A stretch of DNA of 64,000 nucleotides from Verrucomicrobiales bacterium (GTDB lineage Bacteria > Verrucomicrobiota > Verrucomicrobiia > Verrucomicrobiales > DEV007). Position 1 is the stretch's first letter. Each line of letters begins with the position of its first letter. The stretch spans positions 11,663-75,662 of the forward strand of contig JAYGGE010000099.1 of assembly GCA_046581505.1 (NCBI GenBank). Reading direction: 5' to 3'. Position numbers and translations under genes: made by a program. Of this stretch, positions 1-64,000 are shown piece after piece. The notes below the pieces were generated by a model. The model saw only the letters and a program-made list of their open reading frames with translations, had not been told where the DNA came from and did no database searches.

Positions 1-34
1 CATCCCAGATTCAATCAATTAACCCTTAATCGTT

Positions 35-559
35 ATGAGATCCCCAATTTCAAAGAAAACGCGTGGTAATTTTTGTGCAGATTGCGCATTTACCCTCATT
101 GAGACAGTTCTTGCCATCGGCATTGTCGCCACTGTCCTGATTGCGCTTCTCGGACTGTTACCCAGCGGGTCGAAAATCCTCGGTGAAGCCGGGCGCGCGA
201 CGGTTGGGGCGCGAATTGCCCAACAGTTAATCGGCGAGGTGCAACTCGCGGAGTTTGAGGATATCGACCAACTCTTTACTAAAGAGCGTTACTATAACGA
301 TATGGGTACCGAGTTGAGCGGCATCGGGACCCTTCAGACCGTCTATACTGCCCGTGTAGAGATTGAAAGAGGCAACCCTGAAATTCCGGGAGCCAAGGAG
401 AGCAAGTACTTGAGGCGGGTGATCGTTAAGGTTTCCAATGCCCCCGGTAAGCCTGACTTCAGCGATCCTCCCCCTGATGAGGGAGCGCAGAACGATTCCT
501 ACGAGACTCCCTATAACAGGTATTCCACCCTTGTGGTTTTCACTGGCAAAGACAACTAG
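35..559 (+). CDS. Prepilin-type N-terminal cleavage/methylation domain protein, GspI-like (Verru_Chthon cassette protein B-like)
   Basis: The N-terminus ...CA|FTLIETVLAIGIVATVLIALLGLLPSG has the class III signal motif with Glu at +5. It is 174 aa, the same length and N-terminal pattern as the paralog at 42300..42824. Confidence 0.7.
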   Translation: MRSPISKKTRGNFCADCAFTLIETVLAIGIVATVLIALLGLLPSGSKILGEAGRATVGARIAQQLIGEVQLAEFEDIDQLFTKERYYNDMGTELSGIGTLQTVYTARVEIERGNPEIPGAKESKYLRRVIVKVSNAPGKPDFSDPPPDEGAQNDSYETPYNRYSTLVVFTGKDN

Positions 560-624
560 TCATTTGATGCTCTGTTAAGGTTTATGCAGCCCTTCAGGAT
601 CCACAAAACATCATACACTAAACG

Positions 625-1674
625 ATGAAATATCTGCACCGCAGGATGCGAGGCCCACGACCGGCATTTACCTTGCTTGAGTTAATGGTCTCAATGACCG
701 TGTTGTCGCTGATCTTGCTGCTGGTTTTCCAGATGCTTGATACGACTCAGAAGACATTCCAGAGCTCAAGGGCGAGGGCTGCCACGTTCAAGGAGGCACG
801 TGTCGCCTTTGAGGGGCTCACCCGCCGTATCGGGCAGGCAATGCTCAATACCTATTTTGATTATCAGTATCCGAATAACAATTCGACATTGAAGCCGACA
901 GGCTACGAGAGGAAGTCTGATCTTCATTTTGTCAGTGGCCGGGCACAAATCTTTTTAGGGGGAGGGAATTTCTCGACCCACTGCGTGTTCTTCCAGGCGC
1001 CTCTGGGCTTCTCCCTGAGGCCGGAGAACCAGTCGTTTGGCAGCCTTCTCAATAGCTGGGGCTATTACATCGAGCGGAACAATGACAATGACCAGATTCC
1101 GAATTTTCTGAAAGCCTACAACTATGCGGATACTTCCAGGGAGCGTTACCGCCTTATGGAGTTCCGTCCGCCGACCGAGAGTATGCAAGTGTATGGAGCT
1201 AACCTCAGAACGCGATACACCACCGACTGGTTTGCCCAGGAAATTCATAAGAAATCCCAGGCAGGCGGCGTACCGTTTTCACGGCCGATTGCCGAGAATA
1301 TCATTGCCCTGATCATTGAGCCCAAGCGTTCCGAGAAACCGGGCACGGCAATTCTCGCCCCGCAGTATCAATACGACAGCCGCCGCTTTCAGAAGAACAA
1401 CAATCCCAGGGACGAGACCAAGCACCAGTTGCCGCCACTTGTCGAGGTGACGATGGTGGCGATTGATGAGAATTCCGCCATACGTAATGAACAGGTCCAT
1501 GGAAGTCTGCAGGAACTGGTTGCCCCGACCCTGTTCAGAAATGCTGCAACCTACAGGCAGGATCTAGGCCAGCTCGAGAAAAGCCTCATTGATAAGAAGA
1601 TCACTTACCGGGTATTTAACGAGACGGTTGCCATAAGGGCATCAAAATTCAGTGATCCGCAATTCCTGAGGTAG
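625..1674 (+). CDS. Prepilin-type N-terminal domain protein, GspJ-like (Verru_Chthon cassette protein C-like)
   Basis: Basic leader MKYLHRRMRGPRPA followed by FTLLELMVSMTVLSLILLL (Glu+5). At 349 aa it is paralogous by eye to 42824..43819 (AAAFTLLELMVAMVVF...). Confidence 0.7.
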   Translation: MKYLHRRMRGPRPAFTLLELMVSMTVLSLILLLVFQMLDTTQKTFQSSRARAATFKEARVAFEGLTRRIGQAMLNTYFDYQYPNNNSTLKPTGYERKSDLHFVSGRAQIFLGGGNFSTHCVFFQAPLGFSLRPENQSFGSLLNSWGYYIERNNDNDQIPNFLKAYNYADTSRERYRLMEFRPPTESMQVYGANLRTRYTTDWFAQEIHKKSQAGGVPFSRPIAENIIALIIEPKRSEKPGTAILAPQYQYDSRRFQKNNNPRDETKHQLPPLVEVTMVAIDENSAIRNEQVHGSLQELVAPTLFRNAATYRQDLGQLEKSLIDKKITYRVFNETVAIRASKFSDPQFLR

Positions 1675-1698
1675 CGATTGCAAAAAACCGCACATCTG

Positions 1699-2325
1699 AT
1701 GAAATTAACCAAACGCCATGAAAGGGGGGGATTCACCCTCATCGAGATCCTCGTGGTCCTTACCATTATCGCGATTATCGTGACGTTCACGGTTCCCAAT
1801 CTGGAGCCTGCGTTGAAGGGCTCCAAACTCAAGCAGGCTGCTGATAACCTGGAGCGTGCACTGGCCAATGCCCAGCAGATGGCGATCACCCATAACCATC
1901 CGGTGGAGTTCCGGTTTTTCCATTATGACGATCCCGACAGCCCGGGAAGCGAGGAGTTCTTCCGCAGTTATCAGGCGGTTCAGGTTATCACCAGCCCGGA
2001 GAATCATAATCAGGTGATTGAGGAAAAAGTGGTGACTTCGGTGAACACCTTTCCGTTGCCTTTTGTGCTTGCCGAAGGAGAATTCAGCACCCTTATTGAT
2101 TCCGTTGCCCTGGAGCAGGGCAGTGCCGATATCCCGCGTGCGAATGATGTAGATTATGTCGCTTTTGAGTTTCGTCCTAACGGCGCAACCAACCTGGGAA
2201 CAATTGACATGAGCCACTGGACATTGACGATTGTAAGGGAATCTGACAGCAAGCCGGTGATAGGAGAGTTTATCACGCTGACAGTTGATGCATACAACGG
2301 GCGGGTCCGGCAGTTCTACCCATAG
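1699..2325 (+). CDS. Prepilin-type N-terminal domain protein, GspH/FimT-like (Verru_Chthon cassette protein D-like)
   Basis: MKLTKRHERGG|FTLIEILVVLTIIAIIV. The C-terminus ...VDAYNGRVRQFYP parallels ...IDTLTGRVRIYRP of 41599..42303. The track ORF starts at TTG 1678; ATG 1699 gives a typical short basic prepilin leader. Confidence 0.65.
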   Translation: MKLTKRHERGGFTLIEILVVLTIIAIIVTFTVPNLEPALKGSKLKQAADNLERALANAQQMAITHNHPVEFRFFHYDDPDSPGSEEFFRSYQAVQVITSPENHNQVIEEKVVTSVNTFPLPFVLAEGEFSTLIDSVALEQGSADIPRANDVDYVAFEFRPNGATNLGTIDMSHWTLTIVRESDSKPVIGEFITLTVDAYNGRVRQFYP

Positions 2326-2574
2326 GGGAAGTGCCGGTTGGCTTTGGCTGCGAAAGGGAGGGGAGCGGATTGATGTTCGTGACAGCGGGAAGCGGGAGCA
2401 TGCGCTAACTACTGCCCCTGACTTCAGGTTGAAGTTCCGGGAAGCGCCGGATTGGCAACCCCGGCAGAATGGCAATAAACACCTCGCCTGATGGTTTTCG
2501 GGCGTTCAAATGGACAGCCATTGACCTTAGATCTCTATAATAATCGGCTCATTTTCACATCAATCAGTTCAAAA

Positions 2575-2612
2575 TCATGCAATTGAGCCCATTTCATTGG
2601 GAAATTGCATGA
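2575..2612. repeat. Perfect 10-bp inverted repeat TCATGCAATT-N18-AATTGCATGA in the dcw leader region
   Basis: Read directly: arms at 2575-2584 and 2603-2612. An inner CCCA (2588-2591) / TGGG (2598-2601) pairing is also possible. Confidence 0.8.
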
Positions 2613-2703
2613 AACCTCTCTATTAACCTCAAATTTTTCCGACCAGCTATTTTTATTCAATTAGCCATAAAAACGGCATTGACCAAACAGCTCTTGCGGG
2701 GCA

Positions 2704-2733
2704 GATTGGGGTATATTGGGGCATATTGGTTCC
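2704..2733 (+). promoter_or_regulatory. Three 10-bp-phased direct repeats (GATTGGGGTA / TATTGGGGCA / TATTGGTTCC), candidate MraZ operator
   Basis: Tandem decamers lie at 2704-2713, 2714-2723 and 2724-2733, immediately 5' of the mraZ ATG (2737). MraZ proteins are known to bind GTGGG/TGGGN-type direct repeats with 10-bp periodicity in dcw promoter regions. Confidence 0.5.
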
Positions 2734-2736
2734 AAT

Positions 2737-3207
2737 ATGCACGTTGTGGTTGATTTACCCGAAAATTCAAAAACCCGGTTGTTTGCTGGCACCCTCCAGC
2801 ATGTTCTTGACGACAATCATCGAGTCACGGTGCCGTCGCGCTGGCGGCATGAAGAACTTTCAGAGTTCTTTGCACTGCCCGATCCGCGAAGATCTTTTCT
2901 CATCCTCCTGCCCGCAGCGGAACTGCAGAGGATGGCAACTGACCTTGAAGCTATCAAGGAATACAGCCGGGCGCAGCAGCGGCAATACAGCAGGCAACTG
3001 TTTTCCCGTGCCACTTCCTGTATCCTTGATCGTCAGGGGCGCTTGGTATTGCCTGCGGAAATCTGTACCGGCCTCGGTTTGCGCGGAGAGGTGGTATTGG
3101 CAGGGGGTGGTGCACGTATCGAAGTTTGGCAGCCCGAGAACTGGCAACGCAACTGCCGCGAAGAGGAAAGCACTTACGCTGAGATTGCCGACCGGGTCGG
3201 CCTGTAG
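2737..3207 (+). CDS. mraZ: Transcriptional regulator MraZ
   Basis: Two MraZ half-domains with DxxxR motifs (LDDNHRVTVPSRWR and LDRQGRLVLPAEI), and it is the first gene of the dcw cluster. The track ORF begins at TTG 2716, inside the repeat array, so ATG 2737 is preferred. Confidence 0.85.
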   Translation: MHVVVDLPENSKTRLFAGTLQHVLDDNHRVTVPSRWRHEELSEFFALPDPRRSFLILLPAAELQRMATDLEAIKEYSRAQQRQYSRQLFSRATSCILDRQGRLVLPAEICTGLGLRGEVVLAGGGARIEVWQPENWQRNCREEESTYAEIADRVGL

Positions 3208-3285
3208 ATTTTTCCCTCACTTTAAGGAACCTCAACACCCACCAGAAGTACTTGACCAATTATCAACAACAAAGCAGCGCAGAAA

Positions 3286-4425
3286 ATGAGGAAGCTCCTA
3301 ACAAGGTTTCTGTCTTCGAACATTCTAAGGCCGACTGTAATGGCCGGCACCAACGCACGATACCACCTGAGCCAATGGCCAGTTGGCTGTGCGCCCAAGC
3401 CTAATTTGTTCGGCAATCGAAATGAGGCGTCATCCGGCAGGCCGCCATCGGATGACAAGTCGCGGTTTAAACGTGCACGCGGCAGTGGCAACGATTATCA
3501 CCTGCCGGTTTTACTTGAAGAAGTGACCCATTATCTGGCACCGCAGGAAGGTAAGCTGTATCTGGACGCAACACTCGGCGGCGGCGGGCATTCAGAGCAA
3601 CTTTTACGCATCGGGGCAAGGGTAATCGGACTGGATCAGGATCCTGCAGCGTTGTCATTCGCACGTGCCCGTCTTAGCGAATACCGGGAGAGTTTCGGGG
3701 CAATTCAGGGAAATTTCAGGGAGTTTGGAGATATTCTGGAAACCATTGGCATCAGCGGGCTGGATGGAGTGTTATTGGATCTTGGAATTTCCTCGCGTCA
3801 GGTTGATGACGCCGATCGTGGATTTTCATTTACCAGGCCCGGGCCGTTGGATATGCGGATGGATCCGGATTCCGAGGTTACTGCGGCAGAACTGATTAAT
3901 ACCTGTGAGGAAGCGGAACTGGCCCGGGTGTTTTATCAGTATGGTGAGGAGCGGGCTTCGCGCAAGGTTGCCCGCGGCATTGTCGAGCGCCGCTCGGTGA
4001 AACCGTTTCAGTGCACTTCCGATCTTGCTGAATTTTTGCAGTCGATGCTGCCTCGCAGGGGTAAGATTCATCCTGCAACCCGTGTGTTTCAGGCTCTCCG
4101 CATAGCCGTCAACAACGAGTTACGGGCTCTTGAGGAAGCCCTGACGGAGGTGCCGCGCTGGTTGCGTCCCGGCGGCCGGCTTGTTGTTATCTCTTTTCAC
4201 TCGCTGGAGGACCGGATCGTGAAGTCATATCTCAAAAGATGCAGTCAAGCGCAACTCGACCGTCCTGAGTGGCCGGAACCGAAGGCGAATCCAGAGCATT
4301 ACTTCAAGCTTGTCATGCAGAAAGGGCTGACCCCTTCACCTGACGAAATAAAGAATAACCCGCGTGCCCGCAGCGCGAGGTTGCGTGTGGCTGAGAGGTT
4401 ACAAACGGCAGTCCCGAAAATCTGA
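3286..4425 (+). CDS. rsmH: 16S rRNA (cytosine1402-N4)-methyltransferase RsmH
   Basis: HLPVLLEEV..., the SAM-binding DATLGGGGHS, ISFHSLEDRIVK and NPRARSARLRVAER. The conserved core starts near nt 3490. The true start is probably downstream of 3286 (ATG 3340 or TTG 3406). Confidence 0.85.
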   Translation: MRKLLTRFLSSNILRPTVMAGTNARYHLSQWPVGCAPKPNLFGNRNEASSGRPPSDDKSRFKRARGSGNDYHLPVLLEEVTHYLAPQEGKLYLDATLGGGGHSEQLLRIGARVIGLDQDPAALSFARARLSEYRESFGAIQGNFREFGDILETIGISGLDGVLLDLGISSRQVDDADRGFSFTRPGPLDMRMDPDSEVTAAELINTCEEAELARVFYQYGEERASRKVARGIVERRSVKPFQCTSDLAEFLQSMLPRRGKIHPATRVFQALRIAVNNELRALEEALTEVPRWLRPGGRLVVISFHSLEDRIVKSYLKRCSQAQLDRPEWPEPKANPEHYFKLVMQKGLTPSPDEIKNNPRARSARLRVAERLQTAVPKI

Positions 4426-4431
4426 AAAGTC

Positions 4432-4797
4432 ATGGCTAGGAATCGAAAACGTTATCAGCGCCGACTTGATATCGGTTCAATCATATCACTGTTCTCTGTT
4501 GCAGTGGTTTTCGCAGTTGTCGCGTGCGGATTTGTAGGCATTAAGAACGCTCATGTCGAGCGCAGTGATCAGCGGCAGACCCTTGAGGAGAAGATCTCGA
4601 TCATGGAAAAGGAGGTGGATACCATTGACCTGCGGATTGCCTCCCTCTGTGATCGCCGTGTACTGGCAGCGAGCCTACACAAGTATGGCAGCAAACTTGT
4701 GCCGATCGAGACCAGTGAAGAACTCCTCGGATTGCCTTCAGAGTTACCGGAGGCACTGGCATTTGGCAGGATCCAGGAGTTCCAGAATCATCATTAA
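4432..4797 (+). CDS. ftsL: Cell division protein FtsL-like (bitopic, coiled coil)
   Basis: 121 aa with a basic N-terminus (MARNRKRYQRR), one TM helix (IISLFSVAVVFAVVACGFVGI), then a heptad-like segment. It sits in the conserved position between rsmH and ftsI. No diagnostic motif; the call rests on position and architecture. Confidence 0.55.
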   Translation: MARNRKRYQRRLDIGSIISLFSVAVVFAVVACGFVGIKNAHVERSDQRQTLEEKISIMEKEVDTIDLRIASLCDRRVLAASLHKYGSKLVPIETSEELLGLPSELPEALAFGRIQEFQNHH

Positions 4798-4811
4798 TAT
4801 TAGCCTTACAG

Positions 4812-6686
4812 GTGGATAGCCGTTCCGTATACAGACGCACTTTTGCAGTTACCACTTTCCTTGTAGTGGTGTTCAGTGCTCTGTCGGCGAGGATTGTCTA
4901 TGTACAGGTGGTGAACCATGAGCGGCTTTCGAAGATCGCGAGAACCGAGCGCTTGAAGCGTGAAGATTTGCCCGCGGCCCGCGGCCTGATATTTGATCGC
5001 CATGGTGAAATTCTCGTGCAAAACCGGCATGTGCGTGATGTTATCGCCGATCGCTATCATTTGATTGATATCAATGTTTGCCGCAAGGCTGTAGCAGTTG
5101 CTGAAGACCTCACTGTAAGGCAAGTGAAACGGCTCTTTAATGACAATCAGGTTCGCAGCCGGTTCATTCAAATTGCGGATAATACGTTGAGTGAGCTGCT
5201 GGGGAGTGATGGCGCGAGAGTCAGGGATATTGTTGCCGAGGGAGCGGGAAGGGATCATGTGGTGGTTTTTCGTGATCTTGAGTTCGGCAGGGCGGAAAGG
5301 ATGCGCTTGCTGCTCCTTGAACGCGGCATAGGCGGGTTCAGCTTTAAGGATTCGATGAAGAGGTATTACCCAAACCCGGGCCGTTTGGCCCAGGTGCTCG
5401 GATATACCGATGCGGAGAATGTCGGGCGTGAGGGGATTGAAGGGGCACTTGATAAGCAACTCGCCGGAGTCCCGGGATACAGGCTTGTAGAGCGAACCCG
5501 GCGGTCAAGTGAAATTTTGTCAGGACTTAACGCGGAGTCTCTGCCTGTTGATGGTGCGAATGTTGAACTCACCATTAATATGGGCCTGCAGGAAATCGTT
5601 GAGGCTGCCATGCAGAAGGCTGTCGCGCAGTTTGACCCAGAGAAGATCATGGCGGTATTCATGGATCCGTCCACCGGCGAGATACTGGCGATGGCAAGCA
5701 GACCCGACTTTGATCAGGAAACGCGCAAGGGAACGCGTAAGATCCATCCGGTTTCCGATAGATATGAACCGGGGTCGACTTTCAAGGTAGTTGCGCTTGC
5801 CGCCGCTTTTGACAAGCAGCTTATCACGCTGGACTCGGTATTCTTCTGCCACAATGGGAAATACCATGCGCCTGGCCTGTTTCTCAGTGATCACCGTGCT
5901 TTTTCCTATCTCAGTTCACAGGAGATTCTTTCCCAATCGAGTAATATAGGTGCTTTCTTTATTGCCAAGAAGGTGGAGGACGAGGCGGGAATCGGAACCT
6001 TCCATGGTTACATCAGGAATTTTGGTTTCGGAACCCGTACCGGAATAGAACTTACCGCCGAGGCGGCGGGAATGGTTACCGGACCGAAAGACAGAGCCTG
6101 GAGCAGGACTTCACTTTCGAGAATCGCCATGGGCTATGAGGTCGATGTCACCGCCCTGCAGATGGTATCTGCACTCTCGGCAATTGCCAATGGCGGCAAG
6201 TTGATGAAGCCGCAGATTATCCAGAAGATCAGTTCGCCGGAAGGGGAACCGATTTATCAGTTGCAACCTAAGAAAATTCGCCGAGTGATCAGCGAAGAAG
6301 CGGCAAATATGCTGATTACCGCGCTTACTGCAGTCGTTGCCGATGGTGGAACCGGAGAGAATGCAATGGTCGATGGGTTTGTAGTTGCGGGCAAGACCGG
6401 AACTACCCGAAAACTCCGTAATCCCAGAAACAAAGGATATTACCATGGACGTTATGTAGTCTCCTTCATGGGATTTCTTCCGGCGGAAAATCCCCGCCTT
6501 GCAGGCATTATTGTGGTTGATGATCCGAAGAATGCAGCGCGTTATGGCGGCACAGTTGCCGCACCGATTTTTTCCGAGATTGCATCAGCGGCGATGCCCT
6601 GCATGGGCATACAGCCAATGGTTCCCCTCCCCCGGGCGATTAAAAATGTGCGTCGTGCGGTGGATATTGGAGGAGGGCGCCACTGA
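4812..6686 (+). CDS. ftsI: Peptidoglycan D,D-transpeptidase FtsI (class B PBP)
   Basis: GTG start and an N-terminal TM helix. Transpeptidase motifs are present: SxxK (GSTFKV), SxN (SSN) and KTG(T) (AGKTGTT). Confidence 0.85.
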   Translation: MDSRSVYRRTFAVTTFLVVVFSALSARIVYVQVVNHERLSKIARTERLKREDLPAARGLIFDRHGEILVQNRHVRDVIADRYHLIDINVCRKAVAVAEDLTVRQVKRLFNDNQVRSRFIQIADNTLSELLGSDGARVRDIVAEGAGRDHVVVFRDLEFGRAERMRLLLLERGIGGFSFKDSMKRYYPNPGRLAQVLGYTDAENVGREGIEGALDKQLAGVPGYRLVERTRRSSEILSGLNAESLPVDGANVELTINMGLQEIVEAAMQKAVAQFDPEKIMAVFMDPSTGEILAMASRPDFDQETRKGTRKIHPVSDRYEPGSTFKVVALAAAFDKQLITLDSVFFCHNGKYHAPGLFLSDHRAFSYLSSQEILSQSSNIGAFFIAKKVEDEAGIGTFHGYIRNFGFGTRTGIELTAEAAGMVTGPKDRAWSRTSLSRIAMGYEVDVTALQMVSALSAIANGGKLMKPQIIQKISSPEGEPIYQLQPKKIRRVISEEAANMLITALTAVVADGGTGENAMVDGFVVAGKTGTTRKLRNPRNKGYYHGRYVVSFMGFLPAENPRLAGIIVVDDPKNAARYGGTVAAPIFSEIASAAMPCMGIQPMVPLPRAIKNVRRAVDIGGGRH

Positions 6687-6705
6687 CAGAAGTTTTGGTG
6701 ATCTG

Positions 6706-8295
6706 ATGCGATTGAACACATTAGCAGAGGCGGTGAACGGTGCGGTTGTCTCGGGAGAGGGCGATCCGGAGATCAGTTCGCTGTGTTACGATTCGCGAAA
6801 GGCATCAGAAGGAGCACTGTTTTTTGCGATCAACGGCGGCAAGGTTGACGGACATGAATACATCGGGCAGGCAATCAAATTGCGTGCCGCAGCGGTCGTT
6901 GTTGAGCGGGGTGAAGTTGAACTTGGAGTGCCGACAGTCGGAGTGCCGGATGGCAGGAGTGCCATGTCTGCAATTGCCGATGTGTTTTATGGCAATCCGT
7001 CGGGATTACTGAAGGTTGCCGGAGTTACGGGAACCAACGGCAAGACGACTACTGCATTATTGCTCTGCCATTTGCTTAATGCTGCCCATCGGCGGTGCGG
7101 TTTGCTTGGCACGGTGAAATATGATCTTGGCGGGGAAGATGTCACTGTTACCCGCACGACACCTGAGTCGGCGGATTTGCAGGGCTATCTTGCGAGGATG
7201 GTGGACAACGGATGCGTCGCTGCGGTAATAGAGGTTTCATCGCACGGGATTGCTTTGAAAAGGACTGCTGATGTGCAGTTTGACGTCGCGATTTTCACCA
7301 ACCTATCCCGTGATCATCTCGACTTTCATGGTGACATGAGTTCGTATTTTTCCGCCAAGCGCGAATTCTTTGACCAGATCTCCTCCCGCGATGGAAAGAA
7401 AAAATCTCTGGCTGTTATTAATAGAGATGATCCATCGGGCAGAAAATTGCTTAACGATTTTCCCAAGGGAAGCGCTTCGGCAGTTTCCTATGGCCTTGGA
7501 ATTGGCGCGGATTATCTTGCCAGCGATCTGCGTCAGAGCCGTGACGGGATAGAGTTCAACCTCCGGGTTGCAGGCAGGCAACTGCGGGCAAAGATGCCAT
7601 TGATCGGGCACTTCAATGTATACAATGCCCTTGCCGCCCTGGCTGCGGGAGTGGGGATGGGCCTCAACCTGCGGGAGGCAGTCACGCACCTTGCGGAATT
7701 TCCACAGGTTCCCGGCCGCCTCGAGAGTGTTTCTGATAACAGGGCTTTCCATGTTTATGTCGATTATGCCCATACGCCGGATGCTCTGGAAAATACGCTG
7801 ACAACCCTGCTCGGACTTGAACCCCGCCGCTTGATTGTTGTTTTCGGATGTGGAGGAAACAGGGATACAGAAAAGCGTGCAGAGATGGGGGCTATTGCCG
7901 CCCGTTTGGCGAACTATGTGATTATTACCTCTGATAATCCGCGTGATGAGGATCCGCAGGAGATAATATCCGACATAGAGGCCGGGTTCAAAGGGGAGCA
8001 CTTCGAGAGTGTGGTTGATCGCCGTGAAGCGATCGGGCTGGGAGTGTCGTATCTCATTCCCCGGGACATTCTTCTAATTGCCGGCAAAGGGCATGAGGAT
8101 TATCAGGAGTTTGCCGATCATAGAGTTGCCTTTGATGACCGCGAGGTGGCACGCCAAATGCTCAGGGATCGGGATCATGTCCGGGCAGACATGGTGCGCG
8201 AAAAGCGCGAGGAGATGGAAGCCAGGGAGAAACAGCGGCAAGAGGATTCTCGCGGGAGATTGAATGATGAGTCAACGGATTGGAGGGAGGATTGA
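6706..8295 (+). CDS. murE: UDP-N-acetylmuramoyl-L-alanyl-D-glutamate--2,6-diaminopimelate ligase MurE
   Basis: GVTGTNGKTTT P-loop, a DNPR motif (ITSDNPRDEDP, mDAP-type) and AGKGHEDYQ. ATG 6706 (MRLNTLAEAV...) is preferred over the track start 6499, which overlaps ftsI. It has an unusual charged C-terminal tail of about 45 aa. Confidence 0.9.
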   Translation: MRLNTLAEAVNGAVVSGEGDPEISSLCYDSRKASEGALFFAINGGKVDGHEYIGQAIKLRAAAVVVERGEVELGVPTVGVPDGRSAMSAIADVFYGNPSGLLKVAGVTGTNGKTTTALLLCHLLNAAHRRCGLLGTVKYDLGGEDVTVTRTTPESADLQGYLARMVDNGCVAAVIEVSSHGIALKRTADVQFDVAIFTNLSRDHLDFHGDMSSYFSAKREFFDQISSRDGKKKSLAVINRDDPSGRKLLNDFPKGSASAVSYGLGIGADYLASDLRQSRDGIEFNLRVAGRQLRAKMPLIGHFNVYNALAALAAGVGMGLNLREAVTHLAEFPQVPGRLESVSDNRAFHVYVDYAHTPDALENTLTTLLGLEPRRLIVVFGCGGNRDTEKRAEMGAIAARLANYVIITSDNPRDEDPQEIISDIEAGFKGEHFESVVDRREAIGLGVSYLIPRDILLIAGKGHEDYQEFADHRVAFDDREVARQMLRDRDHVRADMVREKREEMEAREKQRQEDSRGRLNDESTDWRED

Positions 8296-9656
8296 AGCAT
8301 CTTTCACTGGCCGCTGTTACTGATTTTTCGGGAGGATCGCTTGGAGCGGGGTGTCCTGATGATAAGGTGAATTCAGTCTCAACTGATACACGCACTCTTT
8401 GCGAAGGGGCACTCTTTGTTGCTCTGCGCGGTGAGAATTTTGATGGTCATGATTTTATCGCGACGGCAATTGATGCCGGCGCTGCTGCCGTCATGATAGA
8501 CGTGGAGAGGGCGGGCAAAAATCCCGGGGGATGTGCGGTTGTAAGGGTGGAGGATACGCATGGTGCGTTGCAGTTGCTTGCACGCAATTACCGCATGGAT
8601 CTTGGGCTTACCGGCATCGGGATAACCGGCAGCAACGGCAAGACTACAACCAAAGATTTTATTTCTTCGGTTTTGAGTGAAGAATTTTCCGTGAGTGCCA
8701 CTGTGGGCAACCTCAATAACCTCATTGGACTGCCCCTGTCGATACTCTCTGCTGATGACTCCCATGAGTTTGGTGTGTGGGAAATGGGGATGAGCGTGCC
8801 GGGAGAAATTAAGCAATTGGCCGCAATTGCATCCCCTGATGTGGGGGTTATAACCAACATCGGAATGGCTCACATCGAATCGATGAAATCTCCCGAGGCG
8901 ATCGCCCGGGAGAAGGGCATGCTGGCGGAGACCATAGGAGAAGGGGGACTGGTTGTTCTCAACGGGGAGGATCGGCATGCGTCCTCAATTGCCAGGCGCA
9001 GTTGCGCACGTGTTGTCACGGTTGGCTTCGGTGTGGGCGATTTCAGGGCAGTCGATGTTGAACAAACGGAAAGCGGAGTCGGATTCACCATTGTTGCCAA
9101 TGGCGAAAAGCATCCTGTGTTCATTGCCACGCCCGGGCGTCATATGATTATAAATGCATTGCTCGCGGCAGCGGTTGGTTCGCATTTTGGATTATCACTG
9201 GAGGTTATCGCGCGTGGTTTGGGACGGGCAAAGTTAACTGCAGGACGTATGCAACAGAGAGATCTGGGGGGCGTGTCCTATATCGATGACAGCTATAATT
9301 CAAATCCGGATTCGATGCGTGCAGCACTCAATACCCTTGCCGAGTTAAAGTGTGATGGGCGCCGGATTGTCGTGATTGGCGGCATGGCGGAACTCGGTGA
9401 AATTTCGGATACTGAGCACCGGAAAGTCGGAGAGGCGGCGGCTTGTGCCGGGATTGACTGTATTTTGAGTGTTGGTGAACTGGCTGCGCCGGTTCATGCC
9501 GGTGCAGCTTGTAAACTCCCGGGGCGGGCGCAACATTTCGAGAGCCACGGTGAATGTGCCGATTTCCTGAGTCGAGAGGCCCGTTCAGGGGACATTGTTT
9601 TGATCAAAGGCAGCCGTTCCTCTGCGATGGAGAGAGTATTGGAGGCACTTGGATAA
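8280..9656 (+). CDS. murF: UDP-N-acetylmuramoyl-tripeptide--D-alanyl-D-alanine ligase MurF
   Basis: DTRTL..GALFVALRGENFDGHDF, GITGSNGKTTTKD and DSYNSNPDSM. TTG start at 8280 (or 8292), overlapping the murE stop. Confidence 0.9.
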   Translation: MEGGLKHLSLAAVTDFSGGSLGAGCPDDKVNSVSTDTRTLCEGALFVALRGENFDGHDFIATAIDAGAAAVMIDVERAGKNPGGCAVVRVEDTHGALQLLARNYRMDLGLTGIGITGSNGKTTTKDFISSVLSEEFSVSATVGNLNNLIGLPLSILSADDSHEFGVWEMGMSVPGEIKQLAAIASPDVGVITNIGMAHIESMKSPEAIAREKGMLAETIGEGGLVVLNGEDRHASSIARRSCARVVTVGFGVGDFRAVDVEQTESGVGFTIVANGEKHPVFIATPGRHMIINALLAAAVGSHFGLSLEVIARGLGRAKLTAGRMQQRDLGGVSYIDDSYNSNPDSMRAALNTLAELKCDGRRIVVIGGMAELGEISDTEHRKVGEAAACAGIDCILSVGELAAPVHAGAACKLPGRAQHFESHGECADFLSREARSGDIVLIKGSRSSAMERVLEALG

Positions 9657-9659
9657 GTT

Positions 9660-10769
9660 ATGATTCCCTGGCTATATGACTGGTTGAAAGACGCATTCGG
9701 GTTTGATGCAAGGCTGTTGCGCTATATTACTCCAAGGGCAGGAGTAGCCTGTATTTTTGCTTTTGCTTTAAGTTTGATCTTTGGGCCACGTGTTATCCGG
9801 CGCCTGATTGCGCTTAAAATTGGTCAACCCGTGCGCTCTGCTGACGAAGTTCACAAACTGGCGGAACTTCACGGGGATAAGGCCGGAACGCCGACGATGG
9901 GCGGAGTGATGATTGTGTTTACCGTGCTGGCCAGCGTGGCCATGTTTGTAAACCTTACTAATCCTTTGGTTTGGGCAGTGCTGTTTGTTTTTGTCGGTCT
10001 GGGACTGGTTGGAATGATGGATGACTACCGGAAGGTTGTTAAGAAGAATTCAAAGGGGATAAGCGCGCGTACAAAGATTACATTGCAGATATCTGTGGCG
10101 TTCACGGCAGCCTTGTTCCTCTACCTGAACCCGGCGACATCCGCATATATCCGTGAACTCCATGTTCCCTTTCATAAGGGGCCGGTGGTGCAGGATATGG
10201 GTTGGTTGTGCCTGCCGTTTTTCGTGCTGGTAATCGTGAGTTGTTCGAACGCAGTTAATCTTACCGATGGGCTGGATGGTCTGGCGATTGGCTGTTCGAT
10301 TACGGTTGCCCTGGCCTATGCTGCTTTCTGCTATCTTGTTGGCAACCAGCAGCTTGGCGAGAAGTATCTACTGATTCCGCATAGCCCTTATGCCGGGGAA
10401 CTTTCCATCGTGTGCCTGGCACTGGTGGGCGCGGGCCTTGGATTTCTCTGGTTCAACTGTCACCCGGCTAAAGTATTCATGGGGGATACGGGATCGCTTG
10501 CTCTCGGTGGAGCATTCGCAATGCTGGCGATCTGTTCAAAACATGAGGTCGTGTTGATTATTGTCGGTGGTGTATTTGTAATGGAGGCGGTTTCTGTGAT
10601 TATGCAGGTCGGAAGTTTCAAGTTGCGCGGCAAGCGTATTTTCCGGATGTCGCCGATTCATCATCATTTTGAATTGAAAGGTTGGCACGAAAGCCAGGTA
10701 ATCGTCCGCTTCTGGATGCTTTCACTGCTTTGTGCACTGTTTGGTCTGGCTACATTGAAATTGCGATAG
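9660..10769 (+). CDS. mraY: Phospho-N-acetylmuramoyl-pentapeptide transferase MraY
   Basis: A polytopic membrane protein with NAVNLTDGLDGLA, MGDTGSLALGG and SPIHHHFELKGW. Confidence 0.95.
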   Translation: MIPWLYDWLKDAFGFDARLLRYITPRAGVACIFAFALSLIFGPRVIRRLIALKIGQPVRSADEVHKLAELHGDKAGTPTMGGVMIVFTVLASVAMFVNLTNPLVWAVLFVFVGLGLVGMMDDYRKVVKKNSKGISARTKITLQISVAFTAALFLYLNPATSAYIRELHVPFHKGPVVQDMGWLCLPFFVLVIVSCSNAVNLTDGLDGLAIGCSITVALAYAAFCYLVGNQQLGEKYLLIPHSPYAGELSIVCLALVGAGLGFLWFNCHPAKVFMGDTGSLALGGAFAMLAICSKHEVVLIIVGGVFVMEAVSVIMQVGSFKLRGKRIFRMSPIHHHFELKGWHESQVIVRFWMLSLLCALFGLATLKLR

Positions 10770-10775
10770 AGAATT

Positions 10776-12125
10776 TTGAAATACAAAGGACAGAATTTTG
10801 CTGTGCTCGGTTGTGGGCGCAGCGGCGCAGCGGCTGCGAGGCTTGCCGGACGAGAGGGCGCCCGGGTGACAGTCCTTGACAATGGCGACCCGGAGAAATT
10901 GGAATCCACTGCCTCTGAATTGCGTGCGGGTGGCTTTAAGATGGTCCTTGGCAGGAGTGCTTTGGAAGCGGATGTCTCGAGTTTTGATTTGGCTGTCATC
11001 AGCCCCGGCATTGCCCTTGATAAGGAATTGGCCGTTCGCTTCACTCTCGCCGGTATACCGTTAATAGGTGAGATTGAGTTCGCTTTTCCATTCTGTTCTG
11101 CGCGGATTGTCGGTGTAACCGGAACCAATGGAAAAACCACCACTGTTGAGCTTATTGAGACGATGCTCAGTGGGTGCGGTGAACCAACGGTAGCGGCCGG
11201 CAATCACGGTCGTCCTCTTTCTGATATTGTGTGTGCCTCAGGGACTTATTCCACGGTGGCCCTGGAGATCAGTTCCTTCCAGTTGGAGAGCGTTGAGGAG
11301 TTTCGTCCGGGAGTGGCGGTTTGGACGAACTTTGCTCCGGATCATCTTGATCGTTACCCGGGCATTGAGCAATACCGCGCCGCAAAGATGCGGTTGTTCA
11401 AGAATCAAACAAATGATGACTGGGCTGTGGTGAATCTGCGTGACGGGATTACGGGAATGGCAGCAAATACCTGTACTTTTTCCGCGTTTGATGATGCTGC
11501 CGATTATCACTTTGAGAACAATTCCATTTTGGAGGGATCGGAGGTTCTAATAAGCATGGACGAACTTGCCATGAGGGGCAGGCACAACGCGGAGAACCTG
11601 ATGGCAGCCCTGGCGGTTGGCAGGATTTATGGTCACCCGCCGGATTCGTTGGCAGCGGCAATTGCCACTTACAGTCCACCGGCACACCGTTGTGAACCGG
11701 TTGGGACCGTTGACGGGGTTTGTTACATAAATGATTCAAAGGCAACCAATCTGCATGCACTTGAAAGTGCGCTTATTTCCCTCGATGACGGCGGGGGCAT
11801 TGTCCTGATTGCCGGAGGAAAGGACAAAGGTTTGCCTTTCAGTGACTTAACGTCATCTGTCTCGCAATATGCCGAGCATGTTGTGCTGATTGGTGAGATT
11901 CGCAATTCTCTGGCGCAGGAGTGGGGCCGGCATGTCGATTGCCGGACGGCAATCGACATGGACGCCGCCGTTGTCGCTGCTGCTGCTCTTGCCCGGCCCG
12001 GGCAAACGGTGCTGTTTGCTCCCGGAACTTCATCTTTTGACATGTTTGCCGGGTACGAAGCCCGTGGCGAGGCATTCTGCAGGGCCGTTAATAATCTCAA
12101 TAAACCAACGACATCAAATGAGTAA
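10776..12125 (+). CDS. murD: UDP-N-acetylmuramoylalanine--D-glutamate ligase MurD
   Basis: N-terminal Rossmann segment VLGCGRSGAAAARL, VGVTGTNGKTTT, and NDSKATN. TTG start. Confidence 0.9.
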   Translation: MKYKGQNFAVLGCGRSGAAAARLAGREGARVTVLDNGDPEKLESTASELRAGGFKMVLGRSALEADVSSFDLAVISPGIALDKELAVRFTLAGIPLIGEIEFAFPFCSARIVGVTGTNGKTTTVELIETMLSGCGEPTVAAGNHGRPLSDIVCASGTYSTVALEISSFQLESVEEFRPGVAVWTNFAPDHLDRYPGIEQYRAAKMRLFKNQTNDDWAVVNLRDGITGMAANTCTFSAFDDAADYHFENNSILEGSEVLISMDELAMRGRHNAENLMAALAVGRIYGHPPDSLAAAIATYSPPAHRCEPVGTVDGVCYINDSKATNLHALESALISLDDGGGIVLIAGGKDKGLPFSDLTSSVSQYAEHVVLIGEIRNSLAQEWGRHVDCRTAIDMDAAVVAAAALARPGQTVLFAPGTSSFDMFAGYEARGEAFCRAVNNLNKPTTSNE

Positions 12126-13119
12126 AAATAAAAACAAAACAGAAAACAGGCGAAAGCGACCTGCATGGGTGGACATGTTCGCTAAAACACAAAAAGTTGA
12201 TGCCCGGACGGGTGATGTGCGCGATTGGAATGCCGACGTGCCCAATATAAAACTCTCCCGGGCATTTGTAGTGGTATTGATCCTGCATGTCGTTGCGGTT
12301 GGCGGTATCCTGGCCTTTGAAATGTTTAAGCCTGAGTCATCACGGGATACAATGGCAGAGAGCGAGAGCATGGCGAAGGTTGATGCGGATCAACCGGCGG
12401 GCCCGGTTAAACAGGGCGCGCAGCAACATGCAGGATCAGGATTTCCCGTGGCGCCCGGCGACGGGAGTGATGACGGCTACGTGCGTTATATTGTCCAGAG
12501 TGGCGACAGTATCCGCGACATTGCAAACTCCTACAATATATCCCGGACCGAACTTCTTGCGGCCAACAGTATTGACGAAAGACATCCACTGGTGCAGGGG
12601 CGAATTCTTCGCATTCCCAAGGCGCTGTTGAACAGTGGGTTTTTAGTTACCGACCGGGGGGGGGCTGTGGGGGAACCGGGAGGCATTGCCGATGAGGGTT
12701 CAAACAAGAATGGAGAAAACGGGTTTATCCCTCTTAAATTGGCTGGTGTGATTGGAGATCAGCCGGTTCTCTCCGGCAAGGATCCGGAAATTGCTGTTCC
12801 GGTTTCAGCAGGATCATCCCAGGAAGATGGCTTTCTGCCTCTGGGCAGCACAGGGATACCAGTCAATCCGGGAGATGGTGCGCCTCAAGCCGGTAAAAAA
12901 CCTGACCGTCCCCGGGTTGTGCGTGAACGTCCTGCTGCGGCACCGCGGTTAGCGAAACCGGCGCCAGTAGCATCGTCTTCGCTGTATACTGTATTGCGGG
13001 GTGATACACTCTATAGGATTTCCCGTAAATACGGGGTGAGCGTGGATGATATACTGGGTGCCAATCCCGGAATTACTCCGAGAACGCTGGGCATTGGGAA
13101 AACTCTACGCATTCCTTAA
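12118..13119 (+). CDS. Bitopic membrane protein with two LysM peptidoglycan-binding domains
   Basis: ATG 12118 (MSKNKNKTENRRKR...) overlaps the murD stop by 8 nt. One TM helix (AFVVVLILHVVAVGGILAF). LysM-like segments are YIVQSGDSIRDIANSYNISRTELLAANSI...GRILRIP (about 12481-12618) and YTVLRGDTLYRISRKYGVSVDDILGANPGI...GKTLRIP (about 12982-13116), separated by a Gly/Pro-rich linker. Confidence 0.75.
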   Translation: MSKNKNKTENRRKRPAWVDMFAKTQKVDARTGDVRDWNADVPNIKLSRAFVVVLILHVVAVGGILAFEMFKPESSRDTMAESESMAKVDADQPAGPVKQGAQQHAGSGFPVAPGDGSDDGYVRYIVQSGDSIRDIANSYNISRTELLAANSIDERHPLVQGRILRIPKALLNSGFLVTDRGGAVGEPGGIADEGSNKNGENGFIPLKLAGVIGDQPVLSGKDPEIAVPVSAGSSQEDGFLPLGSTGIPVNPGDGAPQAGKKPDRPRVVRERPAAAPRLAKPAPVASSSLYTVLRGDTLYRISRKYGVSVDDILGANPGITPRTLGIGKTLRIP

Positions 13120-13155
13120 AGAGGCACGGCGGGAGTTGTTTTTCCGAGAATTCCG

Positions 13156-14313
13156 ATGGGGGAAAAAAGCGCATATATTCTTGTCCTGATGGTCGTGTCA
13201 CTATTGGGGCTGGGCATTGTGATGTTGCTCAGCACCAGTGTGTTTATTGCGGATCGGGCGGATATTTATCATGATGTTCACCGTCAGCTTGTGTGGTTGG
13301 TTCTCGGGGTTGTTACCTGCGGTATTTTTGCTGTGATTGACTACCGGTTTTGGAAACGGTCGCGATGGATCTGGTTCAGCGTGGCCTGTGCTCTGCTGGT
13401 GTTGTGTTTTCTCCATCCCTTTGCGCAACCGGCCAACGGATCATATCGCTGGGTGGGTGGCGATGAATTTGGTTTTAATTTTGCCAGGATGCAACCCTCC
13501 GAGATGGCCAAGCTTGCCGTGATATTCATTATTGCCGGATGGGGTGCGCATGCCGGAGAACGTATTCGCGAAGTGCGTGCCGGATTCATTTACCCGCTTG
13601 GGATTGCACTTATCCCGGTCTTGTTGATAGCCTTTGAGACGGACATGGGAACCGCAGCACTGCTTATCTGTGTCACGCTGACCATGCTATTTGTGGCGGG
13701 GAGCAGGGTTTGGTTGTTTGCCGGCAGTGCAGCGGTGTCGTTGTTGATTCTTGCGCTTGCAGTTTGGCGCAATCCCAATCGCTGGGAGAGGTTCATTGCA
13801 TTTATTGACCTTGAGGCGCACAAGACAGGGTTGGGTCTGCAGCAGTGGCGAGCCAAGCTGGCACTCGGGGAGGGTGGGATCAGCGGTCTCGGACTGGGTG
13901 AGGGTCGCGAGAAGTTGATGTATCTTCCGTTTGCGCACACGGATTTCATTTTCCCGATGATTGGCGAGGAACTGGGAGCAAGGGCGACGCTACTTGTTAT
14001 CTTCGCCTTTGTAGCTGTCCTCATCTTCGGCGTATTGATTGCCAATTCTGCGCCTGATCCTTTCGGGAAACTCCTGGGCTTCGGGATTGTTACCCTCATT
14101 ACAGTCCAGGCTGCATTGAACATCGGGGTAACCACTGCCGTGTTGCCGAACACAGGACTGCCGTTGCCCTTTGTCAGTTATGGTGGATCAAATCTCCTGT
14201 TCAGCCTCGCCGGCATAGGGATTCTTCTCAATATTTACCGGCAGGGAAACACATTCAAAGGTGATGAAACCGGCAAACTGTTCGACCGTTGCCGTGCCGT
14301 GCCCAGAATATAG
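13156..14313 (+). CDS. ftsW: Peptidoglycan glycosyltransferase FtsW (SEDS family)
   Basis: About 10 TM segments with HTDFIFPMIGEELG and LPFVSYGGSNLL. It sits in the dcw position between murD and murG. Confidence 0.9.
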   Translation: MGEKSAYILVLMVVSLLGLGIVMLLSTSVFIADRADIYHDVHRQLVWLVLGVVTCGIFAVIDYRFWKRSRWIWFSVACALLVLCFLHPFAQPANGSYRWVGGDEFGFNFARMQPSEMAKLAVIFIIAGWGAHAGERIREVRAGFIYPLGIALIPVLLIAFETDMGTAALLICVTLTMLFVAGSRVWLFAGSAAVSLLILALAVWRNPNRWERFIAFIDLEAHKTGLGLQQWRAKLALGEGGISGLGLGEGREKLMYLPFAHTDFIFPMIGEELGARATLLVIFAFVAVLIFGVLIANSAPDPFGKLLGFGIVTLITVQAALNIGVTTAVLPNTGLPLPFVSYGGSNLLFSLAGIGILLNIYRQGNTFKGDETGKLFDRCRAVPRI

Positions 14314-14330
14314 CCAGAGCATCCCCTGAA

Positions 14331-15425
14331 ATGGCCATCCGAACTGTCATTGCCTGTGGTGGAACAGGCGGTCATCTTTTCCCGGGCATTGCTGTCGCTG
14401 AGGCATTGCGTGCGCAGGGGGGAGAATCACTCGTGCTTATCTCCGAGAAGGAAATCGATACCCTCGCGACAAAGGGGTATGAGGACTTTCGCTTTGAGGC
14501 ACTTCCTGCCAGGGGAATGCCTTCACTGCTGTCACCAAAGATGGTTCCCTTTGCCTTGCGGTTTTTACGGACACTTTCCCGCTGCAACAAGATTGTCGCT
14601 GAATTTGAGGCGGATGCTGTCCTGGGAATGGGCGGATTCACCTCGCTGGCTCCTCTGATGTCCGGTCGCAGGCATGGGACAAAGACTTTCATCCATGAGT
14701 CCAATGCTTTTCCGGGTAAGGCGAACCGCATCGCTGCACGCAGGGCGGATTGTGTTTTACTGGGATTTTCCGCATGTCGAAGATATTTTCCAGGCAAGGA
14801 TGCCGAGGTGGTCGGGACGCCGTTGCGGGAGATAATGTGTCAAAAGCATAATCATGCGGATGCCCTCGCTCATTTCGGGATGGAGGAGGGCAGAAAGACA
14901 CTTCTTGTCATGGGCGGAAGTCAGGGAGCGCGCGGTATTAATCGTGCAGTGACAGGAGCACTGAAACAGATTTCCGAAATGGGAATGCAGGTGATTCACC
15001 TCACAGGTTCTGCGGATTTTGATGAGATCCGTTCGGCTTACAGTTCGGCATCCATGCCTCATTACGTCTCGGCTTTTTGTCATGAAATGCATTTTGCCTA
15101 CGCTGCCTCTGATGTGGCCATTGCCCGTTCCGGTGCTTCGAGCCTGGCCGAACTTTCTGCTTTTGCCCTGCCGACGATCCTTGTTCCATACCCGCACGCA
15201 ACGGATGATCATCAGACTCTCAATGCCCAGGTGTATACTGAGAGTCGTGCTGCCATAATGTTGAAAGAAACCGACCTTGGAGCCCGTTGCATTGTAAGGT
15301 TGTTTCAGAAATTAACACAGGATAACGGGGGAACCCTTGCTGGAATGAGTGCAGCGATGGATGCGCTGGCAGTAAGGAATGCCGCTGAAAATATCTGTAA
15401 ATCAATTGAGAGGCGTTGCCGGTGA
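14331..15425 (+). CDS. murG: UDP-N-acetylglucosamine--N-acetylmuramyl-(pentapeptide) pyrophosphoryl-undecaprenol GlcNAc transferase MurG
   Basis: IACGGTGGHLFPGIAVAEAL, MGGSQGARGIN and ARSGASSLAELSAFALPTILVPYP. ATG 14331 is preferred over the track start 14289, which overlaps ftsW. Confidence 0.9.
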   Translation: MAIRTVIACGGTGGHLFPGIAVAEALRAQGGESLVLISEKEIDTLATKGYEDFRFEALPARGMPSLLSPKMVPFALRFLRTLSRCNKIVAEFEADAVLGMGGFTSLAPLMSGRRHGTKTFIHESNAFPGKANRIAARRADCVLLGFSACRRYFPGKDAEVVGTPLREIMCQKHNHADALAHFGMEEGRKTLLVMGGSQGARGINRAVTGALKQISEMGMQVIHLTGSADFDEIRSAYSSASMPHYVSAFCHEMHFAYAASDVAIARSGASSLAELSAFALPTILVPYPHATDDHQTLNAQVYTESRAAIMLKETDLGARCIVRLFQKLTQDNGGTLAGMSAAMDALAVRNAAENICKSIERRCR

Positions 15426-15469
15426 ACAACCAAATTACAGAGCGGCTGCACCAAGGTGCAACGTGTCCG

Positions 15470-17731
15470 ATGAGAATACACCTGATTGGTGTGGCTGGCT
15501 CCGGGATGAGTGGAGTTGCATCGTTGCTCATCGAGCTTGGACACCGGGTGAGCGGATCAGATCGTGTCAGGACCAGGGAGACCGAGCGTCTACAGCGTGC
15601 CGGCCTTGATTTTCATTGTCCGCATTCCATCGAAACCCTCAGTGATGCGCAACTGGTTATTTTTTCTTCAGCGATCAAGTCCGGCAACATTGTTTACGAT
15701 GCTGCCGTGGAGTCGGGGTTGCCGATGTTGCGTCGTGCCGAGGCTCTGGCTTTAATCATGGAGGGAAAGCAGGGCATTGTCATTGCCGGGACACACGGCA
15801 AGACAACGACGGCAGCACTTGCGGCCCATGTTCTGCGGGCGGCGGGTGTGGAACCGTCCCATTACGTTGGAGCTGAGATTCCTATCCTGGGAACCAATGC
15901 CCACTGGGACGGGAATGGAGAGTATTTTGTTGCCGAGGGGGATGAGAGTGACGGTTCGCTGGTGGAGTTTAACCCGGAGTTTGCCATTCTCCTTAATGTT
16001 GAGGAAGAACATCTCGATTATTACTCCGGAGGCATTGCGGAAATTCGCCTGGTATTCCGCCGGTTTCTTGAAACGGTTGCGGGTGAAGTGATTTACTGTG
16101 CGGGTGATGTTGAGGCATCGGCATTGTGTGAATCCAGGGAAAGTTCCATTTCCTACGGATTGGATCCCGGTTTTGATTTTTGTGCCAGGATTCTCAGCAT
16201 AAGAGAGCGCAGCAGTGATTTTGAAGTATTGCGCAATGGCTGTGCGATTGGAAACATTACCCTCGGAATCCCCGGTGAACACAATGTGCTCAACGCATTG
16301 GCGGTAATTGCGCTTGCCACCCTGCTTGGTTCTGAGTTTGAGGATATTGCTGAAGCGATGAGGACGTTTCGGGGTGCCCGTCGCAGGTTTGAAGTCCTTT
16401 ACCGATCTGCTGACTATATGGTTGTCGACGATTACGGTCATCATCCAACGGAAATCCAGGCCACCATAGCAACGGCACGAGCAGCCAATCCTGAGCGGCT
16501 TGTCTGTGTTTTCCAGCCTCATCGCTATACACGTACCAAGCTTATGCGGGATCGATTCGGGACATCCTTTCAGGAGGTTGATGCCTTGTATGTGACTGAT
16601 GTTTATGCCGCCAGTGAAGAGCCTATTCCCGGGGTCAACGGTGAGATGATCGTTGAGGCCGTGCGTGAGAACGGCATCAAGGAAGTCCATTATACTGCCG
16701 ATGTCCATACTGCGCACTTGGCAATAGGGTCCCGCCTGCGGAGAGGTGATATACTGCTTATACTTGGTGCCGGCAACGTGCATGAGGTTGGCGTTGCACT
16801 TGCGCGTGACCTTGAGGTTATCGATAAGCTGCGTCGTGAACTTGATGACCCGGAGACTATCTGTCGTCTTTACGAACCGATGCGCCGGCACACTACGATG
16901 AAGATGGGGGGGCCGGCGCAGTTCTGGGTTGAGCCATCCAGCATTGAAAGTTTTTCAAGGGCGTTGCGCTTTTTCAAGTCGGCGGGAATTCCCGTGATGA
17001 CGATGGGCAGAGGATCCAACCTTATTGTCCACGACGGGGGAATCGCGGGAGCAGTGATCCGGCCGGGCAAGGGTGAGTTTGAGGATATTTGTGTATCTGG
17101 AAATACAATTACCGCGGGTGCTGGCGTCCGTTTCAAGAGGATTAGCAATGTTGCTAAGATGCATGAGCTTGGAGGTTTCGAGTGGATGGAGGGCATCCCT
17201 GGGAATGTCGGTGGTGGTTTGCGCATGAATGCAGGTGCAATGGGCTGCCAGACTTTTGATCAGGTCGTCTCAGTCCGGTATGTGGATTCAGAGGGGGAGT
17301 TGCACGAGAAGAGCGGCCAGGAGTTCTCAGCGCAATACCGTAATGTCCCCGAGTTGATTGACAACTTTGCACTATCGGCGGTTTTTCTCGGCTCGCCATC
17401 GAGCACGGAACAGATTGACAGCAAGCTTGAGGAATCGATAAATAAGCGCCGCATGACCCAGCCGGTAGCGGCTTGTGCGGGTTGCATCTTCAAGAATCCT
17501 GCCCCGGTCGCCGCAGGGAAGCTTGTCGAGGAGCTTGCCCTGGGATCTGCGCGGGTTGGAGCGGCCAGGGTTTCTGAGGTTCACAGTAACTTCATCGTTA
17601 ACGAAGGTGGCGCGAAAGCTGAGGACGTGCTTGCCCTCATTGAGATGATTCAATCAAAAGCACGCGAGGAGCGTGGCATTGAGCTTGAGACCGAGGTCAA
17701 GGTTATAGGCTCTGCTGCAGCATGCTTTTAA
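15470..17731 (+). CDS. murC: Bifunctional UDP-N-acetylmuramate--L-alanine ligase / UDP-N-acetylenolpyruvoylglucosamine reductase (MurC-MurB fusion)
   Basis: The N-terminal ~460 aa are MurC-like (HLIGVAGSGMSGVA, IAGTHGKTTT, DDYGHHPTEI). After a linker near nt 16810-16870, the C-terminal ~290 aa are MurB-like (EPMRRHTTMKMGGPA, GRGSNLIV, GGFEWMEGIPGNVGG, AGCIFKNP, SEVHSNFIVN). A single uninterrupted ORF. Confidence 0.9.
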   Translation: MRIHLIGVAGSGMSGVASLLIELGHRVSGSDRVRTRETERLQRAGLDFHCPHSIETLSDAQLVIFSSAIKSGNIVYDAAVESGLPMLRRAEALALIMEGKQGIVIAGTHGKTTTAALAAHVLRAAGVEPSHYVGAEIPILGTNAHWDGNGEYFVAEGDESDGSLVEFNPEFAILLNVEEEHLDYYSGGIAEIRLVFRRFLETVAGEVIYCAGDVEASALCESRESSISYGLDPGFDFCARILSIRERSSDFEVLRNGCAIGNITLGIPGEHNVLNALAVIALATLLGSEFEDIAEAMRTFRGARRRFEVLYRSADYMVVDDYGHHPTEIQATIATARAANPERLVCVFQPHRYTRTKLMRDRFGTSFQEVDALYVTDVYAASEEPIPGVNGEMIVEAVRENGIKEVHYTADVHTAHLAIGSRLRRGDILLILGAGNVHEVGVALARDLEVIDKLRRELDDPETICRLYEPMRRHTTMKMGGPAQFWVEPSSIESFSRALRFFKSAGIPVMTMGRGSNLIVHDGGIAGAVIRPGKGEFEDICVSGNTITAGAGVRFKRISNVAKMHELGGFEWMEGIPGNVGGGLRMNAGAMGCQTFDQVVSVRYVDSEGELHEKSGQEFSAQYRNVPELIDNFALSAVFLGSPSSTEQIDSKLEESINKRRMTQPVAACAGCIFKNPAPVAAGKLVEELALGSARVGAARVSEVHSNFIVNEGGAKAEDVLALIEMIQSKAREERGIELETEVKVIGSAAACF

Positions 17732-17752
17732 CCCCCGATTTTTTGACAGGAT

Positions 17753-18673
17753 ATGCCAATTGATAAAAAGACAATCGCAGTGTTGATGGGTGGCCCCGGC
17801 AGTGAGCGTGAGGTTTCGCTGGTTTCCGGGAAAAATGTCTCGAGGGCACTTTCCGAGTGCGGGGCCCGGGTGACTGAAGTGGATGTAAAAGATGAGGATT
17901 TCGACCTGCCTGATGATGTTGACCTTGCCTTTAATGTGATTCACGGCACGTTCGGGGAAGACGGATCGCTGCAGAAAGTGCTCAATGCCCGCAGGATTCC
18001 TTATACCGGTGCGGGGGCGAGCAGCAGCGAGGTGGCTTTTGACAAGGGCTTGAGCAAGAAGCGGTTTGTTGAATCGGGAGTGCCGACCCCGGTTTTTGAA
18101 TTCATTGCGCCCAAGCCGGGTGAATTGCCTTCACTGCCTTTGCCTTATGTGGTCAAGCCTACGCGTGAAGGTTCCAGCGTTGGTGTTCATATTGTTCGGG
18201 AGCAAGGGCAAGTGCACCAGGCTCTCGAGGATGTGTCGAAGTATGACCTGTTCGCTCTGGTCGAGGAGTTTATTTCAGGCAAGGAGCTTACTGTCGGGGT
18301 AATCAACGGTGAGGCATTACCCGTGGTTCATATTCAGCCGCGCACGGGTTTTTATGACATGCAGAACAAATATCCGTGGCTGGGGGGTGGAGATGGCTGT
18401 GACTACTTTTGTCCTGCGGATCTTGATGATGACACAACCCGGAGAGTGCAGGAGGCTGCACTTGATGCGCACAAATCCCTGGCAGTGGAGATTTATTCCA
18501 GGGTTGATGTAATCTTGTCAGAGGAGGGTGTTCCTTATGTGCTTGAAGTCAATACCATTCCCGGGATGACCGAGACCAGTCTGCTGCCGAAGGCTGCAAT
18601 GTCAGCCGGTTATGATTTTCCATGCCTTTGTGAGCGGATTGCCGAGTTGTCGATGGCTTTCAGGAAGCGATAG
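17753..18673 (+). CDS. ddl: D-alanine--D-alanine ligase
   Basis: VLMGGPGSEREVSLVSG, HGTFGEDGSLQ, the ATP-grasp motifs KPTREGSSVGV and LEVNTIPGMT. Confidence 0.9.
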   Translation: MPIDKKTIAVLMGGPGSEREVSLVSGKNVSRALSECGARVTEVDVKDEDFDLPDDVDLAFNVIHGTFGEDGSLQKVLNARRIPYTGAGASSSEVAFDKGLSKKRFVESGVPTPVFEFIAPKPGELPSLPLPYVVKPTREGSSVGVHIVREQGQVHQALEDVSKYDLFALVEEFISGKELTVGVINGEALPVVHIQPRTGFYDMQNKYPWLGGGDGCDYFCPADLDDDTTRRVQEAALDAHKSLAVEIYSRVDVILSEEGVPYVLEVNTIPGMTETSLLPKAAMSAGYDFPCLCERIAELSMAFRKR

Positions 18674-18692
18674 AACCTGTGGAGAATCGCAT

Positions 18693-19739
18693 ATGAACAA
18701 GAATAGACAGAATAAAGTCCGCCCCCGGGGTGCCGCCGTGGCGAGCAGGAAGAATTCGCGGTGCTGCCATCATCTTGATGTCCAGGTATCATCGAGGAAG
18801 ACTTTGCAGTTACGCTGGAGGATGAAGGTTTATAGGATTTTCAAGTGGGCTGCTGCTGCGGTGTTTATCTTTGCCATCGCGGGTGGTGTCTACCGGGGAA
18901 TTGACTATTTCCTGTTTGAGAGCCCGAGGTTCCAAATTAATGAGATTTCATATCAGACGGACGGGAATCTTGGCAAGGAACGCGTGCTGGATTGCCTGGA
19001 GCTGCGAACCGGTGAAAATATTCTGCGGCGTGACCTTGAAGAAATGCGCGGGAAAATCCTGGCGGAATTACCCCGTGTGCGGGAAGTGAATATTGTCCGG
19101 GATATCCCGGATCGACTTTCCTTTGATATTAAAGAGAGGTTTGCGGTTGCCTGGTTGGGAAATACGGCGCGTCTTCAAGTGCCGCAGAGATGCCGGGGAG
19201 GTTTGCTTGTGGGAAGTGATGGAGTTGTCATTTGCTGTGACATCCTTGAGCCGGGATTCATTGCGTTACCGGTGATTTTTCCCGGGACACAGGTCGCGAT
19301 AACGCCCGGCAGTGAGATCGAATCCACAGCATTGCTCAAGGGGCTGGAAATTGTTCTGGTGTTTGCGGATGCTTTTAAAACTTCGCCTGTCAAGTTGCAG
19401 TCCCTGAGGGTGGCAAGTGCCTATTCACTGGTAGGTTACCTGAATACAGGAACCGAGATTATTTTCGGCTTGGATGATATAAGCCGACAGATAAGTAACC
19501 TGAAGGTCCTGCTTGATGAAGCCACGCGCCGGGGACAGGCCCTGGCAACTGTCAATCTTTTGCCGAAGAAAAATATTCCTGTGCGTTTTACAGCGATTGA
19601 AGATCCGGTGGCCGGCGCCTCAACGATGTCTGTTGCCCCTGAAACTGCGGTATCTGGGCGACCGGCTGTCTCCAGACGTGTCCATCGGCGGGTGCCCCGG
19701 GGAGCAGCGATGCACGGAGCATTTAATTCTGGGGGTTGA
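18693..19739 (+). CDS. ftsQ: Cell division protein FtsQ (POTRA domain)
   Basis: Sits in the position between ddl and ftsA. Basic N-terminus, one TM helix (AAAAVFIFAIAGGVY), and a POTRA-like VREVNIVRDIPDRLSFDIKERFAVAWL. ATG 18693 is preferred over 18612, which overlaps ddl. Confidence 0.65.
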   Translation: MNKNRQNKVRPRGAAVASRKNSRCCHHLDVQVSSRKTLQLRWRMKVYRIFKWAAAAVFIFAIAGGVYRGIDYFLFESPRFQINEISYQTDGNLGKERVLDCLELRTGENILRRDLEEMRGKILAELPRVREVNIVRDIPDRLSFDIKERFAVAWLGNTARLQVPQRCRGGLLVGSDGVVICCDILEPGFIALPVIFPGTQVAITPGSEIESTALLKGLEIVLVFADAFKTSPVKLQSLRVASAYSLVGYLNTGTEIIFGLDDISRQISNLKVLLDEATRRGQALATVNLLPKKNIPVRFTAIEDPVAGASTMSVAPETAVSGRPAVSRRVHRRVPRGAAMHGAFNSGG

Positions 19740-19777
19740 CTAATGAGCTTTAATCAACGTAATCGCAGGTAGTTCAG

Positions 19778-21064
19778 ATGGCTAAATCCACTATCTATGT
19801 CGGCCTTGAGATAGGGACTTCCAAGATATGCGTTGTCGTTGGTGAAGTCCGTGCCGATGGGGCGATTAAGATTCTCGGTGTCGGGCAGGCTCCCTCACGG
19901 GGGGTTCGCAAGGGGGAAATCGTTGATTTTGAGAATGCCCAAGCCTGCCTGCACGATGCCCTGGTGCGCGCGGAAGACCGCAGTGATGTCATGATTAATA
20001 ACGTTATCCTGGCAATCACAGGAGCGCACATCAAGGGCTTTAACAACCGGGGAACGATTCGCATCCCGGAGGAACAGGACGAAATAACCAGTGAGGACCT
20101 GGAGGAAGTTAAAGAGATTGCAAGGGATGTCGAAATTCCTCAGGAGAATGTTTTCCTGCATAGCATTCTTCGTGATTACTATGTTGACGGGCAGGAGAAG
20201 GTGCTGCAGCCCGCCGGCATGCTTGGCAAGATACTTGAGGCCGATTACCACATTATCCACAGTATAAAGACACGAGTACAGAACACAATCCGCTGCGTGC
20301 GGGAGATTCCGCTTGATGTTGAGGACGTGGTGTTCAGCCCGGTTGCCTCGGCACAGGTTGTCCTCACGCAGGAACACAAGGATCGCGGGGCTTTGCTTCT
20401 CGATATTGGCGGAGGAACCACCGACTACGTCATGTATAGCGGCGGGTCAATTTCCCGGTCCGGGTGCATTGGCGTGGGGGGGGACCATATAACCAATGAC
20501 ATCTCAGTTGTCATGAAGATTCCCCTCACGAAGGCGGAGCGGCTCAAGGTCAAGTATGGCGCGGCCATTGTTCCCGATATACCCGATCCCGAGCCGATAG
20601 TAATAGATGATGACCCGCAACTTGCAGGCCGTGAAATAGATTCAACCTTGCTCAGCGAGATCATCAATGCACGCATGACCGAGACACTGGAGCGGCTGCG
20701 TGATCAATTGCAGCAGGATGGGGAACTGGCAGCCCTTGGTGCCGGTGTTTTCCTTACCGGCGGCTGCAGTAAACTTGACGGGCTGGATAAACTGACTGAG
20801 CAGATTTTCAACTTACCGGTATCGCGGGGAAATATCGGCAGCATGAGTGGAGCTTCAGCGGCTTTTGAGAATCCTCAATACTCGACACCGATGGGATTGA
20901 TACGCTATGCCCAGATTCTTGATGCCAATCGCCCGAAACTCTCCCCGATTCAGCAAATTGGGAAAAAGCTTGGCGGAATTTTCAGTGGCTCTAAACTGTT
21001 GACCTGGGGTGGAGTCCTGCTTGCGGGTTTTCTTCTTGTTGGATTACTTATGGGAACATTTTGA
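19778..21064 (+). CDS. ftsA: Cell division protein FtsA
   Basis: Actin-fold motifs VGLEIGTSKICVVVGE, LDIGGGTTD and GVFLTGGCSKLDGL. The C-terminus is an unusually hydrophobic 22-aa stretch. Confidence 0.9.
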   Translation: MAKSTIYVGLEIGTSKICVVVGEVRADGAIKILGVGQAPSRGVRKGEIVDFENAQACLHDALVRAEDRSDVMINNVILAITGAHIKGFNNRGTIRIPEEQDEITSEDLEEVKEIARDVEIPQENVFLHSILRDYYVDGQEKVLQPAGMLGKILEADYHIIHSIKTRVQNTIRCVREIPLDVEDVVFSPVASAQVVLTQEHKDRGALLLDIGGGTTDYVMYSGGSISRSGCIGVGGDHITNDISVVMKIPLTKAERLKVKYGAAIVPDIPDPEPIVIDDDPQLAGREIDSTLLSEIINARMTETLERLRDQLQQDGELAALGAGVFLTGGCSKLDGLDKLTEQIFNLPVSRGNIGSMSGASAAFENPQYSTPMGLIRYAQILDANRPKLSPIQQIGKKLGGIFSGSKLLTWGGVLLAGFLLVGLLMGTF

Positions 21065-21094
21065 ATCTTGAACTTAAACAATACGAACTGACTG

Positions 21095-22462
21095 ATGCTT
21101 GAATACGAACGTAACCCTGCGGATGGGAAATCCGTGTTGGCTCCTGGGCAGGTAAAGGTGATTGGAATTGGAGGCGCAGGTTCCAATGTCCTTGATCGCA
21201 TTGCCCTTGAGGGCATGGAAGAAGCGGAACTGCTGACGCTGAACACTGATGTCCGTGCATTGAACACTTCAGTGGCAAACGACAAGATTCAGATGGGAAA
21301 GAACCTTACCCAGGGCCTTGGAGCCGGTGGCGACCCGGAACGTGGTGCCCAGGCGGCAGAGGAGGCAATGGATGAAATACGTGCTGCTGTTGAGGGGAAA
21401 TCCCTGGTTTTCATATGCGTTGGTCTTGGCGGGGGAACGGGATCCGGTGCCGCTCCGGTAGTGGCCAAGCTGGCAAGACAGACAGGTGCCTTTGTGGTGG
21501 CTTTTGTCACCGTGCCATTTTCTTTTGAGGGGCGTCGCAGAATTTCCCAGGCACAGGATGCACTGGCACAACTGGAGTCCTGTACCAATGGCCTGGTGAC
21601 CTTTGACAATGACCGGATGGGAGACCTTGTTCTGCCAACTGACGGTATTCAGCAGGCTTTCAGTGCGGCTGATCAAATTATCAGCCAGAGTGTGCGTGCG
21701 ATCACCAAACTGGTTTCCCAGCCAGGGCTTGTGCGTATTGGCATGGATGATCTGCTCAGTGCGTTGAAGAACGACAGTTCACGATGCCTCTTTGGCTTTG
21801 GCCAGGCGCAGGGGGAGAACCGTGCGCAAGAGGCGCTCAAGGGCGCGCTCAAGAGCCCATTGCTTGACCAGGGCAGGATGCTTGATTACTCCAGCAGCCT
21901 GATTGCCCATGTTTGCGGGGGAGAAAACATGACCCTGTTTGAGGTGGAACTGCTAATGGATGAACTTTCCAAACACGTCAATGATGATGCCCACATACTT
22001 TTCGGAGCGGCTGCTGACAGCAGGCAGGGAGAGAACCTCAGCGTGACGATCATCAGCTCTGTTGGAGCAGAGGTGCCGATAAGCGCGCAACCCGGCGATC
22101 AACCGGAAGTCGTTGCAAAGGTCCAGTCGACGACTGAGAATACGTTGTCGGATCCGGAGCTTGAAGTTGCGGAGCAGAGTGACGGAGAAATCGCAAAAAC
22201 CGCTCCTGATGAAGACCTTGAGTTGGATTCTGAAAAGGAACCTGAGCCTGAGCCGCTTATTCCTGATGAATCGGAAGACGTTGTGGAAGTTGAAGAAGAT
22301 CCGGATGTGCAGCAGGAGGAGGATCCAGAACCGGATGTCCAGGAGGAACTTCTGCCTGAGAAGCAATCCGGGGGGCGCGGCCGCTTTGACAAGGTTGAAC
22401 CGACGGTAGTCGATGGCGAGGATCTTGATGTTCCCAGCTTTTTGCGCAAGAAGAAGAAATAA
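21095..22462 (+). CDS. ftsZ: Cell division GTPase FtsZ
   Basis: IGIGGAGSNV, the tubulin signature GGGTGSGAAPVVA, and NTDVRAL. A long acidic linker (E/D/P-rich) precedes the conserved C-terminal peptide DLDVPSFLRKKKK. Confidence 0.95.
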   Translation: MLEYERNPADGKSVLAPGQVKVIGIGGAGSNVLDRIALEGMEEAELLTLNTDVRALNTSVANDKIQMGKNLTQGLGAGGDPERGAQAAEEAMDEIRAAVEGKSLVFICVGLGGGTGSGAAPVVAKLARQTGAFVVAFVTVPFSFEGRRRISQAQDALAQLESCTNGLVTFDNDRMGDLVLPTDGIQQAFSAADQIISQSVRAITKLVSQPGLVRIGMDDLLSALKNDSSRCLFGFGQAQGENRAQEALKGALKSPLLDQGRMLDYSSSLIAHVCGGENMTLFEVELLMDELSKHVNDDAHILFGAAADSRQGENLSVTIISSVGAEVPISAQPGDQPEVVAKVQSTTENTLSDPELEVAEQSDGEIAKTAPDEDLELDSEKEPEPEPLIPDESEDVVEVEEDPDVQQEEDPEPDVQEELLPEKQSGGRGRFDKVEPTVVDGEDLDVPSFLRKKKK

Positions 22463-22605
22463 ACACGTGACTGCCGCTTAGCCTGAACAAGCTGCCGCAA
22501 TTAAGGATTGCCTTCAGCGACGGGAAATTAAACCCATTCATGTTCCTTCATTCGAATGCGCTTTTTACTCATTTCTAGCCATTAATCAAACAACCCGTCC
22601 AGACA

Positions 22606-23907
22606 ATGTCCGACTCCGCTCCGATTCCCGCCCTGAAAGCGCGCCTGTGCGTGATGATGTTCCTGCAGTTCTTTATCTGGGGAGTCTGGTATGTGCCGAT
22701 GTGGCCCTATTTGTCTGAGCTGGGGATCGCGCCGGAAAAGATAGGGTTTGCTTATAGTGCTACCGGCATTGCCGCGATGCTCTCCCCGATTTTTATCGGC
22801 ATGGTTGCGGACAAGTTTTTCCCATCCCAGATTGTTCTTGGTGTCCTGCACGTTCTGGGTGGTGTGTTTTTATTCCTTGCCGCAAATGCTACCGAATGGG
22901 GATCATTCTTTCCATTGATCCTCGCACATCTCCTTTGTTATATGCCCACGCTGGCACTGGTGAACTCGGTGCTTTTCCAGTCTGTAGCAGATCCCCAGAA
23001 GGACGCTCCTCCCATCCGAACGCTTGGCACTATTGGCTGGATCGTGTCGGGGATTGTGGTTGGCAGTAGTTTTTTGGTTGGCGATGAGAAGACAATAGTA
23101 TTTCAGGTTCCTCAGTTTCTGGGAGGACCCGAGGCGCCGTGGGATGCCATAGGAATGGGACTTACCAACACTCCCCTTTTGATTGGAGCTGCTGTCTCAG
23201 TTCTTCTGGGAGTGTTCTGTTTCTTCCTGCCGAATACTCCACCTAAACTCAAGGGGCAGAAGACTACAATTGGAGACGTGATTGGGCTGAAGGCTATCAG
23301 CCTGATGCGTGATCGTGCATTCGCAGTATTCATTGTTTGCTCGCTTCTGATTTGTATCCCGCTCTCTTTCTATTACCAGACGGCCAATGGATATCTCAAG
23401 GCTATGGGTGTGAATAATTCTGAGGGGGTAATGACTCTTGGCCAGGTTTCTGAGATATTCTTTCTCCTGCTGGTTCCCTTTTTCTTCAGGAAAATTGGCG
23501 TCAAGAACATGCTGATGATTGGCATGCTATTCTGGGTTTTACGCTATATTTTCTTTGCCAACGGAAGTTCTGATGCTCCTGCCCTGCTTTTCCTTGGGGT
23601 TCTGGCTCATGGGATATGCTATGATTTCTTCTTTTTCACAGGGCAACTCTATGTCGACAAGCGTGCTCCTGAGGATATTCGATCCAGTGCCCAGGGCTTT
23701 ATTGCATTCGTGACCCTCGGGGTTGGCATGTTTATTGGCGGCATTGTCAATGGCTGGTGGAATGGCAAGCAGACGACGACTGCGGAAGGAGCGGATGCTG
23801 TAGTCGATTGGTCGGCGGTCTGGTATTTTCCTGCGATAATGGCGGCAGTCGTTCTGGTGGCATTTACTTTTCTTTTCAAGGAGTCCACTTCAGAGAAGAC
23901 AGCCTAG
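22606..23907 (+). CDS. MFS nucleoside:H+ symporter family transporter (NupG/XapB-like)
   Basis: 12-TM profile. The N-terminal region MFLQFFIWGVWYVPMWPYL...GIAAMLSPIFIGMVADKF...YMPTLALVNS aligns by eye to E. coli NupG (FLQFCLWGSW...GIAAVFMPALLGIVADKW...YMPTLGLINT). Confidence 0.7.
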   Translation: MSDSAPIPALKARLCVMMFLQFFIWGVWYVPMWPYLSELGIAPEKIGFAYSATGIAAMLSPIFIGMVADKFFPSQIVLGVLHVLGGVFLFLAANATEWGSFFPLILAHLLCYMPTLALVNSVLFQSVADPQKDAPPIRTLGTIGWIVSGIVVGSSFLVGDEKTIVFQVPQFLGGPEAPWDAIGMGLTNTPLLIGAAVSVLLGVFCFFLPNTPPKLKGQKTTIGDVIGLKAISLMRDRAFAVFIVCSLLICIPLSFYYQTANGYLKAMGVNNSEGVMTLGQVSEIFFLLLVPFFFRKIGVKNMLMIGMLFWVLRYIFFANGSSDAPALLFLGVLAHGICYDFFFFTGQLYVDKRAPEDIRSSAQGFIAFVTLGVGMFIGGIVNGWWNGKQTTTAEGADAVVDWSAVWYFPAIMAAVVLVAFTFLFKESTSEKTA

Positions 23908-23933
23908 CTTATTTTTTGCAGCTTTAAAATTTC

Positions 23934-25004
23934 ATGCCCGATCCCATTAAGATCCTCGTCGTCGGTTGCGGTAACATGGGCAAGTCCCATGCCAAGGCTT
24001 ATCATGCCATGGATGGGTTTGAGATTGTCGGCGTGGTGTCGCGCGGCGAGAAGTCCCGCGGCGAGTTGCTTGAGGCAATCGGGGCTGATTACCCGCAGTT
24101 CTCCAGTTATGAGGAGGCGCTTGCCGGGAGCAGGCCGGAGGCGGTTTCAATCAATACCTATCCCGACACCCATGCCGACTACACCAAGAAGGCCTTTGCT
24201 GCCGGTTGCCATGTTTTCCTGGAAAAACCAATTGCTGAAAGTGTTCAGGAGGCACAGGAGATTGTCGATGCTGCCAGGGTCGCGAACCTCAAACTTGTCA
24301 TCGGCTATATCCTGCGGGTGCATCCCTCCTGGGTGAAGTTCATTGAGGTGGCGCAAACCCTCGGCAAGCCGCTGGTGATGCGCATGAACCTCAACCAGCA
24401 GTCCTCGGGCGAGACCTGGGAAACCCACAAGTGCCTGATGAACTCAATGTCGCCAATCGTCGACTGCGGCGTGCATTATGTCGACGTGATGTGCCAGATG
24501 ACCCGCGCCAGGCCGATCAGGGTCAGTGCCATCGGGGCGCGCTTAAGCGAGGAGCTCAACGAGGGCATGTATAACTACGGCCAGCTTCAGGTCAGCTTCG
24601 ATGACGGCTCGGTCGGCTGGTATGAGGCCGGCTGGGGGCCGATGATGAGTGAAGTGGCGTTCTTCGTGAAGGATGTTGTCGGGCCGAAGGGCTGTGTCAG
24701 CATTGCCGGCATGGCGGACGGGGAACAGACTGATGACGTTGACTCCCACTCAAAGGCTGAAGCATTGAAAGTGCATCACTCGCAGCTTGATGCCGATGGA
24801 AAGTTTACCAAGGCTGATGAGGTCATTGATTGTGCCGATGAGCCTGATCATGACGGGTTGTGTCATCGCGAGCAGGAGGTGTTCCTTGATGCAATCGTTA
24901 ATGACGTGGACCTGAGTGAGCACATGGCGGATGCGGTCAACAGCCTGAGGATTGTCCTCGCCGCTGATGAGGCTTTCAGGAGCGGGAAAACCGTCGAGCT
25001 CTAG
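23934..25004 (+). CDS. Gfo/Idh/MocA family oxidoreductase
   Basis: N-terminal Rossmann segment KILVVGCGNMGKSHAKAY, and EKPIAESVQEAQEIV, which is typical of the family. Confidence 0.75.
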   Translation: MPDPIKILVVGCGNMGKSHAKAYHAMDGFEIVGVVSRGEKSRGELLEAIGADYPQFSSYEEALAGSRPEAVSINTYPDTHADYTKKAFAAGCHVFLEKPIAESVQEAQEIVDAARVANLKLVIGYILRVHPSWVKFIEVAQTLGKPLVMRMNLNQQSSGETWETHKCLMNSMSPIVDCGVHYVDVMCQMTRARPIRVSAIGARLSEELNEGMYNYGQLQVSFDDGSVGWYEAGWGPMMSEVAFFVKDVVGPKGCVSIAGMADGEQTDDVDSHSKAEALKVHHSQLDADGKFTKADEVIDCADEPDHDGLCHREQEVFLDAIVNDVDLSEHMADAVNSLRIVLAADEAFRSGKTVEL

Positions 25005-25024
25005 GGGTGACGGAGAGTTAAGTA

Positions 25025-26062
25025 ATGAAAGCCCTCGTAAAGGCAAAGGCTGAACCCGGGCTGTGGATGCAGGATGTCCCCGAGCCGGAGGTGCGTATCA
25101 ATGATGTCCTGATCAGGGTCGACCGGGCCGGCATATGCGGCACTGACCTGCATATTTACCAGTGGGATAACTGGGCACAGAAGACGGTGCCGGTGCCGCT
25201 GGTCGTGGGGCATGAGTTCGTCGGCGAGATTGTTGATGTTGGTTCCAGCGTTAAGGATTTCAAGGAAGGTGACATCGTCAGCGGGGAAGGGCACCTGGTG
25301 TGCGGGCACTGCCGCAATTGCATGGCGGGCCGTCGTCACCTGTGTGCCGAGACACGTGGGGTCGGGATCAACCGGACAGGTGCGTTTGCCGAGTTCATCG
25401 TACTGCCGCAAACCAATGTCTGGTATCATGACCAGTCACTGGATCGTGATATCATGGCGATCTTTGACCCCTTCGGCAATGCAGCACACACCGCCCTCTC
25501 TTTTGAGACGCTGGGTGAGGATGTGCTGATCACCGGTGCCGGTCCGATCGGCATCATGGCTGCGGCAATATGCAGGCATGCAGGAGCCCGCAACGTGGTG
25601 ATTACCGACCGCAATGATTTCCGCCTTGGGCTTGCGGCGGGAATGGGTGCTACCCGGACGGTGAATGTTGCAGAGGAGAAACTTGAAGCAGTACAGCAGG
25701 AACTTGGCATGCAGGAGGGGTTTGATGTTGGGCTTGAAATGTCGGGCAACGCGATAGCCTTCAGGGACCTGCTTGACAACATGTGCCATGGCGGGAAAAT
25801 CGCCCTGCTGGGAATCCCGGGAAAGGATATCGCCATTGACTGGAATACCGTCATTTTCAATGGACTGACAATTAAGGGGATCTATGGCAGGGAAATGTAT
25901 GAGACCTGGTATCAAATGACCTCGATGCTGCAGAGTGGACTGGATATTTCACCGGTTATCACGCATCGCTTTGCCTTTGAGGATTTTCAGCAGGGTTTTG
26001 ATGCAATGCAGGGCGGTGAATCGGGGAAAGTGATCCTGAAGTGGCAAGAGGGCGGGCAGTGA
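25025..26062 (+). CDS. tdh: L-threonine 3-dehydrogenase
   Basis: [57 protein letters not shown] is near-collinear by eye with E. coli Tdh. It has the Zn-ADH motifs and a GAGPIG Rossmann segment. Confidence 0.9.
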
Positions 26063-26109
26063 TTTGATGACAGCAGGGCAGTCGCTGCCGACAGCAGCCC
26101 TGTCTCTCC

Positions 26110-26673
26110 TCAGTCGAAGTTCTTCGGGTCCCGCGGGTAGTCGGCCTTGACCGGGTGCAAGTCCTCGCGGCCTTCCCCGTAGACGCCCACCCACTCGGAG
26201 AGTCTCCTGCCCAGTCGCCGGCAGGCTTCCTGTTCCTTCTCCTCACGTGGTTCTCCCGCGATTACAGCGCCATAGTGCGGGGTAAGGCCCTTGCCCACAT
26301 AATCAGTAACACCGAAGTAGAGGAACCCAAAGTTAATCAGGACAGTGGCCATCGCGTTGCAGGCGGTCTCGTTGCCGCCTCCCCAGCCGGCTGAAGAGGA
26401 GAAGGTGCAGGCGAACTTGCCGTCGACCTCCAGCCACTTGCTGATGGCCACGGTATCCCACCATTTCTTCACTTTCCAGGCCATTGATCCCATGTTGGTC
26501 GGGGAACCGAGGGCAATTCCATCGCACCAGAGGAGATCATCGGCAGTGGCATTATCGACTGTAAGCTTCCTGATTTCCATGCCGCTGACTGTTGCGGCTC
26601 CCTCGGCGACAAGGTTGGCCATCTTGGCGGTGTTACCGGTATTGCTGTGGTAGAGAACAAGGATATTTCCCAT
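26110..26673 (-). CDS. Flavodoxin-like fold NAD(P)H-dependent FMN oxidoreductase
   Basis: ILVLYHSNTGNTAKMANLVAEGA (flavodoxin FMN phosphate loop), GSPTNMGSMAW. 187 aa. Confidence 0.7.
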   Translation of the reverse strand: MGNILVLYHSNTGNTAKMANLVAEGAATVSGMEIRKLTVDNATADDLLWCDGIALGSPTNMGSMAWKVKKWWDTVAISKWLEVDGKFACTFSSSAGWGGGNETACNAMATVLINFGFLYFGVTDYVGKGLTPHYGAVIAGEPREEKEQEACRRLGRRLSEWVGVYGEGREDLHPVKADYPRDPKNFD

Positions 26674-26854
26674 GCCTGTGGAGGTCCTTTCTTTTTTATT
26701 TGAGGTTGTTAAGGCTTATCAAGCTGCAGGTACCGGGTTGTCCGGCAAGAAAGGGAAAAGGTGCCGTTGCCATCACTGGCATAGCGCAAAGAACATCAAT
26801 GGTGAAGACAATTCCCGGTTGCCGTGTGCTTTAGCCGGGGCGATAGCTTGTGCA

Positions 26855-27877
26855 GTGTCAGCGGGTTCGGATGATATCTTTACCGCCCTGAAGGGTGCGG
26901 CGATGGGAGCCGCAAATGTCATTCCCGGAGTTTCCGGGGGCACAATCGCGTTCATTACCGGGATATATGAGCGCCTGATCAACGCGATCAAGTCCTGTAA
27001 CATGACGGCCATTGGGTTGTTGCTTGGATTAAAGTTCAGGAAGTTTGCCGGATACACCGACCTGCGGTTTCTTTTTGCCATTGCGACGGGCGCCCTGCTG
27101 AGCATTGTCAGCCTGGCGAGGCTCCTTGAGTATCTCTTTGGCAATTACCCGATCCTCCTTTGGGCATTTTTCTTCGGCTTGATTGTTGCTTCAGTCTGGG
27201 GGGTTGGAAAAATGATCAGGGCCTGGAGCGTCGCCCCGGTGGGGGCAGTGCTTATCGGCATGGCAGCTGCAATTGGCGTGTTGCTCTTGCCTCATGCCGC
27301 AGGGAACACAAATTCCGTGTACCTGGTCATTTGCGGGATTGCGGCCATTTCCAGCATGATCATCCCGGGGGTTTCCGGGTCGTTTATCCTTCTCATCATG
27401 GGAAACTACATGCTGGTTCTTGGTGCCGTTGGCGATCTTGATCCCGGTATTCTCATGCCATTTGCGGCGGGATGCGTCATTGGCCTGATTGCCTTGTCAC
27501 ATCTGCTTTCATGGGTTTTTCGACGTTATCACGATATTGCCGTGGGTTTGATCACCGGCTTCATTATCGGTTCGCTGGTGTTGATATGGCCGTGGAAAGA
27601 AACCATTTATAAGCAGGACAGCAATGGTGCCTACATTGTGAGCAGCGAGGAGCTTGTGTTGCTCCCCCGTCCCGGGGAACTGCAATCGGTGAAGGACTCA
27701 CTAATCAATGGTGAACAACTCGTGAGTGCCGGTTACAAGAACTGGAGCCTTCCCGCCCTCGGCGAAAAGGAATCATGGCTTGCGATGTTGCTGGCGTTTA
27801 TCGGAGCCGGGGTGGTTTTCGGCATCGAGAGGATCGGTGTAAAACGGAGCAAGGATAATGATGAGGATACTGCCTAG
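26855..27877 (+). CDS. DUF368 family inner membrane protein
   Basis: Duplicated IPGVSGG motifs (ANVIPGVSGGTIAFITGIYERL and MIIPGVSGSFILLIMG) in a polytopic protein. The start is uncertain: GTG 26855 or TTG 26819. The track start 26672 abuts the divergent flavodoxin-like gene and is unlikely. Confidence 0.7.
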   Translation: MSAGSDDIFTALKGAAMGAANVIPGVSGGTIAFITGIYERLINAIKSCNMTAIGLLLGLKFRKFAGYTDLRFLFAIATGALLSIVSLARLLEYLFGNYPILLWAFFFGLIVASVWGVGKMIRAWSVAPVGAVLIGMAAAIGVLLLPHAAGNTNSVYLVICGIAAISSMIIPGVSGSFILLIMGNYMLVLGAVGDLDPGILMPFAAGCVIGLIALSHLLSWVFRRYHDIAVGLITGFIIGSLVLIWPWKETIYKQDSNGAYIVSSEELVLLPRPGELQSVKDSLINGEQLVSAGYKNWSLPALGEKESWLAMLLAFIGAGVVFGIERIGVKRSKDNDEDTA

Positions 27878-29546
27878 TATTGTTTTCACCTGGCTCACGG
27901 GCCTTGTGCCTCTGCAGGGGCAGGAACCGCTGGTCGTCGGCATGGAACTCACCTATCCGCCGTTTGAGTTTGTCAACGAGGACGGCAACCCGGACGGGGT
28001 CAGCGTGCGCATGGCCGAGGCACTGGCGGACTACCTTGATCGGTCCCTGAAAATCGAGAACATCAAGTTTGATACATTGATCACTGCCCTCAAGTCGGGC
28101 AGTATCGACTGTGTCATTTCCTCGATGACGGCCAATGATGAGCGGCGGCAATCGATTGATTTCTCGGATCCCTATGTCACGACAGGCCTGGCGATGCTGG
28201 TAGGCAAGGATTCCGAAATTGAAGGCCTTGAGGATCTAAAGAAACCGGGCAGGACAATCGTTGCCCGGCTTGGCACGACTGGAGAAAATTTTGCGCGGGA
28301 ACACCTGCCGCAAGCGACGGTTATTACCATGCAGGAAGATCCTGCATGTGCCCTTGAGGTTGCCCAGGGCAAGGCTGATGCCTGGATTTATGATCAGCTT
28401 TCCATCTTTCAGCATCACAAGAATCATGCCAGAACGACCCGGGCCCTGTTGAGGCCGCTCAGGGCGGAGCAGTGGGCGGTGGGGTTGCGCAAGCCCAAGG
28501 CCGGTGAGAACAATGAATTGCGTGCTTCGGTGAATGATTTCCTGAGGGAATTCCGTGCATCGGGGGAATTTGAGGCCCTTGCCGAGCGTTACCTGAAGGA
28601 AGAGAGACAACTCGTCAGGGAACTTGGGATCCCCTTTATTTTTGATTCGGTGGTTGCCGTTGCGGGTGACACGAGGGCGGAGAGTGAGAGTTCTCAAAAG
28701 ACAGAGAATGATTGGCTGTTCTTGCTGCTGGTCACCGCATTAATTGTGCTCACTCTCATTACCTTCTGGCGCTTGACCAGGGATGCCAAGACATCGGGTG
28801 GCGGATCCTGGGAGTTGCTTGGTTATGCGTTGCTTTGGCTGCTGGTGAGCGGGTTTTGTTATTTTGTTTTCGCCTCACTCAACGAGACCTACACGTGGAA
28901 CTGGGAAGGGATTTGGCGACGCAGGTGGCAGATCTTCGGTGGCTGGCTGAGGACCATATGGATATCTCTCGTCGCGCTGGTTTTGTGCAGCGGTGTCGGG
29001 ATTGGGCTGGTGGCCGGGTCACGTTCGCGGTTCAGGCCGTTGCGGTTTTTCTGCCGGGCCTATACCGAAATCGTGCGCGGCAGCCCTTTGCTGGTGGTGC
29101 TGCTGGTGGGTTATTACGTGATCGCCCAGGCTTTTCATGTCAATGACCGGGTGCTGGTCGGTGTCATCCTGCTGGCGCTGTTTGCGGGTGCCTACCTCGG
29201 GGAAATCCTGCGCGGGGGGATTGAGAGTGTTGGCAAGACACAGTTTGACTCCGCCCGGGCGGTTGGATTCTCGCGGGTGCAGGTGTTTCGTTATGTGATT
29301 TTCGCCCAGGCGATCCGCCGTGTGCTGCCGGCAGTTGCGGGGCTGTTCATTATCCTGGTGAAGGATTCCTCGCTGCTTTCACAAATTGCCGTTGAGGAGT
29401 TTACCAAGCGCAGCGAAAGCGCGCGCTCGGCGACTTACACCGGGCTTGAAGCCTATCTTCCATTGGCTGTCGGCTACCTGTTGATCACGATTCCGCTCGC
29501 CTACCTCGCGGCACGCCTGGAAAGGAGGTTTTCCTATGAGAGTTAG
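27858..29546 (+). CDS. Amino-acid ABC transporter, fused periplasmic substrate-binding domain and permease
   Basis: The N-terminal ~250 aa are SBP_bac_3-like (VVGMELTYPPFEF..., IDCVISSMTANDERRQSIDFSDPY). The C-terminal ~250 aa are a HisM/GlnP-type permease (YTEIVRGSPLLVVLLVGYY, EEFTKRSES). Confidence 0.8.
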   Translation: MMRILPSIVFTWLTGLVPLQGQEPLVVGMELTYPPFEFVNEDGNPDGVSVRMAEALADYLDRSLKIENIKFDTLITALKSGSIDCVISSMTANDERRQSIDFSDPYVTTGLAMLVGKDSEIEGLEDLKKPGRTIVARLGTTGENFAREHLPQATVITMQEDPACALEVAQGKADAWIYDQLSIFQHHKNHARTTRALLRPLRAEQWAVGLRKPKAGENNELRASVNDFLREFRASGEFEALAERYLKEERQLVRELGIPFIFDSVVAVAGDTRAESESSQKTENDWLFLLLVTALIVLTLITFWRLTRDAKTSGGGSWELLGYALLWLLVSGFCYFVFASLNETYTWNWEGIWRRRWQIFGGWLRTIWISLVALVLCSGVGIGLVAGSRSRFRPLRFFCRAYTEIVRGSPLLVVLLVGYYVIAQAFHVNDRVLVGVILLALFAGAYLGEILRGGIESVGKTQFDSARAVGFSRVQVFRYVIFAQAIRRVLPAVAGLFIILVKDSSLLSQIAVEEFTKRSESARSATYTGLEAYLPLAVGYLLITIPLAYLAARLERRFSYES

Positions 29547-30273
29547 TGCTTCAGGCCTATATAAGCGTTTTGGAGAGACACAGGCCCTTGACGGGATCGA
29601 TTTGGAAATCGCGGGGGATATCTCGGTGCTGGCTCTCATCGGGCCCTCGGGCGGCGGCAAGTCGACACTGCTCAAGGTGCTTGGCGGATTGGAAGTTCCT
29701 GACCGGGGGATGGTCTCGGTCAGCGGCGGGGAGATGGATTTCAGCAGTGAGCTTTCACTCCTTGCTCATCGGCGCCGCAACGGGTTCTTGTTCCAGAGCT
29801 TTAACCTGTTTCCGCACAAGAGTGCCCTCGCCAACATTGCGCTGCCGCTTGAGAAGGTCCATGGGTTGTCGCCGGGTGAGGCCAATGACAGGGCCATTGG
29901 TGCCCTTGAGCGTTTCGAGCTTGTCGAGCATGCCGCGAAGTTCCCCGCGCAGTTATCGGGAGGACAGCAGCAGCGCGTTGCAATTGCGCGCGCAATTGCC
30001 CACGGGCCGGGTCTTTTATTCCTTGATGAACCGACTTCTGCCCTTGATCCCGAGATGACCGCCGAGGTGCTTGACTTGATCGCTGAGTTGAAGGCGGGAG
30101 GACAGGATATCGTCCTCTCAACGCACGAGATGGGCTTCGCCCGCCAGGTTGCTGATGAGGTTGCTTTCCTGGCAGAGGGGAAGATTGCCGAAATCGGGAA
30201 TGCGGCGAGGATATTTGAGAGCGGAGAGGATCCCCGCCTTCGCCAGTTCCTCTCGCGGGTGATGCGCTATTAA
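29536..30273 (+). CDS. Amino-acid ABC transporter ATP-binding protein (GlnQ/HisP-like)
   Basis: Walker A GPSGGGKST, signature LSGGQQQRVAIARA, and Walker B LLFLDEPTSALD. Confidence 0.9.
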   Translation: MRVSASGLYKRFGETQALDGIDLEIAGDISVLALIGPSGGGKSTLLKVLGGLEVPDRGMVSVSGGEMDFSSELSLLAHRRRNGFLFQSFNLFPHKSALANIALPLEKVHGLSPGEANDRAIGALERFELVEHAAKFPAQLSGGQQQRVAIARAIAHGPGLLFLDEPTSALDPEMTAEVLDLIAELKAGGQDIVLSTHEMGFARQVADEVAFLAEGKIAEIGNAARIFESGEDPRLRQFLSRVMRY

Positions 30274-30274
30274 G

Positions 30275-33200
30275 CTACTGACTGATTTCAACCCGCAGCC
30301 GGATTTGGTGTATTGTCGCGCTGGGAAGGGGAGCTGGACACCTGAGAGTTATCCATTGCCGTCCATCCTCTGAGGGAGTCAGTGTGCCAAAGGGGATCGT
30401 GCTTGTAGTCCACGTTACGGAATCACTGGAGATTTCCCCGCTGATTTGCAGGTCATTGGCATTTGCCCGGGCAAGGAAACGAATTGCAAGATACTCATTG
30501 CCGTCGGCATTGACAATCAGGGCTATCATTTCAGGACGATCGTCCGATGTATTGGGATCGGTAGCGAATGCGTATTCCATTAAGTTTTCGATGGCATCGG
30601 AATCCGGGTCGGATCCCGGTGCGGAGATCGATTCAAAATCGGGAGATGCCGGGTCAAAGTTGTTCGTTATCCAGGAGGCATAGCCCGGGGTGCGGATCAT
30701 GCCTCCGGGACTTCCGTCAATTTGCTCGGAGCTCTGCCAGCTTTCGGGCAGCGAATGGTCGGGATTGGTTTCGGGTGCTATCAGGGTGAGTGTAAAGCCT
30801 TTACCCTTGGCAGTGGTTGGCCAGGGCAACTCATCAGAATATGTGAAGCTCTTGATTATCGTGCTGTTGGCGGCAAGCAGGGTAATGCTCTCGCCGTTGT
30901 TGCTGAGCTTGCTGTCATTCCCGAATTCACCGGCGATTTTCTCTTTGATGGCGTTCCCGTAACGGGCAGCCATGGCTTCCGTGTCCTCGACAATCAGCAA
31001 TTCCCCGCCTGGAGCGAGCGTATGCACAGGGCTGTCAAGATCAAAGGTGAAGTCGATGCCCTGTGAAAAACTGGTGCCGACAAGGTCAATGGTTGCGTCA
31101 CTGATATTCTTCAACTCAATGAATTCAAAGTCGGTGCGACCGCCGGCAACTGCCATCTCGGCTAATCCGGATGGCGGGCGGGGCCGATAGTTAAATTCAC
31201 TGACAACGAGATTGGAAGCCGATGCAAGCTGGCCAACAAGGAAGGTGGCCCCGGTGAGTGCCGACCACTCATTGCTCCCCGTTTTGATGGCCCGCGCCTT
31301 TATCAGGCTGCTTTGCTCCAGGGCGAATGCATCGGTATAGAGGATTGCACCCGGGGATGCCCCGCCACCCTCAATTGCGATGGAGGCGGTAAGTTTCGGC
31401 AGGCAAAGCAGGTCGCTGCTGGTGGGGGAGGAGTTGAGTGCTTGGATGGCGAGCATGTTATCGCCTTTCTTCAGTGAGTCCCTGAAGGCTGAAATGTCGA
31501 AATTCTGGGAGATCACTGCCTGGACGTCTGCGTGTATTGCCGTTGCTGCCGAGTTCCATGACACATCAGCGGGGGCATTGGAAGAGCTTGCCACACGGCT
31601 GCCGTTGAGGTAGGCGACGAAGGCATCATCATACTTCATTGACAGTGTAAGTGCATCGAACCCGGAGATATCCACATCCTCATTGATGGTGAACGGGACC
31701 CGTACAAAGACACTGGAAGTGACTGCAGACATTGCGGTGACATCAAGGTTGATGAACGGCTGATAATTGGTCCCGCTGGTCTCGTAACCGATACCGGTTT
31801 TCCCCTGTATCCACTGTTCGGCATTCGCCGGGGCGGCAAGATCAGTCCAGGTCGCTGCTAACCCGGCTCCGCCGTTGGCTTCCGAGGGGATAAGCGCCTC
31901 GGCGCTTACAACTTCGTCAACCAGGATGAGCGACTCGATTGTCGGCGGGAGGTAGGGATCACTGCCATCGGTTGTATAGTAGATATCTGCATCATCGGCA
32001 GTCATGCTGAGCGGGAACCCGGTAGCCACTGCACCGCCGTGCTGGTTGAAAATGGGTGCATTAGTGGCGGGATAGAGTCCACGGGAGCGGAATTGCTCAA
32101 GCACAGTGGCGGTCCGTCCCGGGATAAAGTTATTCCTCACCCAGAATACCTCGCTCAGCCAGGTGTCGTTGCGGGTGAATGCTGTCGACAGGGCAGTGCC
32201 CTCATCTCCCCAGCGGGCGGATTCACCGACCATGGGTGCGCGCAATTCTCCCCACATCGCATCCCAGCGGGAGCGGTTCCGCTCAACCGACATTATCCCG
32301 TCATTGAAAAAATGTTTATGCAACCGGTCGGCGAAGTGGAGTTGAAAGGTCGGGTACGAACGCAGTGCGGTATAGAATTCAACGGGAGATCCCGCGTCAT
32401 TGACAGCGGTAAGGTCAAAATCCGTCACTCTCTGGTCGGGCGGGTTTGCCGGGTTGAGGTTAAACATGAGGTGGATGCCCATTGCCATCTCGGCATCCCA
32501 TGTGAAGAAGCGGAAAGTTCCCTGCTTACCCCGGCTTCTGCGCCCGGCGTACCAGTTCTTGTTGCTGAATACGGTCACATCGGCTCCGGAACGCAGGATT
32601 GGCCCGCACCAGTCGTAATCGGCTGACCACATGCGCACGATGAGATGGTCGATATAGTCATCAAGGTCAATATAATCCTGAATAGCCTGGTATTGGGATG
32701 CGGAGGTGATGCCTTTGGAGGTGATTGCGCGTGCTTCTTCCCAGGCGGCGTTATTTCCATCGACCAGCGTGTAATCTTCACCGAAGAAGGTCGGGTGGTG
32801 CAGGACATCATAGTCTTCCTCGTCGCCCCCGAGATGGGATTCAAAAAAGGCGGCATTGGCGCGTTCGTGGAGGTCATAGACTCCCCAGTAACGGCCGTTG
32901 ATGTAGAGGTGGGTGTAGCGACCGCGTGGTGAGAGGATGCCCATTTCCACCTCGGTCTTGCGCAGGAACTGGTCGCGCATCAGTGTTCCGTGGGGCGGCA
33001 GGTCTTTTTGCTGGTCACGGCCGAAGGTGGCGGCAAGTGACCAGGAATCATGTCCGCCACCACGCAGAACCAACTGGTCAAAGGACTCAACAGGACTTCC
33101 GGCAAACAGGGGATATTCCAGGCGGCGATCTCCATATCCGCCGCGGAAATACAGGCGGAAGGGTTTTTTAGGGTGAGAGCGCGCGTTGCCGCCGTGGATC

Positions 33201-34747
33201 CGGATGCCGGCATCAACCTGGAACTCATCGGAAGGATCGAGCGGGTTGAAGAATTCCATTGAGACAGGGATTTCGGCATCGCGTCCGGATAGATTGTAGT
33301 TGGTGTGAGTTCCATTCGGCCCGAAGAAGGAGGCGTATTCGAGAACCAGGGAGATGACAGGGAGGTTCCCGGAGAGATCCCCCTCGATGGTTGCCGAGTA
33401 TGCCGGGTCATTGACCACATTGTCATCCATGTCAGCCTGATTCTTGATGTCCGAGGCGAACAGGTAGCTTTGTGTGTCAATATTGGTCGGTTTATAACCT
33501 GTCTTGTAGGCTATAGCGCGCAGGATGGTGGTTGAATTGACGGCAATGGGGTCGGTATAAAGGGTTCCTGTCGATGCATCCGGGGCGGAGCCGTCTGTTG
33601 TGTAGCGTATTGCAGCTCCTTCTGTTTCGGTGGTGATGGATACTGAGATCTCGGAGTTGTAGTAGCCTCTTTTTATTGAGAACTGCGTGTCGGAGACAAA
33701 GCCCTCGACACTTTCGCCGTTAAGCGCTCCGGGGGTGGGCAGGGCAAGATATCCTTGTGCGCCGGGTACTGCGGGATCGGCCTTGAATGCCAGTAACTCG
33801 GGAAGTATCAGAAAGTCGGAACTGTCGATACCCCAATTGAGCCCTTGGATGGCAAGGATGTTTTCACCGGCCACAAGGGAGGCAATTCCTGCCGAGGCAC
33901 TGAATTGTTCAGGGATTATCGCCTCGCTGTCGGCATGGAAATTGGCAGATTCAGAATTCCAGGCCGGGGTCAGTGGTCCACGTGAGGATGCAACCAGTTT
34001 GCCGTTGACCCATGCGATGAAGCCATCGTCAAAACGCATATTGAGTTGCAGATCAGCGATGGTTTCCGGATCGGTTATTTCAAAGGGGATTCTCAGGTAG
34101 AGTGTAGCGTTCAGGTTGCTCATTTGTGCCTGGACATTTCCGCTCTGGCTTATATACGGGCCATAACCCGCGTTCAGTTCATAGCCGAACCCGGTGGATC
34201 CCGATGTCCAGCCACTGTCATCAAAATCCGCAGTATTCCAGTCGCTTACGGGGCCGCTTGGAACCAGCCACTTCGCGGATGCCGGATCGGGAACAGCGAC
34301 CTCGGTTGTCGTGGTGATTGATGTCCCGTAGGAGACATCCTCAAATTGTTTCTGGTAATTAAAGTCCTTTGCAACAGTGATTCCATCCGGGGCTACCAAT
34401 GCAAGATATTCACCGTTTGAATTAAGTGAAAAGTTGGTATGCAGTTCTGCCGCCGGGTCATTGAGGTTTTTACCGGAAGCGAAGACAATAAGATAACCTG
34501 CCGCGGGAATGGAAACTTCGGGGAATATCCATTTGGTCAACTCTTGAGCATCGTCAGTAAGGCTCCAGCCGGAAACGTTGACCGGATCCGCTGACGGGTT
34601 GTGAATCTCGATCCAGTCGGAGCTGTCCCCGTCTCTATCGGTAATTCCAGAGCGATTTTCTGCGAGAAACTCAGAAATGGTTAACTGTGCCGTGGCGGAA
34701 AGCGAGAAAGTCAGTGACAGGCCAGTGAACAAAGAAAGCAGGCGCAT
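30275..34747 (-). CDS. Secreted multidomain protein: lamin-tail domains, CotH kinase-like domain, chitobiase/hexosaminidase C-terminal-like modules
   Basis: Signal peptide MRLLSLFTGLSLTFSLSATA. LTD-like segments are ISEFLAEN...DWIEIHNPSADPVNVSGWSLTDD (N-terminal) and VSEFNYRP...FEFIELKNISDATIDLVGTSF (C-terminal). The CotH-like core (about aa 460-890) includes LYINGRYWGVYDLHERANAAFFESHLGG. Fn3_assoc-like segments are IRYTTDGSAPD...LRAIAYK and IYYTTDGSDPY. Confidence 0.8.
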   Translation of the reverse strand: MRLLSLFTGLSLTFSLSATAQLTISEFLAENRSGITDRDGDSSDWIEIHNPSADPVNVSGWSLTDDAQELTKWIFPEVSIPAAGYLIVFASGKNLNDPAAELHTNFSLNSNGEYLALVAPDGITVAKDFNYQKQFEDVSYGTSITTTTEVAVPDPASAKWLVPSGPVSDWNTADFDDSGWTSGSTGFGYELNAGYGPYISQSGNVQAQMSNLNATLYLRIPFEITDPETIADLQLNMRFDDGFIAWVNGKLVASSRGPLTPAWNSESANFHADSEAIIPEQFSASAGIASLVAGENILAIQGLNWGIDSSDFLILPELLAFKADPAVPGAQGYLALPTPGALNGESVEGFVSDTQFSIKRGYYNSEISVSITTETEGAAIRYTTDGSAPDASTGTLYTDPIAVNSTTILRAIAYKTGYKPTNIDTQSYLFASDIKNQADMDDNVVNDPAYSATIEGDLSGNLPVISLVLEYASFFGPNGTHTNYNLSGRDAEIPVSMEFFNPLDPSDEFQVDAGIRIHGGNARSHPKKPFRLYFRGGYGDRRLEYPLFAGSPVESFDQLVLRGGGHDSWSLAATFGRDQQKDLPPHGTLMRDQFLRKTEVEMGILSPRGRYTHLYINGRYWGVYDLHERANAAFFESHLGGDEEDYDVLHHPTFFGEDYTLVDGNNAAWEEARAITSKGITSASQYQAIQDYIDLDDYIDHLIVRMWSADYDWCGPILRSGADVTVFSNKNWYAGRRSRGKQGTFRFFTWDAEMAMGIHLMFNLNPANPPDQRVTDFDLTAVNDAGSPVEFYTALRSYPTFQLHFADRLHKHFFNDGIMSVERNRSRWDAMWGELRAPMVGESARWGDEGTALSTAFTRNDTWLSEVFWVRNNFIPGRTATVLEQFRSRGLYPATNAPIFNQHGGAVATGFPLSMTADDADIYYTTDGSDPYLPPTIESLILVDEVVSAEALIPSEANGGAGLAATWTDLAAPANAEQWIQGKTGIGYETSGTNYQPFINLDVTAMSAVTSSVFVRVPFTINEDVDISGFDALTLSMKYDDAFVAYLNGSRVASSSNAPADVSWNSAATAIHADVQAVISQNFDISAFRDSLKKGDNMLAIQALNSSPTSSDLLCLPKLTASIAIEGGGASPGAILYTDAFALEQSSLIKARAIKTGSNEWSALTGATFLVGQLASASNLVVSEFNYRPRPPSGLAEMAVAGGRTDFEFIELKNISDATIDLVGTSFSQGIDFTFDLDSPVHTLAPGGELLIVEDTEAMAARYGNAIKEKIAGEFGNDSKLSNNGESITLLAANSTIIKSFTYSDELPWPTTAKGKGFTLTLIAPETNPDHSLPESWQSSEQIDGSPGGMIRTPGYASWITNNFDPASPDFESISAPGSDPDSDAIENLMEYAFATDPNTSDDRPEMIALIVNADGNEYLAIRFLARANANDLQISGEISSDSVTWTTSTIPFGTLTPSEDGRQWITLRCPAPLPSATIHQIRLRVEISQ

Positions 34748-34945
34748 GGGGGTTGGGGGATTTGGGGATTTGGGGGATTATTGAGATGTAGATGCACAAT
34801 TTTAAGAACCTTACATCTGTTGCTTCAGTTTCATAGAGAATATACAGTGGGTAAAGCGGTGATAATATAAGCGGCAAGAATATACCGGATAGTCATAAGA
34901 TCGTTGTTTTTATCGGCGCTACAGGCTACTGCTTGCGGAGTAGCA

Positions 34946-36397
34946 ATGAAGCGTTCTGACTTAAAGCGGGAGCAATACGATGCAGTGGTGGTGGGGAGCG
35001 GACCCAACGGCTTGGCTGCCGCGATCCGGTTGGCGCAGTCCGGATACTCGACGCTTGTTGTTGAAGGTGCGGAGTCACCCGGGGGCGGGGCACGAAACTC
35101 TGAACTGACATTACCTGGATTCAGGCATGATATATGCTCAGCCGTGCATCCAATGGCGTTGGCTTCACCGTTTTTCAGCAGCCTGCCACTTTCTGACCAT
35201 GGGTTGGAATGGATCCAACCCGATGTTCCTCTGGCACATCCACTTGATGATGAAGGAGAAGTGGCGATGATGCGAAGCATTGATGATACTGCGGAAATCC
35301 TTGGCAGGGACGGGCGCCGTTACCGGAAAATGTTTTCCGGTTTCGTTGAAGAATCAGAGGATCTTTTCCGGCAGTTGCTCGGGCCGATTAGGATCCCGAG
35401 GAAACCACTGCGCATGGCGCGATTTGGGCGTTATGCAATGCGCCCGGCGTTATCGCTTGCCCTGGCTAAATTCAGCACTGCTGGAGGCCGGGCGTTGTTT
35501 GCCGGGCAAGCTGCGCATTCCGTGATGCCGCTGAATGCCGCGTGTAGTTCTGCCATTGGAATGATGTTGAGTATTGCAGGGCATGCAGTCGGCTGGCCAA
35601 TAGCAAAAGGCGGGTCGGGATCATTAACCGGGGCATTGTGTGATTTCTTTTCCTCATTGGGAGGTGAACTGGTTTTGAATTGGAAGATATCCCGGATTGA
35701 AGAGCTGCCTCAAGCCCGAGCTTATTTGTTTGATACATCACCCGGAACCCTTGCATCAATCACGCGTGATTATCTGCCTGCCTCTTATTTGAGGAGAATA
35801 CGGAAGTTCAGGCATGGTGCCGGAATCTTTAAAATGGACTGGGCTCTTGACGCACCAATACCGTGGAAGTCGGAACTGGCTCGACGGGCCGGTACCGTGC
35901 ATGTTGGAGGTACTCTTGGAGAAATCTCCCATTCTGAAGGCCTGGCTTGTTCAGGACGGGGACATCCTGAACATCCTTTTGTCCTATTGTCTCAGCCGAC
36001 AGTTTTTGATTCTTCACGAGCACCAAAAGGCAAGCATATCGCCTGGGGGTATTGCCATGTTCCAGCTGCTTCATGCCATGATATGACAGAGCAGATTGAA
36101 TCACAGATTGAGAGGTTTGCCCCGGGGTTCAAGGATTGTATCAGTGCACGCTCCATCATGAATTCTGCGGCTTATGAGGACTATAATCCGAACCTTGTTG
36201 GAGGTGACATTACAGGCGGAATGAATCACTGGTCGCAGCTTTTCACCAGGCCTGTGGTGCGGTGGAATCCCTATACGACACCGAGGAGGGATATTTATAT
36301 ATGTTCTGCATCGACACCTCCCGGAGGCGGCGTACACGGCATGTGCGGTTTCTGGGCTGCGCAGGCAGCTATAGACAGATTGTCAGCAAGTCAATGA
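34946..36397 (+). CDS. NAD(P)/FAD-dependent oxidoreductase, phytoene desaturase (CrtI-like) family
   Basis: Dinucleotide-binding motif YDAVVVGSGPNGLAAAIRLAQSGYSTLVVEGAESPGGGARN. About 480 aa. ATG 34946 is preferred over the track start 34904. Confidence 0.75.
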   Translation: MKRSDLKREQYDAVVVGSGPNGLAAAIRLAQSGYSTLVVEGAESPGGGARNSELTLPGFRHDICSAVHPMALASPFFSSLPLSDHGLEWIQPDVPLAHPLDDEGEVAMMRSIDDTAEILGRDGRRYRKMFSGFVEESEDLFRQLLGPIRIPRKPLRMARFGRYAMRPALSLALAKFSTAGGRALFAGQAAHSVMPLNAACSSAIGMMLSIAGHAVGWPIAKGGSGSLTGALCDFFSSLGGELVLNWKISRIEELPQARAYLFDTSPGTLASITRDYLPASYLRRIRKFRHGAGIFKMDWALDAPIPWKSELARRAGTVHVGGTLGEISHSEGLACSGRGHPEHPFVLLSQPTVFDSSRAPKGKHIAWGYCHVPAASCHDMTEQIESQIERFAPGFKDCISARSIMNSAAYEDYNPNLVGGDITGGMNHWSQLFTRPVVRWNPYTTPRRDIYICSASTPPGGGVHGMCGFWAAQAAIDRLSASQ

Positions 36398-36425
36398 AGC
36401 CAATTCGATTGGCTGGGGCGATCAT

Positions 36426-37322
36426 CTAGAAATTAGCACCGAGAGTCACTTCAATACGTTTTTTCTTGGGAACCAATCCCTGCGCGGGGCGTGGTCCGGG
36501 ATCTTCCTTTTTCTGCAGTGCCCGGCGGAGTTTCTTGAGGGCTATGTTCTGGAGCTGACGGATACGTTCACGGGTAACACCGAATTCCTGGCCGACTTCT
36601 TCAAGTGTTTTTGGTTTTTGTCCCTCGAGACCAAACCGGGCGTCAATGATCTTGCGCTCCCGGTTATCAAGCACCTCAAGGAGAGTGTCGAGCTGGCCAT
36701 GCATATTTTTGTGGCTGAGCAGCTCGAAGGGGGTCTGGGCACTGTTGTCACCGACGATTTCACCGAATTCGGTATTGTCATCCTCACTGATAGGCGCATC
36801 AAGCGAGGCGGGACGAAGGGATGCCGCCTTTAGTTGGGCGAGTTTCCCGCGATCAATGCCGATTTCCTCTGAGAGTTCATCATCGCTGGGATCACGACCC
36901 AGTTCCTCGCTGAGAACCATCGCGACACGGCGCATCTTGGAGATTTTGTCGACCATGTGGACAGGCAGGCGGATGGTCTTGGATTGGTTGGCGAGAGCAC
37001 GTTTAATGGATTGTTTGATCCACCATGCGGCATAGGTTGAAAGTTTACCGCCTTTGTTTGGGTCGAAACGTTCAACTGCCTTCATGAGGCCGATGTTGCC
37101 TTCTGAGATCAGGTCGAGAAGTGGCAGGCCATAGTTCGCGTAATCCTGCGCGATTTTCACCACCAGGCGCAGGTTCGCCTGAATCATGTGCGAGCGGGCT
37201 TCCTTGTCACCCTTCTTGATTCTGTCGGCGAGTTCGATTTCCTCTTGTGGAGTGAGTAACGCGGTTTTGCCAATTTCCCGAAGGTAAATCTTGATTCCGC
37301 CGTCTAGTTCTAGGTTGGCCAT
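36426..37322 (-). CDS. rpoD: RNA polymerase sigma-70 factor, RpoD/SigA-like (no region 1.1)
   Basis: Region 1.2 (IKIYLREIGKTALLT), region 2 (NLRLVVKIAQDY...EGNIGLMKAVERFD...STYAAWWIKQSI), region 3, and region 4.2 (LEEVGQEFGVTRERIRQLQNIALKKLR). A basic C-terminal tail of about 30 aa follows. Confidence 0.9.
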   Translation of the reverse strand: MANLELDGGIKIYLREIGKTALLTPQEEIELADRIKKGDKEARSHMIQANLRLVVKIAQDYANYGLPLLDLISEGNIGLMKAVERFDPNKGGKLSTYAAWWIKQSIKRALANQSKTIRLPVHMVDKISKMRRVAMVLSEELGRDPSDDELSEEIGIDRGKLAQLKAASLRPASLDAPISEDDNTEFGEIVGDNSAQTPFELLSHKNMHGQLDTLLEVLDNRERKIIDARFGLEGQKPKTLEEVGQEFGVTRERIRQLQNIALKKLRRALQKKEDPGPRPAQGLVPKKKRIEVTLGANF

Positions 37323-37713
37323 AATGGGTTTTAATTAATACTGGATTTTTGGGAAGAGGATTAGTGCAGATTTTTTTGTTTAGGTCAAGTAATACCGTGG
37401 GTTTGAACTTGTTACATCTTGGGTAAGTGGAAGCCTCTGTTTTTCTTCTTAGACGTATTAAAACTCCCGGAAGTCACTAATTGTGACGTCGAGATGTTGA
37501 GAATTGTTCAATTTTATCAGCCGGGAAGGAAGAATCATTAAACATCAAATTTACCTTAATAATTAACAATTACCAAATATCAATTGGACATAGCAAGATT
37601 TTTGACTATTAATCTTGCAATACTGTTCACTTGAACATCATTATTCATGGTTCAATCATCTCTAATCCAAGGATTTTTGGGGTTGCAGGGTTTGTAAGAT
37701 TTTTTCAGATGCC

Positions 37714-39249
37714 ATGTTTGTCCGACTTTACTCAGGAGCACTTGCCGGCGTTGATGCCGTTGAGATTGAAATTGAAGTCAATGAAGGTGGCGGAGACCCT
37801 AAAATGATCATTGTCGGTTTGCCTGATACCGCAGTGAAAGAAAGTCGCGACCGGGTGTGGACTGCTGTTGCCAACTCGGGGTTTCGCCGACCGAAAGGAA
37901 GAGTAACGATTAACCTTGCGCCGGCTGACATTAAAAAGCAGGGCCCCAGCTTTGATTTGGCTATTGCGCTCGGCCTGGTTGCCCTGCAGGAGGAGTTCAA
38001 GTGCGGCGTGCTCGAGAAAACCGCAGTTTTTGGTGAATTGGCTCTCAATGGGCACGTACGCGAAGTGAAAGGAATCCTGTCATTGGCAGAGACTGCCCGT
38101 GATGCCGGGCGCAGGGCGATGATCGTGCCCAGCGGCAATGTCATTGAAGCCTGCCTGATTAGCGGGATTCATGTATATGGAGTTTCCAACCTGAGGGAGG
38201 CCGCTGAGTTATTACAAGGCAGCAGCGGGCGTTTGCCGGAGCGCATCGACCGCAAGAAATATTTCAGGGACAGCCAGAGTTATGAAATTGATTTTTCTGA
38301 AGTCAGGGGACAGGCGCATGTGAAGCGCGCGATTGAGGTTGCGGTAGCCGGCAATCACAACCTGTTGATGCTGGGACCTCCGGGAACAGGAAAATCCATG
38401 CTGGCTCAACGTATTGTCACCATCATGCCGCAGATGAGTGAAGAGGAGGTGATTGCCACTACCAAGGTGCATTCTGTTGCAGGCCTCCTTAAGAATAACG
38501 GGCAGATTCTTGCTTCACGTCCCTTTCGTTCGCCACACCATACGGTTTCTGATGCCGGGTTACTGGGCGGAAGCACAAACCCAAGGCCGGGTGAGGTTTC
38601 CCTCGCGCATCATGGGATACTTTTCCTGGATGAACTTCCCGAGTTCCGCAGGTCCACCCTTGAGGTGATGCGACAACCTCTGGAAGACGGGAGGGTTACC
38701 ATTTCGCGGGCCGCCGCCACCACTACATTTCCCGCCGAATTCATGCTGGTGGCGGCAATGAATCCATGTCCATGCGGTTACCTGACCGATCCCAAACGGA
38801 ATTGTCGTTGCAGCCCGAACCAGGTCAGTAATTATCGCCAGCGTATTTCAGGTCCTTTACTGGATAGGATTGATTTGCATGTGGGTGTGCCGACCATTGA
38901 TTTCAAGGAACTCAGCAGTGAGAAGACAGAGGAGGGGAGCAGTGCTCTCAGGGAAAGGATTGAACGTGCACGGCAGGTGCAGGCATCTCGTTTCGTGCAT
39001 GAGTCCAGGATTGTTACCAACGCGTCCATGGCACCGGGTTTAGTGCGCAAGCATTGCAGGCTGGATGATGAGGGAAACGGCCTGCTTGAACAGGCGATGA
39101 GTGAACTTAACTTGTCCGCACGTGCGCATGGGCGCATCCTGAAGATTGCACGAACTCTTGCTGATCTCGATGGGGAGGGGGACATCAAGACCGATCACGT
39201 GCTAGAGGCGATACAATACCGTACCCTCGACCGGGAGGCGTGGGTGTGA
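37714..39249 (+). CDS. comM: YifB/ComM family Mg-chelatase-like AAA+ ATPase
   Basis: Lon-protease-like N-terminal domain (GLPDTAVKESRDRV...DIKKQGPSFDLAIALG), Walker A GPPGTGKSM, LFLDELPEF, and the C-terminal SARAHGRILKIARTLADL. Confidence 0.9.
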   Translation: MFVRLYSGALAGVDAVEIEIEVNEGGGDPKMIIVGLPDTAVKESRDRVWTAVANSGFRRPKGRVTINLAPADIKKQGPSFDLAIALGLVALQEEFKCGVLEKTAVFGELALNGHVREVKGILSLAETARDAGRRAMIVPSGNVIEACLISGIHVYGVSNLREAAELLQGSSGRLPERIDRKKYFRDSQSYEIDFSEVRGQAHVKRAIEVAVAGNHNLLMLGPPGTGKSMLAQRIVTIMPQMSEEEVIATTKVHSVAGLLKNNGQILASRPFRSPHHTVSDAGLLGGSTNPRPGEVSLAHHGILFLDELPEFRRSTLEVMRQPLEDGRVTISRAAATTTFPAEFMLVAAMNPCPCGYLTDPKRNCRCSPNQVSNYRQRISGPLLDRIDLHVGVPTIDFKELSSEKTEEGSSALRERIERARQVQASRFVHESRIVTNASMAPGLVRKHCRLDDEGNGLLEQAMSELNLSARAHGRILKIARTLADLDGEGDIKTDHVLEAIQYRTLDREAWV

Positions 39250-39378
39250 GTTAATTGATGCTCGTGACCCATGTGCAATGGGTGCTAAACTAGTGATTCA
39301 GGGGTTGACTCTAATCGACCCGGGCAGGCTCATTATATTACAGCTTTCAGTTTGAACTCTATTCTTCCGTTTCTTGAC

Positions 39379-40146
39379 ATGGTTACAGGCAAGGTAATTC
39401 CCATTTTTTTGGCAGCGATACTTGGTAGCGCTATCTGTTCAGCAAATGCAAAATCCTTGGCTGAGTTCAAGGATGGCAAGAGGACATGGAGCTACGAGAA
39501 AGTCGCCGTTCATGGCTGGGTTGTTTTCATCGAGATCTCGATCGCGAGGGACGTTGCATTGAAGGAGAAGATTAAAGGGCAACTGACAGTCGGCATTGAG
39601 AACTTCCTCGATAAAGTGCCTGAAGAGGCACTGGATTTCCTCAGGAAAATTCCGATCTGGGTAAGCAATGAGCCGGGTTACCCGCTGCGGAAGAATGAAA
39701 GAGGGGTTATACCCTTTCATCGCAGCAAGGCCTGGCTGCGCGGGCACGGGCTAAACCCCCACATGGCACCCGGTGTTCATGTCATCAATCCCAAGGCTGC
39801 TTTTTTTGAGCATAGAATTTTAGAATGGGGGCCGATGACCTTGCTGCATGAACTGGCACACGCTTACCATAACGTGAAACTCAAGCTGAGTAATGAAGTG
39901 ATTAACAATGCGTATGCGAAGGCGATGGCCAAAGGGCTTTATCTCAGGGTTCCCGGCCGGAAGGACAAGTCGAAGAAAGTCAGGGCGTATGCAGCGACCA
40001 ATCGCGAGGAATATTTCGCTGAACTCACCGAGGCCTATTTTGGAAGAAATGACTGGTTCCCGCATAACCGTGCAGAACTCAAGGGATATGATCCGCAGGG
40101 TTACAGGATGATCGAGGAGTTGTGGGACGCGGCGGCCTTCCGCTGA
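39379..40146 (+). CDS. Secreted putative zinc metalloprotease (HExxH ... EYFAE), uncharacterised family
   Basis: Signal peptide MVTGKVIPIFLAAILGSAICSANA, LLHELAHAYH at nt 39847-39861, and NREEYFAELTEAYFGRNDWFP. Clear paralog of 48125..48865. Confidence 0.6.
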   Translation: MVTGKVIPIFLAAILGSAICSANAKSLAEFKDGKRTWSYEKVAVHGWVVFIEISIARDVALKEKIKGQLTVGIENFLDKVPEEALDFLRKIPIWVSNEPGYPLRKNERGVIPFHRSKAWLRGHGLNPHMAPGVHVINPKAAFFEHRILEWGPMTLLHELAHAYHNVKLKLSNEVINNAYAKAMAKGLYLRVPGRKDKSKKVRAYAATNREEYFAELTEAYFGRNDWFPHNRAELKGYDPQGYRMIEELWDAAAFR

Positions 40147-40328
40147 TTTCTGCTCTCTCCACAGGGTTTACCAGGGACATTTCTTGATTGGCTTCGCGAG
40201 AGGGAAGGTCTTAAATCTGACGGAGCACTCTTGTGTTTGCAGCGGCTAAAGTGTTTAGGATGATTGTTTGATTGACTATCACTCGATAGCCTTACCCTTG
40301 AGATCAGTAACGAACGCACTCCATCGCC

Positions 40329-41330
40329 ATGAAACCGCTTTTTAAGGCCACGACGGGAAATATCCTGCTATCACTGGTTTGGATTCTTGTTTCTGCAAAT
40401 GCTCAGGAAGCAGACATTAAGGCTGTGTTTGCTTTTAGCCCGGAACCGATCAGCATCGATGGAAATGCGGACGATGATCCCTGGGCCAATGCAAACGAGT
40501 ATTCAGATTTTATTCCTTCCGTTGTGGCGCAGAATCCCGCCGGGCTTGAAGATTTGTCGGCGCGGTGGCGGGGTCTCTGGGATCAATCAAACCTCTACCT
40601 TTACATCGAAGTCACTGATGACGCGGTAATTGTTGGTGAGGATGGTGACTGGAATGATGACAGCATTGAGATTTATCTGGACATTGGCGCCCTCGGTAAG
40701 GGGAACAATCCACAGGTGATCGATTACGGTCCGGGATTCGGGCCTAATCAGTTTCCGGTTTTCCAACTGACTCTTCTTGCTGGCGAAGTCATACTGAGGA
40801 ACGGGGTCAACCACCTGGGCTGGGTTGAACGTAACGGGGACAGGCGTTCGGTTGACGGAGTTGCAGTGGCGGAGGAGAACAAATACCGTCTTGAGGTTGC
40901 CCTGCCCTGGTCATCTCTTGGCGGGACCACTCCGCAGGAAATCATCGAGCGTGGATTCTTTGGCTTCGGTTTGGCAGTCAATGATGACGACAACCTTGGT
41001 GGACGTGACACCCAGATCACGTGGTCTACCGGGAGCTCAAATCTCTGGCATGATGCCGGCAAATTTCCGAATGTTGCCCTCGCTCCTTCCAGGTCATTCC
41101 CGTTACGGATCACCCACGTGGAGATTGATCGAGGAACGGGTGAGGTGACGATGACCTGGAACAGTCGACCCGATCAGATTTTCATTGTTGAGGGTTCGTC
41201 CGATTTGGTTTTCTGGAGAGAACTCGATGATAATGTGGCAGCAGGTGAAGGTGGCATGACCAGTTATATAGATCTGGAAGGTGGCAAGGAGGATACGAGG
41301 TTTTATCGGGTTTTGATCTGGCAGGAGTAG
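40329..41330 (+). CDS. Secreted carbohydrate-binding family 9 (CBM9/DOMON-like) domain protein
   Basis: Signal peptide. ISIDGNADDDPWANANEYSDF, LYLYIEVTDDAV and DDSIEIYLD match the CBM9-like pattern by eye. The call is tentative. Confidence 0.5.
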   Translation: MKPLFKATTGNILLSLVWILVSANAQEADIKAVFAFSPEPISIDGNADDDPWANANEYSDFIPSVVAQNPAGLEDLSARWRGLWDQSNLYLYIEVTDDAVIVGEDGDWNDDSIEIYLDIGALGKGNNPQVIDYGPGFGPNQFPVFQLTLLAGEVILRNGVNHLGWVERNGDRRSVDGVAVAEENKYRLEVALPWSSLGGTTPQEIIERGFFGFGLAVNDDDNLGGRDTQITWSTGSSNLWHDAGKFPNVALAPSRSFPLRITHVEIDRGTGEVTMTWNSRPDQIFIVEGSSDLVFWRELDDNVAAGEGGMTSYIDLEGGKEDTRFYRVLIWQE

Positions 41331-41598
41331 AGGTTTGTTGTTGTTATAGAAGGGGGTTCTCATTTTTTATCGCAGGTTAATCTGCACGCTTGCGTGGATT
41401 CACGCAGGATCTTCAAAGCTCCGGATTATCAACAATCAGCCTAATGGTTTAGGTGCCGTGATCTTGGATGAACGGTCGTAAATACGTTATTTCTATGATT
41501 GAAACATGGATCTGGCTCACGTAATTCATTTACAATGAATATACAATCGTGTAATTTGTAGTAGCAGGTGAACAGTATTTGATCCCTGAGAAACCTGT

Positions 41599-42303
41599 AT
41601 GTATAAGGCTTACTTTAATAATGAACTGCAAGGTTGCCGCGATTCACTGCGAAGGGGGTTCACACTTCTTGAGTTGCTGGTGGTCCTGATGATCATTTCA
41701 ATGCTGGTGGTATTGTCGATACCGGCGATCAAGGGCTTAACATCCACAGCGGGAATGAGCACTGCGACCCGCCATATTTCCAGCATGATGGCCCTGGGGC
41801 GCAGCCGTGCCATTGCCAAGCGCACTATTGTCAGGTTTGGTATTGTTACCACCTGGGAGGATGACAGTCAGGCCGCCTATCGCAAATACGGCCTTTGGGA
41901 ATGGGATCGGGAGACAGAACAATTTGTAGCCTTTCAGGAATGGAAAACCCTGCCGCAGGGCTTGGTGTTCGAGACAGACCGGCGAGACTATATTCGTGCT
42001 GCCGATTATGCGCAGAAAGACGGCAGCAGTGTGCGTGGTGATTTCCTGCCAACAGGTGAAGCGGAGTCCTTTATCGAGAATGTCCGCTCAGAGCGTGTCA
42101 AGGTGGTGTTTTTCGAGTTTACACCCTCTGGGGGTGTTCGACTTCCGGGTGGCGAAGAGCGCAACGTATTAATTGTCGTCATCAACGGCTATATCGATTC
42201 TGACGGTGGCGGGAATATTGTGTATACTGACGAGGAAAAGAATAACTGGGCGCAGTTCAATATAGATACTCTAACCGGGCGCGTACGCATCTACAGGCCA
42301 TGA
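41599..42303 (+). CDS. Prepilin-type N-terminal domain protein, GspH/FimT-like (Verru_Chthon cassette protein D-like)
   Basis: ...SLRRG|FTLLELLVVLMIISMLVVLSIPA (Glu+5). 234 aa. The stop overlaps the next start (ATGA at 42300-42303). Confidence 0.7.
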   Translation: MYKAYFNNELQGCRDSLRRGFTLLELLVVLMIISMLVVLSIPAIKGLTSTAGMSTATRHISSMMALGRSRAIAKRTIVRFGIVTTWEDDSQAAYRKYGLWEWDRETEQFVAFQEWKTLPQGLVFETDRRDYIRAADYAQKDGSSVRGDFLPTGEAESFIENVRSERVKVVFFEFTPSGGVRLPGGEERNVLIVVINGYIDSDGGGNIVYTDEEKNNWAQFNIDTLTGRVRIYRP

Positions 42304-42824
42304 AGAATGCAGGTTTGTCAGTTTCCCGGGGATTCAGCCTCATTGAGATCGTCATTACTGTCGGGATTCTCGCGACAGTTGTGGTTTCACTGGTCGGAAT
42401 CCTTCCGGTAGGGATTAAATTTGCGGAAGATGCCGCTAATAGAACGGTCTTGGCTGTGATTCTTGAGGATGTGCACAACAGGCTTGAGGGGCAGTTATTG
42501 GAACCCGGTGAAGTTTCCTTGAGTCCATTTTTCTACGACCGTCAGGGGCTCCATATTGGTGAGGACTCAGATGAAGAGGTAAAGATGGGGCGTCTTTACA
42601 GGGCAGATGCCCGGCTGATTGACATTGCGGAAGGTTCACGCCTGAAACATACCAGCGGGCTGATGGCTGTCAGGATTGATGTGCGGTGGCCGGTTGACAC
42701 ATATTCCGGGGTGCCGCTACGGAAGGGAAAGCCGCAGGAGACAATCACTTTTTACGTAACGCCGCTTACCGGGTCCGATTGGCCGGCGATTGACACGAAT
42801 TACCGGCCAAAGATAGAGTTTTGA
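42300..42824 (+). CDS. Prepilin-type N-terminal domain protein, GspI-like (Verru_Chthon cassette protein B-like)
   Basis: MKNAGLSVSRG|FSLIEIVITVGILATVVVSLVGILPVG. 174 aa, paralog of 35..559. Confidence 0.7.
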   Translation: MKNAGLSVSRGFSLIEIVITVGILATVVVSLVGILPVGIKFAEDAANRTVLAVILEDVHNRLEGQLLEPGEVSLSPFFYDRQGLHIGEDSDEEVKMGRLYRADARLIDIAEGSRLKHTSGLMAVRIDVRWPVDTYSGVPLRKGKPQETITFYVTPLTGSDWPAIDTNYRPKIEF

Positions 42825-43819
42825 TGTCTGCTAAACGCAATATTTCAGCAGCGGCGTTCACGCTGCTTGAGTTGATGGTGGCGATGGTTGTCTTTGCCGC
42901 GGTACTGGTGATTTTCTCGACAATGACTTCAGGCATTATCAAGATGTGGACGGAGGGTGAAAGCAGGATTGAAACCTATCAGAACGCGCGCGGGGCACTG
43001 GAGATTATTACGCGGGAGCTTACTCCCGCAGTGGTTGATACCCGCATGCAGTTCGCGGTGATCCCGGCAGGTGAACTGACCCGCCGGGGGGCAAAACATC
43101 TGGTTGCAGGTTCTCCTGTTATCCTGTGGATGGCCCCCCTTGGTGAGCAGGGGAGCTTGCGCTGCGTGGGCTATTACCTGTTTCGTGACGAGGCAAGGGG
43201 ATTTTATCGTCTTAAGCGTATCTATATCAGGCCGCTGGAGGACAGGGCTTATTTCCCGGTGATGGTCAACGAGAGCAATCCGCGTGACCCGGCACTGCGC
43301 ATCAGTGCAACCAATGCGGACTGGTTTTTGCGTAACTGGGATGCAAGGGCTTTTGATGAGGAGGATCCTGCAAATGATGATGTCATTGTGAGCACAGTGG
43401 CGGATAACGTCATTGCTTTCTGGGTGCAGTGCCTTGATCTTGCCGGCAATCCCGTGCCGGCGCTGATGAAGGCCTCGAATCATGCCGGGAGTGCAATGAT
43501 CTATAACTCCGCTGCTTATTTCCAGATGGCAACCACCACTGCATTTGACAGCGGAAAAACCACTGAATTCCTTGCCGCCAGCGGACAGTCCATGAAGGCT
43601 AATCGTGTGCCGGCCGCAGTGGATGTCACCGTGGTAACCATCGATTCAACGGTGATTTCCAGGGGAATGGATATCCCGGCAGTGGAGAACATTTTCGCGG
43701 CAGACGGCTCGCTTGACGTTGAGGAATCTATTATGAGCTTTAATCGCGCGCTGCTTGACAGAAACATTAAAAACGGCAGGACGTTCACGACAAGGGTGAA
43801 TTTACTCAATGGTCAGTAA
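42824..43819 (+). CDS. Prepilin-type N-terminal domain protein, GspJ-like (Verru_Chthon cassette protein C-like)
   Basis: MSAKRNISAAA|FTLLELMVAMVVFAAVLVIF. ATG 42824 overlaps the upstream TGA (TGATG). Paralog of 625..1674. Confidence 0.7.
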   Translation: MSAKRNISAAAFTLLELMVAMVVFAAVLVIFSTMTSGIIKMWTEGESRIETYQNARGALEIITRELTPAVVDTRMQFAVIPAGELTRRGAKHLVAGSPVILWMAPLGEQGSLRCVGYYLFRDEARGFYRLKRIYIRPLEDRAYFPVMVNESNPRDPALRISATNADWFLRNWDARAFDEEDPANDDVIVSTVADNVIAFWVQCLDLAGNPVPALMKASNHAGSAMIYNSAAYFQMATTTAFDSGKTTEFLAASGQSMKANRVPAAVDVTVVTIDSTVISRGMDIPAVENIFAADGSLDVEESIMSFNRALLDRNIKNGRTFTTRVNLLNGQ

Positions 43820-46800
43820 CCTCATAGATAAGAGAAGACAGCTTGCCGGGGACGCATCCCGGCGCTGTGGTGTTGCGCTGGTAACAACCATGTTCCTGTT
43901 GGCTACCCTGACAATCCTTGTCATCGGGTTTATCAGTAGCATGTCCGTCGAGTCGGGGGCTTCCTCCTCCATTCAGGACGCACAGCGCACCAAGATGATC
44001 GCCCAGGGGGCGCTCAGTCATGCAATTGATTTGTTGCGCACCAATATACCTAGTCCTGCTCCAATTAATGAGGTTGAGGCACCGTTCAATCTTGTGCAAC
44101 CCGAAATCTCCGGGACTCAGTCCCGTCCGTTTTCAATTGAGGTTAATTCGGCTCCAGTGAGTGATGCGGAGCACTGGATTGTGAACCCTGGAAGATTGAC
44201 TGTTATTGGCAGTTCCGGGACCGTAAGCCATGTGCCCCTGCATACCGGGGAAGTTACTGCGGACCCAGCCGGCGAATTGACTCGGGATGCGCTATCCGTT
44301 GACCTGAACGAACCTTTGCCAGGGGAGCAATCACCTCCCATAGCGATGGATCCCAATGCCAGCGGCAGTTCATCTTCAAGGTCGCGTCCGGAAATGCGGG
44401 TGCGTTGGGTCCCGGTTCTTGAAGACCCGGGGCAATTGCCGGGAAAGGACAACAGCATGGTCGGCCGCTATGCGTTCTGGATGGATGATGAGTGTGCGAA
44501 ACTCAACTTCAATGTGGCTCTTGGTAAACCATCGCCCAGTGAGGATCGTGCTTTCCACCAGATGCTCAGGATGGGGATGATGACCCCGTTTTTCTTCCGG
44601 GGCGACGGGGCAACCACATTCAGTGATAGAAATCGGCGGCCCTGGTCACTGGGACATCCCCGATCCGTGAACCTGGACGTGCTTTTTGCTTCATCCTCTG
44701 AACTGGATCATAACCGCCTTCTGGCATACAGCTGGCTGCATGGCTTCAGCCGTTACATGGAGGCCATCCTTGATTTCGTGAATGTTGCCGATCCCGAGCT
44801 CTGGCTGAACAGGCAACGATTCAACCTGAGCTTCTACAGCCGGGCGCCTGAGTTCAATGTTTTCGGCAAATCCCGGCTGTTTACCACCAATTATCCCTTA
44901 TCACTTGAGGCAGGACCTCTCTATCAGCAGCCTTTCATGGTGAATCCTGCAGGTGACCGGGTTTTGCATTTGCATTCACTGATGGGCAGTTTCGGATTCA
45001 CCCGTCGAGTTCAGGATGATAGCGGTGGCAGTGTCCTTGCAGGCAACATGGTCAACCGGGCGCAACTCGAGATGCTGATGCGCTACATGAGCCGAAAGTG
45101 GCCCGGTTACGGGGCAAGCTTCATTGATAAATACGGTGAGCGCGAATGTTTCCAGATTGCCCTGAACATGCTGTTGATGGCGCGCATGGCCACCACCTCG
45201 ATGGGGGGTGAGCTGGAGGCGTTCAGTCGTACTTATTCCTTGAGAACAACGAGTGTTAATTATGCACCGCATCAGCAGGAAATGAGAGGCAATGCCCCGG
45301 AACGGATGTACTGGAGATTTAATACCGGGGGTGAGGAAGTGCTGATGCTGCCGCAGACCCCGGGACCGCACATCACGGAGGTGCGCCTGATCTTTGAGCC
45401 GGAACCGGCACCCACTGCCGGCGAGTATTACATTACTTATCGTTACGAGACCGAATACTACATGCCCTCATTCGGGCCGGTTGTCCGCGCAGAACATTTT
45501 CCAACCCGGGTTGATTATCTGCGGATTAAGACATCCGGTGCCGGAGCCAGGAATGAGCAGGAGTTTGGTGCGCGATCACCCGCGGACCAGCACGGATCAC
45601 GAAATTGGAACCACAGAAGGAGCCTGGGGCAGTTAATTGCGAGGCCAAGCGGGAATATTGGCCCGGCAAAGGCCACTTTACGTGGCGGGGAGGTGAACCA
45701 GCGCGTGATTGCCAGTTCCGTGCCGCAGGTTATTGGCAGGCAACGCCGCCTGATACCCGTCGAGGATGCCCAGAAGCTTGTCTATCGCCCGGCTTTGGGC
45801 TCCACGGTAAGGTTGAGTTACAAGATCAGGCTTGGCATGGGAGTTCAGCCTGACCTTGAACGGGCAGGGAGTGGTGCAGGTCGTCCGCGACAGATGATTC
45901 CTCTTGGCGAGACGGAATCGGAGACCTTGAGCGGAGATGCCATTATTGACTTGTTAAGTGGTGAACCTCTGGTGCTTGCCTGGGAAATTGCTGACCCGAG
46001 ATTAAGCGGGATAGCGAAGGAATGGGTGCTTGATACGGATGACAGTGATGGTGAGTTCGGCACCCCGGGAGAGAAGAATTCAATTGAACCGGAAGAAGAC
46101 TCAGAGGAGAAGAGCAAATATAAATATATCCAGCGCGGTCCGAAAGGAATGCGCCTGGCAAGGCACCCATTCAACCGTGCTGATGAATACAACTCGAAAA
46201 GCCGGACATCATCCAAGGGCTACTGGTCGGTAATTCACACCGGCATGCAATCAGGGGTTCCATGGAGAACCTGGGATCTGGGGGCTGCGGTAGAGCAGGG
46301 GAATCCCCCGGATTGGCTGCTGCTTGAGCTGCTGGGCGCGACTTATCCGATGCAGCACGCCAACTGGAGGATAGACAATACCCTGCCCGATAGTTTCTCG
46401 ACGGTTTCATACATGAACAGCACGGCGGGACAGATTAACATCAACTCGCGCATCTACCCGAGGAACCGGTGGTTTACCGCGCCGGAGCGACGCAGGCCCC
46501 TGGAGGGCGTGTTCAAGCATTTGCGATCGGATAGTGAAGTCGATAAATTCATTGACGGCATTATTGCGCATCAGGATGACAATGAGGTCTTTGAATTTAT
46601 CGGCGAGTTGGCGAATGTGGATGGATTCGATAACGGAGAGGATCGCTGGAAATCCGAGGCTTTTTTGCGTGATATGGCAGGATGCCTGACAACCCAGTCG
46701 AATACATTTGGCCTTTGGGGAGTTGCCCAAACGGTGAAAAAAGTTCGAGGAAACAGTGAATATGACCGGTTTGAAAGAGGTGACAAGGTTCTTGGGGAAA

Positions 46801-47195
46801 AGCGTTTTTTTGCAATTATTGAACGCTATGTATGGCCCGGCAAAGACGGGGTTCCCGGTAATGCCCACCTTAACGAATCCGGGCGATGGGATCGGCTGGC
46901 CGTGCCCGAGAGCGAGATTAATCTGGATGATTCCGATACTGACCGTTTATTCGGGCTGCCGGGATCGCCGCCCCTGCGACGGCAGGGAGCATTGCAGACA
47001 GGACGGCGGCTTGTGCTCAATATTGACGGAAGTTATCCGGAGTATGACGGGCCCCAGAAGGTTGGAATGGATGAGTTTAGCAAGCGTTCGCTTGGAGATA
47101 TCAGCTACCGGAGATCAAGCCTGGAGGATGCCTATAACCCGCCGCAACCCGCAATCAAGTATCGTGTTACCTATTTCAAATATCTGGACAAGTAG
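43809..47195 (+). CDS. Giant GspK/PilX-like pseudopilin-cassette protein (Verru_Chthon cassette protein A-like), 1128 aa
   Basis: The hydrophobic N-terminus GVALVTTMFLLATLTILVIGFIS lacks Glu+5, as in GspK. It has a YAFWMDDECAKLNFNVA motif (nt 44469-44519) and STAGQININS (nt 46413-46442). The start overlaps the upstream gene by 11 nt. Confidence 0.75.
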   Translation: MVSNLIDKRRQLAGDASRRCGVALVTTMFLLATLTILVIGFISSMSVESGASSSIQDAQRTKMIAQGALSHAIDLLRTNIPSPAPINEVEAPFNLVQPEISGTQSRPFSIEVNSAPVSDAEHWIVNPGRLTVIGSSGTVSHVPLHTGEVTADPAGELTRDALSVDLNEPLPGEQSPPIAMDPNASGSSSSRSRPEMRVRWVPVLEDPGQLPGKDNSMVGRYAFWMDDECAKLNFNVALGKPSPSEDRAFHQMLRMGMMTPFFFRGDGATTFSDRNRRPWSLGHPRSVNLDVLFASSSELDHNRLLAYSWLHGFSRYMEAILDFVNVADPELWLNRQRFNLSFYSRAPEFNVFGKSRLFTTNYPLSLEAGPLYQQPFMVNPAGDRVLHLHSLMGSFGFTRRVQDDSGGSVLAGNMVNRAQLEMLMRYMSRKWPGYGASFIDKYGERECFQIALNMLLMARMATTSMGGELEAFSRTYSLRTTSVNYAPHQQEMRGNAPERMYWRFNTGGEEVLMLPQTPGPHITEVRLIFEPEPAPTAGEYYITYRYETEYYMPSFGPVVRAEHFPTRVDYLRIKTSGAGARNEQEFGARSPADQHGSRNWNHRRSLGQLIARPSGNIGPAKATLRGGEVNQRVIASSVPQVIGRQRRLIPVEDAQKLVYRPALGSTVRLSYKIRLGMGVQPDLERAGSGAGRPRQMIPLGETESETLSGDAIIDLLSGEPLVLAWEIADPRLSGIAKEWVLDTDDSDGEFGTPGEKNSIEPEEDSEEKSKYKYIQRGPKGMRLARHPFNRADEYNSKSRTSSKGYWSVIHTGMQSGVPWRTWDLGAAVEQGNPPDWLLLELLGATYPMQHANWRIDNTLPDSFSTVSYMNSTAGQININSRIYPRNRWFTAPERRRPLEGVFKHLRSDSEVDKFIDGIIAHQDDNEVFEFIGELANVDGFDNGEDRWKSEAFLRDMAGCLTTQSNTFGLWGVAQTVKKVRGNSEYDRFERGDKVLGEKRFFAIIERYVWPGKDGVPGNAHLNESGRWDRLAVPESEINLDDSDTDRLFGLPGSPPLRRQGALQTGRRLVLNIDGSYPEYDGPQKVGMDEFSKRSLGDISYRRSSLEDAYNPPQPAIKYRVTYFKYLDK

Positions 47196-64000: not shown

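Follow-up and report, generated by a model that had tools for sequence, protein, structure and literature searches.

Five co-directional genes, here named D, B, C, A and E, lie on the forward strand of a 64,000-nucleotide stretch of DNA from Verrucomicrobiota (the window, to which all positions below refer) and probably encode the complex that starts (primes) a type IV filament and forms its tip. The cassette is most likely a pilus starter or tip operon of known design, save for a cap protein of approximately 1,100 residues and an extra partner protein. Its features are:

41520–41598, + strand: conserved leader, a promoter-like block upstream of D, with TTTACA-N17-TAATTT at 41529–41557
41599–42303, + strand: D, GspH/FimU-class minor pilin, 234 aa
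42300–42824, + strand: B, putative PilV/GspI-class minor pilin, 174 aa
42821/42824–43819, + strand: C, GspJ/PilW-class minor pilin, 332/331 aa (331 from ATG 42824)
43809–47195, + strand: A, giant GspK/PilX-class cap pilin, 1128 aa
47164–47895, + strand: E, fifth cassette gene (predicted start), secreted protein of about 243 aa, no known family

The reading frames of D, B, C and A, which a first-pass annotation had placed at these positions, are borne out, and the junctions it described are seen directly in the sequence: ATGA at 42300–42303 (a 4-nt overlap of D and B), TGATG at 42822–42826 between B and C, which makes ATG 42824 the most likely start of C, and an 11-nt overlap of C and A at 43809–43819. 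Class III signals with Glu+5 are likewise present as claimed in D (RRG↓FTLLE), B (SRG↓FSLIE) and C (AAA↓FTLLE; arrows mark predicted cleavage sites), and the N-terminus of A, reading RRCG↓VALVT, is without Glu+5. That annotation had regarded the unit as four genes; it comprises five, with E as a conserved fifth, a homologue of which directly follows A in at least 43 loci. Alignment of close relatives suggests that E starts at GTG 47164, overlapping A by 32 nt, and may be translationally coupled to A; the Logan contig gene call for E begins at a later ATG, 47305. The alignment of E displays an N-terminal signal peptide and conserved motifs, and searches of Pfam and of PDB sequences gave no match. 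Upstream of D, approximately 80 nt adjoining the start codon are nearly invariant in the alignment with four relatives (L004, L005, L007, L008), and the sequence farther upstream has diverged in the same four. The consensus promoter scan made no call at this block and Rfam returned no match; from its sequence the block is a candidate promoter.

Among 65 loci found in reference genomes, most show the D-B-C-A gene order; essentially all of the 65 are from Verrucomicrobiota, with adjacent cassette genes, and related cassettes reach down to approximately 25–30% identity. Gene calling gave the strict D-B-C-A-E string in 24 of these loci, many of the others being truncated contigs. Median intergenic gaps across loci are −4, −1 and 0 nt, and several cassettes per genome are seen. 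Glu+5 is invariant among the aligned residues of D (30/30), B (28/28) and C (32/32). At −1, about 45% of the proteins in the D, B and C families have Ala instead of Gly; Ala at this position is cut less well by prepilin peptidases than Gly. A dN/dS of 0.04–0.18 for each of the five genes (three comparisons) indicates purifying selection, with 0.12–0.18 for E and 0.05–0.07 for A, the most constrained of the five. Such strong conservation of A is unusual for an exposed adhesin.

A correspondence of the four pilin-like proteins to GspH, GspI, GspJ and GspK had been proposed in the first-pass annotation and holds for all four: strongly for C (GspJ fold) and A (GspK N-terminal domain), well for D, and for B only through its N-terminal segment and gene position. 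The AlphaFold2 model of C (pLDDT 81.6, pTM 0.76) was compared with the PDB by Foldseek, and the top 8 matches are all XcpW/GspJ structures (9a1f_S, 5bw0, 3nje and 6utu_H among them) at probability 1.00 (E=4.6e-5 to 1.3e-3, TMt 0.50–0.54), the next match having E=0.26. As no PilW is among the significant structural matches, the XcpW matches cannot tell a type II secretion system (T2SS) from a pilus. C aligns with E. coli GspJ at 88% probability over 116 columns (hhalign) and scores 66.3 bits against TIGR02599 (cutoff 256.5); gspJ TIGR01711 is absent from its matches at E<=0.01.

The best match of D is TIGR02596 (Verru_Chthon D; 51.5 bits, cutoff 70), and the Pfam family N_methyl is matched at 29.4 bits, above its threshold of 21.2. 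All 30 members of the D family match GspH TIGR01708, each below its cutoff, 27/30 match XpsH and 27/30 ComGD; Phe+1 is found in 26/30. The family profile also matches FimU (4ipu) past the membrane segment (query 54–86, E=4.4e-4), and the hhalign alignment of D with E. coli GspH covers just 25 N-terminal residues. B has its best match in TIGR02598 (Verru_Chthon B; 42.2 bits, cutoff 51.4). Within the B family (n=28), 27 members match Verru_Chthon B, 21 PilV, 11 GspI and 11 XpsI, the PilV and GspI matches extending over the N-terminal segment only and staying under the cutoffs. Hhalign of B gives 33% probability, and a search of PDB sequences gave no match for B. Small (174 aa), with Glu+5 and placed between D and C, directly before the J-type gene, B may belong to the PilV/GspI class, to judge solely by its N-terminal segment and its place in the gene order.

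Two regions of A are of note:

43851–44495, + strand: residues 15–229 of A, homologue of the GspK N-terminal domain (profile-profile hhalign)
47154–47183, + strand: residues 1116–1125 of A, extreme C-terminal beta-strand KYRVTYFKYL (DSSP strand in the model)

Position +5 of A is occupied by M, L, T, I or V, with Glu in none of the 61 aligned residues; the missing Glu+5 is a hallmark of GspK/PilX (PMC7541494). All 42 scanned members of the A family match TIGR02600, 40 match GspK NF037980 and 5 match PilX_N; A of the window itself scores 124.3 bits against TIGR02600 (cutoff 332.3) and 25.9 bits against NF037980 (cutoff 130). Aligned by hhalign with a profile of 30 GspK members, the A profile reaches a probability of 97.1% (E=7e-11, 152 columns), pairing A 15–229 with GspK 5–157. 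The invariant FNLN and DWIDxD positions align, and D160, N167 and D226 of A pair with the invariant or near-invariant D99, N107 and D153 of GspK. Later parts of A align weakly with GspK (11% probability, E=0.003), and the Pfam T2SSK (PF03934) alpha-domain was found in none of the 42 members. Among Pfam matches of the same 42 at E<=0.1 there is no PilY1/PilC or VWA family and nothing family-wide. The AlphaFold2 model of A (pLDDT 88.9, pTM 0.88) has no match at E<=1e-3 in PDB and BFVD; its top Foldseek matches include no propeller and no PilY1 structure, and its 50 best no CpaL or ComZ structure. The match with XcpX 9a1f_T, a chain whose identity is deduced from its length, is not significant (E=0.32). 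To judge from the model, most of A appears to have no counterpart among solved structures. The A superfamily comprises 886 clusters at E<=1e-30.

The most conserved regions of A are the terminal-strand segment, with the consensus NPPQPxIKYRVxYFKYLD, and a block at residues 991–1020. The protein terminates 2–3 residues past the strand in 64/64 members. The sheet of PilK is completed by such a terminal strand, which is provided in cis in GspK, CpaL, ComZ and the V. cholerae competence-pilus cap protein, and in trans by PilC/PilY1 and MshQ (PMC13533445). By analogy, the C-terminal strand of A is a candidate sheet-completing strand of the cap subunit, which fits the published model. The in-cis K homologues (Tad CpaL/TadG of about 600 aa, Thermus ComZ and V. 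cholerae competence K; PMC13533445) also appear to share the domain order of A, namely an N-terminal pilin-like cap domain, a large non-pilin region and a conserved beta-strand at the extreme C-terminus; A is about twice as long as CpaL. Provided that the weak collinear alignment with GspK is right, the main insertion of A (about 640 aa) would lie at the position of the alpha-domain, and only about 105 aa would be inserted ahead of the last strand.

The four proteins had initially been recognised as Verru_Chthon cassette proteins A–D. These are indeed their nearest families, with TIGR02596, TIGR02598, TIGR02599 and TIGR02600 as top matches of D, B, C and A, respectively, and family members match their own cassette model in 42/42 cases for A, 27/28 for B and 30/30 for D. 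Membership does not follow: since D, B, C and A are below every curated cutoff, they represent a sister lineage of Verru_Chthon. True members of these families are encoded 39 kb from D-B-C-A-E:

35–559, + strand: B0, true Verru_Chthon B (TIGR02598 85 bits, cutoff 51.4)
625–1674, + strand: C0, true Verru_Chthon C (TIGR02599 345 bits, cutoff 256.5)
1678–2325, + strand: D0, true Verru_Chthon D (TIGR02596 130.5 bits, cutoff 70), signal RGG↓FTLIE

With these three further prepilin genes at 35–2325, D-B-C-A-E is not the sole cassette in the 64 kb. Pairwise identities between the two sets are 23–42% (B0 and B 42% over 66 aa; C0 and C 23% over 307 aa, E=1e-12; D0 and D 25% over 235 aa). C0 matches gspJ TIGR01711 (E=3.9e-6, 26.8 bits, cutoff 64.85), D0 matches gspH TIGR01708 (E=3.4e-10), and no A-type gene was found upstream of the triad. 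The Verru_Chthon families thus resemble the present cassette as the nearest families of all four proteins, from the same phylum, and in combining three prepilin-type proteins with one very large protein; they differ in gene order, which is D-B-C-A followed by E here and B-C-D in the true set. The Verru_Chthon cassettes were named just for co-occurrence, and the literature searched holds no mention of these families.

At the sensitivity used, the claim that the window holds no machinery gene or major pilin is upheld: Pfam scans of 20 flanking ORFs found no pilus or secretion machinery, and a tblastn search of the window, with GspC/D/E/F/G/L/M/O of E. coli and a PilB as queries, returned no match. 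A machine encoded elsewhere, as had been suggested, is plausible, since other genomes have the cassette beside pilB, or near gspF/gspG-like genes or a secretin. In four loci (L052, L058, L062, L068), the cassette is divergent from an operon with a PilB ATPase of type IVa, which scores 541 bits over its full length against M. xanthus PilB (3jc8) and 431 bits with partial coverage against GspE; MglA-like and MglB-like genes share this operon. One locus (L013) has gspF-like and gspG-like genes 7–9 kb downstream of the cassette, and five (L022–L025 and L045) have a secretin approximately 6 kb downstream. Such links were found in just three lineages. The "orphan" state of the cassette had been considered noteworthy; however, unlinked minor-pilin operons are routine in type IVa pilus systems, and in M. 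xanthus three minor-pilin/PilY1 clusters serve one machine (PMC7541494). Interchangeability of the tip complexes, likewise proposed in the first-pass annotation, is a possible reading of the several cassettes per genome. Neighbours of the cassette in the window and in related loci include secreted and degradative proteins, e.g. CBM9, glucuronyl esterase and sulfatases.

Beyond the operon anatomy and its conservation, the pilin classes and the GspK homology of A shown above, we infer how the signals are processed, where the proteins sit, how the terminal strand acts, what E does and which machine is served, and combine these points as follows. D, B and C, as equivalents of GspH/FimU, GspI/PilV and GspJ/PilW, would be prepilins cut by prepilin peptidase after Gly or Ala at −1, with Glu+5 kept. 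A would act as a GspK/PilX-type cap, and as it lacks Glu+5, we propose that it can occupy the apex only. With about 900 extra residues, including the insertion of about 640 aa, A would end in the invariant beta-strand, and this strand would fold back in cis, completing the sheet of the cap domain. The completed sheet would license the docking of B and C, and the major pilin would then polymerise beneath. A would merge two roles that are separate in type IVa pili, that of PilX and that of a tip protein of PilY1 type (about 1,000 aa). E would be exported by Sec and is probably a periplasmic partner or chaperone of A. The ATPase, platform, peptidase, secretin and major pilin would be encoded elsewhere, most likely as a type IVa pilus machine.

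Minor-pilin/PilY1 clusters of type IVa pili (Pseudomonas fimU-pilVWXY1 and the three of M. xanthus) resemble the cassette in their unlinked machinery and several sets per genome (PMC7541494), in an apex subunit without Glu+5 and an apex component of about 1,100 aa, both of which would be A here, and in a PilB-type ATPase, which adjoins the cassette in four loci. M. xanthus TfcP, an accessory periplasmic protein encoded in such a cluster (PMC8833165), would be a parallel to E. In contrast to these clusters, there is no separate PilY1 gene here, the large protein A being itself the pilin-like cap; no PilY1 or vWA domain was found in A; and E, for which no relatives are known, is not a cytochrome.

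The Verru_Chthon families and their larger sister lineage hereby gain a concrete, testable proposal of function. The 2026 model in which a terminal beta-strand licenses tip assembly would extend to Verrucomicrobiota, and A would in this case exceed in size every in-cis cap subunit described to date. Protein E and the part of A that is not GspK-like (approximately 900 residues) are without structural or functional precedent. The cassettes also offer an ecological starting point: Verrucomicrobiota abound as polysaccharide degraders in soil, water and gut, and D-B-C-A-E is an obvious place to seek their pilus-tip cargo. Tentatively, and with considerable doubt that all three hold together, these ideas may be extended: A would stand for a novel, very widespread class of self-capping giant cap pilins found in Verrucomicrobiota only, fusing PilX/GspK with a PilY1-sized module of folds new to solved structures; E would be a dedicated, previously unrecognised periplasmic partner; and multiple cassettes, including cap-less triads, would let one pilus machine show different tips, perhaps capturing polysaccharides or particles rather than serving host adhesion.

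It is unlikely, but deserves the closest consideration among the alternatives, that the cassette forms the tip of a T2SS pseudopilus and not of a surface pilus, with D, B, C and A as true GspH/I/J/K equivalents. The large module of A would then contact cargo or the secretin in the periplasm, and the system could serve the many polysaccharide-degrading enzymes that these bacteria secrete. T2SS gspH-I-J-K (tip GspI-J-K/XcpV-W-X; PDB 3CI0, 5VTM, 6UTU) shares the four co-directional, overlapping genes in H-I-J-K order (the gspH–K genes of E. coli K-12 overlap as well), class III signals with Glu+5 in the H, I and J types and none in K, the GspJ fold in C, and GspK N-terminal homology including invariant Asp/Asn in A 15–229. 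Points in favour of a T2SS are GspH (30/30 of D) and GspK (40/42 of A, as against 5/42 for PilX_N) as best families outside Verru_Chthon, XcpW as the source of all structural matches of C, the gspF-like and gspG-like genes in L013, the secreted and degradative neighbours, and a terminal strand brought along by A itself, as by GspK (PMC13533445). From gspH-I-J-K the cassette differs in several respects: A has 1128 aa compared with about 330 in GspK, with the T2SSK alpha-domain undetected; C exceeds GspJ by about 130 aa; E follows A where gsp operons have gspL and gspM; D-B-C-A-E does not lie inside a gsp operon; and the curated GspH/I/J/K cutoffs are not reached by D, B, C and A. Against a T2SS tip, the XcpW matches of C do not discriminate between the two systems, as noted above, and B members match PilV (21) more often than GspI (11). 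The ATPase adjoining the cassette in four loci is of full-length PilB type and stands beside MglA/MglB homologues, and with several cassettes per genome, a choice of pilus tips is a better fit than one secretion piston. In its size, about 120 kDa, the cap is nearer to PilY1 or MshQ than to the T2SS tips known to us.

Far less probable still is a complex anchored in the inner membrane that forms no filament, holding A in the periplasm or at the surface with E as soluble partner, and with a function other than priming. Such a complex would agree with a window without machinery or major pilin, with the lack of a recognisable pilus-related fold in most of A, with a conservation of A beyond that expected for an exposed adhesin, and with the lack of a counterpart of E in known pilus operons. 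However, there are constraints specific to filament assembly: Glu+5 never varies in three subunits and is missing from the fourth, the genes remain coupled in H-I-J-K order, and the GspK domain has retained its invariant residues. In addition, pilB adjoins the cassette in four loci. Finally, four proteins below curated cutoffs and a cutoff-passing set 39 kb away might suggest a true Verru_Chthon cassette that was duplicated and is now decaying, but this reading is effectively refuted by selection and conservation data: every ORF is intact, dN/dS is as low as given above, the arrangement recurs in the 65 loci, the A superfamily is large, and A yields a well-scoring model.

An ORF check reproduced the coordinates and strand of the four coupled genes that the first-pass annotation had described as a minor-pseudopilin cassette, and this finding is genuine. 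The junctions are present in the sequence (ATGA at 42300-42303, TGATG at 42822-42826, and an overlap of 11 nt between C and A), as are the three class III signals with Glu+5 in D, B and C and the N-terminus of A lacking Glu+5. Because of the TGATG, the ATG at 42824 is the likely start of C. The unit is, however, not limited to four genes, as had been assumed, since a fifth gene, E, follows A. The cassette reads:

41599-42303, + strand: D, 234 aa, signal RRG|FTLLE
42300-42824, + strand: B, 174 aa, signal SRG|FSLIE
42821/42824-43819, + strand: C, 332/331 aa, signal AAA|FTLLE
43809-47195, + strand: A, 1128 aa, RRCG|VALVT, without Glu at +5
47164-47895, + strand: E, start (GTG 47164) and end (47895) from alignment with close relatives

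According to this alignment, E overlaps A by 32 nt. A gene is called at its position on an identical metagenomic contig, and at least 43 related loci have a homologue immediately 3' of A.

The reading of the genes as an H-I-J-K-like tip cassette is supported by class matches that are strong for C (by structure) and A (by residues 15-229), good for D and weak for B. In the D family, GspH was matched in 30/30 members, and XpsH and ComGD in 27/30 each; the family profile also matches FimU (4ipu) past the membrane segment (E=4.4e-4), so that there is good support for D belonging to the GspH/FimU class. B is the weakest assignment, placed in the PilV/GspI class from its N-terminal segment and gene position only; PilV was matched in 21/28 members and GspI in 11/28, both over the N-terminal segment only. 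Sequence-profile searches of the PDB with B and C gave no match past the N-terminal helix. The AlphaFold2 model of C (pLDDT 81.6) has XcpW, P. aeruginosa's GspJ, as each of its best eight PDB matches (probability 1.00, TMt 0.50-0.54), after which E jumps to 0.26. Comparison of C with E. coli GspJ by hhalign yields 88% over 116 columns, and together with the predicted fold this argues strongly for the GspJ/PilW class. D, B and C share an invariant Glu+5, which was never seen in A; its absence is the hallmark that sets GspK/PilX apart from the other subunits (PMC7541494). At the prepilin -1 position, about 30-45% of D, B and C family members, including C of the window (AAA|F), carry Ala and not Gly, which suggests a cognate peptidase that may tolerate or prefer Ala at -1.

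Among 42 A-family sequences scanned, 40 matched the GspK model. Aligned by hhalign to a GspK reference profile (30 members, assembled from E. coli GspK and its relatives), A residues 15-229 match GspK 5-157 with 97.1% probability (E=7e-11, 152 columns), and this alignment extends past the helix. It pairs D160 and the invariant N167 of A with the invariant D99 and N107 of GspK (FNLN motif), and the invariant D226 with D153 (DWIDxD motif). Canonical calcium sites are known in GspK (PMC6211770), and the aligned Asp and Asn residues may be calcium ligands in A. At the level of sequence, residues 15-229 are thus strongly indicated to be of the GspK/PilX class.

Most of A has no match among solved structures. 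Its whole-chain model (pLDDT 88.9, pTM 0.88) found nothing at E<=1e-3 by whole-chain Foldseek against the PDB and BFVD; the sole pilus-related entry, non-significant, was 9a1f_T, which belongs to the XcpGHIJK pseudopilus model and, because of its length, is taken to be XcpX. A PDB sequence-profile search with A gave no match, and no Pfam domain recurred across the family, the T2SSK alpha-domain, the PilY1 domain and the vWA domain included. By hhalign, A 871-971 also aligns weakly, though collinearly, to GspK 211-293 (E=0.003, 11% probability), which pairs the invariant AGxxNxNS and SNTF of A with INxN and SxYF of GspK. This suggests that A may retain the whole GspK scaffold, with about 640 aa inserted in place of the GspK alpha-domain; a GspK piece at the N-terminus joined to an unrelated C-terminal part is the less favoured alternative. 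The best-conserved parts of A are a block at 991-1020 and the last 18 residues (NPPQPxIKYRVxYFKYLDx); the final residues form a predicted strand, and the chain stops 2-3 residues past it in 64/64 members.

Filament initiation requires a final beta-strand that completes the sheet of PilK-family subunits, and the I-J dimer recognises the cap subunit once this has happened (Ellison et al., PMC13533445). According to the same study, the strand is provided in trans by the final ~10 residues of PilC/PilY1, with the same predicted for the ~1,200-aa MshQ, and in cis by GspK, CpaL (~600 aa), Thermus ComZ and the V. cholerae competence-pilus cap subunit; large insertions occur in several in-cis donors (PMC13533445). 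A fits the in-cis class of GspK, CpaL and ComZ, of which it would be the largest member. We propose that A may unite the roles of PilX and PilY1 in a single chain; the cassette contains no PilY1 gene, which is consistent with this idea.

E has an N-terminal signal peptide followed by ~190 mature residues with conserved motifs, and neither Pfam nor the PDB sequences gave a match. Its closest parallel is TfcP, in M. xanthus a periplasmic product of a minor-pilin cluster, which is reported to stimulate calcium binding by PilY1 (PMC8833165). E shares no homology with TfcP, hence its role is one that we infer, and by analogy its place in the cassette would be that of an accessory factor.

The first-pass annotation had recognised the four proteins as Verru_Chthon cassette proteins A-D. 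This family is indeed the nearest one, with TIGR02596, TIGR02598, TIGR02599 and TIGR02600 as top models for D, B, C and A; all scores nevertheless fall under the curated cutoffs. True Verru_Chthon members are present elsewhere in the window:

35-559, + strand: prepilin gene, above the curated cutoff for Verru_Chthon B
625-1674, + strand: prepilin gene, above the curated cutoff for Verru_Chthon C
1678-2325, + strand: prepilin gene, above the curated cutoff for Verru_Chthon D

Three class III signals had been counted earlier; those three stand, but a six-frame motif scan gives six in the window, the other three belonging to these genes. With identities of only 23-42% to these true members, and scores below every curated cutoff, the cassette is a sister lineage of Verru_Chthon, from which it differs by its own order D-B-C-A and its extra gene. 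Among the papers searched there was no work on Verru_Chthon or its TIGR accessions, and nothing useful on pili in Verrucomicrobia.

A candidate A-type gene 5' of this triad was rejected. On a contig reaching left of the window (L070), the gene at that place encodes an 844-aa secreted protein that is unrelated to A (hhalign 0.1%) and has no PDB sequence match; the second set is therefore without its own cap gene. It may use the cap that the cassette 39 kb away encodes, or the 844-aa protein may be a putative partner in trans. Interchangeable tips, as proposed earlier, are a reasonable candidate idea. The 844-aa protein ends ...RVKIENYKVILQ; the region in question is 35-2325 plus, upstream of the window, L070:3829-6363, and the triad lies directly 5' of mraZ and the dcw cell-division/cell-wall cluster.

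The absence of assembly machinery noted in the first reading was borne out: Pfam scans of 20 other ORFs and tblastn with E. coli Gsp proteins and a PilB revealed no assembly ATPase, platform protein, secretin, prepilin peptidase or GspG-type major pilin in the window. Minor-pilin operons of type IVa pili are normally unlinked from their machinery, and a cassette lacking it nearby is therefore not surprising. Among relatives, physical linkage was seen in three independent cases. Four related loci in other genomes (L052, L058, L062 and L068) have the cassette oriented divergently to an operon whose products are a TPR protein, an ATPase, a 650-685-aa protein with no Pfam match, an MglA-like GTPase and an MglB-like Roadblock protein. 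The ATPase aligns end to end with M. xanthus PilB (541 bits) and with partial coverage to GspE (431 bits), and the operon resembles the Myxococcus pilus-polarity module, here in a verrucomicrobial setting. In L052 it occupies 1895-7807 on the - strand, and its PilB-type ATPase carries an MshEN domain. In locus L013, genes resembling gspF and gspG lie 7-9 kb 3' of the cassette, and L022-L025 and L045 have a secretin ~6 kb 3', best matching PilQ (E=3.9e-12). On the strength of these links, a type IVa pilus is regarded as more likely than a T2SS pseudopilus; the latter keeps some probability, since T2SS families are the named ones that score best for D and A.

A decaying pseudogene cassette is ruled out by dN/dS and conservation. 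Against three relatives, dN/dS is 0.04-0.18 across all five genes, with A under most constraint. Scanning one genome per species yielded 65 loci, essentially all from Verrucomicrobiota (Verrucomicrobiales, Chthoniobacterales, Methylacidiphilales, Terrimicrobiaceae), with up to 4 per genome (e.g. strain LW23: 4). The order D-B-C-A-E is seen in most of them; 24 have the strict five-gene string as called, and many of the others are truncated contigs. Median intergenic gaps along it are -4, -1, 0 and -4 nt. An exhaustive profile search found relatives of A in 886 clusters (50% identity) with a threshold of E<=1e-30, and in 2,071 with E<=1e-10. Named members belong to Verrucomicrobiota, save for short contigs filed under the fungus Glutinoglossum americanum (P0416, NCBI KAH0534008.1; 15.9 kb) and under Chryseolinea MAGs (P0353 and L056; 5.9 and 7.0 kb), which are probably contaminant or mis-binned verrucomicrobial DNA. 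Immediately 5' of D, a block of ~80 nt is nearly invariant in close relatives and the remaining spacer has diverged; promoter and terminator consensus scans performed no better than on shuffled sequence, and no Rfam family matched in the window or in this leader.

The cassette does not represent a new category. Type IV filaments share a universal initiation complex, of which this is a lineage-specific variant, and its relatives are families that have been catalogued with no function assigned. New are its functional assignment, the putative giant in-cis cap with a large module matching no solved structure, the fifth protein E, and a window in which a cap-less triad accompanies a complete cassette.

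A conserved functional neighbour was sought and rejected, the recurrent flanking families being sulfatases, PSCyt/PSD1, TPR proteins, ABC transporters and others with no consistent partner. In one clade (L021, L024, L025 and L032), ExbB- and ExbD/TolR-like genes (judged by eye from N-terminal sequences), then large TPR proteins, lie 5' of the cassette on the same strand. Within the window, two inverted HExxH paralogues (HELAHAYH; 39352-40146, + strand, and 48125-48865, - strand), 36% identical over 213 aa, flank a CBM9 gene and the cassette; they weakly match anthrax lethal factor and M90 peptidase families, and close relatives have genes alike in size and position, judged on these two features. 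A 1490-aa secreted protein (30275-34747, - strand) with lamin-tail, CotH kinase, chitobiase C-terminal and Fn3-associated domains is unrelated to the cassette. The window has no tRNA genes. GC skew is positive in nearly all 2-kb blocks, so that cumulative skew climbs steadily, and genes lie mostly on the + strand up to ~48 kb.

Follow-up and report, generated by a model that had tools for sequence, protein, structure and literature searches.

Protein A, an 1128-aa product of the 64,000-nucleotide stretch of DNA analyzed here (the window), probably caps the tip complex of a type IV filament, as a minor pilin of the GspK/PilK/PilX type with an integrated functional head. The protein is genuine and conserved, and it belongs to a large family that is already catalogued and is confined to Verrucomicrobiota.

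Protein A matched the NCBIfam profile TIGR02600 ("Verru_Chthon cassette protein A"; profile length, 1296) in five stretches (E = 4e−36, 124 bits; cutoff, 332) and, judged by this sequence similarity, is a sub-threshold but clearly homologous relative. The TIGR02600 superfamily comprises ~5,400 clusters at 50% identity, and its full-length members, among those listed, span ~840 to 1950 aa. The large size of protein A, which the initial annotation had described as an expansion, is therefore normal in TIGR02600 and no peculiarity of this protein. Like the proteins of that family, protein A exceeds 1000 aa and lacks a Pfam domain, and its gene accompanies those of three prepilin-type proteins matching the cassette B, C, and D models. 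A literature search found no paper naming the TIGR02600 family. We found 114 full-length homologues of protein A; conservation was read from an alignment of 66 sequences with 29 to 85% identity to the query.

The query cassette consists of four pilin-type genes, of which gene A is the last, and a fifth gene, E:

41599..42303, + strand: gene D, prepilin-type, 234 aa (leader ...RRG↓FTLLE), GspH/GspG-like (N_methyl, E = 5e−7; TIGR02596, E = 1.3e−13, 51.5 bits; cutoff, 70)
42300..42824, + strand: gene B, prepilin-type, 174 aa (SRG↓FSLIE), GspI-sized (TIGR02598, E = 9e−11, below cutoff)
42821..43819, + strand: gene C, prepilin-type, 332 aa (AA↓FTLLE), GspJ-like (TIGR02599, E = 2.8e−18, below cutoff)
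43809..47195, + strand: gene A, 1128 aa (open reading frame and translation, ATG start)
47164..47895, + strand: gene E, ~243 aa, with a signal-peptide-like N terminus (a homologue adjoins gene A in relatives)

On sequence comparison, the D-B-C-A order matches that of GspH-I-J-K, and it is kept in 53 of 67 related loci. The start of gene A overlaps the end of gene C by 11 nt, and D, B, and C each carry a G↓F-[TS]-L-[IL]-E prepilin motif. The C-family profile aligned with E. coli GspJ over 112 columns, reaching past the helix (Prob 93%, E = 3.4e−7). The best E. coli matches of the D-family profile were GspG and GspH, at the N terminus only, and protein B gave weak matches to XpsI, PilV, and GspI, its hhalign assignment among GspG/H/I/J being ambiguous. 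The window holds two cassettes. In the canonical one at the window start, the genes are ordered [A]-B-C-D instead of D-B-C-A plus E, and B, C, and D score above their cutoffs, whereas all four proteins of the query cassette fall below the curated cutoffs of TIGR02600/02598/02599/02596. The proteins of the canonical cassette matched GspH (D, 3.4e−10), GspJ (C, 3.9e−6), and XpsI (B, 6e−5). A homologue of E directly follows A in 53 of 68 related loci. The putative GTG start of gene E overlaps the end of gene A, and its product has no Pfam match, no known domain, and no similarity to GspL, GspM, or GspC.

Such a cassette could instead encode a short periplasmic pseudopilus for type II secretion-like export, with the head of protein A acting as a substrate-selecting piston tip and not as a surface adhesin. 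[quoted passage not shown] A head of ~120 kDa is large for secretin passage and may be too large for it, a point against a tip pilin. Several exported polysaccharide-related proteins are encoded near the cassette, namely two metallopeptidase-like proteins and the following:

40329-41330: CBM9 protein, exported, polysaccharide-related
48927-50210: glucuronyl-esterase-like protein, exported, polysaccharide-related

However, the adjacency of these flanking genes to the cassette is not conserved in relatives, the similarity of the cassette proteins extends to minor pilins of type IV pilus and Com systems (PilX_N, ComGE/F/G, PilV), and the window contains no gspC/D/E/F/L/M. A pseudopilus of this kind seems distinctly unlikely. 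The 64-kb window also has no gene for an ATPase, platform, secretin, or prepilin peptidase, which counts against the tip-pilin reading.

The relationship of protein A to GspK is firm, as far as profile searches can tell, for the N terminus alone (leader and long helix), and the gene order supports it:

43809..44045, + strand: aa 1-79, GspK-type class III leader (…RRCG↓VALV, no Glu+5) and long helix at aa 22-79 (NF037980, hhalign, leader columns, AlphaFold2 helix H22-79)

The NF037980 model (T2SS_GspK) matched aa 21-79 (E = 6e−6, 25.9 bits against a cutoff of 130), and hhalign aligned aa 16-83 to GspK 2-69 (Prob 97%, E = 3.5e−11), with Prob values of 96.5 to 97% and E values of 9e−10 to 3.5e−11 in comparisons of the A family with the GspK profile. 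The N-terminal domain was matched by the GspK HMM 213 times among 248 family proteins; among distant family members, PilX_N was matched in 7 of 40 and GspK in 13 of 40. The family leader reads R-x-G↓[VA]-A-L-[VI], the commonest residues at +5 being M, L, T, I, and V, with Glu not among these, and the leader of the GspK alignment, QRG↓VAL[LI], likewise lacks Glu+5. The GspK-like N-terminal helix described in the initial annotation is thereby supported.

That annotation had also put protein A at ~3.5-fold the length of a canonical GspK, a ratio that is correct, given 327 aa for E. coli K-12 GspK and 286 to 393 aa for the full-length homologues in alignment A2. Two motifs, YAFWMDDECAKLNFNVA (motif 1, aa 221-237) and STAGQININS (motif 2, aa 871-880), and an acidic stretch (aa 742-770) were likewise found in the translation where they had been described. 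The proposed insertion of ~640 aa between the motifs holds as a distance, since 644 aa separate the first N-x-N from the second, versus 112 aa in E. coli GspK, but the extra length is spread over several places and does not form a single 640-aa block: the first N-x-N lies 233 aa from the N terminus (versus 105 aa), and the second 249 aa from the C terminus (versus 108 aa). The two motifs are not chance strings, as they are among the few invariant positions in the 66 homologues. F223, W224, D226, D227, E228, G239, and K240 are invariant around motif 1, where conservation of N233 and N235 reaches at least 90%. T872, G874, N877, and N879 in motif 2 and F967, G971, Q974, and Y1118 further on are invariant too. 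Past the helix, the protein divides as follows:

44085..44528, + strand: aa 93-240, first beta-strand region, ending in motif 1 (FW-DDE-x2-K-x-N-x-N-x-A-x-GK, aa 223-240; model strands at aa 93-227, invariant residues)
44529..45215, + strand: aa 241-469, conserved mixed alpha/beta region (superfamily HMM positions 240-430)
45216..46205, + strand: aa 470-799, beta-rich domain (aa ~500-745) and acidic loop region, the most variable part (lowest column identity, most insertions)
46206..46688, + strand: aa 800-960, conserved helical region with motif 2 (T-x-G-x2-N-x-N, aa 872-879), then a helix-hairpin-helix of the ComEA/GspK type (aa ~908-940; invariant residues, HHH_3 in relatives, hhalign)
46689..47195, + strand: aa 961-1128, conserved beta-hairpin (TTxSNTF…, aa 966-1008), loops, and last strand (PPQPxIKYRVxYFKYL, aa 1116-1125; model strands E966-977, E993-1008, E1116-1125)

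For this globular part, the link to GspK suggested by the profile comparisons is weak but consistent. Motif 1 had been likened to the T2SSK signature, and the D-x5-N-x-N spacing of D227/N233/N235 is identical to that of the near-invariant GspK residues D99/N105/N107, with which they align when the middle of protein A is spliced out. The stretch LGxPxSVNLDVLF (aa 281-293) is likely the helix-hairpin-helix partner of motif 1; in one relative (P0316), sub-threshold T2SSK and HHH_3 matches extend over the region of motif 1 and the residues that follow. On aa 866-1006, with motif 2, the next helices, and the SNTF hairpin, hhalign gave an alignment to GspK 206-310 (P = 0.0012, but 19% probability), with the conserved hairpin falling on the S..F hairpin of GspK, and three relatives (P0307, P0320, and P0326) have sub-threshold HHH_3 matches at the place equivalent to the motif-2 region. 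A spliced core without the helix scored 27.3 against GspK (P = 0.0033), compared to 12.4 to 18.7 for 25 control splices. These alignments point, if weakly, to both motifs belonging to a GspK core. However, hhalign placed the C-terminal helices on GspK 119-195 in one comparison and on 206-310 in another, so that any residue-level correspondence is tentative. Past the helix, no single match of the GspK HMM among family members was significant (best i-E-value, 0.058), and the Pfam search found no T2SSK domain on protein A, SfsA_N being its sole match at E up to 0.1. The initial annotation had recognized no motif between the two, and hhalign found no GspK counterpart for aa 240-870 (P = 0.45).

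Alternatively, protein A could be no filament subunit at all. It would then be a large protein, exported or anchored in the membrane, such as an enzyme, a surface adhesin, or a periplasmic scaffold, for which the pilin-like N terminus is no more than a signal-anchor. The GspK motifs would in that case be generic ComEA-type N-x-N and helix-hairpin-helix elements, pointing to nucleic acid or glycan binding and not to a pseudopilin fold. This would fit the end of significant GspK similarity at ~aa 83, the absence of a pilin match in Foldseek and of assembly machinery nearby, and the weak matches in relatives, which were to HHH_3 in 8 of 40, to a ComEA HhH repeat in 2 of 40, and to T2SSK in just 1 of 40. 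We nevertheless regard it as rather unlikely: the leader resembles that of GspK in particular (G↓VAL, no Glu+5) and is more than hydrophobic; gene A shares a conserved operon, in which stops and starts overlap, with three bona fide prepilin-type genes arranged as H-I-J; HHH_3 elements belong to the GspK alpha-domain and are annotated by Pfam in several bona fide GspK proteins; and the motif spacing and the S..F hairpin are colinear with GspK.

The AlphaFold2 model of protein A (pLDDT 87.9, pTM 0.88) shows a long helix, then a sheet, and the conserved last strand; as modeled, the protein is one compact body, to which the insert is not loosely appended. Structure searches did not recover the GspK fold for the globular part. 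Foldseek with the full model gave no significant match to GspK, PilY1, any pilin, or other fold, the best GspK-type match being an XcpX-containing model (E = 0.21), and aa 800-1128 matched 3ci0_K with an E value of 3.9 and a TM score of 0.18. The initial annotation had asked whether the insert is the part that varies between cassettes. Variation in sequence or length across the family is found only at ~aa 470-800; aa 240-470 are conserved, as is the part from ~aa 690 (by sequence, from 800) to 870. The length-variable stretch (~aa 470-690) measures ~150 to >600 aa across the superfamily, and aa 470-799 have no fold match in PDB or BFVD. Within the acidic patch, the D-rich half (aa 742-750) is not conserved, and the GTPG..N..EP.E.S.EKSKFRY segment after it is. 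The central beta-rich part of the head (~aa 470-800), which differs between cassettes, is the best candidate for a cassette-specific binding surface that may serve adhesion or the capture of a substrate or ligand.

From the size of the protein, it had been proposed that a GspK/PilX anchor may be fused to a tip adhesin of the PilY1/PilC type. Protein A is indeed close to PilY1 and MshQ in length (~1200 aa; PMC13533445), is encoded directly after I/J-like genes, in the place of pilY1 or the K gene, and has a conserved C-terminal strand as PilY1/PilC/MshQ do. The similarity is nevertheless one of size alone, with no homology in sequence or fold: there is no PilY1/PilC family among its Pfam matches and no PilY1/PilC structure among the 50 best Foldseek matches listed for the model, and a PDB sequence-profile search returned nothing. 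Moreover, its beta-rich region spans only ~245 aa, and the PilY1 propeller is considerably larger. PilY1, PilC, and MshQ are exported via an ordinary signal peptide, not a pilin-type helix, and they donate a strand in trans to a separate PilK. We consider such a fusion highly improbable.

As a tip-cap minor pilin, protein A resembles GspK/XcpX (PDB 3CI0; Pfam PF21687 and PF03934) in its leader and helix without Glu+5, its last place in an H-I-J-K-like order, its D-x5-N-x-N and N-x-N motifs, its helix-hairpin-helix elements, its C-terminal S..F hairpin, and its final strand. It differs in being 3.5 times longer, with ~800 residues of unrecognized fold that have no GspK counterpart, and in having no T2SSK Pfam match, no Foldseek match, and no T2SS machinery alongside. 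On our best reading, it would be analogous to ComZ and CpaL. Like Thermus ComZ, Caulobacter CpaL/TadG (~600 aa), and ETEC CofB, it appears to join a pilin-like N-terminal domain to a large non-pilin module within a single polypeptide. In ComZ, the GspK-like pilin fold carries a beta-solenoid insertion of ~380 aa (PMC6561018). In CpaL, a pilin-like N-domain is followed by a middle of ~470 aa that is dispensable and by a required strand at the extreme C terminus, which returns to complete the pilin sheet (PMC13533445). The tip location of such pilins was inferred from the bulk of their modules (PMC6561018; PMC13533445). Unlike in these proteins, whose modules share no detected sequence or fold similarity with it, the head of protein A is ~2 times larger and is predicted to form one compact body in which the GspK-like elements are embedded.

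We propose that a prepilin peptidase, whose gene would lie elsewhere in the genome, would cleave the prepilin-type leader of protein A and that the long N-terminal helix would hold the protein in the inner membrane. There, protein A may nucleate the tip complex together with the GspI-like B and the GspJ-like C, and the GspH-like D would join this complex to the major pilin. The globular part may keep the GspK ground plan, from a small sheet through two units of N-x-N plus helix-hairpin-helix and a beta-hairpin to the last strand, and the ~800 extra residues built into this plan would form one rigid head atop the fiber. The last strand would close the fold in cis; GspK, too, completes its sheet in cis with a final strand of its own (PMC13533445). 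The D/N motifs are putative calcium-binding sites. Several genomes carry two to four loci of the subfamily; given several cassettes per genome and no assembly machinery beside them in this window, the cassettes are probably alternative tips for a shared machine.

Protein A, the GspK-like protein of the finding, is a real, conserved protein. It is encoded by an ATG-initiated open reading frame of 1128 aa at 43809-47195 on the + strand, and a collection of 5.8 billion proteins yielded 114 homologues (27-96% identity, about 98% query coverage), nearly all of them 1000-1250 aa long and from Verrucomicrobiota. The three sequence strings quoted in the initial annotation were located exactly, at aa 221-237, 871-880 and 742-770. 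Both motifs of A, a D/N motif at about aa 223-240 (motif 1) and an N-x-N motif at aa 872-879 (motif 2), belong to the few invariant positions in an alignment of 66 homologues: F223, W224, D226, D227, E228, T872, G874, N877 and N879 are invariant, and N233 and N235 are at least 90% conserved. Within the acidic patch, the Asp-rich first half varies and the subsequent GTPG..N..EP.E.S.EKSKFRY is conserved. A conserved Ca2+ loop at aa 742-750 of this patch was rejected, because its Asp residues are not conserved.

A has two matches in NCBIfam, the GspK model NF037980 and TIGR02600, "Verru_Chthon cassette protein A" (profile length 1296; E = 4.2e-36). The TIGR02600 score of 124.3 bits lies below the curated cutoff of 332.3 bits. 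All 40 of the more distant family members that we compared also match TIGR02600 (best E = 6e-63). Judged by profile similarity, A is homologous to TIGR02600 but outside its curated subfamily, as are these 40 relatives. Like TIGR02600 proteins, A exceeds 1000 aa and shares its cassette with prepilin-type proteins D, B and C, whose genes here lie immediately upstream. No Pfam domain was found in A; the sole Pfam match at E up to 0.1, SfsA_N (E = 0.023), was dismissed as noise.

The roughly 3.5-fold length ratio of A to GspK is correct (1128 aa versus 327 aa in E. coli K-12), and aligned full-length GspK homologues span 286-393 aa. The description of A as expanded therefore holds in comparison with GspK but not with the other members of its own family. 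An exhaustive HMMER search, using the profile of the 66-sequence alignment, retrieved 5,419 clusters at 50% identity with E <= 1e-3, 894 of them with E <= 1e-30, and the full-length proteins among the best 150 matches measure about 840-1950 aa. No GspK-sized bridge forms occur among these best 150, the shortest full-length protein listed being about 840 aa. Large size is therefore a hallmark of a catalogued, uncharacterised family and not peculiar to A. A literature search for "Verru_Chthon cassette" and for the TIGR accession numbers found no paper mentioning either; the family is already named in NCBIfam/TIGRFAMs yet functionally blank. In a genome scan, the A subfamily was confined to Verrucomicrobiota (Verrucomicrobiales, Chthoniobacterales, Methylacidiphilales, Terrimicrobiaceae and Akkermansiaceae), save for a few matches in bins labelled otherwise, and some genomes carry 2-4 loci.

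The window holds the cassette of A and, at its start, parts of a second, canonical cassette.

Cassette genes in the window, other than A
35-559, + strand: B of the second cassette, above the curated NCBIfam cutoff
625-1674, + strand: C of the second cassette, above the curated NCBIfam cutoff
1678-2325, + strand: D of the second cassette, above the curated NCBIfam cutoff
41599-42303, + strand: D, with a prepilin-type leader; matches cassette model D (TIGR02596) below cutoff
42300-42824, + strand: B, with a prepilin-type leader; matches cassette model B (TIGR02598) below cutoff
42821-43819, + strand: C, with a prepilin-type leader; matches cassette model C (TIGR02599) below cutoff
about 47164-47895, + strand: E, about 243 aa, with a signal-peptide-like N-terminus; directly 3' of A and probably overlapping it

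The order D-B-C is found upstream of A in 53 of 67 related loci, and a homologue of E follows A in 53 of 68. Judged by sequence, the order D-B-C-A appears to mirror GspH-I-J-K. A profile of the C proteins of the A subfamily matches E. coli GspJ (93% probability, 112 columns), and in the second cassette the canonical D matches GspH (3.4e-10) and ComGD, the canonical C matches GspJ (3.9e-6), and the canonical B matches XpsI (6e-5). The A gene of the second cassette presumably lies upstream of the window, and the canonical order would therefore be [A]-B-C-D, in contrast to D-B-C-A(-E) in the cassette of the finding. E has no Pfam domain that we could find, and hhalign detected no similarity of E to GspL, GspM or GspC. 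Curated NCBIfam cassette names stop at A to D, and the conserved E falls outside them. The 64-kb window contains no gene for a filament ATPase, platform protein, secretin or prepilin peptidase, and none of gspC/D/E/F/L/M/O.

The likeness to GspK is clearest at the N-terminus, where the claim of a GspK-like anchor was borne out. NF037980 matches A at aa 21-79 only (E = 6e-6). In profile-profile comparison of the 66-sequence alignment with an alignment of 41 GspK sequences (hhalign), aa 16-83 fall on GspK 2-69 with 96.5-97% probability (E = 9e-10 to 3.5e-11). The leader of the A family, R-x-G|[VA]-A-L-[VI], has M, L, T, I and V as its commonest +5 residues and Glu is not among them, unlike D, B and C, which carry Glu at +5. 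The GspK leader, QRG|VAL[LI], likewise lacks Glu at +5, and its column statistics across the 41 GspK sequences are the same as those of the A family.

Beyond this helix, the GspK signal is weak. The whole-protein GspK score of A is under the NF037980 cutoff (25.9 versus 130 bits), and neither Pfam T2SSK_1st (PF21687) nor T2SSK (PF03934) matches A; PF03934 is sub-threshold in one of 40 relatives (E = 0.023). With hhalign, a segment that comprises motif 2, helices and the "TTQSNTF" hairpin (aa 866-1006) falls on GspK 206-310 (P = 0.0012, 19% probability), motif 1 aligns to GspK motif 1 (P = 0.05-0.08), and aa 240-870 have no counterpart in GspK (P = 0.45). When the GspK HMM was run against 248 family members, the N-terminal helix alone was significant, and the secondary matches, all sub-significant (i-E at least 0.058), gathered at the two motif regions.

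A core spliced from the 66-sequence alignment (aa 16-84, 195-240, 866-1010 and 1105-1128) was compared with the GspK profile, alongside 25 control splices drawn from aa 241-860. With the helix included, the local score rose from 80 to 94; without it, the spliced core scored 27.3 (P = 0.0033) versus 12.4-18.7 for the controls. In this alignment, D227, N233 and N235 fall on the near-invariant D99, N105 and N107 of GspK, with identical D-x5-N-x-N spacing, and aa 890-941 coincide with the first of the helix-hairpin-helix units in GspK; other registers are possible. Since "N-x-N + HhH" units recur within GspK, the C-terminal helices have no unambiguous register. Pfam matches in 40 distant members (HHH_3 in 8, PilX_N in 7 and T2SSK in 1) offer weak independent support for the GspK likeness. 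HHH_3 lies just after motif 2 in the relatives P0307, P0320 and P0326, and HHH_3 and T2SSK cover the motif-1 region of P0316, all below Pfam thresholds; HHH_3 is annotated also in several genuine GspK proteins. The two motifs are probably GspK-like, given the shared spacing and a spliced core that scores above its controls.

AlphaFold2 with the 66-sequence alignment produced a compact, confident model of A (pLDDT 87.9, pTM 0.88).

Elements of the AlphaFold2 model of A
aa 22-79: helix
aa 93-227: strands, ending in motif 1
aa 247-480: mixed alpha/beta region
aa 500-745: beta-rich region, followed by ordered loops that include the acidic stretch
aa 800-960: helices, holding motif 2
aa 966-977 and 993-1008: long hairpin, followed by loops
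aa 1116-1125: final strand, with Y1118 invariant in the 66-sequence alignment

The initial annotation had proposed structure prediction and Foldseek searches of aa 240-870 and 880-1128. Foldseek did not recover GspK for either the full model or aa 800-1128. Against the PDB, the full model had no match at E <= 1e-3, and its best GspK-type match was chain 9a1f_T of an XcpX-containing XcpGHIJK model (E = 0.21, TM 0.20). The top matches of the full model, FaeG and leukocidins, were set aside as noise (rmsd above 20 Å). We modelled aa 800-1128 separately (pLDDT 81) to help Foldseek find the C-terminal half of GspK; nothing significant was found, and 3ci0_K ranked 50th (E = 3.9, TM 0.18). The failure of Foldseek to recover the three-dimensional fold of GspK for A is to be read with the fact that sequential alignment handles discontinuous domains badly. 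Foldseek against BFVD returned nothing significant, and a PDB sequence-profile search with the 66-sequence alignment gave 0 matches at E up to 10. For aa 240-870, Foldseek found no known fold match in the PDB or BFVD.

These searches also bear on the proposal that A joins a K/PilX anchor to a PilY1-like adhesin. The likeness to PilY1 was not borne out: neither Pfam (E up to 0.1) nor the PDB sequence-profile search found a PilY1/PilC C-terminal beta-propeller in A, and no PilY1/PilC structure is among the Foldseek matches listed for the model. With support from neither sequence nor fold, the PilY1 hypothesis was rejected. Taken as a whole, the observation behind the initial annotation is confirmed, and its interpretation is supported in part.

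The suggestion that the insert is the variable part of the protein holds for its middle. In the close family, conservation is lowest and indels mostly occur at about aa 560-800. Across the superfamily, the conserved blocks are roughly aa 14-243, 278-470 (weaker) and 683-1023 of A, and the stretch corresponding to about aa 470-690 is from about 150 to over 600 aa long in other members. Low conservation, indels and length variation thus mark about aa 470-800, but the flanks, aa 240-470 and about 690-870, are conserved family-wide; they are features of the family and not cassette-specific cargo.

Type IV filaments include pili, secretion pseudopili and competence pili. Minor pilins, joined in a small complex, both initiate and cap them, and the cargo of the cap decides the function of the fibre. 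Known caps are either small, as is GspK, in which an alpha-domain is inserted between the third and fourth strands, or recruit a separate large adhesin (PilY1/PilC) via a donated beta-strand; ComZ and CpaL are intermediate caps with an inserted module. The Ca2+ ligands of GspK are presumably residues of its D/N motifs. Two canonical Ca2+ sites of GspK have been reported at conserved D/N motifs of its alpha-domain (PMC6211770). In ComZ, a solenoid of about 380 aa interrupts a GspK-like fold ahead of its last strand (PMC6561018). The pilin sheet of GspK and of the roughly 600-aa CpaL is completed by the protein's own C-terminal strand, and PilY1, PilC and MshQ give theirs in trans (PMC13533445). 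The conserved, predicted C-terminal strand of A is consistent with closure of the sheet in cis. Like ComZ and CpaL/TadG, which form a functional class and not a sequence family, A combines a GspK-type N-terminus and a large non-pilin module in one chain, and we regard it as a variant of the tip minor pilins bearing integrated modules.

In the best-supported reading, A would cap a minor-pilin tip complex as its K-type subunit. About 800 additional residues would interrupt and enclose the GspK ground plan and make up a single rigid head, whose central beta-rich part would be the cassette-specific surface. We further infer, provisionally, that a prepilin peptidase processes A, that A acts together with B, C and D and sits at the tip, and that its D/N motifs bind cations; the role proposed for the head is likewise provisional. 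With rather more doubt than belief, we conjecture that Verrucomicrobiota possess a very large family (about 5,400 clusters at 50% identity) of "tip cartridges", each with five genes for pilins resembling H, I and J, for a giant K-like cap and for the secreted partner E. A single polypeptide of novel fold would serve both as K subunit and as tip adhesin or effector, and its last strand would close its own pilin sheet in cis. Each genome would hold several cartridges that can be exchanged on a common type IV filament machine, and the exchange would change what the fibre binds. If so, no cis-type tip pilin larger than the A family would be known, and the family would lend itself well to testing the beta-strand-addition licensing model of fibre initiation. 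It would push the series of caps to an extreme, with more than 1000 aa and GspK-like elements scattered in a compact head of unknown fold. The family comprises thousands of variants, with several copies in a genome, and belongs to a phylum in which surface biology has hardly been studied. It would allow in-cis strand closure to be tested directly as a model and might yield new binding domains.

The canonical cassette lies directly next to the first genes of the cell-division/cell-wall (dcw) cluster (3286-22462, + strand: rsmH, PBP, murE, murF, mraY, murD, a LysM protein, ftsW, murG, and so on). In the relative P0014 (51% identity; L003/L004 1-5600), D-B-C-A-E directly follow murD, a LysM gene, ftsW and a thioredoxin gene, and the cassettes may be recurrently linked to this cluster. 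Within the cluster, a 771-aa ORF (15416-17731, + strand) matches MurC at aa 20-459 and MurB at aa 473-767, an apparent MurC-MurB fusion. In Verrucomicrobium sp. BvORR106 (BATR01000112.1; L002/L016), the A homologue P0027 (48% identity) has no clear upstream D-B-C in the draft assembly, and a 2270-aa PATR (autotransporter-repeat) protein follows it in place of E; the cassette here may be orphaned or rearranged, unless the arrangement is an artefact of the draft assembly.

The cassette of the finding is flanked by two ORFs of about 250-260 aa at 39352-40146 (+ strand) and 48125-48865 (- strand), which may be paralogues because both show weak, sub-threshold matches to the anthrax lethal factor (ATLF)/M90-type metallopeptidase models. 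Nearby are a CBM9-like protein (40329-41330) and a glucuronyl-esterase-like protein (48927-50210, - strand). None of these metallopeptidase-like, CBM9-like and glucuronyl-esterase-like neighbours is conserved beside the cassette in the relatives inspected. Elsewhere in the window, a 1490-aa protein (30275-34747, - strand) without an NCBIfam match combines Lamin-tail (LTD), CotH kinase-like, Fn3-associated and chitobiase C-terminal domains, and a single 562-aa ORF (27858-29546, + strand) joins SBP_bac_3 (periplasmic solute-binding) and BPD_transp_1 (ABC permease).
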